A DNA stretch of 53,143 nt, from positions 1-53,143 of the IMG/VR virus record IMGVR_UViG_3300039412_000400; one strand, given 5' to 3'. Of the stretch, positions 1-53,143 are shown piece by piece. Each line of letters starts with the position of its first letter. Position 1 is the first letter of the stretch. The DNA comes from a virus. Its lineage: Duplodnaviria > Caudoviricetes. Below the pieces are notes generated by a model. That model did not search any database. It had not been told where the DNA came from and saw only the letters and a list, made by a program, of their open reading frames with translations. The position numbers and the translations under genes are program-made.

Positions 1-477
1 CTTGAAGGTATTTTCTCTCCAGAAAACGAATTCAGTCTTAATTGGGCAGAGAATATGTATGAAATCTTGAAGCGTGAAGTTCCTGACTATCAGAATTTAT
101 CATATAAAGAGTTTATGAAGATAGCTGATTTAAGCATGGTTGATTGCGAAAATCCGCCAAAACCAAAGAAGACGCAGTCTACAGAAATATTGGAAGTTGT
201 TGCAGACGATAATACGTCAATTGACGCTTTTTTACATAATGCACAAAAAGAATATACGGAAGAATTAAAAACAAATTTTCCAGAACTTACTAATCTTGGT
301 AGGCTTCTTTTACGTGAAGTAGAAAAACAAGCAGATCATATTACTCCAGAATTAAAGCAAAAAATTGATAATGCGCTGAAAAATGCAGAACAAAAATTTG
401 GGATCAGTTTTACTGACAAAATAAAGGTAATAGGAGAACAAACAATTGTTGGACCAGATCGAGGAGACCAAAAATGA
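1..477 (+). CDS. Hypothetical protein, probably 5'-truncated by the window edge
   Basis: Frame is open from base 1 (LEGIFSPENEFSLNWAEN) into the ORF-track ATG at 55. The stop overlaps the next ATG (ATGA at 474-477). Confidence 0.7.
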   Translation, partial: LEGIFSPENEFSLNWAENMYEILKREVPDYQNLSYKEFMKIADLSMVDCENPPKPKKTQSTEILEVVADDNTSIDAFLHNAQKEYTEELKTNFPELTNLGRLLLREVEKQADHITPELKQKIDNALKNAEQKFGISFTDKIKVIGEQTIVGPDRGDQK

Positions 478-1334
478 AGTGTATTTCATGCTCAACAGAA
501 ATAGATCCAAAATGGACTCACGCTATTAATATGAATGTCTGTCCATTCTGTGGGCAATCTATTCTTGAGAATAAGCTTAAGGGCCTTCTATCTACATTAA
601 GCCAAGTTATGGCAGAAATGCAGGAATATCCCGAACAACTAAATGATTGGTTATTATCTAACTATAATTATATCAAAACAGATTCTCCAGATCTTCCACT
701 ATATCTTCCAAAAGAATTGATTAAAGAGCTAAACAAATCAATCAATGATCAAGAATGTCAGGATAAAAAGACAGAAGTTAGAAAGATTAAGATGCCTGAT
801 GGTACCGTAACAGAAACAGTTGTTGAAAAACTGATGACGGATAAGAAGACACAAGAAATTTTTGATAGAACTGAAATCATTAAAGGACTGGGAAAGACCT
901 CTGGCAAAGCTCCAAGAGACCCGAATGCGCCAGAACCGCCCAAAAGCCTTGCCGAAAGAACTGAATATTTTAAGGGAATTGTCCAAAAAATCAAACAAGA
1001 AAACGCCCAAGGATATGTCAGCGAAGCTCAAATGGCATCTATGATTGCTGCCGGCGAAACTATTGACGAATCAGTTCCAGAAGTCGCAACATTACAGGCG
1101 GCTATCTTAGGTGCTGATCCAGTCATATCTGCAATACCAGATGCAGATGGCGATAGCGATGCAGAAGAAATTCGAGGTATCAATGTAGTTGCCGCGCTAA
1201 CACAACAAGTTGGCGGCGCCAATAGACAAAAAGCACAACAACAGGATCTTGAATCATTGCAAAAATTGCACCGTAAAGTAGCGTATGGACAGCAAGACAT
1301 GCTATCTGGTAAAGGTGGATTTAGTAGATCATAA
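474..1334 (+). CDS. Hypothetical protein with N-terminal zinc ribbon
   Basis: CISC and CPFC pairs in the first 30 aa; translationally coupled to the upstream gene. Confidence 0.75.
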   Translation: MKCISCSTEIDPKWTHAINMNVCPFCGQSILENKLKGLLSTLSQVMAEMQEYPEQLNDWLLSNYNYIKTDSPDLPLYLPKELIKELNKSINDQECQDKKTEVRKIKMPDGTVTETVVEKLMTDKKTQEIFDRTEIIKGLGKTSGKAPRDPNAPEPPKSLAERTEYFKGIVQKIKQENAQGYVSEAQMASMIAAGETIDESVPEVATLQAAILGADPVISAIPDADGDSDAEEIRGINVVAALTQQVGGANRQKAQQQDLESLQKLHRKVAYGQQDMLSGKGGFSRS

Positions 1335-1346
1335 AGGCAAAAGTTA

Positions 1347-1694
1347 ATGGCAACATATATTGTAGATAATCAGAAGCTCGATATGTCTGACAATGAATGG
1401 GTCCTTTATCAAAAGATAGTTGCTTCATATACGAATCAATATCAGAGAGGGCAAGATCTATTTATTGATCTGTTTCAGTCAGATGATAATGGAATTATAG
1501 TATTCTTAAAGCCACCATCCAAGCGACATACAAGTCTTGAAATTTTCTTGTTTTTGGTAGCTTTACAACAGCAGCAGCATTTGCGGGTTATGTATGCGCT
1601 TGTGCAAGATGCTTGCGATCAAATGAGGGAAAAAATAGAGGAAACATTAAGCAAACCCAAACAAACAAAACAGACAAAAAAGAAGGATGTGTAA
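1347..1694 (+). CDS. Hypothetical protein
   Basis: 115-aa ORF in operon order, with AAGG upstream. Confidence 0.7.
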   Translation: MATYIVDNQKLDMSDNEWVLYQKIVASYTNQYQRGQDLFIDLFQSDDNGIIVFLKPPSKRHTSLEIFLFLVALQQQQHLRVMYALVQDACDQMREKIEETLSKPKQTKQTKKKDV

Positions 1695-1759
1695 TAATCT
1701 TTTGTCGAGAAAAAGTTAAACGTAATATATTATTAAGATGTAAGCAAGGAAGTAATAAA

Positions 1760-2269
1760 ATGACAGAGCAAGCAATTAAGTTAAGCGATTTTTTAGGAAC
1801 TGAAGACGAAGAAGACTTTATGGAGTTTGATCTTACTGAGGTTGAGGAGGTTTTAAGTAATTTAGAGAGTATTGATGCGATAGATCTTGCTCACGCGGAG
1901 CTGCTACAACAGCAAGCATTACGAGGAGCAGACGTCATTACAGGATATTTAGGACGATTGGTTAAGACAATTGGATTTTTAGAGACCAAAGTAAATAGTG
2001 TTAAGAATAAGGTATCTCTTGAATATAAGGCTCCAGAGGGAACAAGAACCACAACAGATATGAAAATCTGGGCAGCAAACTGTTCAACAGACGTAGAAGA
2101 CATACAAAACAGACTAGCAAAAGCAAAAGCATCGAAAATGGTTTTAGATAAGAAGTATGATATACTTATTAAGAGCCACCACCATTACAAAGATATCGCG
2201 CAAGGCTTGCGAAAGACGATATTAGGTTACGGACAAACAAAAGAAGATGCGGTGCCCGGTTACGAATGA
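1760..2269 (+). CDS. Helical/coiled-coil protein, possibly a UvsY-like recombination mediator
   Basis: Start moved to ATG 1760 (AAGGAAG SD). About 170 aa, largely helical, directly upstream of RecA/UvsX. The function is positional inference only. Confidence 0.45.
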   Translation: MTEQAIKLSDFLGTEDEEDFMEFDLTEVEEVLSNLESIDAIDLAHAELLQQQALRGADVITGYLGRLVKTIGFLETKVNSVKNKVSLEYKAPEGTRTTTDMKIWAANCSTDVEDIQNRLAKAKASKMVLDKKYDILIKSHHHYKDIAQGLRKTILGYGQTKEDAVPGYE

Positions 2270-2340
2270 AAAAAAATTGGACGTAAAAAGAAAAAATTAA
2301 CCGCCCGTTATAGAGGATCGAAGAGAAAAATGGAGCAAAA

Positions 2341-3519
2341 ATGTCAGAAGATAAGAAAAAGAGACCAGATAAATTAACCGCATTTTTTCAGAGCTATGCA
2401 GAGTCAGAAGACCAATTAGATTTTAGATTTGCTAATGAATCAGTAGGGGAGAAGACTCCGGTTATTTCGACTGGTTCAGACGCATTAAATGATGCATTAT
2501 CATCTGGCGGATTGCCTAAAGGCCGCCTAATTCAGTATTACGGCCCATCAGGTTGTGGCAAGACTCTCATGGCAATGATTGCTATGTCAGAAGCACAAAA
2601 GCAAGATCCTTTTGCACAACAAATGTTCATTGATGCAGAGCAAACTTTCGACCCAAACTGGGCAGAGACACTTGGCGTAGATACTTCAAGAGTTATCCAT
2701 GTTGAGGGAGATCTTGCAGCTAATGGTCGTAAGTGTTTTGAGATGCTTTTAGGTGTTCCAAAAGAAGACGCAAAGACACACGTTCTCAAAGGTAAGACAA
2801 AGGACGGCTTGCTTGATAATATTATCAATGGAGAGTTAAATATTAACCTAATCGTTCTTGATTCTCTTGGCTCACTCATTCCGCCTGGCGAGGACACGGC
2901 AGCCGTCGGAAAAATGAACATGGCGCTGCTCGCCAGGTTCTTGACAACCACGTTCAAGAAGCTTACATTGGAGCTGAGCAAGGCCCGCATCCCGTTCATC
3001 GTCATCAACCACAAAAAAGATAACATGGACCCATATGGTGCAGACCATACATTCTCTGGTGGAAATACATACTCACATACTTTGAGTGCCAATGTTTATT
3101 TCGAGGCAATTCAACGAAAAGACTCGATGATAGTAGATGAAAAAGAGAATAAAATTGGACATCCACTTCGTGCAACAATTGAGAAGAGCAAGTTTGGGCC
3201 TTGGCCTCGTAAGTGTGAGTTTAAGGTAAATTTTGGAATCGGAGTTATTGACAAACATGAAGAAATTGCCCAATTGGCACTTGATTATGGTGTTGTTCTA
3301 AAACCAACCACAATGTCATATGTATATGGCGATAAGACTTGGGTAGGACTCGGTAAGTTCTGTGACGCAATTGCAACAGATGCCAAATTAGCAGAAGAAC
3401 TACTTGTTAAGATAGATTTAGCACGTGAAGCTAAACTCGAACAAAAGAGACAAGAACAGATAGCTAAAAGAGCAGCTCTTGAGCTTGCAAATGAAGAAAG
3501 ACGCAAGAAAGGTAAGTAA
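2341..3519 (+). CDS. recA: RecA/UvsX-like recombinase
   Basis: ISTGS..L..AL..GGLPKGR, Walker A GPSGCGKT, FIDAEQ, Walker B LIVLDS, FSGG, and KSKFGP. Confidence 0.95.
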   Translation: MSEDKKKRPDKLTAFFQSYAESEDQLDFRFANESVGEKTPVISTGSDALNDALSSGGLPKGRLIQYYGPSGCGKTLMAMIAMSEAQKQDPFAQQMFIDAEQTFDPNWAETLGVDTSRVIHVEGDLAANGRKCFEMLLGVPKEDAKTHVLKGKTKDGLLDNIINGELNINLIVLDSLGSLIPPGEDTAAVGKMNMALLARFLTTTFKKLTLELSKARIPFIVINHKKDNMDPYGADHTFSGGNTYSHTLSANVYFEAIQRKDSMIVDEKENKIGHPLRATIEKSKFGPWPRKCEFKVNFGIGVIDKHEEIAQLALDYGVVLKPTTMSYVYGDKTWVGLGKFCDAIATDAKLAEELLVKIDLAREAKLEQKRQEQIAKRAALELANEERRKKGK

Positions 3520-3522
3520 ATC

Positions 3523-3876
3523 ATGTCATCCGATAAAGATATCAATATTTTTGCTGGCAATTTGATCCCAAGCGGGGCGCCAACATTAAAAAAGCCGCCC
3601 TACCTAATTGTTATGGAACGCACGGAAAAGAAAACCCAAGTTATTGAGAGGTTCATATCGTTAGATAAGCCATCTTCACAATTGAATGGATTTATTGAGG
3701 TTAAAGGAATCTATACAGACAAAACAGAAGAAGAAGTTATAAAAAGTTTTAATGAGATTTTGGCAAATACACCAAAAGAAGCAATTTTAGAAATGATGTT
3801 TCCAATACATAGAATAATCAGTATTAGAAGTTTGATTTTCAATGCAGTTAAAGGCGCCCAGCCAATTCTCAGATAA
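3523..3876 (+). CDS. Hypothetical protein
   Basis: 117-aa ORF starting 3 nt after recA. Confidence 0.7.
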   Translation: MSSDKDINIFAGNLIPSGAPTLKKPPYLIVMERTEKKTQVIERFISLDKPSSQLNGFIEVKGIYTDKTEEEVIKSFNEILANTPKEAILEMMFPIHRIISIRSLIFNAVKGAQPILR

Positions 3877-3905
3877 ATAATAAAGTAAGAAAGGTAAGTA
3901 ATGAA

Positions 3906-4190
3906 ATGACAAAGAACAAAAAGAATACAACACATGATATCGTTATAGAAGGAGTCTTAAAGGTAATCAATAATAATAACAAGAAATGGACCGGCACGAT
4001 GACTGAGCTTAACTCAAACTTAAACAAAGTCCTCGGGCGAAAGCAATCCAAGGTTCTGCCTGGTTCCCCAAGCGCGCTACGGATTGTATTAAATAGAGTA
4101 GCAAATAGGCTGCGTTGCCGTGGCATCAGCATCAGGTTCGCCAGAACTAATGACCATACGCGCACTCGTTACGTAAAATTAGCAGAATAA
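3906..4190 (+). CDS. Small basic protein, possible winged-helix DNA-binding protein
   Basis: WTGTMTEL...LPGSPSAL...L..LR..GI pattern; Arg/Lys-rich. Confidence 0.55.
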   Translation: MTKNKKNTTHDIVIEGVLKVINNNNKKWTGTMTELNSNLNKVLGRKQSKVLPGSPSALRIVLNRVANRLRCRGISIRFARTNDHTRTRYVKLAE

Positions 4191-4282
4191 GAAGAAAGAT
4201 AACAAACAACAAATATAAGTATGTTAAATAGAGTAAGTCGTTCGATTATGAACAAAACGATAAATAACAATGGAGAAATAAA

Positions 4283-5011
4283 ATGACAATGACATTCGGT
4301 GAAATTAATTGGGAAGACGATAGTTTTAGTGATAAAAAGGCAAATAACAATAAGGATCTATGGCTTCGCCTCGGTGAAGGTCCAAATGAATTAAGAATTA
4401 TTACTCAGCCTTACCAGTATTTGGTTCATAAGGTCAAGAAAGATCCAAGCAATCCAAAGGATTTTGGACAGAAAGTTTCCTGCTCACAAATTAGTGGATC
4501 ATGTCCGCTATGTGATGAAAATGATAAAGCAAAGCCCCGTTGGCTGCTTGGCGTAATCAGCCGCAAGGATAACACATTTAAGATCCTTGATATCTCTTAT
4601 GCAATCTTCTCGCAGATTCGTAAGCTTGCAAAAAACCCAAAAAAGGGCGATCCAACTAAGTATGACATCAACATTGAAGTTGATAAGAACGGTGGCGCAA
4701 CTGGATACTATTCAGTTCAGTCTTATGATAAGGAGCCACTTTCTGCCGCTGACCAACTAATCAAGGACAGCGTTGATTTGACCGATCTACAGCGTAGAGT
4801 TACTCCTCCAAACGCAGAAACAGTCCAAAAGAGAATCGAAAAGATTCGTGGTGAAACCCCAGCAGCAGATGCAACCGTTGCGGCAGCAACTACAAAGGCC
4901 CCAGCAAAGGCAACGAAAACTGTCAAAGCCACAAAGCCAGTTAGCATGACCGCAGACGATGAGGAAGTTGAAAAGTCTTTCCCAGATTATGATGGCACCC
5001 CTGCCCAATAA
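4283..5011 (+). CDS. Single-stranded DNA-binding protein (T4 gp32-like)
   Basis: WLRL.EG.NELRI, an H...C...CPLC zinc site, GDPTKYDINI, an Ala/Lys linker and an acidic tail; GGAG SD; context next to recA. Confidence 0.75.
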   Translation: MTMTFGEINWEDDSFSDKKANNNKDLWLRLGEGPNELRIITQPYQYLVHKVKKDPSNPKDFGQKVSCSQISGSCPLCDENDKAKPRWLLGVISRKDNTFKILDISYAIFSQIRKLAKNPKKGDPTKYDINIEVDKNGGATGYYSVQSYDKEPLSAADQLIKDSVDLTDLQRRVTPPNAETVQKRIEKIRGETPAADATVAAATTKAPAKATKTVKATKPVSMTADDEEVEKSFPDYDGTPAQ

Positions 5012-5046
5012 TTGATCCAAAAATAGCTAATAGCTAAAAGCTAAAT

Positions 5047-5079
5047 GAGAGGCCGGAGGTTAATTACTTCCGGCCTCTT
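5047..5079 (+). terminator. Strong hairpin after the SSB gene (terminator or processing stem)
   Basis: GAGAGGCCGGAGGT-taatt-ACTTCCGGCCTCTT forms a 14-bp stem with two GU pairs; the U-tract is weak. Confidence 0.65.
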
Positions 5080-5094
5080 GTTATATTCTGTGAT

Positions 5095-5676
5095 ATGACA
5101 AAGAAATTAATAATGGGGTTTGACATATCTACTACCACAACAGCCTATTCTGTATTAGAGCTTGATGATATAACAGGTGATATAAAACTTGTTAAATGCG
5201 AATATATTAAGCCAATTAAAAAAGGCAATATTATTGAACGAATTGCAGATACCAGAGATAAGATTAAGGCAGCAATTGATGCAGTTAAACCAGATTATAT
5301 TGGCATTGAAGACATATTGACATTTATTCCGAGAAAAAGTACGGCTCAGACAGTTATCATTTTAGGTATTTATAATAGAATGATTGGTCTTCTCGCATAT
5401 GATTATTTGGGTAAGCCACCAGTCTTATTCAGTGTTATGAAGATAAGACACGGATTGAAAATTAAAAAAGATTTGCCATCTAAAGAAGATATGCCGGCCC
5501 TTGTCGCGCAGCATCTAATGATTACGTTCCCCTACGAGTATCAGACCCGAGGCAAGTCCAAGGGCAAGATAAAAGTTGAAAATTATGACAAAGCCGACTC
5601 GATAGCCGTTGCTTTGTATTATGCATTTCAATTAAGTAATAGACTAAAAAAGAAAACAAAGAGCAAGAAGACATGA
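5095..5676 (+). CDS. ruvC: RuvC-like Holliday junction resolvase
   Basis: MGFDISTTTTAYSV (catalytic Asp), IGIED (Glu), and C-terminal DKADSIAVA. Confidence 0.85.
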   Translation: MTKKLIMGFDISTTTTAYSVLELDDITGDIKLVKCEYIKPIKKGNIIERIADTRDKIKAAIDAVKPDYIGIEDILTFIPRKSTAQTVIILGIYNRMIGLLAYDYLGKPPVLFSVMKIRHGLKIKKDLPSKEDMPALVAQHLMITFPYEYQTRGKSKGKIKVENYDKADSIAVALYYAFQLSNRLKKKTKSKKT

Positions 5677-6647
5677 GACTAGACGAAGCCTATAAGTTGC
5701 TTGAGCTATCCGAGGATGCAACGCCTGATGATGCAAAGAAACAATTTAGGAAAATGGCTGCAACACTGCATCCAGACGTTAATAAGGCGCCAGACGCAGA
5801 AGAGAAGTTCAAGCAAATTAACGAAGCATATGAGTGTGTTAAAAATGGACGTGGCAGCGATCGAGAAGGCCAAATAAGTTATGATGACGTTCCATTTGAT
5901 CCATTTTTTGGAGGAAATCCATTTGGCGGAAGTCCATTTGGAAATATGCAACAACACCAAAATGTTATTCAGACAGAGAATATAGAGGTTCATATTCCTA
6001 TTTCATTTAAGGAATCAGTTTTGGGGTGTAAGAAGGAAGTAAAATATAAAAGAAATGCCAAATGTAATGAGTGTAAAGGAACTGGCAATATAACCAAAAA
6101 TAATGGATGTCAAAAATGTGGTGGCAAGGGAAGATTTATTCAGCAGCAACGTGGCATGGTCATTATGCAGGTTTGTGATGCTTGTCACGGCCGAACCAAT
6201 AGTAATCCGTGTTCAGTTTGCAGCGGCAAATGCTACATGCAGGCGGATATATCATTAAGTGTTACGGTCCCACCAGGCATTATTGATGGCAATATATTAC
6301 GTATTCAGGGAAAGGGCAATTTTGCTGGTCCAACAATGTTTGGTGATGGATTTACTGATCTTTTCTGTCATATGCACGTAACTCAAGAAGAGGGCCTACA
6401 TATTGAAGGAAATAACGTAGTATCAACACTTAACATATCATTACTTGAAGCATTGCGCGGATCAACTCATAGCATTAAAACTATATTTGGTAATAGGCAA
6501 GTCACCGTTTCACCACAAACCAAACATCGAGATGAAATCCTTGTTCCGGGCTGTGGTGTTGGGGGCAGAAATCCTCAAAGAGTTATCATAAATATTGATT
6601 ATCCGAAAAATCTTGATAAGCTTATTAACGCGTTAAGTGAGGTATAA
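5673..6647 (+). CDS. dnaJ: DnaJ (Hsp40) co-chaperone
   Basis: J domain with HPD, a G/F-rich linker, four CxxCxG zinc motifs and a C-terminal substrate-binding domain. Confidence 0.95.
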   Translation: MRLDEAYKLLELSEDATPDDAKKQFRKMAATLHPDVNKAPDAEEKFKQINEAYECVKNGRGSDREGQISYDDVPFDPFFGGNPFGGSPFGNMQQHQNVIQTENIEVHIPISFKESVLGCKKEVKYKRNAKCNECKGTGNITKNNGCQKCGGKGRFIQQQRGMVIMQVCDACHGRTNSNPCSVCSGKCYMQADISLSVTVPPGIIDGNILRIQGKGNFAGPTMFGDGFTDLFCHMHVTQEEGLHIEGNNVVSTLNISLLEALRGSTHSIKTIFGNRQVTVSPQTKHRDEILVPGCGVGGRNPQRVIINIDYPKNLDKLINALSEV

Positions 6648-6648
6648 T

Positions 6649-7020
6649 ATGGCGCTTTCTCTAAATTGTCCCAATTCATATATAGATGCAGCTGGTAAAA
6701 CAAAAAAATGTGGAACCGTATATCCTTATATTGATCCTAAAACAGACAAAGTTTATTGCTCGGTTTGTAATAATGAACTTACAAATGTATCATATTTTCA
6801 GAAAACAACGCTAAAAACCTTGAAACAATATAAACAAAAATCAACGGCAACGTTTTCTGTTACCTGTAAAAGCTGTGGGCACGAAGCTCAACCTATTCTT
6901 GAGAATGGTAAGGTTATTTGTCCGCAATGTAAGAAAGAGCACTCCCATCTGACCGAGCAGTTTAAGTTTATGTTGAAGAAATGCTTAAAAGAGGCAAATC
7001 AAGACATTAATCTCGCGTAA
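6649..7020 (+). CDS. Double zinc-ribbon protein
   Basis: C..C, CSVC, CKSC and CPQC; ATG at 6649 lies 1 nt after the dnaJ stop. Confidence 0.7.
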   Translation: MALSLNCPNSYIDAAGKTKKCGTVYPYIDPKTDKVYCSVCNNELTNVSYFQKTTLKTLKQYKQKSTATFSVTCKSCGHEAQPILENGKVICPQCKKEHSHLTEQFKFMLKKCLKEANQDINLA

Positions 7021-7040
7021 GTAAGAGAGGCAAGAGTAAG

Positions 7041-7820
7041 ATGTATGCCAAGATAGTAGAAGCGTGTCGATTTTTATTACAGAATTATCCGGCCGCACAA
7101 GAGGCGAAAGATTATATTGATTCTAGGCTGAGTAAGGAAAGCCAGGAACGATTTCAATTTGGATATTTTCCAAATGTAAAGAATCTTCCTGCCATTATTG
7201 ATATTGTTGGAGAGGAAGAGCTGCGCAATACCGGCCTATTCTATACAAGAAACATAGAAGATTCGCTTTTTCCAAGGCATGTGCCAACCTGTTATTTTGA
7301 GGATTATCCAATAGTTATGCCATTTAGAAATGCTTATGGCGAGCCTGTGGCATTAGTTGGCAGAACTATTTTAAGTGAAGAAGAGAGAAAAACAAAGAAG
7401 ATTTCTTCTAAATATAAAAACACACAAAAAACAACAGAGTTTAAGAAAGGTAATTTGTTATTTGGTTTATATGAAAATAATCAATATATATTAGAAAAGG
7501 ACAGCGTTTTTGTTGTTGAAGGACAGTTTGATGTTATTAAGGCAGGAGAGACGGGTCTAAAAAATATAGTAGGTCTTGGCACAAATAATATGACAAACTA
7601 TCAATTTTCTGTTATTAGTAGATATTCTAATAACATATTTCTGCTATTAGATAATGATGAAGAGGGTAAAAAGGGCAGGCAAAGAATCACAAAAGAGTTT
7701 GAGCAATTTGCCAATATCCGTAATTTCTATTTGCCCGATGCTTATAAAGACATAGACGAGTATATTACTAAAGAAAATATTAGTAAATACGAGGATATGT
7801 CTTTTGTCGTGAAAGAATAA
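7041..7820 (+). CDS. dnaG: DnaG-like DNA primase catalytic core (TOPRIM) without N-terminal zinc domain
   Basis: IVMPF...LVGR, SKYKN, LFGL, VVEGQFDV, LLLDNDEEG and KDIDEY motifs. Confidence 0.9.
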   Translation: MYAKIVEACRFLLQNYPAAQEAKDYIDSRLSKESQERFQFGYFPNVKNLPAIIDIVGEEELRNTGLFYTRNIEDSLFPRHVPTCYFEDYPIVMPFRNAYGEPVALVGRTILSEEERKTKKISSKYKNTQKTTEFKKGNLLFGLYENNQYILEKDSVFVVEGQFDVIKAGETGLKNIVGLGTNNMTNYQFSVISRYSNNIFLLLDNDEEGKKGRQRITKEFEQFANIRNFYLPDAYKDIDEYITKENISKYEDMSFVVKE

Positions 7821-7935
7821 AAAACATTTAATGTTAAGAAGAAAGGAAGATTCGTAAGTTATATGTAAGTCGTTAGTTAGAAAGTTCACGATACAGATAT
7901 CATCTGTATGAAAACTCAAAACAAGGAGCTTGTAT

Positions 7936-8376
7936 ATGGGAAAAAGACCTAACAGGAGCGATCATTATCAACCATTTTTTCTTGAAACAGCTTACTCAAA
8001 CGACATGATGGAGTCTTTTTGTAACGAAGATAGTCTTTCTGTAAGACTAAATCCATTTCAATATAATGAAGATCTAATCGATCTGGAAGATCAATTAAAA
8101 GAAGAGTTTTGGAGAATAGTAAATACTCTGCTAACAGATAGACAACGAGATGTTCTTAGGCTATATGCTGACGGTTATACTCAGATGGAAATCGCAAAGA
8201 AGCTAAATGTAAATCAAAGTAGCATCACCAAATCAATTCACGGTAACGTAGATTATAAAAATGGGAAAAGGGTTTACGGCGGAAGTGAGAAAAAATTAAA
8301 AAAGATTTTACAGACCGACACTAAGATAGCGGAAATATTAGATAAAATGACACAGCTCAGAACAGAAAAATGGTAA
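7936..8376 (+). CDS. Sigma-70 region-4-like HTH transcription factor
   Basis: LLTDRQRDVLRLYADGYTQMEIAKKLNVNQSSI; AAGGAG SD 7 nt before ATG 7936. Confidence 0.8.
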   Translation: MGKRPNRSDHYQPFFLETAYSNDMMESFCNEDSLSVRLNPFQYNEDLIDLEDQLKEEFWRIVNTLLTDRQRDVLRLYADGYTQMEIAKKLNVNQSSITKSIHGNVDYKNGKRVYGGSEKKLKKILQTDTKIAEILDKMTQLRTEKW

Positions 8377-8440
8377 ACGGTCTGTAAATTATTTTGTAGT
8401 CGCTTGATAAAAAGACGAAACATACGTTATATATGTAAGT

Positions 8441-9490
8441 ATGAAGACATGTAAATCTTGTGGAATAACAAAAGAATTAGACAATTTTTCCAAAAATAAA
8501 CGAGAGCCAGACGGGCTGCAATCGCGCTGTAAAGAATGCTGCAAGCAATACCGAGAACAAAATAAAGAGAAAAATAAAAATCGCGATGTTACTCAAATAA
8601 CGTCCCTAGAATGCACTAAATGTGGATTAACTAAGGACGTTATTTATTTTTCTACAAAAGAAAATGGTCCTCGCGGATTTGATTATTGGTGTAAAGAATG
8701 TCGCAAGAGTTATCTTTCTCAATACAGAGATGATAATGCAGAAAAAACAAAAGAATATGATCGTAAAAGGATCGCAGAAAGGATTCAGTGGCTTCAAGAA
8801 TTAAAATCTGATACTCCGTGTATGGATTGTGGCCAAATATATGAGCCATATTGTATGGATTATGATCATGTGCCTGGCCGTGGTCAGAAAATTAAAAGTG
8901 TTACTAGAATGGTGTTGGATAATACTCCAAAAGACAAGATTTTAGAAGAAATTAAGAAATGTGATTTAGTATGTTTATTGTGTCATAATAAAAGAACATT
9001 TGATCGTTTCAATGAAACGTTGGGAACAACTAGAAAATATAAACCACATCAATTACGAAATATCAATATGATAAATACATTTAAGACACAACCTTGTGCT
9101 ATGTGTGGCAAACAATATGAATCATATAATATGCAAATTGACCACATTGATCCGACCACTAAATTATATGACGTGTGCAATCTAAAAAACTTTAAGGTTT
9201 CTACATTATTGGCTGAACTTGCTAAATGCCAAGTTTTATGTGCATTATGTCATCGTAAAAAATCTATTACAGAACAAAAAGAAGATAAATATTCCGAGCC
9301 ACGAGATAAGCCACCAAAACGAGTAGAATTATTTTATGATCCGATAACTAATACAAAAGAGTGCGGCCTATGTCATCAAATTAAAAATGCAGAACAATTT
9401 AGAAAAAGAAAAGACACAACATCAGGTTTAGATACCTATTGTAAAGAATGTTTTAACAAATATAGACGAGAAAGAAGACAATATGAATGA
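8441..9490 (+). CDS. HNH homing endonuclease with tandem HNH domains and zinc-finger repeats
   Basis: Two CxxC...DH...C..[VL]CxxCH units and three CxxC...F...CKEC repeats. Confidence 0.85.
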   Translation: MKTCKSCGITKELDNFSKNKREPDGLQSRCKECCKQYREQNKEKNKNRDVTQITSLECTKCGLTKDVIYFSTKENGPRGFDYWCKECRKSYLSQYRDDNAEKTKEYDRKRIAERIQWLQELKSDTPCMDCGQIYEPYCMDYDHVPGRGQKIKSVTRMVLDNTPKDKILEEIKKCDLVCLLCHNKRTFDRFNETLGTTRKYKPHQLRNINMINTFKTQPCAMCGKQYESYNMQIDHIDPTTKLYDVCNLKNFKVSTLLAELAKCQVLCALCHRKKSITEQKEDKYSEPRDKPPKRVELFYDPITNTKECGLCHQIKNAEQFRKRKDTTSGLDTYCKECFNKYRRERRQYE

Positions 9491-9731
9491 AGATCATAAT
9501 CATACGCGTCCAGTAAGTTATGAAGACGATTGTGAAATATGCCAACAAAAAGCTTTTATTATAAGAGAGTTTTTTAGAATATTAGAAATACCGGTGATAA
9601 ACTCAAAAAGTATAAGCGGTGCACCATCATCAGATATAAGATTAAATGGCCATATGCTATATAATATATTAATGGATGAAGAGAAACTTAAAATACTTGT
9701 CTCAAAACTAAGACTAAAAGCATTCTGGTAA
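9483..9731 (+). CDS. Small hypothetical protein ending KLRLKAFW
   Basis: 82-aa ORF overlapping the HNH stop and followed by a terminator. Confidence 0.6.
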   Translation: MNEDHNHTRPVSYEDDCEICQQKAFIIREFFRILEIPVINSKSISGAPSSDIRLNGHMLYNILMDEEKLKILVSKLRLKAFW

Positions 9732-9760
9732 TAATATAAAAGTTTGAACTAAACAGAATT

Positions 9761-9794
9761 GGCCCTCGTGGTAAAAAATCACGAGGGCTTTTTT
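9761..9794 (+). terminator. Rho-independent terminator ending the replication module
   Basis: GGCCCTCGTGG-taaaaaa-TCACGAGGGCT followed by a T run. Confidence 0.9.
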
Positions 9795-9948
9795 GTGCCA
9801 AAAAATTGGCATATGTTTGACATAATACTACATGGTAATATTTTTGCAATATAATGTAATAAATACGGGCTCGCCAATAAAAAACAGAATAAGGTATCAA
9901 TATTCCTCTATTTAAGATAGGATATAATTCTGTGCAACAGGAGACATA

Positions 9949-10539
9949 ATGTCGAAATTTAGTTTAGATTACTCAGATCTGGCAAACAAAATCGTTAAGA
10001 GAGCATATCGTCTGTCAGACGTTAAAGATCAATTAGAAACCGTAGCTTTCGACATAGTTCGTTTCAAGGATGCCGATAAAGGTGCCGAGCTATGGCAAGT
10101 TCAGAGCGCTGATGATGGCGATTATATTGTCGCTCTATATGATGATACATCAGAGGCCGAGCTTGAAAAGACGGCCGGTAAAGCTAAAGAATGCAACTGC
10201 GGTCATGATAAGAGAGAGCACAAGGATGATGGATGCACAAAATGCAAACATTGCAAAAAGTTTAGGCCATTATCTGATGAGATCTCTGAAGAAGAAATGA
10301 AGGAGTGGGGCGTAAAATCCACGAAGAATGGTAGCTTCTTACAAATCTCTTATAAGGGAGACCCCATTATCAAGATGTCTTCTGCACAACTTGGCATTCC
10401 ACAAAATGAACTACACCTGGCAGAGCACTATTTGCCAGAAAAATTAGCGACAAATAAGTCGCTGGTTAAAGCGCTTCTAAAAGAGCTGAATGATATTGCG
10501 CGCTCAGAACTTTTTAAGAGATATCCAGAACTGGTTTAA
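9949..10539 (+). CDS. Hypothetical virion-module protein with a Cys/His-rich insert
   Basis: GGAG SD; CNCGH...H...CTKCKHC follows EKTA. Confidence 0.75.
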   Translation: MSKFSLDYSDLANKIVKRAYRLSDVKDQLETVAFDIVRFKDADKGAELWQVQSADDGDYIVALYDDTSEAELEKTAGKAKECNCGHDKREHKDDGCTKCKHCKKFRPLSDEISEEEMKEWGVKSTKNGSFLQISYKGDPIIKMSSAQLGIPQNELHLAEHYLPEKLATNKSLVKALLKELNDIARSELFKRYPELV

Positions 10540-10556
10540 CGGAATATAAGGTGAAC

Positions 10557-12164
10557 ATGAGTTTCGACAAAATACATCAATTGGTCAATTCTTTAGCGAA
10601 AGAGCTTGACAATAGTCAAAAGCTTGCGACTCCATTTCTGGCTTCCAAGCTATCTAAGTATGCCGCCTTATATCCTCAAGATAAAACGCTTGGTAGTATG
10701 AGCAGAATAATTACAGATATGGTTGATCATAATAAGATGTTCATCTGTAAATCAGACCTGAAATCGCTCTATCATCAAATGCACTCATATGGAACGCATT
10801 TTGCTGAGCTATTTCAGACAGAACTTGGCGAAGCTCCTCCAGAGCCAACTGTAACGTTTGCTAAGACGGCTTCACCAAAAGAGATTGATCAATATAGCTC
10901 GGCCGATCAAGTTCTCGTAAATGCACTGGAAAGCGTTTTTGACAAGAATGTCCCATTGAAGATGTATTCTAAGAAACTTGCTGATAAGGCTCTTAAATCT
11001 GTGGCAACTACTTTTGATGCATGGAATATGTCTCCGACTCAGCTTGCTGTCGTTGAAGGTAATGATCGTTTTCTTGTTATTAAAGCCGACTATGAAACTC
11101 CAAAGGGCGTTACAAGTCTTTATGTTCCCGTTGAGGTCGCAAAGAATGATGTAATTGATCCAGAGATTTTTATGGGAAACAAAGGCCCGCAGCCACTTGA
11201 TAATGCAAATATTAAAGCATATGTAACACAACAGGCGGGCGTCAAAAATAAGATTGCCGCAAAAGACATCCTTAATGTTCTTGTTACTGCTGCCGCAGAA
11301 AAACGAGACATTAGTTCTGCCGAGATGGCGGTCATTCGTCTCAATGCTGCACGTAAAAATGATACAGAGTTTGCAGCTAATCAGGTCGGGAGTTTTGAGA
11401 CATTTGCCGCTCCAAAGCCAGATGTTCAGCTTCCAAAACATGATGAGTTTGAGTCGTTTGAGAAGCAATTTACAACTCCAAAGGGCGTTGCTGCATGGCA
11501 ATTTGGCGCAGAAACTGTTGCACTTGGTCGCACAAGTCTTGCTCGCGAATTAACTTCTTATGGTTTCACAAGCCCACAAATTGTTGTTACGGGCAGCGAT
11601 AAAGACACAATTTTCTATGGCGTGTCGCTTGATACAGGTAAGGCTGCGTTTGTTGTTCCCATTAAGATTGCAGATGGCAAAAAGCTTATGGCCCCAACCG
11701 TATTACTTTGCAATGGCTCGCTAGCCTCATTTGATAGGACAAGTATTAATGAGCTTGTTAGCACAAACAAGAAAGATACCAAGATTGCTGCCGTTGCTTC
11801 AACAATGGCAAGTCTTAAACCAAGCGAAATCCTTAATAATCTGCGCGATGCATTAGCAGAAGGTAATCTTCCAAAGGCAGAGGATGCGCTTAATGTTCTT
11901 GCAAAGTCTGGCGATGAAAAAGCCTATGCAACAGCATTTGCTATTTATATGCAGGGCTTGGCCGGAATTACAAAGACCGCCTCAACAGAATGCTCGCGCA
12001 TGATTAAGAGTGCAGTTAGCGAATATCCAATCTGCTCACATACCGGGCTTCCTATTAATAAGGTGTATCAGGATAAGGACGGTAATTGCCGACCACTATA
12101 TCGCAAGGGCATGGATGAGACATATGAAGGTGCCTCATTTATGAACGCCAAGATTTTTGGATAA
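10557..12164 (+). CDS. Hypothetical protein, probably virion structural
   Basis: 535-aa ORF with two KTAS motifs; lies in the head module. Confidence 0.7.
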   Translation: MSFDKIHQLVNSLAKELDNSQKLATPFLASKLSKYAALYPQDKTLGSMSRIITDMVDHNKMFICKSDLKSLYHQMHSYGTHFAELFQTELGEAPPEPTVTFAKTASPKEIDQYSSADQVLVNALESVFDKNVPLKMYSKKLADKALKSVATTFDAWNMSPTQLAVVEGNDRFLVIKADYETPKGVTSLYVPVEVAKNDVIDPEIFMGNKGPQPLDNANIKAYVTQQAGVKNKIAAKDILNVLVTAAAEKRDISSAEMAVIRLNAARKNDTEFAANQVGSFETFAAPKPDVQLPKHDEFESFEKQFTTPKGVAAWQFGAETVALGRTSLARELTSYGFTSPQIVVTGSDKDTIFYGVSLDTGKAAFVVPIKIADGKKLMAPTVLLCNGSLASFDRTSINELVSTNKKDTKIAAVASTMASLKPSEILNNLRDALAEGNLPKAEDALNVLAKSGDEKAYATAFAIYMQGLAGITKTASTECSRMIKSAVSEYPICSHTGLPINKVYQDKDGNCRPLYRKGMDETYEGASFMNAKIFG

Positions 12165-12181
12165 AACGCGAGGTCGAAGTA

Positions 12182-13252
12182 ATGAGAATCGAAAACATTG
12201 GAAGGATATTGGCAATAAAGTATGCCCAACAACTTCCATCTAATATAGATAAGCAAGGAGTTCTTGAAGACATTGCAAGAGATGTCAAGGGTGCGTTGCA
12301 GTCTTATGTTTTCGATACCACATCAAAAAATCCTATTATTCAATATTTAGATAGACGAGGTTATGGTGGAACAATTGATCTTTTTGTTAAATATCTAATT
12401 AGCGAATCACTGACACTATATACAAAGATAGATGAATTAATAAAAGAGCCAGTTCAAGATCGTCTTCTTATGATTATGATGAATATTAAAAACGATATTC
12501 TTCAGGGTAAAAAAGCTGTTGTTGAGGCATTAAAACATTCTCTAAAATTAAATAATGAATCATCGCGTAATGAAGCAAATAGACTTGCAAGTAAATTTGA
12601 CATTACTGTGACTAACTTAGCAGATAATTTAACTCGAAAAGGTAGAATAGTTTATAAGTATTGCTCTCCAGAGTTCCAAGAGATTGCTGCAGATATAATA
12701 AAAGCCAAGGTTGAGTCGCAAAGAATGCCACTTACAAAAATGCAGCTTTTCATTTTTGCACATACGCCAGTTGCAGAAAAATATGGGCTTACATCTATTG
12801 AGATTTTGCAGAGACTTCTAGAAGATCCTGAAATGCGTGAAAAACTAACAACAGTTATCAATGCAGTTCATAGGGGGCATAATTTTCCAAAGAATGGGCC
12901 AGAAATTTTGGAAGAAGCGCAGGCAATAGCAAAACGAATGCAAATGCAACAGCCAAATAAAACTCTTGAGCTACCAGAAGGTGATTTTAGAGAGGCTCTT
13001 AATGTTTTTGTAGATCCTGCTGAGCGTGCATCGCATGTTGGCGTAGATGCTAAAAAACGTTTAGAAGAAGAGCGAGCTATTGAATCTGGCGGTCCAGAAG
13101 GCTCCGGTGAAACAGAAACTATGAGTCCAGAAGAACTTGAGCAAAAAATTCAAGAACGAGATGAGCTTGCAAGAAAAAACCAAGAACAACTTAACAAACC
13201 AAATAAGGAAAGAAGTTTCCTTCTTGATCAACTTTTGAGGATGAACCGATGA
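12182..13252 (+). CDS. Hypothetical protein
   Basis: GAGG SD; N-terminal IKYAQ motif. Confidence 0.7.
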   Translation: MRIENIGRILAIKYAQQLPSNIDKQGVLEDIARDVKGALQSYVFDTTSKNPIIQYLDRRGYGGTIDLFVKYLISESLTLYTKIDELIKEPVQDRLLMIMMNIKNDILQGKKAVVEALKHSLKLNNESSRNEANRLASKFDITVTNLADNLTRKGRIVYKYCSPEFQEIAADIIKAKVESQRMPLTKMQLFIFAHTPVAEKYGLTSIEILQRLLEDPEMREKLTTVINAVHRGHNFPKNGPEILEEAQAIAKRMQMQQPNKTLELPEGDFREALNVFVDPAERASHVGVDAKKRLEEERAIESGGPEGSGETETMSPEELEQKIQERDELARKNQEQLNKPNKERSFLLDQLLRMNR

Positions 13253-13962
13253 GAACCGCAGAATTATTACAAGCTATGGCTTCATGGCTAGAAAGCCCAA
13301 ATAATGAAGCAATGTTATTGGCCGAGAATGATGAGAAGGCACTTAAGGTTGTTGCCGAATCTTGTGTTCTTGCTGCGGCATTACTAAAATCCGCCGCTGA
13401 AGAAGTTGATTTAATCGAGCCACAGCCCGAATCACTTCTTACACCAGAGGCAATTGAACAGACCGCTGCAATTGCTACCGCGTTTGATGCATCTGGTGAT
13501 CCACAACTAAAAAAGATGGCATCCGTTTTGGATGAACTTCTGCTTACAATTGCGGCTCCACCAAACGCACTCGCTCAAATCAAGCAAGCCGAAGATGACA
13601 GAATTGAACAGCTTCGTAAGAGATATGAACAACCACGCAAAGATCTACATGAATACAACAAGATAGGCGTTTCTGAACAGGCAATTGATAAGAGTAATTT
13701 TGCGAAGCCTCAGACAATAAATGAACGTCCGCTACAAACTCGCACATGCCCAGATCATCCGGGAGCACAGATGTCAAGAGTTGGCGAGCACATGTTTCAG
13801 TGTGATTTAGATAAGAAGCAATACAATTATGAAACTGGATATACTTTAGAGAACGGCGAGCACGTGCCAGGCGGATCGGTTGATTTGCAAACCGGTGATC
13901 AGAATACTCCATTCCATGCGATTTTTGATACAAGACAAGGGCGATTGGGCTACAATAGCTAA
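13249..13962 (+). CDS. Hypothetical protein with a C-terminal CPDH...C metal-binding motif
   Basis: Coupled ATGA start; LQTRTCPDHPG...FQC. Confidence 0.75.
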   Translation: MRTAELLQAMASWLESPNNEAMLLAENDEKALKVVAESCVLAAALLKSAAEEVDLIEPQPESLLTPEAIEQTAAIATAFDASGDPQLKKMASVLDELLLTIAAPPNALAQIKQAEDDRIEQLRKRYEQPRKDLHEYNKIGVSEQAIDKSNFAKPQTINERPLQTRTCPDHPGAQMSRVGEHMFQCDLDKKQYNYETGYTLENGEHVPGGSVDLQTGDQNTPFHAIFDTRQGRLGYNS

Positions 13963-14030
13963 TATTCACTTTTGCTAACTATCTATAATATTGTATCTAT
14001 TTTGACGTATTATTTTATACAAAGGTCAAA

Positions 14031-14789
14031 ATGAACAAAACTGTAGTCCGTAAGATACTTGACCATCCTGATAGGGATGAGATAGTTAATAAGCTAATGT
14101 TAGATATTCCAGAGAGCGATATCAATGAGTGGCTTGCGGAAAAATATACAAACGTTAATGAAGCAAAGTTTGTATTAACCGAGAAAAATATTAAAGCATT
14201 TAAGGATAATTATTTAGACATTTATAGAACAATTCAAGACGATATGCACAAAACAAAATTGGCTGTTGTCAATAATGCAGAAGAGCAACTGGATTTGGCC
14301 GTCAAAAATAATCCGGCTTATAAGAGCAAGATTATGGAAGCTGTTGGTAAAGAGATTGACGTTCGCCAAATGGTTGCACATTTATGTGCTGCTATTGAAA
14401 TTCGTGTTGGACAGGTTTTTGATGAAATTCAGAATGATCCAAGAAATATTAATACCAAAGTTGACCGCCTCCTAATTGATTATGCCGAAGTTCTTGGCAC
14501 TATTTTAGAAAAGTATTACAAGTTTACAGAAAATCCTGCAGACCAAGTTATACAACATAATGTAACATTACAGGTTGTAGATCAGCACGTATTGCTTGTT
14601 CAAGAATGTATTCGTGAAGTTTTGCAATCTTTGGACCTTGAGAGTTCTATGTTGTTCATGGATCTATTTACAGAAAAAATGGCCAAGCTTAAGCTGCCTG
14701 CGCCAGAATCTGTAATGAACTCTGATACTAAGCTTGCTGAAGCAAAGGTCTTAAGCGAAACCATTAACAAAAAGCTAAATAGCAAATAA
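14031..14789 (+). CDS. Hypothetical protein, candidate terminase small subunit
   Basis: N-terminal HPDRDEI...INEWL HTH-like segment plus helical oligomerisation-like region, in the packaging module. The function is inferred. Confidence 0.35.
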   Translation: MNKTVVRKILDHPDRDEIVNKLMLDIPESDINEWLAEKYTNVNEAKFVLTEKNIKAFKDNYLDIYRTIQDDMHKTKLAVVNNAEEQLDLAVKNNPAYKSKIMEAVGKEIDVRQMVAHLCAAIEIRVGQVFDEIQNDPRNINTKVDRLLIDYAEVLGTILEKYYKFTENPADQVIQHNVTLQVVDQHVLLVQECIREVLQSLDLESSMLFMDLFTEKMAKLKLPAPESVMNSDTKLAEAKVLSETINKKLNSK

Positions 14790-14793
14790 AGAT

Positions 14794-16689
14794 ATGTCAA
14801 TAATAGATAAGCCATCAAAAAAACAATTAGAAAAATGGATGCATGATTGGATTGCACATGAATCTCCAGAAACGCCAGAAGAAGACGAGCGCGCCCGGAA
14901 GATTATTGAGTTTTTTGAGCAATATGGCATCACATTTGACAAGTTTAATCCAAAGAACTTTTCTATTTTTGATTCCACGGCATATCCCAATTATGATCAG
15001 TATGCTTATATACCAGGACAACACGATGTTAGAAAATGGCTTATGGCAGTTAAGAATATGCAATATATGCAAAAATCTGGTATGCCATATCGAGAAGCTA
15101 TTCGTGAATCAACCAAAGGCTGGAAGAAAATGGAAATCTATGATTTCCTAAATTGGCTAAAATATTATGAAGAAGGCACTCATATGAAATACAAATTTGC
15201 TCAATCTTATTATGTAAATGATTCTATGCCAGGATATTTTGTTCCAATTAGGCAGGACGTATCAAATGCAGATGACGTTGCTCCAGCTGATTTTGAGGCT
15301 GACCAACAAGCCGCACAGGAAAAGGAAGAAAAGAAACAAATCATCGCTCAACAGCGCAAAAAGATTCTAAGCAGACTTGACTCTATTAGAAAAATGTTGC
15401 GTTCAGAAGATGGCCGCACATTTGCCGGTGATGAACTTGAAACATTATTAGAGGCTATTCACACTTTAGAGAAAAAAATTAGCACATTAAACAAATTGAG
15501 CACGTCAATTCGTCTTTATGAAGATATGATTGTTCGTGAAGCTAATGTTCTTTACAGTAAAGGATTTAATAAGGCGGCTGATGCGCTATATACCGCAGCA
15601 CAAACGCCAGGAGCATCAGGGCAACAATTATCAAAAGGCCCACAAGCAGAACAAGATGCCCCGCCTCCATCAGCTCCACCTCCATCAGCGCCACCTGCAA
15701 TACCATCTGGCGAAGGCCAGACAGGAAGCTCTGGAGCAGTAAATGAAACACCAGCTGGAGTTGGCGCTCCAAATCCACAGTCACCGTCGGGTGGTGCAGA
15801 AACAACGCCAGAATCAAAGGGCCAAGAAATAGCTGTTGAAGATCCGCAGCCAATCGGTATCAAACAATTTATTGATGCAATGAATGGCCAAGAAGGAAAA
15901 ACAATAGAAGAAGAACATGCGACCGATGATGATTTAGAAGTTGAAGATGCCGATGATCAATTATTGGTTACAGAAGCGCAGGCTTTACCACCAAGACCAC
16001 CAGAAGCTGTTATGGAAGATTTGCCATTAACAGATGATCCTGCGCCCGCAAGAGGCAAACCAGCACAACTTCCAAGAGATCCGTTCATTGCAAAAGCTCC
16101 AGCTACAAAACCAGCAGTTCCATTTACTATGGATGAAGAGCCGCTGGAAGTTACTGAAGACGATCTTGAAACTCCAAAAGAAAAAGAAGCAGATAATGTT
16201 ATCCCAACAACCTCTAATTTTGACGTTAAAATAGATAAGGTTCTTGCCAGTGTAACTTTGGAAGATATCGTTTCAGAACTTGAAGATTTGGCAAAAGTAT
16301 TTAAGGTTAGGGAGATTCCACGAAGATTGGCGCTTGTTGATGTAATGTTAGATAGCAAGGGGCTTGCCTCATTCTTCCCACAATTATCTGAAGCCCAGAA
16401 TAAGAGTCTTGAAAGCAATAACTATATCTCAACTCGTATTGAAGATATACTTGCAAAGTTGCGCGGTGCCCTTGAAACAAAAGATATCGATCTTGAAGGT
16501 AAAGAACAGGAAGCAGCAGTAGATGCTTCTGGAGTTAAAGCCAAGTTACAAGAAGATGCCGCAAAAGAACAGCAACGAAAACAACAGCGTAAAGAACAGT
16601 CAGAAGCTGAATTGGCTACTCCCGAAAAAGAAACTCCAGAAATAGATATGGGCGAACTGGCAGGCCCAGTCGCAAGACCAATAGGTTGA
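14794..16689 (+). CDS. Large acidic/Pro-rich hypothetical protein, possibly head-internal
   Basis: 631 aa with Pro-rich and acidic linkers; carries KFAQ and ANVLYSKG motifs shared with other head-module proteins. Confidence 0.7.
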   Translation: MSIIDKPSKKQLEKWMHDWIAHESPETPEEDERARKIIEFFEQYGITFDKFNPKNFSIFDSTAYPNYDQYAYIPGQHDVRKWLMAVKNMQYMQKSGMPYREAIRESTKGWKKMEIYDFLNWLKYYEEGTHMKYKFAQSYYVNDSMPGYFVPIRQDVSNADDVAPADFEADQQAAQEKEEKKQIIAQQRKKILSRLDSIRKMLRSEDGRTFAGDELETLLEAIHTLEKKISTLNKLSTSIRLYEDMIVREANVLYSKGFNKAADALYTAAQTPGASGQQLSKGPQAEQDAPPPSAPPPSAPPAIPSGEGQTGSSGAVNETPAGVGAPNPQSPSGGAETTPESKGQEIAVEDPQPIGIKQFIDAMNGQEGKTIEEEHATDDDLEVEDADDQLLVTEAQALPPRPPEAVMEDLPLTDDPAPARGKPAQLPRDPFIAKAPATKPAVPFTMDEEPLEVTEDDLETPKEKEADNVIPTTSNFDVKIDKVLASVTLEDIVSELEDLAKVFKVREIPRRLALVDVMLDSKGLASFFPQLSEAQNKSLESNNYISTRIEDILAKLRGALETKDIDLEGKEQEAAVDASGVKAKLQEDAAKEQQRKQQRKEQSEAELATPEKETPEIDMGELAGPVARPIG

Positions 16690-16694
16690 AATGA

Positions 16695-18758
16695 ATGAAA
16701 CTGCGAGAACTTTTTCAAGAACTAACTGAAGTCCAAAAAGAACTTGGCATTGCCCCAGTTCTTATATGTGGTGGTACAGCCAGAGATAAATATATGGATA
16801 AGTTAGAGAATATCTCTGATGTCGATTTGACCAATGGCGAAAAGACAATGGATTATTTGTCTCAAGAGCTTGTTATTCAGTTAAGAAAAAAATATAATGT
16901 TACACGCAAAATTCATAAAGATCATAGCACAATTTTTGTTGGTAAATTAAAGTTAGACTTTTCTTCCAATTTTATGGTCCCCAATATAGACGCCATATTA
17001 GCAAAACTTGGTGTTACAAATCCGACTGATTTGCAAAGAGAAATGTATTCAAGAGATTTTACTTGTAATTCGTTGTTATTAACTCTTGATCTTAAACAGA
17101 TTTTAGATCCGACAAAACGTGGTGGCCAAGACATTGATGCAAAGAAAGTTAAGACATGTTTGGCCCCTGAAATAACTTTGGTTTCATATAAGAACAGAGT
17201 TATAAGAGCAATTTATCTTGCTTGTAAATTAGGGTTTGATATAGATGACAGTATTATTGAATATGTTCTAAAAAATCCGGCATCTGCCAAAATAGCAACT
17301 GAAAAAACTGTTATTGATAAACTTAATGCCGCTTTTGATAAAGATGCAGATAGGGCAAGTTATTATCTAACAAAAATGAATATTTGGAATCAGGTTCCAA
17401 TTATTGAAAAGGCCGCCCCATATTATAATCAAAGTCTAAAGAATACAACAAAATTGGCCTATTATCAAGGCGGTGGCGGCGTTAATGAACCAACGCCAGG
17501 AAAACCAAAATATGATGTTGATCCTGCAATTGTTGTTCAGCCTCATTTTGAGGAACCGTTCTATTACAATTATGATTATTTAGACACGGAAGGCATTGAT
17601 GGACAGCCACAATACGGTCCAGGAAGTGGCTGGGCGCATATGAACGAGTTCAAGAGTATAAAGGATTTTCTTGACTTCAGGCGCAAAAGATTAAAAAACA
17701 AGTACGTGGCTGACGACTCGTACATTGATGACTCGTCCGCAAATTATAAAGAACGCGTAGATAAGATGAAAATTCGGGCCAGTCTTTTATCCAAAATTAT
17801 AAAGACTGCAAAAAAAGAAGAACCAGAAACAGTTCCAGTTATCGAGCCAGATAATAATTGTTTTTTCTATGCAGCTATTATTGCTGCGCTTAATCCAAAG
17901 CTTAAGCTTATGAAGGGCCGACATACGGGACAACATAAAGAAGATACTGCACATTTTTGGGTTGAAAGTGAAGATGGAAAAATTACAGATCCAACCGCCT
18001 CTCAATATAAAGAAGGCCATGTTGAAGACGGAAAGCAGATAGATGTTCGTAAGAATATTGATGCAATTACTGGGCATAAGCTATTTTCATCATTACCAGA
18101 AAAATATCAAAAAAGAATTAAAGCTTTAAGTAAAGACGAAAATGATGGCCCCAATTTTGATTATGGTTCTGGCCTTTATATGAATATGGATAAATATAAA
18201 AGCATTAAAGATTTTGAGAAAAATAAACCAAAAGGCCAAGGCGCATTTTATAATGATGACAACAATATAGATTTTCCTGTTGATATTCAATCAGATACGA
18301 CGGCAGAATCACAAGCCGGCCCCATTCTTGGAGATTCAGAAACCTATCTTAAACCGGCTGTTATTGGTCCGTCTGTAGATGGAAATCCAAATGATGGAAT
18401 TATTCCAGGTTCCGTTGGTCTTGGTGATTTTACGACATATCCGCAGTCTAATCAATTAAGCGGATTCATGGATAGTTCTTTGCCACAGAACGATTTTGAG
18501 GGCAAACCACCGACAGAGCTTGATTTTGGAAGAGATTATACAGAAGATGTGGAGTTTCCCGGAACTCTTAATGAAGATGATTTAGAATCGCTTGAACATA
18601 AGTATCTAACACCGTCTGAAACTGACCTATTTGGCTTGCCAGATGGAATAGATCCAATTTCTGATGAAGACGCCGATGTTACTGTAAATAATAAGAATAC
18701 ATATTATGGAACTCCCGATACTGGAAGACAAATGTATGAAGATAAATGGAATATATGA
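16695..18758 (+). CDS. Class II CCA-adding/poly(A) polymerase-family nucleotidyltransferase with a long C-terminal extension
   Basis: CGGTARD, catalytic DVD, SRDFTCNSL, DPT.RG..DI and R.IRA...A.KLGF. The ~430-aa extension contains a Cys-His-Asp domain and a scaffold-like peptide. Confidence 0.85.
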   Translation: MKLRELFQELTEVQKELGIAPVLICGGTARDKYMDKLENISDVDLTNGEKTMDYLSQELVIQLRKKYNVTRKIHKDHSTIFVGKLKLDFSSNFMVPNIDAILAKLGVTNPTDLQREMYSRDFTCNSLLLTLDLKQILDPTKRGGQDIDAKKVKTCLAPEITLVSYKNRVIRAIYLACKLGFDIDDSIIEYVLKNPASAKIATEKTVIDKLNAAFDKDADRASYYLTKMNIWNQVPIIEKAAPYYNQSLKNTTKLAYYQGGGGVNEPTPGKPKYDVDPAIVVQPHFEEPFYYNYDYLDTEGIDGQPQYGPGSGWAHMNEFKSIKDFLDFRRKRLKNKYVADDSYIDDSSANYKERVDKMKIRASLLSKIIKTAKKEEPETVPVIEPDNNCFFYAAIIAALNPKLKLMKGRHTGQHKEDTAHFWVESEDGKITDPTASQYKEGHVEDGKQIDVRKNIDAITGHKLFSSLPEKYQKRIKALSKDENDGPNFDYGSGLYMNMDKYKSIKDFEKNKPKGQGAFYNDDNNIDFPVDIQSDTTAESQAGPILGDSETYLKPAVIGPSVDGNPNDGIIPGSVGLGDFTTYPQSNQLSGFMDSSLPQNDFEGKPPTELDFGRDYTEDVEFPGTLNEDDLESLEHKYLTPSETDLFGLPDGIDPISDEDADVTVNNKNTYYGTPDTGRQMYEDKWNI

Positions 18759-18804
18759 ATTATTTCGTATATAAACACGTAAAAAATGTATGAGGTAACC
18801 TAAC

Positions 18805-19773
18805 ATGACATTAAAAGCTAATGCACAGGAACAATTTACTATTTCCCCAGTTTCTCCGGCATCACAATTGCCTGCCGCAGATACGCACTTTGCAGATGGG
18901 CCATCTTTTGAGGTGGTTGAGGCTCCTGAAATCATAGATTTATTAGAACAAGGCCAGCATGATGGTTTGCCTATTGAAGTTGCAGATCAAGAAGCTCCGC
19001 TTGAAGTTGAAATCACCATTGGAAGACTTCCAGGTGCCCCAGATGATTCGCCAGAGCCACAGCCTCCAATTGAGGTTAGTGAAGAGCCAATTGACGTAGA
19101 AGATCAAGAAAAACCAGAAGACGCAAATGATGCAAAAAAGGGCAAGAATGATAAATGGAACTGGTCAAAACATGGGCCAACTGGATTTATTGCCTGGATT
19201 AAAGAACGTATTGATAACGTTCCAAGGCATAGCGGATTAGACACCGCAGGGCTTGAAAGAGCACAAGCTTATCTTGAAAAACTTGATAGCGAAATCTCAA
19301 AAGCCATGAGAATGGATTTGGATGAAGAATTAGACGCAAATCAGATTGAAAAAGTTCGAGCACAAATTGATGATGGCATTGCAAGACTTAATGCTCGTCT
19401 CGAAAAGGTTAAGAAAAACAAGAAATCTGTTCGTAGAAAGAAGTCAGAGTACGAATATGATGAAGACGGTTTTGTTAAAGAAGCGCAAAAAATTACTGGC
19501 GTTCAAGGAATTTTCGTTACCGTTCCACTTATGATTTCAAGTCTTGCCAGAACATGTATTAATGGTATGGTTTCTGCCGGTCACGATATTGAAAGAATGT
19601 ATGGCGATCAGGTTCAGAAATATAAACTTAATGACAGGGAACAGCTAGAATTACGTCAATGTCTATGGGATATGGGATATCCAATGCGCATTGATATGGG
19701 CGTTCAACCAGAAGAAGATCTTGAAGTTTCCGATAGTGATAATTATAACTGGGCCACAAACTATAAGGCATAA
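18805..19773 (+). CDS. Hypothetical acidic protein
   Basis: GAGG SD; KANAQ, DANDA and VKEAQ motifs. Confidence 0.75.
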   Translation: MTLKANAQEQFTISPVSPASQLPAADTHFADGPSFEVVEAPEIIDLLEQGQHDGLPIEVADQEAPLEVEITIGRLPGAPDDSPEPQPPIEVSEEPIDVEDQEKPEDANDAKKGKNDKWNWSKHGPTGFIAWIKERIDNVPRHSGLDTAGLERAQAYLEKLDSEISKAMRMDLDEELDANQIEKVRAQIDDGIARLNARLEKVKKNKKSVRRKKSEYEYDEDGFVKEAQKITGVQGIFVTVPLMISSLARTCINGMVSAGHDIERMYGDQVQKYKLNDREQLELRQCLWDMGYPMRIDMGVQPEEDLEVSDSDNYNWATNYKA

Positions 19774-19775
19774 AT

Positions 19776-20471
19776 ATGAACAAACTTTCACGACATCAGC
19801 CAGTTGTTCAGAGACAATCTGAATCTGACGATAATGGTGATCATTGGCTTAAAGAGTTTGAGAATAAGCTCGTTAAAACTAGCGTTCAACCAATTCAGAG
19901 AAGCTTATTCGATCAGATTAGCTCTATTATGAATGGCAGCTCCAAATATTCTTCTGTTCAAGAAAAAGTTAATGATATGCTTGAACGAAGTGGTATGAAG
20001 GCATATATTGATGGTGTAAAAGCAGCTGAACAAAATAAACAAGATAATAAAAAAGTTGCACAACAGATACCTGCCCCAAAACAAACGACACCTGCTGCCG
20101 CCGATGATAATAATGCCAAGAAATCAGATAAAGACGGTAAACAGGTTACAGTTTTAGTGTTTCAGCAGAAGCCTACCATTGCAAATACATTGCGCAATAT
20201 TATCGAATCTTCACGAGGAAATCTTCCAATACCAACCATTATTGATAAACTACACTCTCTTCATCAAAAAGATATTGCAGATGATAATGACTGGGATGAT
20301 GATAATTTAATTCGTGAAGTTAGTAGGCTAAATCTCGAAGCAAAATGCAATAATCCATCAAGTTATGAAGACGATCATGATCTTGGTAGAGCGGATAGCT
20401 CCACTGCTGATTCTGATATTGACGCAAGTAATACAGATGCATTCCACGCGCTTGATACTGCCAGAATGTAA
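19776..20471 (+). CDS. Hypothetical protein
   Basis: Starts 2 nt after the previous stop; KKVAQ and ADDNNA motifs. Confidence 0.75.
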   Translation: MNKLSRHQPVVQRQSESDDNGDHWLKEFENKLVKTSVQPIQRSLFDQISSIMNGSSKYSSVQEKVNDMLERSGMKAYIDGVKAAEQNKQDNKKVAQQIPAPKQTTPAAADDNNAKKSDKDGKQVTVLVFQQKPTIANTLRNIIESSRGNLPIPTIIDKLHSLHQKDIADDNDWDDDNLIREVSRLNLEAKCNNPSSYEDDHDLGRADSSTADSDIDASNTDAFHALDTARM

Positions 20472-20522
20472 AAAAATAAATTGTATATGGGCGTAAATAC
20501 TAATATTTTTGTATGATCTGTT

Positions 20523-22403
20523 ATGAAAACAGAAAATCAAGATCTATTTAGTGAATTCAAGGAAAGACTTCTTAGACTTGATTGTGTGACTTTTTGTGAA
20601 AAATATCTTACTTTAGATGGCTCACCTTTTACGCTGAGTGGGAATGGTTATAAACCCTTCAGTGAGATATACCGATATGTCGGAATTAAGGCTCTTGAGC
20701 CAAGTGCCAAGCCAATTATTATGGTTAAAGGACGTCAGACCGGTGCAACAACAATGGCCTCTGCTCTTGAAATGTATTTCATGGGTAGTGGCCTTTTTGG
20801 TGGCAATAGTGGCCGCCCACCAATTAGAATTATTCATGCTTTTCCACAATTAGAGCATGCCGCAACATACTCAAAGACCAAACTAAGCCAAATGATTTCG
20901 CAGTCAAAAATCATGGATGAAAGCAAAATCGTTAAAGGCGCTCGCCCAAAGTCATATATGCAGAGTCTTTTAGACCAGACAACCGCCACAAATGAATCTT
21001 TGCACTTTAAGCAATTTGTTGGCGGAAACCACTTATTCATTGAATCAACTGGCATTGACTCTGATAGAATCATGGGCCGAACAGCCGATATTCTTTTTTT
21101 TGATGAGGTTCAGAAAATTAGCCCACAGGCCATTGGTAATGCACTTAAAATTTTGACAGCTGCAAAGTATGGCAAACCCTCAAAAGGTGTCCAGGTATAT
21201 TTTGGAACTCCAAGACGTAAAGGCTCAGAGTTCTTTAAGATGTGGCAGAAATCTTCACAGCAATACTACTATCTTGGCTGCGAGAGTTGCAGACAATACT
21301 TCCCGCTTTATACTCCGGGAACAGATGAATGGGAAAAGATTTGGATTCATGGCTACATCGTTAGATGCCCGCATTGTAATCACGAACAAAATAAGTTAGA
21401 AGCAGCCGAGCGTGGCAAGTGGATTTCGACAAAAGATGTAGATGATCCAGATTGTGATATGGTTGGATTCCATATTAATCAACTTTATATGCCAATGTTT
21501 ACAAGAGAAGACATTGAAAAAGAAAAGCCGGGTAACCATCCAATTAATACAGAACGAGTTTTCCAGAATGAAGTTCTTGGAGAGTTTTTCCAGGGAGATT
21601 CGAGTCCTATTACGGCTGATGAAATCAGGGAAGCTTGCGGCGATATTGGAAGACGTTTTAGTGCAACGATTAAATCTACACCGGGACTAACACAGCAAAC
21701 TGCAGTTCTTGGTATTGACTATGGTGCAAGAGCAGACCTTGAACAAGCGGCAGATCCAGAAAAAGCAAAGCAATCTGGCCAATCATATAGCACGGCAGTT
21801 GTTCTTTTGAGCAAGGGTCCGGGGTTATTATCTATCGAGTTCTGCACAAAATTTAAGAAAAACGATCCAGAAAGCAAAAAGGGAATTATTGACCAACTAA
21901 TGAGACAATATAATATTCAGTTGGCAGTTGGAGATATTGGATACTCAAATGACTTCTCATATAATATGCAGATGGCATATGGCGACAGATATCTTGTTTC
22001 ACGTGCAGCTGGCAAACTAAATAACTACGTCAAGTTCAGAACAGACATTATCCCCAAGGAAATACAGTTTGAGCGCGATCATTATATTGCCGAACTATTT
22101 GAGCAAATGAAAAAGGGAATGATTCGATTCCCATTTGGTGATTATGAGCGTATTGCATGGCTTGTTGATCACTGCTCAAGCATGGAACTTAAACCATCTA
22201 TTTCGCGCACAGGCGGAGATCCTGTTGTCCATTATGTTAAGGGAGGCACTCCCAATGACGGATTTATGGCACTGCTTAACGCCTATTTGGCTTATAAGTT
22301 TTTGGTAAGTAAAGGTTTTACAAATAAAGATCCTGGAACCAACTCACTTGATGATCTAAATAAACCTTTAGTTTTAGCAGGATATGTGCCAAGACGAATC
22401 TAA
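20523..22403 (+). CDS. terL: Terminase large subunit (lambda GpA-like)
   Basis: Walker A-like KGRQTGATT, Walker B FFDEVQ, FGTP, a CxxC...CxxC insert, GFHINQLY, NEVLGE, and nuclease GIDYG ... NDG. Confidence 0.92.
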   Translation: MKTENQDLFSEFKERLLRLDCVTFCEKYLTLDGSPFTLSGNGYKPFSEIYRYVGIKALEPSAKPIIMVKGRQTGATTMASALEMYFMGSGLFGGNSGRPPIRIIHAFPQLEHAATYSKTKLSQMISQSKIMDESKIVKGARPKSYMQSLLDQTTATNESLHFKQFVGGNHLFIESTGIDSDRIMGRTADILFFDEVQKISPQAIGNALKILTAAKYGKPSKGVQVYFGTPRRKGSEFFKMWQKSSQQYYYLGCESCRQYFPLYTPGTDEWEKIWIHGYIVRCPHCNHEQNKLEAAERGKWISTKDVDDPDCDMVGFHINQLYMPMFTREDIEKEKPGNHPINTERVFQNEVLGEFFQGDSSPITADEIREACGDIGRRFSATIKSTPGLTQQTAVLGIDYGARADLEQAADPEKAKQSGQSYSTAVVLLSKGPGLLSIEFCTKFKKNDPESKKGIIDQLMRQYNIQLAVGDIGYSNDFSYNMQMAYGDRYLVSRAAGKLNNYVKFRTDIIPKEIQFERDHYIAELFEQMKKGMIRFPFGDYERIAWLVDHCSSMELKPSISRTGGDPVVHYVKGGTPNDGFMALLNAYLAYKFLVSKGFTNKDPGTNSLDDLNKPLVLAGYVPRRI

Positions 22404-22456
22404 AATACTCTTGATATAGTATCTTTATAGCATTGTATTAGGAATGATGAGGACTT

Positions 22457-24364
22457 ATGGGTTTAATTAAAAGATCAGGTTTGGGAAATGATGCGTCGTT
22501 TTCTGCAAGATATTTAGAAAATAGATCTACAGTGCCGCAAGTCAGTGCAATTATGGCCAATAGTATTTCGCAAGAAAGACGCGTAATTCTATCAGATGAG
22601 GTTGAGCAGGGCCGATTTATGGACGGTTCTCAGAGCTACAGCTATCTAAACGGCCGCCCCAACGTCGGAACAGATAATGGAAACGTAATTTGTTCTGTTG
22701 GTTTTAAGAAAAATGCCCAGTCTTTTGGTGGTGGTGGTGGTGGTGGTGGCGGTTTTAATCATGGCATGTCTGGTGACACAATTAAACAGATGCCAGAAGT
22801 TTATTCTCCGCTTTGGTTAAATAGTAATCTTAATATGCCACGAGATCGTGCGACTATAAATGCATGGTGTCGTTCATTTTTTGCGCTTAATCCATTTGTT
22901 CATAATGCAATAAGCCTTCACTCTACATATCCTATTAGTAAATTATCAATCAAATGTCCAAATAAAGATATTGAAAAGTTCTTTAATGATATGATTGAAG
23001 AAATTGATCTTATGAATATTTGTGTCCAGATTGCACAAGAATATTTCCTTCTTGGTGAGGCATTTGTATTTGCAGAGCTAGATGAAGGAAAAGGTAAGTG
23101 GGGAAGACTTCATATTCAGAATCCCGACTATATGATTGTTAAGCGTACAGTGGCAACTAGTGAGCCTATTATTATGTTAAGACCAGATGAAAATCTAAAG
23201 AAAATCATTTTCTCAAATCGTCCAACAGATATTGAACAACGCAAACAACTTAATCAGCACATTATCGAGTCAGTAAGACGTGGAGAAAATATTCCTCTTG
23301 ATAATTTTAACATCTCTCAATTGGCAAGAAGAATCAGCCCTTACGAGATTAGAGGAACGGGTCTTCCAGTTTGTATTTTCCGTCAATTAATGCTTTTTGA
23401 CAAGCTTCGTGAATCAAAGTTTGCACAAGCAGATAATATGATTAATCCTTTAACTGTTGTTAAGATTGGATCAGCAGATTTTAAGCCATCACTTGCGGAT
23501 CTTGAAGCCTGGCGCGCGACTTTTGAAGCAGCCGAATATGATAAGGATTTCAAGATTTTTACTCATGAGGGCGTTGACATTCAGAGAATTGGCTCTGGAC
23601 AAGGTATCTATGACATCTCTGGTGATATAACCCAGCTAATTAAAGAAATTTTAATTGGTCTTGAAGTGCCGCAGGTAATGCTTGATGGTGGCTCTGACAC
23701 AACATATGCCAATGGTGGCGTTGCTTTGGACGTATTGCGCCAGCGCTACATGCAATTCCGTAATATGATGTCAACATGGCTCAAGCGTAAGATTTTTGCT
23801 CCGATATCGAAGATTCAGGGCTTCTTTGATTATTCTGGTGGAGAAAAGCAGCTAATTGTCCCGGAAATTGACTGGAACCATATGTCACTATTTGATGCCG
23901 GTGACTATGTTAATAATCTTGTTCAGTTAAGTCAAGGCGGGCCAGATCAGAAGAGAGTCTCTCTACATACTCTTTATCGCTCTATGGGTCTTGAGATTGA
24001 AGACGAAAATCGAAAGATGCGTCAAGAGAATATTCAGGCAGAGATTGTTAAGAAGGAAGTTTCCGCTCTCGCGACAATGACACTTAACGCCCTACGTTCG
24101 TTGGATGATGAGGATGAGATTCCAGAGCCACCAGCACAGGTTGCACAGCCAGAAGCACCACTTCCAGGTGAAACTCCAGGTGGAGCGGGCGGCGGAATGC
24201 CAGACCTTGGACTTGGAGGAGGTTCCGCGCCTTCAATACCACCTATGCCGCCAAATAGTGGCGGTAGTTCGGCGCCTCCATCGCCTACACTTCCAACGCC
24301 CCCAATTAGCTCTAAACCAACAGGCGAATCTGCGGCACTACCGCCTCTTCCTCCAACTAAATAA
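22457..24364 (+). CDS. Portal protein
   Basis: Follows terL. NPFVHNAI..HSTYP, EYFLLGEAF, QNPDY, RGTGL, GLEVP and ANG..AL are portal-like motifs; Pro/Gly-rich tail. Confidence 0.85.
   Translation: MGLIKRSGLGNDASFSARYLENRSTVPQVSAIMANSISQERRVILSDEVEQGRFMDGSQSYSYLNGRPNVGTDNGNVICSVGFKKNAQSFGGGGGGGGGFNHGMSGDTIKQMPEVYSPLWLNSNLNMPRDRATINAWCRSFFALNPFVHNAISLHSTYPISKLSIKCPNKDIEKFFNDMIEEIDLMNICVQIAQEYFLLGEAFVFAELDEGKGKWGRLHIQNPDYMIVKRTVATSEPIIMLRPDENLKKIIFSNRPTDIEQRKQLNQHIIESVRRGENIPLDNFNISQLARRISPYEIRGTGLPVCIFRQLMLFDKLRESKFAQADNMINPLTVVKIGSADFKPSLADLEAWRATFEAAEYDKDFKIFTHEGVDIQRIGSGQGIYDISGDITQLIKEILIGLEVPQVMLDGGSDTTYANGGVALDVLRQRYMQFRNMMSTWLKRKIFAPISKIQGFFDYSGGEKQLIVPEIDWNHMSLFDAGDYVNNLVQLSQGGPDQKRVSLHTLYRSMGLEIEDENRKMRQENIQAEIVKKEVSALATMTLNALRSLDDEDEIPEPPAQVAQPEAPLPGETPGGAGGGMPDLGLGGGSAPSIPPMPPNSGGSSAPPSPTLPTPPISSKPTGESAALPPLPPTK
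22727..22753 (+). repeat. (GGT)7-GGC-GGT trinucleotide run encoding Gly9 in the portal
   Basis: Read directly from the sequence. Confidence 0.9.
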
Positions 24365-24374
24365 GTAAAAAAAT

Positions 24375-24794
24375 ATGAGAAAATGTAGAATCTGTAATAT
24401 TGAACTTACTAATGAAAATACTCATAATTATACAACAAAACAGCACCGCATATGTAAAGAGTGCGAAAGAAAGAGAAAAAATGATAAAAATTATAAAGAC
24501 AAAATCGCCCTTATAAAAGAATATGGCGGAAAATGCGTTTGTTGTGGAGAATTTGAGCCTATTTTTCTGACTATAGATCATATAAATGAAGATGGAGCTA
24601 AACATAGAAAAGAAAATGGCATATATGCTGGCGCAAGTTTTTATAGATGGCTTAAACAACAAGGATATCCAAAAGATAATTATCAAGTTTTATGTTTTAA
24701 TTGTAATTTTGCAAAACATGTATTAGGTAAATGTCCTCATCAACTCCCACCAGCAGGAGGCGCACCACCGCCACCCCCACCGCCAGCAAAATAA
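24375..24794 (+). CDS. HNH homing endonuclease with a Pro-rich tail
   Basis: YGGKCVCCGE...LTIDHI..DG..HR...YQVLCFNCN.AK...CPH. Confidence 0.88.
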   Translation: MRKCRICNIELTNENTHNYTTKQHRICKECERKRKNDKNYKDKIALIKEYGGKCVCCGEFEPIFLTIDHINEDGAKHRKENGIYAGASFYRWLKQQGYPKDNYQVLCFNCNFAKHVLGKCPHQLPPAGGAPPPPPPPAK

Positions 24795-24862
24795 ATTAAG
24801 CTTATCTCTATTTACCAATAATTAGACATAGTTTTAGTTATTATACAAATCGGAAGGGTTTC

Positions 24863-26137
24863 ATGGACAAAACTGCTCAACGAAGAGGCATCTTAAATAA
24901 GATAAGGGAAAAGGCAAATATACCTAAATCTTATCTCGAAAGATATTTCCAACCCGAATTAAAAAAAGCAATGGAAGCAATCATTGCTGTTGATAATAAG
25001 GTGCGTGCTGAACTAACCGGATCTGTTATTGAAAAAGTTCATCCAGAAGATAAAATATCTGCCAAAGAACTAATTAAAAGTGCTCGCTCTCATTTTAATA
25101 GAAGAGAATATATGCCTGGTATAGCAGATCTTGCACATTTTCGTAAGAAGATGGTTCTTGTATCACAGGCAATTAATTCACTCAAAGACGATACGCTTGG
25201 TATTGATTTTGAGAAAGTTCATCACAAGTATTTATTTGATGAATTTCCAGATGAAAGTTTAGAGCAACTCAAACAACACGTTCAGCTTAAAGCAGAAGAT
25301 GAATCGAATATTATTATAAAAGAAGCCGGCATTTTTGATACCGTGCATAATGTTGTTACAGAAAAGGGCCGCTCACTTTCTCGTTGGGAAAGACAAAATC
25401 AAAAAGCAACAGAAAAGCTAAGAAAAGATGGTATGAAGCTTATTGATGCTGCACAAGGTCTTTTGAGTGAAGTAATTTCAGATCTAAAAACCATGGCACA
25501 TCATAGGGCCGTTCGAGAGCCACAACAATATGTTGAAACGGCCAAAAATATTGTAACAAAATTTAGTAAGCAATTTGATGCTCCATTTACTACGTATTAT
25601 TCAACTATTGTTGAGCCGCGCATACAGCAACATGAAAAGATTATGGCTCAGGAAAAAGCTAAAGCAGAAGCAGAGGCTGCAAAATTACAGCCGCAAGAAC
25701 AACCGCCACAAGCTGGATTGCCGCCTATTCCAGATCTTGATTTACAGACTCCACAAGCTACAACGCCATCTGGGCCACCAGAAAATGTTCCTCCAATGCT
25801 TGGCGGACCGGAGGCACCACCTCCACCACAAACACCTCAATTTACTGCCGAATTAGAAGCGTCTCAACCAAAACCAGTTCAAGCGCCAATGCCAGTAGAA
25901 ACGGTAAGAGAGCTTGATCCAAGTGAGGTGCCACCGTCAGTATTGGACATGGTAAATAAACTAAATGCTCGAAAAAAGGCAAAAACCGAATTTTTTAATT
26001 CGCTCAAAGTATTTGCAGATGAAGATCCTACATTTTTAGCAAACTATATTCTTAAATATGCCAGATCAATTCAGCATGAAGATTTAGAAACGGCAGTGAA
26101 GCTATTTAACATCGTGAAACAAATTAAAAGAGGATAA
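24863..26137 (+). CDS. Hypothetical protein with a Pro-rich linker
   Basis: Begins MDKTAQ and contains IIKEAG; preceded by the YAATA-N5-RYAT motif. Confidence 0.75.
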   Translation: MDKTAQRRGILNKIREKANIPKSYLERYFQPELKKAMEAIIAVDNKVRAELTGSVIEKVHPEDKISAKELIKSARSHFNRREYMPGIADLAHFRKKMVLVSQAINSLKDDTLGIDFEKVHHKYLFDEFPDESLEQLKQHVQLKAEDESNIIIKEAGIFDTVHNVVTEKGRSLSRWERQNQKATEKLRKDGMKLIDAAQGLLSEVISDLKTMAHHRAVREPQQYVETAKNIVTKFSKQFDAPFTTYYSTIVEPRIQQHEKIMAQEKAKAEAEAAKLQPQEQPPQAGLPPIPDLDLQTPQATTPSGPPENVPPMLGGPEAPPPPQTPQFTAELEASQPKPVQAPMPVETVRELDPSEVPPSVLDMVNKLNARKKAKTEFFNSLKVFADEDPTFLANYILKYARSIQHEDLETAVKLFNIVKQIKRG

Positions 26138-26138
26138 A

Positions 26139-27245
26139 ATGTTGGGATCTAATTTTTATCCAAAGTTAGTTGAGATGTGTAGAGATGTTGGTATGAAGCC
26201 AGAAGATCTTCTTGCAGTTATGAAGTTTGAGTCTGGTTTTAGCCCATCAGCATATAATAAAGATGGTGGAGCAAGCGGACTAATTCAATTTATGCCACAA
26301 ACTTTACGTAGTATTGGTTTTCCAGGATCTGCTGCCGATTTTAGAAGACTTTCTGGTGAAGAACAATTGCCTTGGATAAAAAAATATATTCAAGATAAAG
26401 GTATGAAGTTTAAGTCGGCACATAAGTACTATGTAGCTAACTTATTTCCGGTTGCACTTAATTTGCCAGGTGTTAAAAATGAAGACCCAAATACCCCAAT
26501 TTTAGAGCAAAATCCAGAGAGCTTACCAAATGGTTTAAGCAAAAAGTATTCAGATATAGGAGCAAAGGTTAGCGCGTCATTTGAAAGAGCGGCTTATAAA
26601 TCTAATCGTGGTTTAGATCATGGCTCTAAGGGAAGCATTACCTATGGTGATTTAATGAAAACTATGGATGATTCTAAAAACTCTAAATCGTTTCAATTGG
26701 CCATATCACAAATGCAATCAAGTACTGGATATCAACCATCTGAATCAGCACCAACTCCAGAGCCATCTATGGTGGCGTCAAAAATACCTACCAAACCATC
26801 AACATCATTAGTTGGTATGTTAGAAAAACTAAATCAAGAGTTCAGTATTGCCGCAGGGCAAAGCCTAAAACATATTTATAAACGGGCCCTGCCAAATCAT
26901 GATGTCCTTATACAGATTTCTGCGCCAGATTATGCTTCTGCTGTAGAGTTTTCTCGTGTGTTATGTGCCGCGTTAGATGAGAATCTCTTATCAACATCAT
27001 ATCCGCATACAGATGGAAGCAAAGTAGAAATAGAGTGCTCAATAAATGGTCCAGAACAAGAATGTTTTAATGCTATTCAAGAAATGTCAGGACTAATTGT
27101 TGATGTTTTTAAGGAAGCCACCAAAAAAATTGGAGGAATTGTAGTTAAAGCCGATTGTATTATGAATAAAAAGTCATCTTATCAACCGATTAATGTAAAA
27201 ACTGCATGTATTAATTATAGAATATTTCAACTAAAGTTTATCTGA
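26139..27245 (+). CDS. Lytic transglycosylase (SLT-like) domain protein, probably virion-associated
   Basis: LLAVMKFESGF.P.A.N...ASGLIQFMPQT gives the catalytic ES and GLxQ motifs. Confidence 0.85.
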   Translation: MLGSNFYPKLVEMCRDVGMKPEDLLAVMKFESGFSPSAYNKDGGASGLIQFMPQTLRSIGFPGSAADFRRLSGEEQLPWIKKYIQDKGMKFKSAHKYYVANLFPVALNLPGVKNEDPNTPILEQNPESLPNGLSKKYSDIGAKVSASFERAAYKSNRGLDHGSKGSITYGDLMKTMDDSKNSKSFQLAISQMQSSTGYQPSESAPTPEPSMVASKIPTKPSTSLVGMLEKLNQEFSIAAGQSLKHIYKRALPNHDVLIQISAPDYASAVEFSRVLCAALDENLLSTSYPHTDGSKVEIECSINGPEQECFNAIQEMSGLIVDVFKEATKKIGGIVVKADCIMNKKSSYQPINVKTACINYRIFQLKFI

Positions 27246-27258
27246 AGGAAAAACTACA

Positions 27259-27675
27259 ATGGTTACAGAAAAACAAATAAAAGATACTGTTCAACAGCTT
27301 CAAGGTTCAGGTAAAACTTTTGCCGAGTTTCTTGCAGAGATTTTTAAGGATAAATTTATAGAGATTTATGTTGGCGACTCTTATGAAGACCTAAGCACAG
27401 AACAAGTTAGCACTCCTTATCCAGCAGTATTTTGTGGAAAAGTTATTGCCGCTTATCGGGAGTGCCTTGTAATAAGTTGTGCTTATGTTAGAAACCACCA
27501 TCTTAAGCTTGGTAATATACTTTTTATTAATGAAAGAGCAATTAGGGCGTTAAATGAGATTGATGGAAATGGAATTATGGAAGAAATGATGATGAGAAGC
27601 AAAGAATCACTTGCCATCAAAGATGTTTTCATTGATACCAATAAAAAAGCAGACGATATAAAAATTAAAAGATGA
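27259..27675 (+). CDS. Hypothetical protein, possible Sm/SH3-like beta barrel
   Basis: AAGGA SD; alternating beta-strand pattern (KFIEIYV...GKVIAAY..CLVI...LFINERAI). Confidence 0.6.
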   Translation: MVTEKQIKDTVQQLQGSGKTFAEFLAEIFKDKFIEIYVGDSYEDLSTEQVSTPYPAVFCGKVIAAYRECLVISCAYVRNHHLKLGNILFINERAIRALNEIDGNGIMEEMMMRSKESLAIKDVFIDTNKKADDIKIKR

Positions 27676-28403
27676 ACAATGTTGATATCCTCTTAAAATT
27701 TGCCGACATCTATGAAGGTAGATGTTTAGAGGCGCTGGCAAAGATTAGAAAATTGCCAAGCGGCGAATATAGAGTATTATCTCAAAAAGGCAAAAATCTT
27801 GGAACATGTAAATCTCGCAAGGGCGCAGAAAAACGTCTTGCAGAGGTTGAAATGTTTAAGCATATGGACAAGAATAAAATAGATGACAGCAAAATTATCG
27901 ATCTAACTGATATTGATGACTTTGCTTTATCTGCAATTATGCGAAAGCTTCGTGAAAAATCTGAACCTGAAATTGCTAAACAATTTTTGCAACTATTTAA
28001 GAAACATTTTGATAATGCAGTTAAGAACAAAATTCACAAACCAGATAGAGTGGCACTTCAGAAGGCATTATTGTCATTTAGCAAGCTGCACAAAGTAAAA
28101 CTTAATAAAAAGATGGTTAAAACAGCAGCAATATCTGAACTTGGCAATGCAGAACAAGTTGGAAGATACCTTTCAGATATTGTTAAATTTACTTTACAGC
28201 GCATTCCTCCTGCAAAGCGTCCTTGGGCAATTCAGAGACTTAAACACAAGTTTGATACGTTGAGTGAAATGGAGATAGCATCCAAGCATCTGCCATCTTC
28301 GAGCGCCTTGGGTCAATCTATAACATTCGTTAAGCATGTTCTGTTTAACCATGATGCTACATACATACGAAACGTCCTAAACAGTCTTGTGAGGAGCCTA
28401 TGA
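27672..28403 (+). CDS. Hypothetical basic protein
   Basis: Coupled start; GEYRVLS.KGKNLGT..S...A.KRL..VE.FKH module and MVKTAA. Confidence 0.75.
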   Translation: MNNVDILLKFADIYEGRCLEALAKIRKLPSGEYRVLSQKGKNLGTCKSRKGAEKRLAEVEMFKHMDKNKIDDSKIIDLTDIDDFALSAIMRKLREKSEPEIAKQFLQLFKKHFDNAVKNKIHKPDRVALQKALLSFSKLHKVKLNKKMVKTAAISELGNAEQVGRYLSDIVKFTLQRIPPAKRPWAIQRLKHKFDTLSEMEIASKHLPSSSALGQSITFVKHVLFNHDATYIRNVLNSLVRSL

Positions 28404-29173
28404 TTCATCGTTTTCGAGAAGTCGTGCCGGGCGTCCTTTATAGAGGTTCCGCTCCATCACCGCTTGATGTTAAAGAGCTAAAAAATAAGCTTGGTATTAA
28501 GAAAATTGTGAGTTTGGATAAAGATACAGGCGAAAAAATAGACAGGGCCTGTAAGTTGCTTGATATTGAACACATTAAGATGTATATTGATACAACAAAT
28601 GCTAAAAATCAAAAGAAACACCTATTACGATTGCTGACGCGAGATTTAAGAAGAACATTTTTAGAGGAAGGTCCAACATTTGTTCATTGTCTTCACGGAA
28701 AAGACAGAACTGGCCTCGTTTGTGCCATTATAGAGTGCAAATTTTTTGGAGAGTCTCCAGAAAAGGCCATTCATAGAGCAAAATCTCTTGGATTTGGTAT
28801 TGGGGTGCCGCCAGAGGTTGTTCATCTCTATGAAAGCGTCATTAAATCATGCAAACCATTAAAAGATGATAATAGTGCAGATATAGTTGGTAATGAAAGA
28901 GAATATATTAGCGATAATCGTTCAAGTATGTTAGATGAGGCATATCGGCATTCATTTGCTCCATATTTAGACACAACAAGAACAGACGCGCCCTATAATT
29001 CAATAAATGATCAAAGCATGACGCGCAGTAATTATAAACTTGACGAACTATTAGATAAAGTTCAAGATTATTACCAATCGAGCACGATACCAGATGTTGG
29101 CGTTTTTAATAATGATGCAGGTATGATGGCGGCAGGCCCAACCCTTAATCAGACGGGATTTGTTTATGCATAA
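28400..29173 (+). CDS. Protein tyrosine/dual-specificity phosphatase
   Basis: LYRGSAP, GIKKIVSL, and P-loop VHCLHGKDRTG (HCx5R). Confidence 0.9.
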   Translation: MIHRFREVVPGVLYRGSAPSPLDVKELKNKLGIKKIVSLDKDTGEKIDRACKLLDIEHIKMYIDTTNAKNQKKHLLRLLTRDLRRTFLEEGPTFVHCLHGKDRTGLVCAIIECKFFGESPEKAIHRAKSLGFGIGVPPEVVHLYESVIKSCKPLKDDNSADIVGNEREYISDNRSSMLDEAYRHSFAPYLDTTRTDAPYNSINDQSMTRSNYKLDELLDKVQDYYQSSTIPDVGVFNNDAGMMAAGPTLNQTGFVYA

Positions 29174-29196
29174 TCTCATATTTTGTTTAGGATAAA

Positions 29197-29847
29197 ATGA
29201 TTAAATTGTCTTATAGCACACAAATGTCATATAAAGTGACCGATGCTGAAAAACATCAGGCTGAACAGGCCCTTTTGTATTTTAATGCTGCTGGAAAAAC
29301 ACTGACAGATGCACAAGACTATCTAAACGTTATGAAAACGCCATTTAAGGACAATCAGGACATGGCTCCGGATGATGTTTGGAAAGCAAGGCCCGTTGTT
29401 CGTCGTTTTAGAGATACAGCAATTGATAAATTCAATATATTTAAGAGAGATGCATTTAAGTGTGTTGATCTTATGCAGATTTTCTCAACAGATACCCAAA
29501 CATTAAAACTTATTAAATCTTTTATATCTGCTATTGATGAACTTGAAGTATCAGTTAATAGTTTTGTAGATTTATTTAATGATTTACAGGCAAAAAACTT
29601 TGTAACTGATGCTGTTGCAAGTATTGAGACAATTCAGAAACAATGTGATGATATTGATGAAATTATTGATGAAAGAATCAAATCTCATATTCAGACAAAT
29701 ATATTGGCGACAAGTTGGGTTGATACAATTGGTAATGACCTTGATATGAAAATTGAAAAGAAAACTCCGCTAATTTTAGATTTGTATAATAAACGTCAAG
29801 AACAACTAAATGATGCGGTTGAAGAAAGAGGCAGAGTTGGAGTATAA
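29197..29847 (+). CDS. Hypothetical helical protein
   Basis: AGGA SD; 216-aa ORF. Confidence 0.75.
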   Translation: MIKLSYSTQMSYKVTDAEKHQAEQALLYFNAAGKTLTDAQDYLNVMKTPFKDNQDMAPDDVWKARPVVRRFRDTAIDKFNIFKRDAFKCVDLMQIFSTDTQTLKLIKSFISAIDELEVSVNSFVDLFNDLQAKNFVTDAVASIETIQKQCDDIDEIIDERIKSHIQTNILATSWVDTIGNDLDMKIEKKTPLILDLYNKRQEQLNDAVEERGRVGV

Positions 29848-29938
29848 AATAGCTAATATTATTGCATAAAAGTTGTGCCATAATTCAGAATCGTAGTAAT
29901 ATCACATTATAGCTATATACGGCACATGGAGAAAGAGT

Positions 29939-30094
29939 ATGAGTTTTATTAAAAATGGTGACGGTAAAATAACTGATGTCTTTGATGAAGACGGCCTTAC
30001 AGAGGAACAGAAAAAGTCTGTAAAGGAAATGTCAGAAAAGAAGGTTGCCAAAGAGGAAGAGCCTTCTAAAGTAGTTAAGAAATCAGGGAGCTAA
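29939..30094 (+). CDS. Small 51-aa protein missing from the ORF track
   Basis: GGAG SD upstream; translates as MSFIKNGDGKITDVFDEDGLTEEQKKSVKEMSEKKVAKEEEPSKVVKKSGS and stops 3 nt before the protease ATG. Confidence 0.7.
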   Translation: MSFIKNGDGKITDVFDEDGLTEEQKKSVKEMSEKKVAKEEEPSKVVKKSGS

Positions 30095-30097
30095 CAT

Positions 30098-33000
30098 ATG
30101 ACTGGGTTTATAAAACAAGGAGAGGCGCTAGAAATTAAGTTAGAAGATACTGCCTCTTGTATTCCAGAAGTCAGCGAAGAGATTTTGGAAGTCTTTAGAA
30201 AGACCGCTGCCGAACTTAAAAAAATCGCCCCAAAGGCTGATGATTTTTTGTATTTTAGTGCAACCATTATTCATGCTGCCGAAGCTTCTGCGCTTAATGA
30301 TGACGGAACACCTAAACTAAATCTTAAAGGTGAGGCCGTTAAGGTTGGTTGGGATACAAGCAATGATACCTGGAAATGGGTAACAAACGATCCGAATATT
30401 AAGCCATATAAGAACTCAAATGGCGATATTTTTCCAGAAGCAGAGCTAAAAAAAGCATATAAAAAGTGGCAACACAAACCGCTCTGCGTTGATCACAAAT
30501 CAAGCTCCGTAGATCATACGAGAGGATTTATTGTTGATACATATTACGACCGTAATCTAAAGAGAGTCGTTGCATTATGCGCATTAGATAAGGCCAACTA
30601 TCCAGAGCTTGCACGAAAGATTTCAACCAAGATGCAAACTGCAGTTTCAATGGGAACAGCAGTTGGCAGAGCCATTTGTTCAGATTGTGGCAGAGTCGCT
30701 CGCATAGAGTCCGACTTTTGCAAGCATATGAAGGACAAAACATGCTATGGTGAAATTAATATTGATCTAAATCCTATTGAGTTATCTATTGTAGTAACTG
30801 GAGCAGATCCAAAAGCACATATTAAACAAATTATTGCCGCAGCCAATACTATGAATACCTATTTAGAGAATAGGGCTAATGAATTAAAGAAATTAGCAGA
30901 ATATTCGGCAACTATTATAAAGAGTAATGGCGAACCGGGAAGCACGGTTAGACAGCAACAGTCTGTTGATGTGCATGGCAGCGATATTGAGGCTTTTAAG
31001 CAAGAAATTGATAGGGCACTTAAAGATTTAGATGAATTGAACGAAAATATTACAGAAAATACTAATAGTTCTGCATCTAATCAATCGTCGGGTTCGATTG
31101 CCCAGGATGAAGACGTGCCAGTTAGTGAAAATCCGGCCCTTCAACCGCCACCCGCAAGGCTTGCATCTGCTGACAATATACGTGAAGAGTCCGTATCTGA
31201 CTTTTATAAGGTCGCATCAGAAATTGAATCAAAACTAACTCAAATGAAAATAAGTTTGGATAAGTTATCACAAAATCTTTCTATTAAAACACAAGAGGAA
31301 AATATGTCTGGAACAGAAATCAAAAAAGAAGGTTACTATCAGGGCGCCGGTGGCGTAAACGAACCAACCCCAGGTCAAGTTAAGTACCCAAAGGATGGGC
31401 TTAACGAACAACTTCGTGAGAAGGAAGATAAACACATGACAGGCCAACCTCCTTTCCCAGAGGTAGGATCTGTTGATGGTATGCATCCATCTCCCGCATC
31501 AGTCGATCCGTCTGATGAATTGCAGCGCAAAAAGATGCTCGCTCGTGCGGAGTTAGAAGACCGTCAAATAAAGCGTGAAGCAATTGTGCAAACTGCCAAG
31601 GAAGCATTAGGCTACTGGAATGGTGGCGGTGGCGTTAATGAGCCAACCCCAGGCAAACCAAAGTATCCCAAGGATAAACTCAATGAGCAGCTTCGTGAAG
31701 ACGAAGATAAACAAATGGTTGGGCAGCCCCCATTCCCGGGTGTTGGCGCAGTCGATGGTTTGCATCCATCACCAGCATCTGCTGATATCAAGGATGAACT
31801 AAAACGTAAGGAAATGCTCGCTCGCGCTTCTCTAAAGGCACGTTTTAGCAAGGTAGCAAATAGTGATGGTAGCCTTAATAAGGCAGCTAGCGCATGGAAC
31901 GTTTATCTTGGCGACAAGCTTATTCTAACTGCATCCGTTTCCGATCTATGCAGCGGTAATGTTAATGATGTTCTTTATGACAGCATTGCCACCAAGCCTT
32001 TTGGTATTCAGCTAATCGAAAAGATTAAGGCTAATGGTGTAGATGCCGTTTCCAAGCTAATTAAGAAAGCACAGCCAATGCCTCCTCCAGGCGGTGATGC
32101 TCCTCCTCCAGTCGGTCCAGATATGGGCGCTCCTCCTCCAGGCGGTCCAGATATGGGCGCTCCTCCTCCAGAAGCTGGGCCTCCAGTTCCAGATACAGGA
32201 AAGACTGGCGATCCAAAGCAGACTGCTCTTAAGATGGCAGAAGACATGGTTTCCATGGCATCAGATTTACTCGAAGCTATTCGCGCACTAACTGGCGAAA
32301 AGGCAGAGATGGGCGAAGAAGGGCCAGAGGGCACCTCGGCTCCAGAAGGCATGTCTGCAAAGAGTGCGTCTGATAAGTTTAGTGCAAATACCCTATATTC
32401 CTTGAGAAAGGAACTTAATGGTGCGCTAACTCAAGCCATGAAGGAATCTCTTGCAGAGATTGACAATAGTCGTAAAGAATTAGAAATGATTGCCGGAATG
32501 TATGATGAAGGTTCTATCAATGATAGCAACTCAGACCTTACAGACTCGCTCATTCAAGATTCAATTAATGAAGCAAAGACTGCTATGGCAGACGGATTTA
32601 AGCTTATGACTGCTTTTGTTAAATATGCTCGCGGTACCAAGGCCATTATCAAGCGTGCAGAAGTTGAAGCAGGACTTCAATCACTTGCGGCCGAAGGAGA
32701 ACCCGAAATGAACGATGATGATACCAACCTCGCAGATCTACTCGATCAGAATAACGCAGATATTGATGAACTTGCCGGTCTATTAGCAGACGACGGTGAA
32801 GCAAAAGATAAAGATATAGGCGATCCACTACTCGAAGAGCTACTTTCAAGTGAGCTTTTAGCTGATGACGCCAATGATCTACAGGTTGATCCTGCAGGAT
32901 TAGATAAGCTACAAAAGGATCCAAATGCAAAGATAACTGTTGCATCTTACGATTCAAGACTTGGACGTCAGGCTCTTAGAGCAAAGCTTGCTGCTGATGC

Positions 33001-33706
33001 AACAGGCAAAGAGGAAGACGGAGAGATTCATGACATGTCAAGTCAGAAGTTTAGCGATATGCTTGATCAGGCTGATAAACTCACAAACGGACAGACCAAG
33101 CTTGATGTAAAGCCATCTGATAATCTTGGCTATGTTGAAACGCTTCCAGAAGTTAATGATGCTATGATGGATCTTGCAAAGGCTCCACCAAGTGTTAGAA
33201 AAGATGCAGCTGCTCTTAATCAGCTCATCAAGGAAGGTAAAGTTGATCCAGCAGACTTTGATGATCTAATTGCTCAGGGTCTTGATAAGGAAGCAGTTTC
33301 TTACTGGAAGAAATATTACGGTGAAGTTGAAGGCGGAAGCGAATTCGCCAGTGAACTTGTCAAGGAACATGTTAAGGCCGCTATGGCAGAGGAACTCAAT
33401 AAGTTTAAGGTTAAGCTAGCCCGCGCCTATGAGACCGCCTATGATATGGCAGACCGTGGTATGTGCAAGAGTGATAGAAACACTATCTCGACACAGGTTG
33501 ATGAAATCATGAAGTTTAGTGATGAAAACTTTGAGTCTCTCAAGAGAATCATTGCAAATCATGAACCAATCATGCGCAAAGAAGCAAATCGTATTCCACA
33601 AGTTGGATACAGAAGCGACAGTGAAATGACGGTAACGGCAGCAGTCGAGAGTGATGAGTTCTCAAAACTATCATCTGCCTTCGGAACCAAAAAGGGTTTG
33701 TTCTAA
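30098..33706 (+). CDS. Prohead maturation protease fused to a scaffold/core region
   Basis: N-terminal NSNGDIF...EL...PLCVDH...RGFIVD...VSMGT...ELSIV..GADP.A (HK97/herpes-fold phage proteases), followed by ~900 aa of acidic, coiled-coil, Pro-rich sequence. Confidence 0.75.
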   Translation: MTGFIKQGEALEIKLEDTASCIPEVSEEILEVFRKTAAELKKIAPKADDFLYFSATIIHAAEASALNDDGTPKLNLKGEAVKVGWDTSNDTWKWVTNDPNIKPYKNSNGDIFPEAELKKAYKKWQHKPLCVDHKSSSVDHTRGFIVDTYYDRNLKRVVALCALDKANYPELARKISTKMQTAVSMGTAVGRAICSDCGRVARIESDFCKHMKDKTCYGEINIDLNPIELSIVVTGADPKAHIKQIIAAANTMNTYLENRANELKKLAEYSATIIKSNGEPGSTVRQQQSVDVHGSDIEAFKQEIDRALKDLDELNENITENTNSSASNQSSGSIAQDEDVPVSENPALQPPPARLASADNIREESVSDFYKVASEIESKLTQMKISLDKLSQNLSIKTQEENMSGTEIKKEGYYQGAGGVNEPTPGQVKYPKDGLNEQLREKEDKHMTGQPPFPEVGSVDGMHPSPASVDPSDELQRKKMLARAELEDRQIKREAIVQTAKEALGYWNGGGGVNEPTPGKPKYPKDKLNEQLREDEDKQMVGQPPFPGVGAVDGLHPSPASADIKDELKRKEMLARASLKARFSKVANSDGSLNKAASAWNVYLGDKLILTASVSDLCSGNVNDVLYDSIATKPFGIQLIEKIKANGVDAVSKLIKKAQPMPPPGGDAPPPVGPDMGAPPPGGPDMGAPPPEAGPPVPDTGKTGDPKQTALKMAEDMVSMASDLLEAIRALTGEKAEMGEEGPEGTSAPEGMSAKSASDKFSANTLYSLRKELNGALTQAMKESLAEIDNSRKELEMIAGMYDEGSINDSNSDLTDSLIQDSINEAKTAMADGFKLMTAFVKYARGTKAIIKRAEVEAGLQSLAAEGEPEMNDDDTNLADLLDQNNADIDELAGLLADDGEAKDKDIGDPLLEELLSSELLADDANDLQVDPAGLDKLQKDPNAKITVASYDSRLGRQALRAKLAADATGKEEDGEIHDMSSQKFSDMLDQADKLTNGQTKLDVKPSDNLGYVETLPEVNDAMMDLAKAPPSVRKDAAALNQLIKEGKVDPADFDDLIAQGLDKEAVSYWKKYYGEVEGGSEFASELVKEHVKAAMAEELNKFKVKLARAYETAYDMADRGMCKSDRNTISTQVDEIMKFSDENFESLKRIIANHEPIMRKEANRIPQVGYRSDSEMTVTAAVESDEFSKLSSAFGTKKGLF
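31334..31828 (+). repeat. Two ~72-aa internal repeats, 279 nt apart, in the scaffold region
   Basis: YYQGAGGVNEPTPG...GQPPFP.VG.VDG.HPSPAS.D..DEL.RK.MLARA occurs at 31334 and 31613. Confidence 0.9.
32099..32171 (+). repeat. 30-nt tandem repeat (APPP[VG]GPDMG), about 2.4 copies
   Basis: gctcctcctccag[t/g]cggtccagatatgggc is repeated. Confidence 0.9.
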
Positions 33707-33722
33707 AATAACTTAATGGCTT

Positions 33723-33754
33723 GAAATCCTCCAGACAGTGCTCTGGAGGATTTC
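33723..33754. promoter_or_regulatory. Perfect 13-bp intergenic hairpin without a U-tract
   Basis: GAAATCCTCCAGA-cagtgc-TCTGGAGGATTTC directly after the protease-scaffold stop. Confidence 0.7.
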
Positions 33755-33797
33755 TGCCATATAATCAACTTCAATAATCACCACAAGGACTATAATT

Positions 33798-34493
33798 ATG
33801 AAAACAGACAGCGTAGCAGATTTTGTCGCCAACACAATGGACGAAATTCTAAAGAGTGCAGAACATAAGGCCATTTTTGGAACCCAATATAAGTTCGCAG
33901 AAGACGAGAATGATGCAAAGTGCCCAAAGTGCAGTTGTGCCAAGAAAGATTGCACATGTGCCGATGATAATGATGCAAAAGCAACATCAGATGGCGCAAG
34001 CGATTGCTCAATGGTCGATGATAATGATGCAAAGAAAAAGAAGGAATCAACCGATGGTTCAAGCGATTGTTCAATGGCAGAAGATGATAATGATGCCGTA
34101 AGCGAAGGAACAAAAGTTTCATCAGCATTTGATATCGCAATTGATAGTCTTTTAACGGCATCTGCTGCTATGGACTCTCTTGGATTCGATAATGGCTCAA
34201 CCGTTATTCTAAAGGTTGCCTCTTTTGTTGTTGATGCAAAGAAAAAAGAAGTAAAGAAAGCTCCAAAGTCCAAGTCCTCAAAGAGCGACTCCTCAAAGTC
34301 CTCAAAGACTGATTCTAATGCCGCAAAAGATAAGGCCGCAAAAGAAAAGGAAAAGGCCGCAAAGGAAAAGGCTAAGGAAAAGGCCGCAAAAGATGCACAG
34401 GCAGCAAAAGATAAGTTAGCCAAGGAAAAAGCTAAGGAAAAAGAAAAGGCTGCAAAAGAAAAGGCCAGCAAATCATCGTCCTCAAAGAAATAA
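33798..34493 (+). CDS. Protein with DDNDA repeats and a Lys/Ala-rich histone-H1-like C-terminal tail
   Basis: AAGGA SD; four xD[DE]NDA units, a Cys cluster CPKCSC...CTC, and a tail of AAKEK/AKDK repeats. Confidence 0.75.
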   Translation: MKTDSVADFVANTMDEILKSAEHKAIFGTQYKFAEDENDAKCPKCSCAKKDCTCADDNDAKATSDGASDCSMVDDNDAKKKKESTDGSSDCSMAEDDNDAVSEGTKVSSAFDIAIDSLLTASAAMDSLGFDNGSTVILKVASFVVDAKKKEVKKAPKSKSSKSDSSKSSKTDSNAAKDKAAKEKEKAAKEKAKEKAAKDAQAAKDKLAKEKAKEKEKAAKEKASKSSSSKK

Positions 34494-34504
34494 AGGATTA
34501 TCAC

Positions 34505-34918
34505 ATGTTTAAGGTCGGCAGTTGCGAAGAAGATCTATTTAGCTCCATGCAAAAAATCCTGGTTAAAAATCAGGAAGAAGCAAATAATTATGGTATCAAT
34601 AAGCTAGCAAAAGCTGCCGACCTATTAAACGAAGCTGCATCAATTTTTGATAAAGCTGGGATGTATGATAAAGCCGATGAAGTAACAGAGATTATACTAA
34701 GTTTAGCACAAGACGAAGAAGTAAATGAAGATGATGATGAAGATGCGGCAAATACTGCACCTCCAATACAACCAATTACTCCAAATACGACACAAATACC
34801 GGCTCCCAAAAAACCGCAACAGCATCCGACACAAAAGCCGCATCATCATGGACGAAAACATTCGGTAGGCCCATGGCAGCCACCACCAGAAGGTCATCAC
34901 AATAAGGGCGGGAGCTAA
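34505..34918 (+). CDS. Small hypothetical protein, paralog of 34920-35282
   Basis: L.KAA..L..A..IF.KAGM...AD.V core is shared with the next gene. Confidence 0.75.
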   Translation: MFKVGSCEEDLFSSMQKILVKNQEEANNYGINKLAKAADLLNEAASIFDKAGMYDKADEVTEIILSLAQDEEVNEDDDEDAANTAPPIQPITPNTTQIPAPKKPQQHPTQKPHHHGRKHSVGPWQPPPEGHHNKGGS

Positions 34919-34919
34919 A

Positions 34920-35282
34920 ATGAAGTATGAAAATTACGAGAATGATTTAATAATTGGGATGCAGCGCGGACTAACCAAGCTAGCTTTCGATGAGCAACCG
35001 AATTTAGTAAAAGCAGGAGAATGCCTGCATGCCGCATTGGAGATTTTTGAGAGAGCCGGAATGACGAAGCAGGCTGATGCAGTTCTACAATTAATGCAGA
35101 AAATTGCAGAAGATCAAAATGATGCCACAAAGAAACAAGTTAGCAAAGCTCCAAATACAAAACAACAAATTAAAAATCTAAAAGAGTTTGGCACACCATG
35201 TAATATGCATGCCGATGATTTAGAGTTGGCCGATGATGAATTATTTGTATTTGATGACGCAGAAGGTTTTGAGAACGAATAA
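34920..35282 (+). CDS. Small hypothetical protein, paralog of 34505-34918
   Basis: NLVKAGECLHAALEIFERAGMTKQADAV; GGAG SD. Confidence 0.75.
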   Translation: MKYENYENDLIIGMQRGLTKLAFDEQPNLVKAGECLHAALEIFERAGMTKQADAVLQLMQKIAEDQNDATKKQVSKAPNTKQQIKNLKEFGTPCNMHADDLELADDELFVFDDAEGFENE

Positions 35283-35304
35283 ATAATAGTCAATAATTAA
35301 TTAG

Positions 35305-35345
35305 AGAGCCAAGCTGCCCATCCTATTCGGTTGCTTGGCTTTTTT
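35305..35345 (+). terminator. Intrinsic terminator overlapping the 3' end of the convergent LAGLIDADG gene
   Basis: AGAGCCAAGC...GCTTGGCTTT stem followed by a T run. Confidence 0.75.
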
Positions 35346-36165
35346 GTTTCTGATATTCTATGAACTCTTGATATTTTTCGTATTTTCGTGGGAGATAAAT
35401 GGTTGCGTCTTTGTATAGCCAATCAAGAACTTGACGAACTTGTAAGTTCCCGCCAACAGATAAAGAGGTTGTTATTTGATTTGTTTTTGGTTTGCATAAT
35501 GATTTAGAACAGGTAATATTAAGTTCATCTTTTAATAGTTTTGAAGTCTCATTACAAAATTGTTTAGTAGATACGATTTTCCATATTGTATTAATCGTCT
35601 TTTTTTTCTTAAACTGGTTTTTATAAATTGTTCCATCACCATCACTATATCCTCTAAGAAAATGTCTGATAAACTCTTTGGGAACAGTTATGGGGAACTC
35701 TAAAATTAGCGATTTATTTGGAACGCATCCATGTGAAACGAGTTGTTCACATATCTCTTTTTGATTAATTCTAAAATAAGAATATGTATTACTAGATTTT
35801 TTATTTCGTGTTATTTTTATTGGAGATGACGGAGACATAATATCTCGAAAGTTTTCTATAATATATTGATCATTAGATTTTAGTTTAAGCGTCATACAAT
35901 AGTTATTATTATTAGTTTGTACATTACCATCAGCATACAACAATCCAAGAAAATATGCGCTATTCTCGCTATTGATCTCTTGAAAAAACTGAATATTTAT
36001 GTCTGTATAAACAATTTTTTTACCAACTCTTGTTGTAATATTTTTGCGTCGTAAAACCGCACTTACACCAGTTTGTGTACAACCAATTAGTATAGCAATT
36101 TCTTTTTGAGTTTTTCCAGTATTGTATAAGTCAATCATTTCTTGCATTTTTTGCTCTGAAAACAT
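35323..36165 (-). CDS. LAGLIDADG homing endonuclease with N-terminal HTH
   Basis: AYFLGLLYADG and RHFLRGYSDGDG motifs; GGAG SD before ATG 36165. Confidence 0.88.
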   Translation of the reverse strand: MFSEQKMQEMIDLYNTGKTQKEIAILIGCTQTGVSAVLRRKNITTRVGKKIVYTDINIQFFQEINSENSAYFLGLLYADGNVQTNNNNYCMTLKLKSNDQYIIENFRDIMSPSSPIKITRNKKSSNTYSYFRINQKEICEQLVSHGCVPNKSLILEFPITVPKEFIRHFLRGYSDGDGTIYKNQFKKKKTINTIWKIVSTKQFCNETSKLLKDELNITCSKSLCKPKTNQITTSLSVGGNLQVRQVLDWLYKDATIYLPRKYEKYQEFIEYQKQKSQATE

Positions 36166-36268
36166 AATTTCACTCCATAAAATGATATATAACAATGAGA
36201 TACTAATTTTTGCTACGCATTGTACAAAAATAAATTATGAGGCGTTGGAGATACGACAATGGACTACG

Positions 36269-36958
36269 ATTCTTAGATTAGTGCAGGTGGGCAACACATT
36301 GCCGGTAAGTTTCATACGCGATCCGAGTGCGGAATTTCAGCCCGGCCAATGTGCTGAGCTTGCCGTTATTGGTAACCAAGTTATGGCTACCGTAAGTAAT
36401 GGAACTGCTCCAATTGGTATTATTGACGATATTAGGACAAAAGCATTTACAAATATTATATGGAATGAATGTGTTGCGGTTAGTGTTCCAACTCCTCAAA
36501 TGTATAATGGCGTTTGGATTACTCCATATGATGTTAAGGCAGAACTTGTCAGACCAAATATTATTCCTTCAAGCTTTGCATCAACAGTCACTGTAGCACT
36601 TAATCCAGTCAATGGCGTTATTACATTCCCAGCAGGGACGCCTCTTAATATCGATCTTACAGGACAAAATACACCAAATGGCATTAGAGCTTTCGTAAAT
36701 TATACATATGCAGTTGCAAACATCCCCGGCGATGATAGCACACAAGGCTCTGGTCGTATGACAGTATGGTTTGAGCGTATGTTTTTCCAGACAGATCAAT
36801 ATGAAACCAATCAGATTTATCCAGTTCGCGCGAATGTGTATGTAAGTGAAGTTGGACTTCTAACAACAAGACGCCCAAGTAACATACATCCTGCTGTTGG
36901 AACTGTAACAGCACCTCCGTCTAGCCTACATAGCATGTTGGAAGTTATGTGGTATTAA
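36269..36958 (+). CDS. Probable virion structural protein; start codon uncertain (ATT 36269 or GTG 36281)
   Basis: Beta-rich Gly/Pro/Thr sequence (FQPGQ, APIGIIDD, GDDSTQGSGRMTVW). The upstream ORF-track extension overlaps the antisense endonuclease gene and looks non-coding. Confidence 0.7.
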   Translation: MLRLVQVGNTLPVSFIRDPSAEFQPGQCAELAVIGNQVMATVSNGTAPIGIIDDIRTKAFTNIIWNECVAVSVPTPQMYNGVWITPYDVKAELVRPNIIPSSFASTVTVALNPVNGVITFPAGTPLNIDLTGQNTPNGIRAFVNYTYAVANIPGDDSTQGSGRMTVWFERMFFQTDQYETNQIYPVRANVYVSEVGLLTTRRPSNIHPAVGTVTAPPSSLHSMLEVMWY

Positions 36959-37018
36959 TTTCAGAAAACATGTAAAAATAAGCTAAACTCGTGTTATATA
37001 GTGTGTTGGAGAAGCAAA

Positions 37019-37834
37019 ATGTCACAAGACACAACACAAAAAATATGGTCGCTTTACAAAATTATTAACCTAATTAATGGAAAAATCTATATAGGACAGA
37101 CTGTACAGCCAGAAAAACGTTGGTATCAACATCGTAGAGACGCTGCTAATCCAAAATATCCTATACATTTTGCTATCAATAAATATGGGGCACACAATTT
37201 TGAGTTTGAAGTCATTGCGTCTTGTAAATCGCAAGATGATGCAAATTGTATGGAAGAAGAGCTTATTAAGCAATATGATAGTTTGGTAAAAAATGGCAAA
37301 GGATACAATATCTCGCTCGGCGGCATGGTAGCTCAAAAATCTGATGAATGGAAACAAGCATTAGAAAAATGGAGATCGTCACTTACTCAAGAAGAAAAGG
37401 ATGCTATAAATAAAAAACGATCTGACGCAACGATCAAACAAATTGAAACACAAGGCCACCCATCACTTGGTAAAAAACGAAATGAAGAACAACTAAAACA
37501 AATGAGTTTAACTCGTCAAGATCATCCGATAGAATATACAGAAGAAATTAGACAGCATATGTCGAAAGCGCATATAGGACTTAAAGACACTGAAGAAACA
37601 AAGAAAAGAAAATCGGAAAGCATCAAAAAATCATGGGAGAAGCGTCATCAAAATATGATAATGTCTGGTGAATTAAAATGTAATGCGCCTGGATGTAATG
37701 TTAGTGGTATAGTCAGTTATTTGATTGTAAATAATATTAGATATTGCTATAAGCATGGTGATCGTCTAAAACGAACTGGATTTTTAGAATTGCAGCAGAA
37801 GAAAACTAAATTAGAGAATAAAGACAATCTATGA
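37019..37834 (+). CDS. GIY-YIG homing endonuclease with NUMOD3-like repeats
   Basis: SLYKI.N.INGKIYIGQT...R...H...E...I...GYN, then TEE.R..MS.AH.G and TEETK.K.SES. Confidence 0.9.
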   Translation: MSQDTTQKIWSLYKIINLINGKIYIGQTVQPEKRWYQHRRDAANPKYPIHFAINKYGAHNFEFEVIASCKSQDDANCMEEELIKQYDSLVKNGKGYNISLGGMVAQKSDEWKQALEKWRSSLTQEEKDAINKKRSDATIKQIETQGHPSLGKKRNEEQLKQMSLTRQDHPIEYTEEIRQHMSKAHIGLKDTEETKKRKSESIKKSWEKRHQNMIMSGELKCNAPGCNVSGIVSYLIVNNIRYCYKHGDRLKRTGFLELQQKKTKLENKDNL

Positions 37835-37882
37835 TATAATATTCCTGTATATAGGGAGGAATATTCATTAAAAGGATGCCAT

Positions 37883-39673
37883 ATGACTTATAAACACACC
37901 AAATTCGACGATTCGCCCGTCATGCGCTCTCTTGAGAAATTAGCCTTGGAAAAGGGCCTTATTAAGCCGCAGCCTGCTATGAAAAAGGAAGCAGAAGCAC
38001 AAAAACCAGTTGATCTTGCGCCAACAGATAATTTGATGCAAAATGTTCTGAAGTTATGTGCTGGTCTTAGGTCTCAAGGATTTGTTAAGGACGCAGAAGA
38101 GCTTGAAGAGAAGTTTTTGGCATATAAACAAGCACAAACTATCTATGATGTTTCTAAAGAGACAGGTGAAGATTTACTTGGCGCAGCCCACCCAAAGGGA
38201 AGTCATAAGATGGAAAATATTGACTCCGATGAGGCGACTGTTGAAGATTTAATTGATAAGCACGATAAAATACTTGAAGTTGTTGATAAAACTCCAAAAG
38301 GAAAACTCTCATCAAAAGAGATTCTTGAAGCTGTAAAGGTAGCTATAGGTGCCCGCCCTTTAGCACTAAGCGGTAAGACAGCATTAGCCGATGCTGAAAG
38401 TGACTTCTTGAATGCTCCAACTCCGGCACCAGCTACACAGGAATCTTCTGTTGGCAAGATTACTGCAGAAATGGTTGGAGCAGTAACTGCACTAGGTTTA
38501 TTGAGAATGGTTTATAAAAGACTTGGAACGCGCCTAACATCTATGCTTGAAAAATCAGGAGTAGAGGTTATTAAAAAACAAGTAGAAAAAGGTACAACTG
38601 AAAAATTAGCGAAAGCATCATTAGACTGGATTTTTAGAAAGCTTGGGGTTGAGTCATTTCAGATTATCAAGAAAGACGCACTTATACAAATAGGAAAGTT
38701 ATTTGGCATTGAAGCAGTTAAAGCCCCAGTATTTACAGCAGAATTGGCATTGCCAGAAGCTGCTACAGAATTGGCAGGAAAAGCAGCCGCAAAAGCTGCA
38801 GCAAAAGCTGCCGCCGAAAGGGCCGCAGCCGGATTAGGAGAAGAGGCTGCTGCCAAACTTATTGGATGGAGATTATTTGGAAAACTAATTCCATTAGTTG
38901 GAGAGATTTGGCTTGGATATGATCTTGGCACTTGGGCAGGAGAAGAGCTGTTTAAACATTATTTGAGGCCAGATCAAATAAAAGATGCCGGCGATAAACT
39001 TACTGAAAAAGGTGAATATTTTAGAACAGCATCAGTTTATAATGATCCGTTGGGAGAGCAAGGAAGTTTATATTTGGATAATTTCAAGAAAGAATTTGCC
39101 AAAGTAATGGAAAATTATTCAGCAATTGAGCTAATACAAAAAGAACATTCCAATGAATCTGTATTAAAATTAAAAGCACTAGATGATGCATTAATAGAAT
39201 CTGGTAGATGGGCCAGTGAATTATGGCGCTTTGCAGATAGCAGAATGGATCAAAAAACATTCAGTTTTAGATGGTCTCCACTTGTTAATTATCAAGACCT
39301 ATCAGTTTTGAGTAATAATTATGTTGTAATTTCTAATAAACATCATAGTGCAATTGCAAAATTTGTTGATGACGCCAATAGCGCAATTCAGCAAGAATTA
39401 AAAAAGCAAAGTGGCGGAACAACATTAATAACAGATTACCAAAATACATTAAACTTTATTTCTAAATATAAAAATCTAATTGAGCACACTGATCGTAAAG
39501 ATAAAACAGAACTAATTAAATGGTTAGATAATATGGACGCGTATGTTAAAGAGCAACAGACAGATTTTAGTGGCGTGCAGGTAGAAAATAGACCACAGCT
39601 TGCGCCACAATATGTAAATAGATTAAAGAGCGTAAAAAACGATCTTATGTTGCTAACAAAAGCGAGACTATAA
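37883..39673 (+). CDS. Large hypothetical protein with hydrophobic/Ala-rich segments (candidate internal or ejection protein)
   Basis: AAGGA SD; several KxA motifs; hydrophobic Gly-rich helices. Confidence 0.7.
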   Translation: MTYKHTKFDDSPVMRSLEKLALEKGLIKPQPAMKKEAEAQKPVDLAPTDNLMQNVLKLCAGLRSQGFVKDAEELEEKFLAYKQAQTIYDVSKETGEDLLGAAHPKGSHKMENIDSDEATVEDLIDKHDKILEVVDKTPKGKLSSKEILEAVKVAIGARPLALSGKTALADAESDFLNAPTPAPATQESSVGKITAEMVGAVTALGLLRMVYKRLGTRLTSMLEKSGVEVIKKQVEKGTTEKLAKASLDWIFRKLGVESFQIIKKDALIQIGKLFGIEAVKAPVFTAELALPEAATELAGKAAAKAAAKAAAERAAAGLGEEAAAKLIGWRLFGKLIPLVGEIWLGYDLGTWAGEELFKHYLRPDQIKDAGDKLTEKGEYFRTASVYNDPLGEQGSLYLDNFKKEFAKVMENYSAIELIQKEHSNESVLKLKALDDALIESGRWASELWRFADSRMDQKTFSFRWSPLVNYQDLSVLSNNYVVISNKHHSAIAKFVDDANSAIQQELKKQSGGTTLITDYQNTLNFISKYKNLIEHTDRKDKTELIKWLDNMDAYVKEQQTDFSGVQVENRPQLAPQYVNRLKSVKNDLMLLTKARL

Positions 39674-40573
39674 ATGAAAAAAATAGCACTTGAAAAACCT
39701 CCTATCCCGCAAACTTTATTAAGTGAAGTTCAGCACGATACACCGCCACAGCAAGACAAAGCAACTCCTGCTCAACCACTGATAGGGCCTACCGCACCAT
39801 CAGCAGCCAAGGCGCCTTCAGTAGATAACAAATCAGGCACATATATTGCTCCGGCAAATAAAGCTATTGAGTCGATGCAATTAGAGATGATTGAAATAAT
39901 CAACGAAACAGCCAAAACAAATGGAACGCCACTTGTTGGCCCAGAGTTTATCAAATATATTGTTGGAAAAGCAGATCCAAATGCTACTGAACAGCAATTA
40001 CCAACGAAGTTTGCCGAAATTATGGCAGCAATGAGAAACATTGGACATGAAGGACATCCGGCACCAGATGGTATTTGGGGACCAAAAACTAATGCGTCAT
40101 TAAATAGTCTCTATAATTATGCCGCCAATTTGCTTGAGCTTGCAAAGGTAAAACAAAATAAAATACAATATACAGATAGTGATCTTGCAGAGTTTAGACA
40201 GTTAGTCCCATCTGATGATTCATTTACTGAACAACAAAAAGTAGAAACTGCTCCAAAAATTACAGAAGCTCTTAAAAAACTTCATAATCTGTATAATAAA
40301 GTTGCTGAACAGAATTTGTATAAAGTAGCTCCACAAGAAACTGCAAATGCTCCAACACAGGCACGAGATTTATCTCCACAAGAACTATCAGATCTAAAAA
40401 TGCATTATCCGGCTGGATGGAGTCTTGGTAACAATCTTATAATTCAGGTAACAGATTTTGTCGATAAAGAAGCGTTTCATAACTGGTTTGTAAAAAATCA
40501 AGCCGTTTTGCCGCAAAATATGACAGAAATTGCTGTATTAGAAAATATTGCATCTCAACTTGGAGCTAAATAA
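39674..40573 (+). CDS. Hypothetical protein with a peptidoglycan-binding-like motif
   Basis: PDGIWGPKTNASL matches the DGxxGxxT signature of PG_binding_1. Confidence 0.65.
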   Translation: MKKIALEKPPIPQTLLSEVQHDTPPQQDKATPAQPLIGPTAPSAAKAPSVDNKSGTYIAPANKAIESMQLEMIEIINETAKTNGTPLVGPEFIKYIVGKADPNATEQQLPTKFAEIMAAMRNIGHEGHPAPDGIWGPKTNASLNSLYNYAANLLELAKVKQNKIQYTDSDLAEFRQLVPSDDSFTEQQKVETAPKITEALKKLHNLYNKVAEQNLYKVAPQETANAPTQARDLSPQELSDLKMHYPAGWSLGNNLIIQVTDFVDKEAFHNWFVKNQAVLPQNMTEIAVLENIASQLGAK

Positions 40574-40575
40574 CT

Positions 40576-41196
40576 ATGTCTTTTATACATGATGATACAG
40601 ATTTGCTAAAAAAGTTATTGAAGCTTGGCGCAGAACCACAAAGCTCTGTTGATATTAATAAGCAAAATCTTATACGCCTCATTAAAAGACTTATTGCATC
40701 ATATCAAACATCACAAACAACAGCGCCAGTAGGCACTCAGACAGCTACTGATAGAGCAACTGCAGAAGACTTATCAAGATATGAAATTTTCAATGGAAGG
40801 AATGTTAATTTTCATCATATTGAAAAGTTTGCTACTGATTTTGCAGCTTTTGCACAAAATCCTGAAGTCACTAATATGGCAAATGGAATACATGATAAGA
40901 TTCAAGTTGTTAAGCATTATATGAAACAACCAATAGATATTGTTAATTTTGGTAGCGCCAATGATATTCTTGCGCTTACAAATGAACCATATGTATTTTT
41001 GCAACAATTACGAGAGCTTGTTCAGTCTGCTGTAACTTTATATGCAGATTGTGAAGCATATTTACAAGGCAAAGTGAGTGATGTGGAAGTATTAAAACAT
41101 AATATTCTTGCTGGTAAAGATAATTTGATTACTATTGATAATCTAGAACCAGCAATTAGAGCTGAACTTTATCAAAGATCGAAACCTGTGAGATAA
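40576..41196 (+). CDS. Hypothetical protein
   Basis: 206-aa ORF tightly packed in the operon. Confidence 0.7.
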   Translation: MSFIHDDTDLLKKLLKLGAEPQSSVDINKQNLIRLIKRLIASYQTSQTTAPVGTQTATDRATAEDLSRYEIFNGRNVNFHHIEKFATDFAAFAQNPEVTNMANGIHDKIQVVKHYMKQPIDIVNFGSANDILALTNEPYVFLQQLRELVQSAVTLYADCEAYLQGKVSDVEVLKHNILAGKDNLITIDNLEPAIRAELYQRSKPVR

Positions 41197-41200
41197 TATT

Positions 41201-42235
41201 ATGTCAAACATTAATGCCTTATCAGATATACTACTTATAAAATCTCTTTTTGATGAAGACACGGAAAGATTTTATAAACAAGCAGGCGTTGCGAATGATT
41301 TCCTTAATCATATGAAAGATTATTTTAAGGGTCATATTAATCCAAATGATAAAACTGGAAGCGTTATTAATCTTTTGGTGCCAGGTATTCTGATTACTGC
41401 ATTTGGATCATTTGGGGCAACCGGTCTTGGCATATTTATTGCTATTCTTGTTCGTGCATTACATATAGACGTTGCAAAGTTATTAACACCATTATGTGAG
41501 TCGGTTAAGTCTATGATTAGCGGCGGTTCTAAAGTTTCTTCAAGTCAGGTTAGTGCGGCAGCGGCACAAGCAGCAGCACAATATTCTTCAACCATGGATG
41601 CCCAGCCAGAAGCTACATTTGCAGAAATGTCGCGAGGCGTAAGAATACTTAAGCTCGCTGCCATTGATTTAGAACATCAGACATTAAGATTGACCAATGA
41701 ACAAATTGATCCTGTTGAATATCTTCAGAAAACGGCAGCAGTTGTTGGCGCGGGGCTTGTTGTAAGCCTTCTTGGCAAACTATTTGGGCTTATGATTTCA
41801 GTTATTTTATGGTCTGCCGGATTTATGGTTGTTGGCGATATTATTGATCATTTTTTAAGCGGATCTTCATTGATGCCGTCTAGCACGTCATCTTCTTCAT
41901 CAGAAGAACAAGATGCTCCGGCTCCAACTCCAACACAAACAAAATTCCATCCAAAAGGTGGTGAGCAGCCTCTTCCAAAATCAATTCATATTACCAATAC
42001 TCCAGAGAATATTGATAATATGATTGTTCAATTTGCTAAAGACGTTTATGATGGATTAGATGGTAAAGAATCTATCATTAGAAATTCTGCAGGATTTAAG
42101 GCCGTTAAACATGCAATTGTTTGGTATAATACGAACAATGCTGGAAGTGCAGAAGTTTTTATACCAGCACTTTTTTCATCAAAAAAGCGTATGGTTGATA
42201 ACTTCATTGATGATGTTGCAAGAAACTCAGCATAA
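41201..42235 (+). CDS. Hypothetical protein with predicted transmembrane helices
   Basis: Hydrophobic stretches LLVPGILITAFGSFGATGLGIFIAILV and VVGAGLVVSLLGKLFGLMISVILWSAGFMVV. Confidence 0.7.
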   Translation: MSNINALSDILLIKSLFDEDTERFYKQAGVANDFLNHMKDYFKGHINPNDKTGSVINLLVPGILITAFGSFGATGLGIFIAILVRALHIDVAKLLTPLCESVKSMISGGSKVSSSQVSAAAAQAAAQYSSTMDAQPEATFAEMSRGVRILKLAAIDLEHQTLRLTNEQIDPVEYLQKTAAVVGAGLVVSLLGKLFGLMISVILWSAGFMVVGDIIDHFLSGSSLMPSSTSSSSSEEQDAPAPTPTQTKFHPKGGEQPLPKSIHITNTPENIDNMIVQFAKDVYDGLDGKESIIRNSAGFKAVKHAIVWYNTNNAGSAEVFIPALFSSKKRMVDNFIDDVARNSA

Positions 42236-42264
42236 ATTATTTGTGCATAAATGGGAATAATAAC

Positions 42265-43530
42265 ATGAACGAAATATTCAGAAACTATGTAAAAATACTT
42301 CAAGAAAACGCAAAAAAGACCAAGATTGCGCAGGCAGATCATGCTGAGCATACCGAAACTTCATTTAAGGAAACAAATCCAAGAATGGACTCGCTATCTA
42401 TTGAGCAAATTAATAAGCTTTATGATACAAAGCCAAGTCTTCCAAAAGATATGGAATATAAGAAGAATATTATGGAAGACGCACATCCAGAATCACAAGT
42501 TCTGTGTCCATCATATGATAAGTTAAATGGTCTTGTTGAAAACGAAATAGAGGGCCAGGCTATTCGTATGCGCATTGTAAATAAGATCCCAGATGGCCTT
42601 TCTACACAGCGCAGATATGCAAAACAAGATTTTGTTTATTCGCTCGTTTCATTAGCTAATGAACTTGATAGACAGGGCAATGCAGAATTACTTGATCTGG
42701 CAGATGTTTGTCTTCTTCAATTATCTGGCAGTCCAATAGAAAAAAAGGCATTTTGGCCGGCAGTTCTTGGTATTGGCGCAGTTATTGGGCTTATTTATGC
42801 CAAAGAACATCTTGCATTAAGAAGTCAAGGGCTAATTCAAGATATGGGTATCGCTATTGAAAATATTGATGCAATATTAAATGAAAGTGAAACAATAGGT
42901 GTTGGATATACATATTCTCCAGCGTTTATAAAATATATGCAAATGCTAAAAAACAAATTAGACACATTACGGGCGGCAGCCTTGAAAGTTCAGCCTATTT
43001 TAGAACGAAGAGACATTCCATTAGATAGATTAGAACTCAAAGATGCAATTGCAAAAACTAAATCATCAGATACTGCGGCAGAAGTTCAAGCCATGACTGA
43101 GTTTAAGAAAGTGGTTGATAATATAACTCCGGCTATCACTAAAGCAACTGAAACTTTAAGCAAGCCAGGTATTGAGCAGCGTATTGTTCAACATAAAGGA
43201 ATGATTACTGGATTACTTGATGATATTGGTCTTCATGGTGGCTATGGATTGATTGGAACAAAATTCAATGATCTTAAAGGCGTATTAACAACACTCGCAA
43301 AAGATATTGTTGAATTTCACAATCAATTCCCAACAGATTCAATTGTTCAAGATTATCAAGCAAGATTAGAACAGCCATCTCTATTAAGCGGCACTCCAAC
43401 AGCTGAAGCCCCGACGACAACTGAAACCCCAAGCGTTTCTCCAGATATAGATAGAATGATGGAATCTATAACAAAACACCCAGAACAATTAAGAAAAATG
43501 ATTGAAGATATGTTAGCTGGTAAGAAATAA
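42265..43530 (+). CDS. Hypothetical protein with one predicted TM helix
   Basis: ATG 42265; KKA followed by FWPAVLGIGAVIGLIYA. Confidence 0.7.
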   Translation: MNEIFRNYVKILQENAKKTKIAQADHAEHTETSFKETNPRMDSLSIEQINKLYDTKPSLPKDMEYKKNIMEDAHPESQVLCPSYDKLNGLVENEIEGQAIRMRIVNKIPDGLSTQRRYAKQDFVYSLVSLANELDRQGNAELLDLADVCLLQLSGSPIEKKAFWPAVLGIGAVIGLIYAKEHLALRSQGLIQDMGIAIENIDAILNESETIGVGYTYSPAFIKYMQMLKNKLDTLRAAALKVQPILERRDIPLDRLELKDAIAKTKSSDTAAEVQAMTEFKKVVDNITPAITKATETLSKPGIEQRIVQHKGMITGLLDDIGLHGGYGLIGTKFNDLKGVLTTLAKDIVEFHNQFPTDSIVQDYQARLEQPSLLSGTPTAEAPTTTETPSVSPDIDRMMESITKHPEQLRKMIEDMLAGKK

Positions 43531-43551
43531 TAACATTTTATCAAAATCTAG

Positions 43552-43630
43552 TAATAATTAAGTATAAAGTCATTGTAAGATTAGGTGTAAGAAATCGCGT
43601 TTATACGCATTTTCCAAAAAGGAAATCATT
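43552..43630 (+). promoter_or_regulatory. Conserved leader, copy 1 (late-promoter motif plus two small hairpins)
   Basis: TAATA-attaa-GTAT, AAGATTAGGTGTAAG, GCGT-ttat-ACGC and TTTCC-aaaaa-GGAAA, all repeated before 44528. Confidence 0.65.
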
Positions 43631-44365
43631 ATGTTAAAACCACTACAAGCAATTATGCCAATGGGCCAGTTTGACGGCCATGACACAGAAGTCGCCTCAT
43701 TCGTAGGTGGAGAAGTCTGCTCACTTATGTATGTCGCCAATACAGTAGCTACCGATAAGGCAGCTTATGACGCATTTGACGGATATGTCCTTGCGAGTAC
43801 CACACAGGTTCGTCCAGTTGTAACTAAGACCTTTAGTTCCGCCGTATCTCTATCTCCATCTGGTCCAATGTTCTTGGCCGATGATGGTATTTGGGGTTAT
43901 GGAACTCTATTAGGCTCTGTTGTTGGGCAAACTGTCGGCCAAACCACTTATGGTTACGGCCAAGTTCCTTCAACTCTACTTGGACCAAGTACAGCTACCG
44001 GCTCTGGCAAGATCACTTGCTGGGGTATGCCAGGTCTATATCTAATTTCTCTTGATGCAGTTGATAGCACTAACGCAACAGCGAGCACAGGTCTTAGCCC
44101 AATCAACGCCGCACTAACAGGTGGCGATGCTCTTACCTTCACGACTTCTGGTCAATTAACTCCAGTTGGAAAGAAAGTTGCCGGCTCAACTTATGCTTAT
44201 GGTAGCCCACAGGTTGGTCACCTCGTTGACTTCAATACAAACGGCTCACTTGTAAATACACCAAATTACCTTGTCGCCGCTCTAAACAGCCCAAGTGGTA
44301 ACATGTCGTCAGTAACTGCAAGATCACTGCTTTACGCAACTGTATGGTTTAATCCAACTCAATAA
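43631..44365 (+). CDS. Probable capsid decoration/structural protein, copy 1
   Basis: Gly/Thr/Ser-rich beta protein upstream of the major capsid gene; highly similar paralog of 44528-45250. Confidence 0.65.
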   Translation: MLKPLQAIMPMGQFDGHDTEVASFVGGEVCSLMYVANTVATDKAAYDAFDGYVLASTTQVRPVVTKTFSSAVSLSPSGPMFLADDGIWGYGTLLGSVVGQTVGQTTYGYGQVPSTLLGPSTATGSGKITCWGMPGLYLISLDAVDSTNATASTGLSPINAALTGGDALTFTTSGQLTPVGKKVAGSTYAYGSPQVGHLVDFNTNGSLVNTPNYLVAALNSPSGNMSSVTARSLLYATVWFNPTQ

Positions 44366-44399
44366 AGTAATATGACCTAAAAAGGTAAAATATAGATAA

Positions 44400-44433
44400 C
44401 AAAATGGCACAAATAAAAATTTGTGCCATTTTT
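44400..44433 (+). terminator. Hairpin terminator between the duplicated genes
   Basis: AAAATGGCACAAAT-aaaa-ATTTGTGCCATTTT followed by T-rich sequence. Confidence 0.75.
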
Positions 44434-44447
44434 ATTTACAAATATGG

Positions 44448-44527
44448 TAATAATGTTATATTAATGTATTGCAAGATTAGGTGTAAGCCGCGTTTCATAC
44501 GCAAATATTCCAAAAAAGGAAACTACA
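44448..44527 (+). promoter_or_regulatory. Conserved leader, copy 2
   Basis: TAATA-atgtt-ATAT, AAGATTAGGTGTAAG, GCGT-ttcat-ACGC and TTCC-aaaaaa-GGAA. Confidence 0.65.
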
Positions 44528-45250
44528 ATGTTAAAACCACTACAAGCAATTATGCCCATGGGTCAATTCGATGCAGCCGATGCTGAACTCGCATCATTCA
44601 AGGGTGGCGAAGTTTGCACACTCGGATATGTTGTTAATACAGCAGCTACCGACAAAGGCGCCTATGACGTTTTTGACGGCTATGTTGATACCGCTGGCGG
44701 ATTCAAGCGCCCAGTCGTAACCAAGACCTTCAGTTCTTCAAGCGCAATAGGCGGACCACTCTTCCTCGCAGATGACGGTATTTGGGGTTACGGGACTCTT
44801 CTTGGTTCAGTCGTAGGTCAGACCGTTGGTCAGACAACTTACGGTTACGGTCAAGTTCCATCAACTCTACTTGGACCAAGCACTGCTGCAGGTTCTGGTA
44901 AGATTACCTGCTGGGGTATGCCAGGTCTATATTTGGTTTCGCTCGATGCAGTTGATAGCGCAAATGCTACATCAAGCACGGGCCTTAGCCCAGTAAATGC
45001 TGCCTTAACTGGTGGTGACGCACTCACAATGACCATAGCTGGTCTTTTGACTCCAGTTGCTTGCCCAGTTGGAACTCCTGCTGACGCAAGTCCACAAGTT
45101 GGCCATCTTGTTGATTTCAATACTAATGGTTCGCTTGTTAACACACCAAATTATCTAGTTGCAGCTCTAAACAGCCCAAGTGGTAATATGTCGTCAGTTA
45201 GCCCACGTTCATTACTTTACGCGACAATCTGGTTCTCCCCAAGAATCTAA
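44528..45250 (+). CDS. Probable capsid decoration/structural protein, copy 2
   Basis: Long identical peptide blocks shared with 43631-44365. Confidence 0.65.
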   Translation: MLKPLQAIMPMGQFDAADAELASFKGGEVCTLGYVVNTAATDKGAYDVFDGYVDTAGGFKRPVVTKTFSSSSAIGGPLFLADDGIWGYGTLLGSVVGQTVGQTTYGYGQVPSTLLGPSTAAGSGKITCWGMPGLYLVSLDAVDSANATSSTGLSPVNAALTGGDALTMTIAGLLTPVACPVGTPADASPQVGHLVDFNTNGSLVNTPNYLVAALNSPSGNMSSVSPRSLLYATIWFSPRI

Positions 45251-45292
45251 TCTGACTTGAAATAAACAGATAGGTAATAATAGATAATACGA

Positions 45293-46267
45293 TTAGGCAC
45301 AGATTAATTTCTGTGCCTTTTCTTTTTGATATTCTTGAATTCGTTTGATCCAATCGTGAAATTGTTCGAGAGTAAGATTATTTTTAGCAAAATTACAGCG
45401 TATACAGCAAGGAACAATATTATCAATTGCGTGTGTTTTAGACGGATCAATTCTATCAATGCCATTATAATAGAAATTAGAGTTTTCTTTTGCTATTTGT
45501 GAAGCTTTTTTATCATTCAAATATGGATTACAACAATTAGTATTTTGGGCCCCACAATATGTACATGGTAATTGAGAATAAGTATAAAATGTTTGAAGAT
45601 CTATTTCCATAGTTTTATAATTTACTACATAATGTCTATAAGCCATTTTTAATGAATGAAGTATATATGTTTCTGGTAATTTTAGTAGGACTTGTGGTTT
45701 AATAAAATCAATATTTTTTAATGTATTAATATACTTATAAAAATCATTTAATGAGTAATCACATTTTGCACAATTACAAATAAGGCAACATGCAACTACA
45801 TTATTAGAAATATGTGGTAATAAATTATCAATTCTATCTAATCCGTTGTATGTAAAACTACCATTGTCTTTTGCATATTGTGATGATATATTTTTTGTTA
45901 AAAAATAGTTATATATATTTGATGGTCTATTTCCGCAATAAAAACAATTTTGCTGGCTAATATTAAACCATTCATCAAATGTTAATGTACACAATTTATC
46001 TTGATAACAATAGCTTTTCCACAATCTTCGTGCCGAAGCAATATGCGGCTTATATTTTCTATTGGCTTTAATTGCATATTTTACATTATTTTTTGATGCG
46101 TTTACTTTTAGACAACCACATGATTTAGTATTTCCAGATATAAGATGTGTAGTTGATACAATAGTTTTATTTCCACAATCACATATGCAATTCCAATATC
46201 CGCTATCATAAAATATTGGTGTTAGTTTTTCAAATTTTTGTCCAAGTAAATTAATTTTTTTAGCCAT
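45293..46267 (-). CDS. HNH-family homing endonuclease with a duplicated nuclease domain
   Basis: N-terminal W.C.CDCG...L.SG.TKSCGC, then two C.YCG...NG[LI]DRID....H...N.V.CC..CN.AK units. An alternative start exists at 46303. Confidence 0.85.
   Translation of the reverse strand: MAKKINLLGQKFEKLTPIFYDSGYWNCICDCGNKTIVSTTHLISGNTKSCGCLKVNASKNNVKYAIKANRKYKPHIASARRLWKSYCYQDKLCTLTFDEWFNISQQNCFYCGNRPSNIYNYFLTKNISSQYAKDNGSFTYNGLDRIDNLLPHISNNVVACCLICNCAKCDYSLNDFYKYINTLKNIDFIKPQVLLKLPETYILHSLKMAYRHYVVNYKTMEIDLQTFYTYSQLPCTYCGAQNTNCCNPYLNDKKASQIAKENSNFYYNGIDRIDPSKTHAIDNIVPCCIRCNFAKNNLTLEQFHDWIKRIQEYQKEKAQKLICA
45295..45327 (+). terminator. Intrinsic terminator embedded in the last codons of the antisense HNH gene
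   Basis: AGGCACAGA-ttaatt-TCTGTGCCT followed by TTTCTTTTT. Confidence 0.75.
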
Positions 46268-46429
46268 AATAATCTCTTTTGTGTTAGCAGCTCGCACTAT
46301 CATATTGTATATAACACTTTACGAACATTTTTATTTGAGTTTATTATAATAATTTCATATGAATGAAGATACTTCGATGTATCACGCTGGTATTTTGCCG
46401 GCAAACAATTCCAAATAACAGGAGAAAAT

Positions 46430-47443
46430 ATGAATTTCTTTAACGGACAAGGCCAGCTTAATGCCGGCTCATTCTCAGAAGCTTTACAGCAATTAGTAAA
46501 ATATGCTTCGATCCTTGAGAATAATGTTCCAGCAAATCAAGGACTTGCGGGACAGCCTTCTATGAGTGACGAAGCCAGGGACGAGTTGATAGCGAGAGCT
46601 ATACAAACTCAGGACGGTAAGATCGCGTTAGCACAAGCAATGGCAAATCCGATCAGAAGGAATTTAGATTATCATGGAATTGCGAGACGTGCATTAGTAG
46701 TTGATCCATTACCACAGGGTGCCATTCCAACTTACGATAGAGATATCGATGTTACCGCAGTTGTAATCTCCTCAAACGGCACAGGCCCAGAGTCTCGTGT
46801 GTTTGGTGACAGAATTGTTGTTCCAGAATTTGAGGTTTTCGCGAACCCAACAGTCCGTATCGCAGAAGTCAAGCGACGCAGATTTAACGTTATTGACAGA
46901 GCGGTGCAGAAGGCTCGTCAAGAGATTATGGCCCAAGAAGATGCAAACATCTTTGCGGCACTCGATGCGGCATCAAACGTTGAAAACACGTTGACCGATA
47001 TCGCAGACTCAGGTCTACTCAAGAGGGACTTGGTTGAGATCAAGCAGCAAATCGACCGTTGGGACCTTGTCACCACAAAGTATTTCATGAATATCAATGA
47101 ATTCACTGATATCTTGAAGTGGGGAGCAGGCGGCGGACAAGGCGTAGGTGGCGGCGATTTCGATCCAGTCACAATGCGTGAAGTTCTACAGACTGGGCTT
47201 TATGCTCACATCTGGGGCACAGACATTATGGTCTCAAAGATCGTTCCACCAGGTAGCATCTATGGCGTAGCAGACCCTGAGTTTGTTGGAGTAATGCCTA
47301 TACGTCAAGACATCGAGGTTTTGCCAGCGGATGAACCAAAGCAGCTCAAACTCGGATGGGTCGTTAGCGAAATCATAGGCCTAGCGATCGTAAACCCACG
47401 TGGTTGTGCTTGTGGCCGCAAATCAGTCGTTATTGGCGCATAA
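46430..47443 (+). CDS. Major capsid protein (HK97 fold)
   Basis: AGGAG SD; 337 aa. ALAQAMANPIRRNLDY, QEDANIF.ALD, FMN...DILKW, VSKIVPPG..Y and GWVVSEIIG.AIVNP are capsid-like; it follows the scaffold/decoration genes and ends at a strong terminator. Confidence 0.85.
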   Translation: MNFFNGQGQLNAGSFSEALQQLVKYASILENNVPANQGLAGQPSMSDEARDELIARAIQTQDGKIALAQAMANPIRRNLDYHGIARRALVVDPLPQGAIPTYDRDIDVTAVVISSNGTGPESRVFGDRIVVPEFEVFANPTVRIAEVKRRRFNVIDRAVQKARQEIMAQEDANIFAALDAASNVENTLTDIADSGLLKRDLVEIKQQIDRWDLVTTKYFMNINEFTDILKWGAGGGQGVGGGDFDPVTMREVLQTGLYAHIWGTDIMVSKIVPPGSIYGVADPEFVGVMPIRQDIEVLPADEPKQLKLGWVVSEIIGLAIVNPRGCACGRKSVVIGA

Positions 47444-47472
47444 TTAGCCTATAAGTAAGTGTTTTAGCTTAT

Positions 47473-47511
47473 ATTGGGCCCGGGTATTAGGTTACTCGGG
47501 CCCAATTTTTT
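47473..47511 (+). terminator. Rho-independent terminator after the major capsid gene
   Basis: ATTGGGCCCGGGTA-ttaggt-TACTCGGGCCCAAT followed by a T run. Confidence 0.92.
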
Positions 47512-47519
47512 ATATTCGA

Positions 47520-47591
47520 TTTACGGTTCGTCAGTTTAAATTGTCGTTATAGTGGTATTTTTTACGGTTCGTGTGTTATTTTTTACGGTTC
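47520..47591. repeat. Three direct copies of TTTACGGTTC
   Basis: Copies start at 47520, 47561 and 47582. Confidence 0.85.
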
Positions 47592-47649
47592 TTCGTTGCA
47601 TAATTCAAAATATTCGTTATATACGTTGTGACAGCAAAGGAGCCGTACC

Positions 47650-49719
47650 ATGAAAAAACTAGCAAATGAGCAGATTTCAGAAATTATCGCGCTATATCAA
47701 CAAGGCGTGCCGCCAAAAATTATTGGAGAAAAGTTTGGCATTTTTAATAACAGTGTTACGCGCATCTTACGTAAAAAAGGCATTGATCGCAATCAATTAG
47801 AAAAGGTTAATGATGAAGATGTCAAATACTTGATTGAACAATATATTGCTGGCAAATCATCTACACTTATAGCGTGTGAACTTGACATTTGCGATACTAC
47901 CGTTGTAAGGATACTCAGGCGCAATAATATTACTATACGGCCAAATGAAGATAATAAGCGAAAATACAAGATCGATCAAAATTATTTTCATGCCATTGAT
48001 ACCGAAGAAAAGGCCTATTTTTTAGGGCTATTATATGCTGATGGTAATTTGTCTAATACACGCCATGACGTAAGATTATGCCTACAAAAAGAAGATAGCG
48101 ATATTGTTGAGAAGTTTTCTAGAGCAATATATGGATTTGCTAAAACCTATCAAACGGAAGCTACATTGCAAGACGGATCTGTTAGATATTATGTAAACGC
48201 GCCAATATATAGTAAACAAATACATCACGATTTAGTTAAATTGGGGTGTACGCCGAATAAAGCATTTGATATTCGTGTGCCAACATTTTTGTCAGCAGAA
48301 TTGCTTCGTCATTTTATTCGTGGATATTTTGATGGCGATGGGTGTATTAGTATTGCTAATGTAAATAAGCCAGTAATTGACTTTAGTTCTAATGCTATTT
48401 TCATTAGAGAACTAATTCCGATTTTAGAGTCAAATGGAATTAAATGTGGCAAATTATGTCTAAATAAAGAGAACGAATTATCTGGAAGCGTTCAACTAAC
48501 AAGCCTAGATAATGTTGTAAAGTGCTATAACTATTTATATGATGGCTGCACTATTTATATGAACAGAAAATACAACACATTTCAAGAGCTGTTACGCGTG
48601 CAAAAAGACAAATGCGATCGTAAAACTGGTAAAATATGCAATATAAACAATTATGGAACAACATTTATACCAACATACAATGACACAATACTAACTAGTG
48701 ATAACATTAAAATTATGAGCGCCGAGCAAAAAGAAGATGTCGCACAGTTTTTGCTATCTTTTTATAGGCAGCATGGATTTCCATATCCAATACTGGAAGA
48801 CGTGGAATTGATACGACAATTTGCTGCACTTAAAAATACGAATGTTGATACGATAGAGAAAGATCATATATTGCGTACAGATAACCAGTCTGGCTCCAGA
48901 ATAACTCGACATTTTTCACCACATTTTTTCGAAGTAAAATCTGGTATTGATACTTCTTGGCCGAGCCTATTAGAAGCTTTTGAGAGCGATAAACTTCTAC
49001 TACACACCATCAAAAATAGATTGGGATATAACTATGGTATGACTGGAAATATGCTACGACAGGGGCTAGCAAACTCAAAAATAGCTTTCAAGGCTAGCAC
49101 ATTTAATACTGTTGTTGCTAAATACATTTATTCCAAATACACAAAAGAAAACAGCATAATTTACGACTACTCAATGGGTTTTGGACAAAGATTGACTGCA
49201 GCATTGTCGCTTCCATACCACATCAAATATGTGGGAGTGGATGTTTGGGACAAGTCATATGAAAGTAATCAAAAGATTTTTGCGTTCCTTAATAAAAATG
49301 TACCGTTTCTAAACAAAGAGGCAGAGCTTTATTGTATTGGATCGGAAAATTATTGTGCCAACGAAATGATTGGAAAAGTAAATGTTGCTTTTTCTAGCCC
49401 ACCATACTATATTTTGGAGCACTACACTGATGATGAAACGCAGGCATATGCTAGTGGCAATTATTTGAAGTTTTTAGATTGGTGGCGAGCAACTACTAAC
49501 AATGTTGATCGGCTATTGGCAAAAGATGGAGTATTCATTATAAACGTGAATAATATTGTGGATGGATTTAATATTGGCGAAGATATGTGCGGAATAATAA
49601 AAGAGAAAGGCTATGTTTTGGAGGAAACATATAGGATCAGGCTTACCAGAAACCTTCAATTTGCCAACAAAACCGGAACACACAAATATGAGCCAATTTA
49701 TGTTTTCAGGCGCGGCTAA
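47650..49719 (+). CDS. HTH-LAGLIDADG endonuclease fused to an amino-DNA methyltransferase domain
   Basis: Two HTH repeats, AYFLGLLYADG and RHFIRGYFDGDG, then SAM-binding YDYSMGFG and catalytic FSSPPY; AAGGAG SD. Confidence 0.85.
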   Translation: MKKLANEQISEIIALYQQGVPPKIIGEKFGIFNNSVTRILRKKGIDRNQLEKVNDEDVKYLIEQYIAGKSSTLIACELDICDTTVVRILRRNNITIRPNEDNKRKYKIDQNYFHAIDTEEKAYFLGLLYADGNLSNTRHDVRLCLQKEDSDIVEKFSRAIYGFAKTYQTEATLQDGSVRYYVNAPIYSKQIHHDLVKLGCTPNKAFDIRVPTFLSAELLRHFIRGYFDGDGCISIANVNKPVIDFSSNAIFIRELIPILESNGIKCGKLCLNKENELSGSVQLTSLDNVVKCYNYLYDGCTIYMNRKYNTFQELLRVQKDKCDRKTGKICNINNYGTTFIPTYNDTILTSDNIKIMSAEQKEDVAQFLLSFYRQHGFPYPILEDVELIRQFAALKNTNVDTIEKDHILRTDNQSGSRITRHFSPHFFEVKSGIDTSWPSLLEAFESDKLLLHTIKNRLGYNYGMTGNMLRQGLANSKIAFKASTFNTVVAKYIYSKYTKENSIIYDYSMGFGQRLTAALSLPYHIKYVGVDVWDKSYESNQKIFAFLNKNVPFLNKEAELYCIGSENYCANEMIGKVNVAFSSPPYYILEHYTDDETQAYASGNYLKFLDWWRATTNNVDRLLAKDGVFIINVNNIVDGFNIGEDMCGIIKEKGYVLEETYRIRLTRNLQFANKTGTHKYEPIYVFRRG

Positions 49720-49817
49720 AATTTCATATCTATCGCTAATAAATAGCATATGTGCCATATTACAAGCCATACCAATATTTTTGCATTACCACATAGATCT
49801 ATCATAAGAAGAGGCCC

Positions 49818-50537
49818 ATGCTTTTACCATTACCAGACGTTTTTGACATATATGATTTGATATCAAGCGGCTCAAAAGATATTAATGTTCGCAATCAATC
49901 AAGAATGCTTAGAAAAGCCGCATTTGACACATTATGTCCAAAAGATGGGTTCACAAAAGTAGCATTTGATACACGTCGTATTGATCAAGAAACTGGTTTT
50001 AATCCAAGACGTGGATTACAGAATTATAATCGAAGTGAAGCATTTGTTAGCGAAGCAATGTCGCAAAAAGTAAAAAACTTTGCGAAACTTCGCACAGTTC
50101 TCAATACAATTCACGATAAGTATGGCAGAGAACATGAATGGCAAGATTCTAATGCGCGTGTTCTGCTTTCAACGCTTGATAATGGATTAAGAACATTCAT
50201 AAAAGACGGCGATTTCACTGATAGTCAGCCATCAATGGGCAGTTTTGATTATATTGAAGAGCTTCTTCATGTTCGATATAGACTTGGCTTCGATGATCTT
50301 ACAAAACTTGGTGAGCAAGAACTTGAACATATTATTCTTTCTAAAGATGAAGATTTGCTTCATAAAGACATGAACCATGCACTTGAAATTAGAAAATCAG
50401 ATATTGGAAAAGAAAATTACAATGATCTGATTGAGAAGTTATTAGCTGATTGTCGAGCAAGTGCTGAACACCCAAATGTTGAACGAGAAATCACCATTAG
50501 AGTTAGAGATACGTTTTTGGAGAAGAAAGGCGCCTAA
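49818..50537 (+). CDS. Hypothetical protein
   Basis: GAGG SD, preceded by the YAATA-N5-RYAT motif; RKAAFD and TKVAFD. Confidence 0.75.
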   Translation: MLLPLPDVFDIYDLISSGSKDINVRNQSRMLRKAAFDTLCPKDGFTKVAFDTRRIDQETGFNPRRGLQNYNRSEAFVSEAMSQKVKNFAKLRTVLNTIHDKYGREHEWQDSNARVLLSTLDNGLRTFIKDGDFTDSQPSMGSFDYIEELLHVRYRLGFDDLTKLGEQELEHIILSKDEDLLHKDMNHALEIRKSDIGKENYNDLIEKLLADCRASAEHPNVEREITIRVRDTFLEKKGA

Positions 50538-50540
50538 CCA

Positions 50541-51179
50541 ATGGATGTTTTTGCGCCAGGTCATAAAAAATGTTGTGCATTTGTTGTGAGAAACGTTTCA
50601 CGACAATATAAGACCATTCATATTTTTCATTATCCTATTAATTTAGGCTGCACACGAGATTTGCTTGCAATTCCTGGCGTTGCAGAGGACGATATTCGTG
50701 CATCTTTATTAAAAGGCGAAATTAAACATAAGTTTGATTGCAAAGATATTGAACTTGTTTATAGCGATATTGATTTGCTACAATTTAGTGAATGTAATAG
50801 GAATTGGCTTATAAGTCTTGGTTTTACAATTGGAGTTCAAGTTGGATATGACGAATTAGACGGATATGTGCAAAGCCTTTTCCAAACAAGTGGGGGCATT
50901 CGTTATTTATGGAGAGAAGAAAAAAATCTTATAGGAATATGTGATTGCACAAATAGAGTTTTTAATACCGTAGAAAAATTCTTAAATGGAACATATGTCA
51001 CTGGTGATCAGTTCCACATTCATATAAAACATAACGGAAAAGACCTTTATGAAGGAATAGACTATCTTATTAGCGAATCTGGTGGAACAGGAACAGGATA
51101 TGATACAATCACACTTATATCATTCACTCCAAATAAACACAGTGTATTAAAATGCACATATGCTGTTCCAGTTCCATAA
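50541..51179 (+). CDS. Probable virion structural protein
   Basis: C-terminal NG..L..G.DY..SES.G...DTI beta domain typical of phage structural proteins; contains DGY. Confidence 0.6.
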   Translation: MDVFAPGHKKCCAFVVRNVSRQYKTIHIFHYPINLGCTRDLLAIPGVAEDDIRASLLKGEIKHKFDCKDIELVYSDIDLLQFSECNRNWLISLGFTIGVQVGYDELDGYVQSLFQTSGGIRYLWREEKNLIGICDCTNRVFNTVEKFLNGTYVTGDQFHIHIKHNGKDLYEGIDYLISESGGTGTGYDTITLISFTPNKHSVLKCTYAVPVP

Positions 51180-51251
51180 TCTTTTTGCAAATATAGGCAA
51201 TAATCTCATATATAGTTTGAGTTATATCAATTGATTACTTAGGAAAATAAC

Positions 51252-53048
51252 GTGCCAACCGTTTATAATGCTGTGCGATTAAACCTTGTGGATCAGGCAC
51301 TTGACATCGCCGGTTCATTATCACAAAATTCAACAATGACGCTAATTAATGAGCCAGCGGGCATTGGACTACCTCTTACTGGTCAGGCAGGTTCCGGAGC
51401 CACTGTTGCGTCAATAAATGCTGGTGATGTAACAATTACTGGCTTAACAGGTATGACGGCTGATTCTGTCGGTCATTTCTTGGGGATATCAGGCGCAACA
51501 AATACCACAAATGATGGATATTTCCTAATTGATGGATATAATAGCGCAACATCGGTTAATATTGTTAATACAAATGCTGTTCTTGGCGATAGTTTTGCAT
51601 GGTGCGAATGCTATTCTTATAGCTTGCTTGCTGACTTAAACTATGAACGAACGGATCGTACTTTAATTAAGGGCGTTCCTTATTATGATCCAATTCCAAC
51701 ATATCAGCGTCCAACAGCCATTGGTACAAATGTTCCTGCCAATTTATCTAATATTGCCGGCTGTACAACAGATGCAGTTGCATATTGCGTTAACCGAGCA
51801 TTCTATGGTGTTCAGGTAAATCCTGGCGATCTGAAAGAAACGATTACTGCTACGGGAATGTTAAAACACGCCGATGCAGTTGATCAAACAGGTATTCCTT
51901 GCTTCGATTCTGGTCCATTTGCCGGTGACTGGAACTCTTGCTACGTTCATGTTGTAGATGGCTATCAAGAAGGTATTGAGTTTAGCGTTTTGGCAGGCGT
52001 GCATCAAGGTGAGAGAATCTTTGGTATTACATATGCAGGTGCAACCGGAACTTCAAAAGACTCGGTTGAAGTTCATTTCTATTCGGCACCATGGCAGTTA
52101 AATTATGCAACAAATGCAACTCCATATGAGTGGGAATCTGGACAGGATGGATATGCCAACTTCCTATATGGCTACAACGAGCGCCTTGATAGCATGGATA
52201 AGAACGCTTTAAGAACTGTTCCAACTCTTGGTATTCTTGTTGATGCTCAAATGGAAAGCCAGATTAATAATATCATCGAGACCATTGGTTCATTTGATGG
52301 TTATACAAGCCTTGCTGGCCTATTAACAAATCTTGGCGAATACTATCCGTTCTATCATCTAAATACAGCAACTCCAACTGTTGTTGATGCTCTTAATATC
52401 CTAAATCAACAGGACGGCGACAATACCTTTACAGGTAATATTTATGGTGGCGGAACACTACTTGAAGACGGCTATACCACAACCTATAACTTAAACGTTT
52501 TAGGTGCCAATTTAGGTGTAAATACCAATTATACCGAAGGTAGTTTCAATACTGGCACTTTGCTTGTTGATGGTTACAGCATTACACAACTATTGCAGCT
52601 CTTGGGCTCAAACATCGGTGATAACACCAATTATTCTGGTGGAAACGTTTCTGATGGTTACTCAATTACTCAAAGTATACAATACTTTAACCAGACAATT
52701 GGATATTATGGAAACTTTACTGGCTCAGTTCTTAATGATGGATATTCGATTTCACAGAACTTGCAGCAACTTGCTAATTCAATTACGACATCAACCACCA
52801 CTCGCTATATTGATAGAATAACAGGTGGAGATGTATCAGCAAATACACCTCGTACTCTTCCGGGCGGTGCAACATATACATTAGATGGTACCGGAAATGG
52901 CGCAAATCTCTTTGTATATACTCGCGGACTTCTCAGAGACCCAGGACCAGTTTCTGGCTCAAATGATTATACAGAAACGAGCACCACGTCTGTAACGTTC
53001 TATACCAAGCTAAAAAACGGTGATCATATTAACTATTTCATCAAGTAA
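51252..53048 (+). CDS. Fiber-like structural protein with DGY repeats
   Basis: GTG start with AGGA SD; Gly/Thr/Asn-rich; four tandem ~30-aa DGY[ST] repeats; C-terminal NDYTET beta domain. Confidence 0.7.
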   Translation: MPTVYNAVRLNLVDQALDIAGSLSQNSTMTLINEPAGIGLPLTGQAGSGATVASINAGDVTITGLTGMTADSVGHFLGISGATNTTNDGYFLIDGYNSATSVNIVNTNAVLGDSFAWCECYSYSLLADLNYERTDRTLIKGVPYYDPIPTYQRPTAIGTNVPANLSNIAGCTTDAVAYCVNRAFYGVQVNPGDLKETITATGMLKHADAVDQTGIPCFDSGPFAGDWNSCYVHVVDGYQEGIEFSVLAGVHQGERIFGITYAGATGTSKDSVEVHFYSAPWQLNYATNATPYEWESGQDGYANFLYGYNERLDSMDKNALRTVPTLGILVDAQMESQINNIIETIGSFDGYTSLAGLLTNLGEYYPFYHLNTATPTVVDALNILNQQDGDNTFTGNIYGGGTLLEDGYTTTYNLNVLGANLGVNTNYTEGSFNTGTLLVDGYSITQLLQLLGSNIGDNTNYSGGNVSDGYSITQSIQYFNQTIGYYGNFTGSVLNDGYSISQNLQQLANSITTSTTTRYIDRITGGDVSANTPRTLPGGATYTLDGTGNGANLFVYTRGLLRDPGPVSGSNDYTETSTTSVTFYTKLKNGDHINYFIK

Positions 53049-53056
53049 GTAATTAG

Positions 53057-53143
53057 GTGAACTACTCATCGCCTAAAGGCGAGAGCTTCTTGGATCGTCA
53101 TTGATCCAACATATGACGGTTGAGCCATCATAGCCTGTCCCAG
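53057..53143 (-). mobile_element. IS200/IS605-family terminus resembling the 3' end of a TnpB omega-RNA (element continues beyond the window)
   Basis: Minus strand reads ...TTGGATC-aatgac-GATCCAA-GAAGCTCTCGCC-TTTA-GGCGATGAGTAGTTCAC, the GAAGC...TTTA...GAGTAGTTCAC architecture I recognise from TnpB right ends. Confidence 0.65.

Follow-up and report, generated by a model that had tools for sequence, protein, structure and literature searches.

The window, i.e., the whole stretch of 53,143 nucleotides that was analyzed, carries on its plus strand an open reading frame at positions 16695–18758 that is open across its full length and is predicted to encode a 687-amino acid protein, a mini class II nucleotidyltransferase (NTase) followed by a disordered motif-rich tail (ORF list and translation). 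Searches with this protein returned 154 homologs at E ≤ 1e-3, and both the NTase and the tail were present in 104 of the best 120 of them; the close homologs counted below are these 104 proteins. No DNA-level near match to the gene was found among deposited phages, and at the protein level there was one 25.7% match. A cultured relative of the phage was not found either, its large terminase (TerL) being at most 27% identical to that of any deposited phage. A contig from an RNA library (X24, 208 nt, positions 16906–17113) matches the gene, a match that alone does not prove transcription. A strong terminator and promoter-like site lies at 9761–9844, and no strong plus-strand terminator was detected from there to position 24500 (weak evidence).

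The NTase domain spans residues 1–252 (positions 16695–17450, +). This region matched PF01743 far above chance (E 5.8e-9; score 36.8 bits, cut-off 23), and in the AlphaFold model the block-mean pLDDT over residues 1–250 was 84–97, mostly above 90. Foldseek and VIA-align retrieved A-, CC-, and CCA-adding enzymes and poly(A) polymerase (PAP), including 4wby (VIA-align Z 18.6, rmsd 3.4 Å, 210 residues aligned) and 3h3a_A (Z 18.6, rmsd 2.9 Å, 209 aligned). The matches were confined to residues 1 to approximately 255 of the model and to roughly the first 230 to 340 residues of solved chains that are 344 to 517 amino acids long. The body and tail domains, which hold the tRNA, are absent, and beyond residue 255 or so the model is disordered or unrelated (Foldseek, VIA, and AlphaFold). 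In tRNA nucleotidyltransferases, body and tail recognize the acceptor and T-arm helices (PMC3925840). Scores against NCBIfam models were 47.5 bits for the CCA-adding family NF009814 (cut-off 290), 34.7 for TIGR02692 (438.8), 23.3 for the A-adding family NF041569 (1440), and 23.5 for PcnB, TIGR01942 (305.65), and a Pfam search of the ORF gave no match to PF12627, the C-terminal RNA-binding region of PcnB. Judged by sequence and model, residues 1–252 are a confidently assigned class II (CCA/poly(A) family) nucleotidyltransferase that comprises only the head and the neck.

A sequence-only reading of this DNA had described the class II core as intact, and the motifs stand where it had placed them (GGTARD at residues 26–31, DVD at 42–44, RDFTCN at 120–125, and S-Y-K-N-R at 164–168). 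In motif A (GGTARD, positions 16770–16787, +), G26, G27, R30, and D31 are conserved in 100 of the 104 close homologs, the other 4 being gapped at these columns. The catalytic D42-x-D44 (DVD, positions 16818–16826, +) is found in 103 of 104 with 1 gap, and in the wider set of 151 representatives an Asp occupies position 42 in 136 proteins and position 44 in 135 (13–14 gaps). The third catalytic carboxylate, D88 in the strand KLDFS (positions 16956–16958, +), is present in all 104 and aligns under the Glu of KLEFATAR in 4wby. Motif B, S119-R-D-F-T-C-N125 (positions 17049–17069, +), is likewise invariant (104/104), and HMMER places it beneath RRDFT(V/I)N or RRDLTIN in enzymes of solved structure. 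The core is thus complete as regards GGTARD, DVD, and RDFTCN, but motif B reads SRD rather than RRD and the basic-x-acidic (BxA) motif is missing: none was found at the aligned place in the HMMER alignments and the 104 homologs, where a gap follows SSNF. The serine at position 119 occurs in all close homologs and in 134 of the 151 wider representatives (gaps included), and its context here is E116-x-x-S119-R-D versus DxxRRD in CCA-adding enzymes.

The RRD signature is described as having a role in ribose recognition (PMC2910056), and its replacement by SRD in the whole family would suit a terminal transferase that acts on DNA together with the packaging machinery, e.g., by tailing or protecting genome ends. 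Such an activity would also fit the fixed place of the gene three genes upstream of the large terminase, distant lineages included. In 2007, mutation of an arginine in contact with the ribose 2'-OH reportedly led a CCA-adding enzyme to use dNTPs (Cho et al.). Nevertheless, nothing in the neighboring genes points to end processing, and we know of no class II NTase that acts on DNA ends, so that we consider activity on DNA very unlikely.

Class II NTases are the classic example of templating by protein side chains: an Asp and an Arg pick the nucleotides without a nucleic acid. The equivalent of this motif D is S164-Y165-K166-N167-R168 (positions 17184–17198, +; codons tca tat aag aac aga). The pentapeptide lies under EDPLR, EDPVR, or DDPLR in all 3 listed HMMER alignments to solved class II enzymes, which bears out its earlier placement at EDxxR and means that no canonical EDxxR is hidden elsewhere in the protein, a possibility raised beforehand. 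The Tyr codon is not an error of one assembly, because contigs of two further sequencing runs (X2, positions 17133–17305, and X4, positions 17101–17460) cover it with 0 differences. Across the close homologs, position 165 is Asn in 93, Ser in 9, His in 1, and Tyr only in the protein of the window; the subfamily norm is [ST]-N-[KR]-N-R and SYKNR is an outlier. The rewriting of this motif therefore extends to the subfamily as far as the loss of the Asp is concerned, but the Tyr itself (1/104) is not conserved in phage homologs. The templating Arg is kept (R168 in 104/104), and distant members that occupy the same genomic slot retain the canonical xDPxR, an Asp being present at position 165 in 69 of the 151 wider representatives. 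With the human enzyme, none of the D165 or R168 replacements is reported to have survived selection (PMC11784652). The Tyr at the templating place might mean an enzyme that is weakened rather than retuned, and the Asn of the relatives could still serve as acceptor for a hydrogen bond donated by the C or A amino group, which would allow ordinary C/A addition. Motif E, read earlier as degraded, is altered yet partly kept: its remnant D208-K209-L-N-A-A-F214 (positions 17316–17336, +) aligns with ER-V-G-E-E-I of 9ns4, so that D208-K209 falls under the ER, and these columns hold E208 in 97 and K209 in all 104 close homologs.

The Tyr unique to this protein at the base-templating position (1/104) and the alteration of several canonical motifs would also be expected if the domain had lost catalysis and served only as a structural part of a protein associated with the head or scaffold. 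This is highly improbable, since the three carboxylates D42, D44, and D88 as well as G26-G27, R30-D31, R120-D121, N125, and R168 are invariant in the homologs that cover these columns (100–104 of 104) and nearly so among the 151 wider representatives. In addition, the wider family (855 representatives at E ≤ 1e-3) consists mostly of free-standing proteins of approximately 250 amino acids (200–280 amino acids in 78 of the 150 listed). Given the invariance of its catalytic carboxylates across relatives, the NTase domain is probably active. [quoted passage not shown]

The enzyme may still work on tRNA. It could be an unpackaged cytoplasmic enzyme that matures or repairs tRNA 3' ends by full or partial CCA addition, for phage tRNAs or against host nucleases that target tRNA; the tail would then be a regulator or flexible linker, and the position near the terminase would reflect late expression only. 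The PHROG families matched by the domain are named tRNA nucleotidyltransferase, R168 is retained, as is most of the pocket, and the Asp persists in the distant slot members. Moreover, CCA-adding enzymes have been reported from huge phages (PMC7162821, PMC7824862), and the first template position is described as varying in CC-adding enzymes too (PMC11784652). Against this stand the missing tRNA-holding domains, the loss of the templating Asp in the subfamily together with the changes in RRD and BxA, and scores far under every equivalog cut-off; furthermore, a search of the 53-kb window for tRNA genes found none.

The C-terminal 435 residues are mostly disordered and contain 3 parts. Tail module 1 (residues 253–372, positions 17451–17810, +) is homologous to a module that is repeated twice in the prohead protease-scaffold fusion encoded further downstream (positions 30098–33706, +; 1202 amino acids; phrog_18299 head maturation protease, E 7.7e-13), with BLASTP E values of 7e-9 and 3e-7. 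The common module measures approximately 100 amino acids and includes an 18-residue junction motif, Y-Y-Q-G-G-G-G-V-N-E-P-T-P-G-K-P-K-Y (residues 256–273, positions 17460–17513, +), that hardly varies among 79 aligned homologs. Translating the window in all six frames gave 3 copies of this motif, one in the NTase ORF and two in the protease ORF (nucleotides 31334–31387 and 31613–31666, each copy with the module), and none elsewhere. This substantiates the suggestion made from the sequence that the tail carries head-module tags. Module 1 was found in 279 proteins, and among 121 protease homologs (that of the window included), drawn from the records of known loci, 97 contain two copies of the motif, 17 one, and 7 none; a pattern scan of viral contigs for protease-related loci found none. 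We considered that the motif could be a general prohead-protease cleavage site and rejected this, since neither the capsid protein (positions 46430–47443), nor the portal protein, nor any other structural ORF of the window apart from the protease ORF contains its short core Y-[FYW]-Q-G. The long motif is likewise missing from capsid and portal, and the module common to the NTase and protease ORFs may have a role other than capsid targeting.

Module 1 is followed by an insert specific to the window (residues 373–480, positions 17811–18134, +), predicted to be a small folded domain with Cys389, His420, and Asp432. Residues 396–408 and 421–430 of this insert have no counterpart in the other 78 aligned homologs, which hold different inserts there. 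The insert matched PF24585 (YunG) weakly (E 0.014, 16 bits, below the cut-off of 27), structural leads from the Atlas were YunG-like clusters with TM scores of 0.59–0.63, and contigs of X2, X3, and X4 cover the insert without gaps. Tail module 2 (residues 481–687, positions 18135–18755, +) is acidic (pI 4.05) and predicted to be disordered (pLDDT mostly below 50), with short conserved motifs (IDFPxD, LDFGRDY, GLPDG, and a C-terminal YEDKWNI); DKWNI forms the C-terminal end of 88 of 120 module-1 proteins.

The gene occupies a conserved slot. It stands between homologs of ORF 14794 and ORF 18805, three genes upstream of the large terminase, which is followed by the portal gene, and this order is the same in all 8 close and all 7 distant loci (15/15), even where NTase identity falls to approximately 30%. 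In the window, the upstream neighbor (positions 14794–16689, +) encodes an acidic protein of 631 amino acids without a Pfam, PHROG, or PDB match, and the downstream neighbor (positions 18805–19773, +) a protein of 322 amino acids without a Pfam, PHROG, PDB-sequence, or Atlas match. The large terminase subunit (positions 20523–22403, +) was identified by PF05876 (E 1.9e-16) and phrog_675 (E 1.3e-52), and the portal protein (positions 22457–24364, +) by phrog_16240 (E 1.5e-50). No Pfam or PHROG match above threshold was obtained for the ORFs from 9949 to 16689, ORF 18805, and ORF 19776, the sole sub-threshold hit being MATCAP on ORF 14031; PDB sequence searches with the neighbors gave no match, and Foldseek found nothing at E ≤ 0.001 for the AlphaFold model of ORF 10551, whose mean pLDDT was 67.8. 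Replication genes lie directly upstream of the block. Placing the gene among virion genes, as had been done at first, is correct in that the block is conserved and lies just upstream of terminase, portal, and prohead protease, but the nearest four flanking genes have no known function and the genes upstream are replicative, and the term head operon therefore rests on position only.

Relatives show that the NTase and the tail are separable. In several of them the two are encoded by separate adjacent genes, while in others they are fused, and in split relatives the ATG of the tail gene overlaps the stop codon of the NTase gene by 11–17 nt in the +1 frame. A programmed frameshift joining the two genes was considered and rejected: two junction types have no common slippery site, and in a third type the genes are simply adjacent, from which we read the split forms as separate, coupled genes. 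The fusions at loci L005–L007 do not contain module 1 and the distant relative L027 lacks a tail gene altogether, so tethering via module 1 cannot be general. The slot family, as we define it, comprises proteins of approximately 250 amino acids with head and neck, the SRD motif, and a DFS(S) strand, and the NTase of the window has these features. Scanning 39 long relatives identified fusions to Phage_lysozyme2 (phage tail lysozyme) in 1, to Peptidase_M15_3 in 2, and to HAD_SAK and polynucleotide-kinase-like (RNA-repair) domains in 1; the lysozyme-fused NTase occupies the same slot in another lineage. The lysozyme and HAD fusions are rare (1–2 of 39) and belong to another subfamily; the tree used was a quick, midpoint-rooted one. 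The fusion to RNA-repair domains would agree with cytoplasmic tRNA repair. However, L029, a 395-kb relative rated 100% complete, encodes in addition to the slot NTase a second NTase of 250 amino acids (positions 4690–5442 of that genome) that keeps RIE, DDILRRD, and EDSLR and has phosphoesterase and NUDIX genes as neighbors, and the slot enzyme is therefore not its sole class II NTase. Such tRNA repair would also fail to account for the slot, for the module in common with the head protein, and for the fusion to lysozyme; we regard it as possible but rather unlikely.

We favor, at roughly even chances, an NTase that is reduced to head and neck, has an altered template, is unlikely to add CCA, and is tethered to the capsid core by its fused adaptor. 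The head, with its two-metal catalytic site, and the base-selecting neck would make up a catalytically competent, template-independent NTase, and the phage-specific mini-NTase family to which it belongs holds its fixed slot before terminase, portal, and prohead protease across a broad lineage of huge phages. Fold, motif states, conservation, synteny, the fused and split forms, and the shared module are observations, whereas activity, substrate, and packaging are inferred as follows. The enzyme may extend accessible RNA 3' ends by one or a few nucleotides, with a base preference that is altered or relaxed. The C-terminal 435 residues, which some relatives encode in a neighboring gene of their own, would act as a disordered acidic adaptor. 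By virtue of the fusion, the NTase would be anchored to the capsid core during assembly, packaged, and then delivered together with the phage DNA. That the enzyme is loaded into capsids, and that it repairs or tails RNA ends, is plausible because of the shared module, the lysozyme fusion in the same slot, and the HAD fusion. The most far-reaching form of this proposal, in which a lineage of huge phages loads a tRNA-independent NTase into the capsid via a scaffold-like adaptor and the injected enzyme repairs RNA 3' ends or adds tails to them, its non-C/A specificity being dictated by the Asn/Tyr-Arg template, is on the whole doubtful. If true, it would be the first virion-delivered phage enzyme modifying RNA 3' ends and a natural case of a rewritten protein template. 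That giant phages carry an RNA-end-modifying enzyme into the cell is a testable proposition, given the slot beside the packaging genes, the shared module, and the occasional fusions to a tail lysozyme or an RNA-repair phosphatase; if so, it would matter for the way in which phages withstand defenses that cleave tRNA and other RNA during the first minutes of infection. A large natural family that has dropped the tRNA-anchoring half and, in one branch, swapped the templating Asp also provides ready-made variants for testing specificity. If merely cytoplasmic, the enzyme would still represent an undescribed, widespread minimal NTase family. Our literature search returned no paper combining PF01743 and phage and, judging by the search listing, none on a packaged NTase, although supplementary gene tables of the huge-phage papers may list the gene.

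Among known systems, the class II tRNA nucleotidyltransferases compared were the A-adding enzyme of Aquifex aeolicus (4wby/1vfg), the CCA-adding enzyme of Thermotoga maritima (3h37-3h3a), and the CC-adding enzyme of A. aeolicus (3wfo-3wfs). The phage enzyme shares with them the head and neck fold (Z 16–18.6), GGxxRD, DxD, the third carboxylate, R-D-F-T-x-N, motif C, and the motif D Arg. Unlike them, it has no body or tail domains and no BxA motif, reads SRD for RRD, has Asn (subfamily) or Tyr (this protein) for the Asp of EDxxR, is fused to a disordered protein, and scores 6 to 60 times below the NCBIfam equivalog cut-offs. Bacterial poly(A) polymerase I (PcnB; 3aqk-3aqm) belongs to the same superfamily and has the same head and neck fold (VIA-align Z 13.3–14.0), but the phage enzyme differs from it by the missing C-terminal RNA-binding region, the altered motif D, and the low score against the PcnB model; EDxxR is described as being used by bacterial PAP as well (PMC2532741). 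Closer in architecture are the short phage class II NTases made of head plus neck, namely phrog_2244 and phrog_24229, both annotated as tRNA nucleotidyltransferase and matched weakly by the NTase of the window (E 1e-8 and 2.5e-5, respectively), and the second enzyme of L029, which in contrast to that of the window retains its canonical motifs and has its gene away from the terminase gene. Capsid-targeted phage enzymes that are injected into the host include T4 Alt, the internal proteins with a capsid-targeting sequence, and the MuF-linked toxins. The protein of the window would resemble these, by analogy only, in joining an enzyme to a morphogenesis-linked module within a head-block gene, and in the variety of cargo domains that are found on a conserved carrier.

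The ORF at 16695-18758 (+) is open and encodes a product of 687 aa, in which the motifs GGTARD (residues 26-31), DVD (residues 42-44), RDFTCN (residues 120-125), and S-Y-K-N-R (residues 164-168, nt 17184-17198, codons tca tat aag aac aga) lie where an earlier sequence-only reading had located them. In Pfam, the match of the protein to PolyA_pol (PF01743) scores 36.8 bits, where 23 is the cut-off, and we consider the assignment of its nucleotidyltransferase (NTase) domain (residues 1-252) to the PolyA_pol/class II family secure. NCBIfam assigns this domain to no named enzyme as an equivalog, with scores far under all cut-offs (CCA 47.5 versus 290, A-adding 23.3 versus 1440, PcnB 23.5 versus 305.65). 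In an AlphaFold model built with 79 homologs, residues 1-250 have block-mean pLDDT values of 84-97, mostly >90. The modelled domain matched the Aquifex A-adding enzyme (4wby; Z 18.6, rmsd 3.4 A, 210 aligned), the Thermotoga CCA-adding enzyme (3h3a_A; Z 18.6, rmsd 2.9 A, 209 aligned), the CC-adding enzyme (3wf*; Z 16.2-16.7), and E. coli PAP (3aq*; Z 13.3-14.0). All structural matches end near model residue 255 and cover approximately the N-terminal 230-340 residues of solved chains that are 344-517 residues long. The protein has only the head and neck of a class II enzyme, without body and tail domains.

SYKNR was aligned exactly under EDPLR, EDPVR, or DDPLR in the 3 printed HMMER alignments to solved class II enzymes. 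A canonical EDxxR at another place in the protein had been set beforehand as refuting, but these alignments show none, and the main observation of the sequence-only reading holds. The class II core had also been called intact. This holds for GGTARD, DVD, and RDFTCN, but motif B of class II enzymes carries an RRD signature, to which a role in ribose recognition is ascribed (PMC2910056), and here this reads SRD; nor does anything in the aligned position correspond to the basic-x-acidic motif that precedes the flexible loop. Motif E, previously read as a degraded ERxxxE, is only partly so, with D208-K209 aligning with its ER in HMMER. Among 104 close homologs, D88, R120-D121, N125, and R168 are invariant, and G26, G27, R30, D31, D42, and D44 are invariant where the column is covered (100-103 of the 104). 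From this conservation of catalytic residues we infer a working active site; that the NTase is a dead structural domain, set against these invariant residues and beside the altered motif B, is a minor alternative. At position 165, 93 of these homologs have N, 9 have S, and one has H; the single Y is that of the window. The templating Asp is thus replaced across the close family, whose motif D reads [ST]-N-[KR]-N-R, but the Tyr belongs to the window alone, an outlier. Tyr165 is real, because the SYKNR codons recur without a difference in contigs from two further public runs (X2 and X4). The motif D Asp and Arg pair with CTP and ATP through Watson-Crick-like bonds (PMC2532741, PMC3925840), and altering the two residues by rational mutation changes which nucleotide is incorporated (Cho et al. 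2007, cited by PMC2532741 and PMC3925840). When the human enzyme was randomised in a library, selection for A or CCA addition recovered no variant with D165 or R168 replaced; the first position of motif D tolerated D or G, and this first position varies naturally in CC-adding enzymes (PMC11784652). The family-wide change of Asp to Asn with the Arg retained therefore predicts an altered or relaxed base choice in the close family, without proving it, since Asn can still accept an amino-group hydrogen bond.

Residues 1-252, used as the query of an exhaustive HMMER search, retrieved 855 representatives at E<=1e-3 and 155 at E<=1e-10. Among the best 150 of the 855, 78 are 200-280 aa long, 37 are longer, and 35, likely fragments, are shorter. 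In a wider alignment of 151 sequences, with column counts that include gaps, the Asp position of motif D is D in 69, N in 36, S in 12, and Q in 6; the motif D Arg is kept in 129, SRD occurs in 134, and the three catalytic carboxylates in 135-136. A quick IQ-TREE tree with midpoint root, canonical outgroup included, put the window among 32 rows that form a derived group (21 with N, 2 with D), and the deep groups have nearly always D (28 of 30). Asp as the ancestral state at the templating position fits this pattern but is not proved by it.

The NTase gene occupies a fixed slot with the order ORF 14794 homolog, NTase, optional tail gene, ORF 18805 homolog, ORF 19776 homolog, large terminase (TerL), and portal, which is kept in all 8 close loci and in all 7 distant loci, whose NTases share 29-49% identity with the window's. 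A DNA-end transferase acting with packaging is a minor possibility; this place near TerL would fit it, but class II NTases are not known to act on DNA ends. The window carries, in this order, genes for a UvsX-like recombinase, SSB, and primase, followed by homing endonucleases, six conserved ORFs without known function, the NTase-tail gene, two further ORFs without known function, TerL, portal, an SLT-domain protein, and a protease-scaffold ORF; the major capsid protein (phrog_2522, E 3.2e-78) is encoded further downstream. To describe the gene as embedded in the head operon is fair by position, but its immediate neighbours have no assignable function. By consensus matches only, ORF 9949 is preceded by a hairpin of terminator type (9761-9789, 12-bp stem and T run), the strongest in the region, and by a promoter-like TTGACA-16-TATTTT (9817-9844), with no comparably strong + strand terminator from there to 24500; 9761-9844 may mark the start of a transcription unit holding the NTase, terminase, and portal genes. 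The window is approximately 12% complete (CheckV), which for a contig of 53,143 bases implies a genome of several hundred kb; contigs holding homologs of the ORF reach 511 kb.

Homing-endonuclease-type genes abound in the window (8441-9490, 35323-36195 (-), 37001-37834, 45293-46303 (-), and 47650-49719), of HNH/endonuclease VII, GIY-YIG, and LAGLIDADG types, the last joined to a DNA methylase fragment; the products of 35323-36195 and 47650-49719 are 33% identical over 278 aa. Relatives carry such genes at varying places, for example between the ORF 14794 homolog and the NTase in locus L011. The TerL ORF of locus L024, a distant relative, (10974-13829, 951 aa) matches the window's TerL in two parts (1-195 and 166-624) on either side of approximately 330 extra residues that look like an intein or homing-endonuclease insertion. 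ORFs 43631-44365 and 44528-45250 are tandem paralogs (80% identity over 242 aa). Contigs from several metagenome runs, whose recorded habitat is peat, wetland, or soil, contain DNA near-identical to 16695-18758; half or more of its sampled words are present in three runs, of which one may be the source.

L029, a related 395-kb record rated 100% complete, carries the slot NTase and, elsewhere (4690-5442), a second NTase of 250 aa made of head and neck with fully canonical RIE, DDILRRD (DDILRRDFTVNA), and EDSLR. The second gene adjoins two calcineurin-like phosphoesterases, a NUDIX gene, and a kinase-like ORF, a neighbourhood that may be an RNA-end repair cluster. At least the phage of L029 thus has a class II NTase besides the slot enzyme, and body- and tail-less NTases with canonical motifs also exist in phages. 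A Pfam scan of 39 long NTase relatives detected Peptidase_M15_3 in 2, one of them also with Phage_lysozyme2 ("phage tail lysozyme", 39.4 bits versus 28.2), and a locus 96% identical to the latter fusion occupies the same slot. One of the 39 combines a polynucleotide-kinase PHROG match with HAD_SAK domains, which by their domain description belong to "Swiss Army Knife" RNA-repair proteins; others have PcfJ-like, LRV, or DUF5661 domains. The peptidase, lysozyme, and HAD_SAK fusions are rare and occur in subfamilies other than the window's. Relatives' fusions point towards a virion-associated polypeptide and RNA-end repair, the same two directions as the sequence-only reading, which had proposed a virion-packaged NTase of non-canonical specificity. 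The main rival is an unpackaged tRNA-end repair enzyme, which we regard as possible but doubtful. In the DDPRR/ADPRR branch, the C-terminal extensions of six relatives (P0278, P0291, P0293, P0284, P0288, and P0338) share a repeated tryptophan-rich module, AKNWE.YEAQG...WK.NW.QIPG, bearing variable enzymatic domains (M15 peptidase, tail lysozyme, HAD/PNK-like), which is a second "carrier" architecture on the same enzyme, unrelated to the window's tail.

That tail (residues 253-687) is mostly of low confidence in the AlphaFold model. Its conserved module 1 (253-372) and its conserved module 2, which has short motifs and a C-terminal YEDKWNI, flank a hotspot of lineage-specific insertion. The last 207 residues of the tail are acidic (pI 4.05), so RNA binding by them is unlikely. 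The window's insert (residues 373-480, 17811-18134, +) has a core without counterpart in the other 78 aligned homologs, a weak YunG-like signal, and Cys389 at a helix start with His420 and Asp432 on strands, which in the model looks like a papain- or transglutaminase-like triad; other homologs carry Zn-ribbon-like CxxC pairs, LRV repeats, PcfJ, or DUF5661 at this place. Some relatives encode the tail in a gene of its own that immediately follows the NTase gene, overlapping it by 11-17 nt in two junction types and adjacent to it in a third, and the fusions of loci L005-L007 are without module 1. Among the best 120 of 279 module-1 proteins, 35 have the NTase and 85 do not, and in 70 of these 85 the GGGG motif core begins at residue 1-16. 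Module 1 starts with Y-[FYW]-Q-G-G-G-G-V-N-E-P-T-P-G-x-x-K-Y, and a six-frame translation of the window contains 3 copies of this motif, one at the NTase/tail junction and two in the 1202-aa protease-scaffold protein (30098-33706, +), whose N-terminal part matches head maturation proteases (phrog_18299, E 7.7e-13). Two copies are present in 97 of 121 homologs of this protein, one in 17, and none in 7. The "head-module tag" noticed earlier in the tail is this motif, common to the tail and the protease-scaffold protein, and it is real. In the protease part, C194, C197, C208, and H210, which may form a zinc site, are invariant, as are the accompanying H133, S135-S137, and S184, and one homolog (P0448, 1566 aa) has intein and LAGLIDADG Pfam domains.

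Altogether, we favor, with roughly even confidence, a reading in which the protein belongs to a phage-specific slot family and is an active, diverged class II mini-NTase that does not add CCA, joined to a disordered adaptor, the tail, which probably ties it to the assembling capsid core; its activity, substrate, and packaging we infer. A literature search found nothing on the slot mini-NTase family or a packaged tRNA-type NTase, and the passages of huge-phage surveys that it covered mention CCA-adding enzymes in general terms only (PMC7162821, PMC7824862). In class II tRNA NTases, the body and tail domains fix the tRNA elbow in place and recognise the helices of the acceptor and T arms (PMC3925840), whereas the window's NTase has head and neck alone.

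Follow-up and report, generated by a model that had tools for sequence, protein, structure and literature searches.

The DNA analysed here (hereafter the window, 53,143 nucleotides) is a 53-kb piece of a huge-phage genome, the five complete relatives of which measure 406–481 kb. Two proteins encoded within it, a nucleotidyltransferase (NTase) protein and a prohead protease-scaffold, share a short peptide. The NTase gene lies immediately 5′ of the terminase and portal genes and about 13 kb from the scaffold gene, a distance of about 13–15 kb in all five complete genomes. No tRNA genes were found in the window. The features considered below are as follows.

16695..18758, + strand: 687-aa protein with an N-terminal class II NTase domain followed by an NT_C part (ORF; PF01743; PHROG tRNA nucleotidyltransferase).
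16695..17450, + strand: NTase head/neck domain, residues 1–252 (PDB sequence matches; a separate ORF in many relatives).
17451..17525, + strand: 25-aa motif as present in the NT protein, KLAYYQGGGGVNEPTPGKPKYDVDP; only these 25 columns are homologous to the scaffold repeat.
17451..17750, + strand: conserved module of NT_C, about 100 aa (consensus of 104 modules and of 34 locus-derived modules).
18165..18215, + strand: second ‘GxGxY..M..YKS[IV]KDF’ element inside NT_C, found in this ORF only within the window.
20523..24364, + strand: terminase and portal block, the head-gene context just 3′ of the NTase gene.
20523–22403, + strand: large terminase (phrog_675, E 1.3e-52).
22457–24364, + strand: portal (phrog_16240, E 1.5e-50).
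30098..33706, + strand: prohead protease-scaffold fusion, 1202 aa (ORF; PHROG head maturation protease).
30185..30997, + strand: protease domain, about residues 30–300, the most conserved part of the protein.
31325..31873, + strand: two tandemly repeated units, each about 93 aa (sequence, predicted secondary structure).
31325..31399, + strand: scaffold motif copy 1, 25 aa (sequence; pLDDT below 50).
31604..31678, + strand: scaffold motif copy 2, 25 aa (sequence, profile comparison; pLDDT below 50).
46430..47443, + strand: major capsid protein (phrog_2522, E 3.2e-78), a candidate receptor for the motif.

The three 18-aa copies described in the first-pass annotation were all recovered where it had placed them: YYQGGGGVNEPTPGKPKY in the NTase protein (17460–17513, residues 256–273 of the 687-aa ORF 16695–18758), and YYQGAGGVNEPTPGQVKY (31334–31387, scaffold copy 1) and YWNGGGGVNEPTPGKPKY (31613–31666, scaffold copy 2), both in the 1202-aa ORF 30098–33706. 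With up to 8 substitutions permitted, scanning of all six frames revealed no further copy in the window. BLASTP of one protein against the other gave two local matches with E-values of 7e-9 and 3e-7, so the sharing is not due to chance. The 18-aa unit is real, but the true shared element is longer, 25 aa, with 3 residues added before and 4 after. Its consensus reads K-x-[AGS]-Y-[FYW]-Q-GGGGVNEPTPG-[KQ]-x-K-Y-x-x-D; with variants included, K-x-[A/G/S]-Y-[F/Y/W]-[Q/L] is followed by a variable Gly/Asn/Glu loop and P-T-P-G-[K/Q]-x-K-Y-x-x-D. When the NT_C module was aligned with scaffold repeat 2 (hhalign), exactly 25 columns matched (probability 98.7%, E 3.2e-16), with no homology beyond them. 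About 15 motif positions are near-invariant across scaffolds, and the flanks drop to 37–47% column identity. At the sequence level, the motif is thus a short island of conservation within otherwise unrelated flanks.

Synonymous codon differences between the copies had been taken as a sign of protein-level conservation, and codon counts bear this out, with 6–9 synonymous differences in every pair. The NTase copy shares 15 of 18 residues with scaffold copy 1 (9 of those codons differ) and 16 of 18 with scaffold copy 2 (8 differ), while the two scaffold copies share 13 of 18 (6 differ); nucleotide identity between the three is 72–78%. Six relatives follow the same pattern, residues being kept and synonymous sites left free to differ. 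Within one genome, roughly every second conserved codon shows a synonymous difference between copies. Judged by codon usage, selection is on the peptide and not on the DNA. Recent gene conversion as the source of the identity is ruled out because synonymous sites differ between copies.

The residues preceding the three copies are TKLA, KKEG and EALG, as annotated. The K-x-A-like lead-in read from them is a genuine feature of the family, scaffold copies in relatives having K at –3 in 166 of 177 cases and A, G or S at –1 in 177 of 177, but the third copy of the window (scaffold copy 2), with A-L-G, deviates at –3. The motif Q is replaced by L in 26 of the 177 scaffold copies.

The first of the two host proteins is an NTase by its N-terminal domain. 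The PF01743 PolyA_pol head domain covers residues 24–152 (36.8 bits versus a cut-off of 23), and similar PDB sequences, with E-values down to 4.3e-9, belong to CCA-adding enzymes and poly(A) polymerases. Class II nucleotidyltransferases are recognised by GG-x-x-RD and the carboxylates of D-x-D, and the translation contains both catalytic elements at residues 26–45, as GGTARD and DVDL. CCA-adding enzymes additionally carry a nucleotide-selecting E-D-x-x-R and tRNA-binding body and tail domains. Alignment with 9ns4_A did not reveal the E-D-x-x-R hallmark, E-D-P-L-R of that enzyme facing K-N-R-V-I. Similarity to solved enzymes stops near residue 215, and the NTase domain ends at 252. By these features, the protein does not qualify as a CCA-adding enzyme proper. 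The protein has 154 homologs at E ≤ 0.001.

Beyond residue 252 begins the NT_C module, in which the motif is followed by QP-x-F-x-EPFY-x-NYD and then by GPGxG...[FY]KS[IV]KDF with a basic stretch. NT_C copies of the motif are Lys-rich (PTPKKKKYK, very basic), and scaffold copies show no marked basic character. NT_C is often a stand-alone protein with the motif at residues 6–8, or it stands behind N-terminal domains other than NTase (P0352, P0345, P0322 and P0331); among the matches listed, 23 of 36 NT_C-family proteins have the motif starting at residues 6–8. The NTase itself is a separate ORF of 252–257 aa in three relatives (L001, G006 and G007), and in one of these, G007, NT_C lacks just the motif and keeps the remainder.

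We assign the second host protein, the 1202-aa ORF, as a prohead protease-scaffold fusion on the basis of its domain, its helical C-terminus and the position of its gene between those for the portal and the major capsid protein; T4 gp21 is a weak fold match. Residues 111–213 match the head maturation proteases of phrog_18299 (E 7.7e-13), and the protein also matches phrog_4523 (E 8.5e-6). No Pfam family was found at E ≤ 0.01, and comparison of the protease part with PDB sequences gave no meaningful match. Together with the PF01743 score, the phrog_18299 match upholds the gene names of the first-pass annotation, in part only. In an AlphaFold2 model of residues 1–610, pLDDT of the protease domain is about 73–89 over most of 50–220 and falls below 50 at 132–139 and 181–189. 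A fold search of this model against the PDB returned no match at E ≤ 0.001; T4 gp21 came first (weak, E 0.089), and herpesvirus proteases were also listed, again weakly. Long helices of 30–55 residues are modelled in the C-terminal 600 aa (model of residues 400–1202).

Each scaffold repeat unit (about 93–97 aa) begins with the 25-aa motif, followed by a short helix, a conserved GQPPFPxVGxVDGxHPSP loop and a long helix. The scaffold has 1025 homologs at E ≤ 0.001, and both repeat units are kept in all 120 homologs that were chosen by protease domain. Canonical motif copies number two in 80 of these, one in 17 and none in 23, and 68 of the 80 two-copy proteins have their motifs 97 aa apart. All 27 homologs that were aligned from the remainder (the 23 without a canonical copy and 4 of the 17 with one) carry a variant in which Y-aromatic at the start and PTPG-K-x-KY at the end are kept. 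Some second copies (‘N-type’) are without the Glu of N-E-P.

We then looked at the distribution of the motif. A profile of 36 positions gave 166 matches (E ≤ 0.001) in 1.84 billion representative proteins. The best 150 of the 166 comprise 107 protease-scaffolds, 36 members of the NT_C family and 7 others, these being 2 fragments that resemble the scaffold and 5 small proteins in which an NT_C-like module is found. In IMG/VR the exact peptide occurs in 116 ORFs (87 scaffold and 29 NT) and a variant of it in 36 (31 scaffold and 5 NT_C), and neither scan revealed a third protein family. When viral contigs were searched with an alignment of the small proteins that combine a coiled coil with the motif, the two places checked were scaffold and NTase loci only; the P0366 locus was not found in viral contigs, and neither it nor the P0360 locus was found in metagenome contigs.

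The two host families differ in how constantly they carry the motif. Profile matches in the five complete genomes number 11, two in each scaffold (10 in all) and a single one in NT_C. The expectation that NTase homologs of related phages would retain the peptide proved half right: about 108 of the 120 NTase-family homologs listed carry it and about 12 lack it, and the NT_C copy is missing in four of the five complete genomes and in three further loci (L002–L004). By this distribution, the NT_C copy is dispensable. In 21 of the 29 NT ORFs from IMG/VR, the NTase domain lies outside the motif-bearing ORF. Across 20 genomes with both proteins, the NT_C motif variant is mostly that of scaffold copy 1 (14 G/G, 4 T/T and 2 discordant, G040 and G023). 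This association is not significant; the capsid-protein and scaffold trees offer 1–3 independent contrasts only, so a sign test is unable to reach significance.

The relatives used in these comparisons were obtained through records behind other loci, a search with the entire scaffold as sole query having retrieved no related locus. Among 50,697 phage records (tblastn), cultured relatives of the NTase, scaffold and terminase were represented by remote matches only; the protease domain matched gp19 of phage G (E 8e-23). Full-length matches to the major capsid protein in 24 relatives are 72–92% identical.

In both scaffold models the motif falls in stretches with pLDDT below 50, at residues 394–423 and 505–520 (model of 1–610) and at 400–423 and 504–518 (model of 400–1202), each copy being flanked by confident helices. 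In neither model did the motif become ordered in cis by packing on the protease or on the C-terminal domains. The motif thus probably lies in a stretch without a stable fold, as expected of a docking motif, although support, which concerns the scaffold copies, is moderate because overall model confidence is low (mean pLDDT 59.8 and 62.4, from shallow alignments of 41 and 56 rows); a low pLDDT indicates disorder only indirectly. A complex prediction for the major capsid protein with scaffold repeat 2 (residues 498–600), run without controls, scored 0.00 and says nothing either way.

Given its two copies in the scaffold and single copy in a second protein, the motif may serve as a tag that draws the latter into the assembling head. 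We tentatively read it, at somewhat below an even chance, as a disordered motif for docking during head assembly, borrowed from the scaffold by NT_C proteins. Its home would be the protease-scaffold of a huge-phage clade, one copy opening each repeat unit, where it would most likely dock the scaffold to the capsid protein, to the portal or to another scaffold/protease molecule. NT_C proteins carry one copy, either at their very start or where a variable N-terminal domain joins them; in the window this domain is the nucleotidyltransferase. By occupying the docking site of the scaffold, NT_C and any domain fused to it would be drawn into the prohead. The K-x-small residue element before the motif may be a prohead protease site, cleavage at which would release the N-terminal domain inside the head.

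The portable peptide originally proposed is partly recovered in this reading: the motif is discrete, under selection at the protein level, confined to the scaffold and one other family, and located at a domain junction. The accompanying idea, that it lets an enzyme co-assemble with the scaffold, is possible for fused forms such as that in the window, but the NTase is separate from the motif protein in many relatives, so that the claim holds at most for the fused forms; where the NTase lies in another ORF, its packaging would need a further interaction. A bolder version, in which the 25-mer is a cargo-loading tag that mimics the scaffold docking motif and NT_C loads interchangeable N-terminal domains for injection with the DNA, appears rather doubtful to us. 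At least four kinds of N-terminal region are found on NT_C proteins with the motif.

The K-x-small lead-in fits cleavage as well as it fits docking. In the main rival reading, the prohead protease might cut at the motif, splitting the scaffold for exit and parting the N-terminal domain from NT_C, with the conserved downstream residues serving as an extended prime-side or exosite contact. The motif does lie at domain junctions in both proteins, the protease shares a polypeptide with two copies, and the weak fold matches have T4 gp21 first and include herpesvirus proteases; herpesvirus assemblins cleave after a small residue. Yet at least 20 conserved residues past the bond go far beyond the usual needs of protease specificity, a cut 5–7 residues from the start of a stand-alone NT_C would be of little use, the 1202-aa scaffold has just two such sites, and one of those in the window is without K at –3. 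The low pLDDT of the motif in the model of protease and repeats, as if it were unpacked in cis, is a further, weak point against this reading, which we consider unlikely as the main role of the motif. Two other bonds were considered. A TEV-like cut after Gln (Y-F-Q|G) is unlikely because Q is L in 26/177 copies, and cleavage behind the Glu in N-E-P is unlikely because Pro follows and ‘N-type’ second copies are without the Glu. The cleavage motif of gp245 of the giant phage SPN3US ends in Glu.

A disordered yet conserved motif could also bind a partner other than the shell, for instance a chaperone of host or phage origin, an assembly site such as a membrane, or the packaged DNA, in which case encapsidation would not be specified. 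The Lys-rich NT_C copies with their following basic stretch fit this, as does the double role of T4 propeptides, which, in a paper on SPN3US, are described as both targeting the core and recruiting a chaperonin (PMC10052503). If the motif were a general signal for chaperones or for localisation, however, more proteins should bear it than the two families, scaffold included, seen in complete genomes of 406–481 kb, and the scaffold motif has no marked basic character; we judge such a partner to be quite improbable. Least credible, with very little probability, is the view that an old recombination between the scaffold and NT_C genes left the shared peptide behind and that it persists as a flexible linker without a specific common function. 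The two genes do share one head-gene region and the element is Gly/Pro-rich and linker-like, but about 15 near-invariant positions between flanks at 37–47% identity, the synonymous difference at about half of the conserved codons within a genome, and retention in two families and several domain contexts are unlike linkers.

The docking reading can be set against known systems. The capsid targeting sequence (CTS) of T4 internal proteins, reportedly described by Mullaney and Black in 1996, had been suggested as an analogue, and the analogy holds for function only, with no sequence-level claim. Like the CTS, the 25-mer is a short peptide on unrelated proteins with proposed entry to the prohead core; in NT_C proteins that stand alone it is found at the N-terminus, and a possible protease site adjoins it. 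Unlike the CTS, it is about 25 aa long, also occurs twice inside the scaffold itself, and has its sole conserved candidate cleavage site (K-x-A/G/S) before and not after it, so that it would stay on the C-terminal product. Encapsulin cargo-loading peptides are short, conserved and disordered, stand at the end of diverse enzymes and bind the interior of an HK97-fold shell. Their combination of variable cargo and constant tag is that of NT_C, whereas their systems have no tag-bearing scaffold and the motif sequence differs. In P2 gpO, lambda C/Nu3 and the C-terminal tail of HK97 gp4, an N-terminal protease is combined with C-terminal scaffolding or targeting between the portal and capsid genes. 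The window likewise has protease and scaffold on one polypeptide between these genes, but the protein is much larger (1202 aa) and has a tandem repeat with a motif common to a non-scaffold protein.

In phiKZ-like giant phages, head and ejection proteins (substrates of SPN3US gp245) have propeptides of 20–254 residues, defined by cleavage after a three-residue motif, according to the SPN3US paper (PMC10052503). These phages resemble the present clade in having a giant-phage head, a prohead protease and many internal proteins; the N-terminal regions presumably direct assembly before being cut away. In the sections considered, no common 25-aa motif is reported for the propeptides, and the clades are unrelated in sequence; in that of the window, a match to phage G gp19 (36%) was obtained for the protease domain only. 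Motif strings were not found in the literature, and full-text matches among those listed were all unrelated.

Almost nothing is known about head building and the choice of packaged proteins in huge phages of several hundred kb, because most clades are uncultured. The motif offers a sharply defined handle, marking a putative conserved scaffold contact and a second family with cargo-like variable front ends. If the docking reading is true, it would provide a sequence rule to predict packaged proteins in metagenomic megaphage genomes and, as a docking motif or cargo tag, a means of loading chosen proteins into megaphage capsids. Were it instead a cleavage site, it would be the first specificity determinant for this protease clade. 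If it is a cargo tag, the phage would bring with it a ready-made RNA-modifying enzyme, here a truncated NTase with a non-canonical nucleotide-selection motif, and the cargo in other NT_C proteins would be several unknown domains.

The 18-residue peptide that the first-pass annotation had reported in a nucleotidyltransferase (NTase) and in the prohead protease-scaffold fusion (hereafter scaffold) is present in three copies at exactly the positions it had given, and scanning all six frames of the window with a tolerance of 8 substitutions revealed no fourth copy. The copies, the head genes near the NTase and scaffold genes, and the endonuclease-like ORFs adjoining head genes are located as follows:

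17460-17513, peptide copy on the NTase side, in a 687-aa ORF (16695-18758)
31334-31387, scaffold peptide copy 1, in a 1202-aa ORF (30098-33706)
31613-31666, scaffold peptide copy 2, in the same 1202-aa ORF
20523-22403, large terminase
22457-24364, portal
46430-47443, major capsid protein
24375-24794, endonuclease-like ORF (HNH)
37001-37834, endonuclease-like ORF (GIY-YIG type)
47650-49719, endonuclease-like ORF

BLASTP of the NTase protein against the scaffold gave two local matches (E 7e-9 and 3e-7). The NTase copy is identical to scaffold copy 1 at 15 of 18 residues, with 9 of those codons differing, and to copy 2 at 16 of 18, with 8 codons differing; the two scaffold copies share 13 of 18 residues and differ in 6 codons. 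The use of different synonymous codons noted at first pass thus amounts to 6-9 codons per pair, and motif copies in 6 relatives likewise differ at synonymous sites. These differences rule out both recent gene conversion and a DNA signal as the source of the identity, and argue that it is kept by selection on the peptide.

To establish how far the shared sequence extends, profiles were built from 34 NTase-side modules and from 36 scaffold repeat units and aligned to each other. They match over 25 columns only (probability 98.7%, E 3.2e-16), K-x-A-Y-F-Q-G-G-G-G-V-N-E-P-T-P-G-K-x-K-Y-x-x-D-x, so that the element adds 3 residues in front of the original 18 and 4 behind them. A further faint BLAST similarity, V-x-Q-P-x-F after an 11-residue gap, was not confirmed by the profile comparison. 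In the scaffold, the motif is the start of each tandem repeat unit and is followed by a short helix, a conserved loop (GQPPFPxVGxVDGxHPSP) and a long helix. AlphaFold2 models of residues 1-610 and 400-1202, low in overall confidence (mean pLDDT 59.8 and 62.4), place both copies at pLDDT <50 between better-predicted helices. Directly after repeat 2 there is a small beta-sheet-plus-helix domain (31832-32068; residues 579-657), predicted with the highest confidence in the C-terminal model (pLDDT ~84-91). It is followed at residues ~658-697 (~32070-32190) by a Pro/Gly/Ala-rich low-complexity stretch with the internal repeat GGPDMGAPPP; similar Pro-rich stretches are found in the 631-aa protein encoded at 14794-16689.

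Along the scaffold, conservation of both motifs is level with that of the protease core, in a set biased by having been chosen by motif. As an unbiased check, 120 scaffold homologs were picked by protease domain alone and hence independently of the motif: two canonical copies occur in 80 and a single one in 17, and the other 23 lack any. The copies are 97 residues apart in 68 of the 80 two-copy scaffolds. Of the 40 scaffolds with fewer than two canonical copies, 27 were aligned, namely 4 of the 17 single-copy ones and the complete group of 23 without any. Each retains the two repeat units with loops of variant sequence (copy 1, Y-Y-Q-G-T-E-E-P-T-P-G; copy 2, A-Y-F-Q-N-G-E-G-P-N-N-P-N-T-P-T-P-G). 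Every variant keeps K at -3, a small amino acid at -1, the Y-aromatic pair and P-T-P-G-[KQ]-x-K-Y-P-x-D, the Gly-rich middle being a variable loop. Judged from sequence, scaffold carriage of the motif is universal. In two related loci, ORFs of ~295 aa (L013, G005:34804-34980; L014, G004:21348-21527) share a ~60-aa segment with scaffold residues 1102-1167 (33-37% identity, E 5e-10 and 1e-5), a second scaffold piece common to another protein; the window contains no similar ORF.

On the NTase side arrangements are more varied. The condition named at first pass as refuting the idea, that NTase homologs of related phages lack the motif, holds in part: among the matches listed, the motif lies behind the NTase domain in 93 of 120 family members and somewhere in residues 1-102 in 13, and 14 are pattern-negative (2 of them with degenerate copies), and 4 of 5 complete genomes have no copy in the NT_C part, the C-terminal family behind the NTase. 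Loci L001 and L005, whose best-matching segment is 63% identical to the window protein, encode the NTase in an ORF of its own (252 aa), and the overlapping next ORF begins M-E-N-K-K-A-Y-Y-Q-G-G-G-G. In L002-L004 the fused protein is without the entire first module and the same phage's scaffold has both copies; in genome G007 the downstream ORF begins just past the motif position, with the remainder of the module kept. In 23 of 36 NT_C representatives the motif begins between residues 6 and 8. In four database proteins (P0352, P0345, P0322, P0331) it is preceded by 63-166 residues of a different N-terminal region that neither resembles an NTase nor scores above threshold with any Pfam family. 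The motif thus lies at a junction between interchangeable front ends and a conserved NT_C part.

Several other features of this family were observed. In many relatives (L001 10001-12044; G006 and G007, loci L143 and L144) NTase and NT_C occupy two ORFs, each in its own frame, that overlap by ~11-23 nt at the same junction, which may be a real split or a frameshifting site giving both forms. A second NT_C element, G-x-G-x-Y..M..[YF]-K-S-[IV]-K-D-F, recurs 1-3 times per protein and within the window is confined to ORF 16695-18758 (17649-17669, 18165-18215); it appears as D-Y-x-E-G-P-Y-x-N-L-D-K-M in small coiled-coil proteins. Two NTase homologs, P0044 and P0076, have two motif copies ~100 residues apart, as in scaffolds.

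In the 687-aa protein, residues 24-152 score 36.8 bits with Pfam PF01743, the PolyA_pol head domain (cut-off 23), and the protein matches solved CCA-adding enzymes and poly(A) polymerases in sequence. The NTase domain (16695-17450) is just ~250 aa, head and neck without body or tail. CCA-adding enzymes select nucleotides through E-D-x-x-R; aligned to 9ns4_A, the window protein has K-N-R-V-I there (~residues 160-175) and its relatives N-R-N-R-V-I-R or N-V-N-R-I-I-R, and the enzyme may not be a CCA-adding one. The 1202-aa protein matches a PHROG head-maturation protease (residues 111-213, E 7.7e-13), and its protease part is 36% identical to Bacillus phage G gp19 (E 8e-23); it has no Pfam match and resembles T4 gp21 only weakly in fold (E 0.089). 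In the AlphaFold2 model, long helices make up most of the C-terminal 600 residues. Since related contigs of 29-121 kb are 7-28% complete (CheckV) and complete relatives measure 406-481 kb, the window is a huge-phage fragment; searches of cultured phage records found no close relative. The genes flanking the NTase gene (14794-16689, 631 aa; 18805-19773, 322 aa) could be assigned to no family in Pfam or PHROG, yet they are conserved in relatives, where their order is unchanged. Matches to the major capsid gene in G017, G009, G026, G030 and G023 (L243-L248) fall into 2-3 separate pieces, with intervening stops in some cases, as though the gene were split by inserted elements.

The exact 9-residue core was found in 116 IMG/VR ORFs by coding-DNA scan (87 scaffolds and 29 NTase-side, of which 8 include the NTase domain and 21 do not), and the variant Y-[YF]-Q-G-T-E-E-P-T-P-G in 36 (31 and 5). 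A 36-position motif profile gave 11 matches in five complete genomes: 10 in scaffolds, 2 each, and one in a 362-aa ORF adjoining the G006 NTase gene. Against 1.84 billion representative proteins it gave 166 matches at E<=0.001; among the 150 listed were 107 scaffolds, 36 NT_C proteins and 7 others, 2 of them scaffold-fragment-like and 5 small (128-179 aa). The small proteins have a coiled-coil-like N-terminal part and then the motif, with an NT_C-like continuation and poly-Lys end in 4 of 5. Together these counts indicate that the motif belongs to two families, the scaffold being one.

Motif loops were classed as G type (GGGG-V-N-E-P) or T type (G-T-E-E-P). Among 20 genomes with both genes, scaffold and NT_C were G/G in 14, T/T in 4 and discordant in 2 (G040, scaffold T and NT_C G; G023, the reverse); one extra set of proteins, presumptively paired because their contigs are equal in length, is T/T. 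In trees of the capsid protein and of the scaffold (the latter without motif residues), the T state is found in ~3 places. With only 1-3 independent contrasts an association test cannot reach significance, and the two genes are linked, ~13 kb apart, making block inheritance an alternative explanation. The concordance is a hint, not a result.

The motif's function would be like that of the T4 capsid targeting sequence and of encapsulin cargo-loading peptides. The same would apply to propeptides of phiKZ-like giant phages (PMC10052503). Unlike in these three systems, the present motif also sits in the scaffold itself, is internal or N-terminal rather than set by a C-terminal cleavage site, and comes from an unrelated, uncultured clade. 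A full-text literature search with motif strings returned nothing relevant, though supplementary files may mention them.

The main rival explanation sees the element chiefly as a recognition site for the protease. The initial interpretation is supported in part: the peptide is portable, under selection, predicted to be disordered and linked with the head scaffold, and capsid targeting stays a proposal. Docking of the scaffold through the motif, with NT_C taken along, is the best-supported reading. Alongside docking, the K-x-small residue ahead of the motif may be a protease site at which the front end would be released. The disordered motif, two per scaffold molecule, would grip another head component during assembly. 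Candidate partners are the capsid protein (full-length matches 72-92% identical across 24 relatives), the portal, and the protease domain or scaffold body of a neighbouring molecule; in cis, the low-confidence models gave no sign of the motif ordering beside either of the last two. NT_C proteins, displaying the same motif, would be carried along, and the NTase would travel with them where it is fused, as it is in the window and is not in many relatives.
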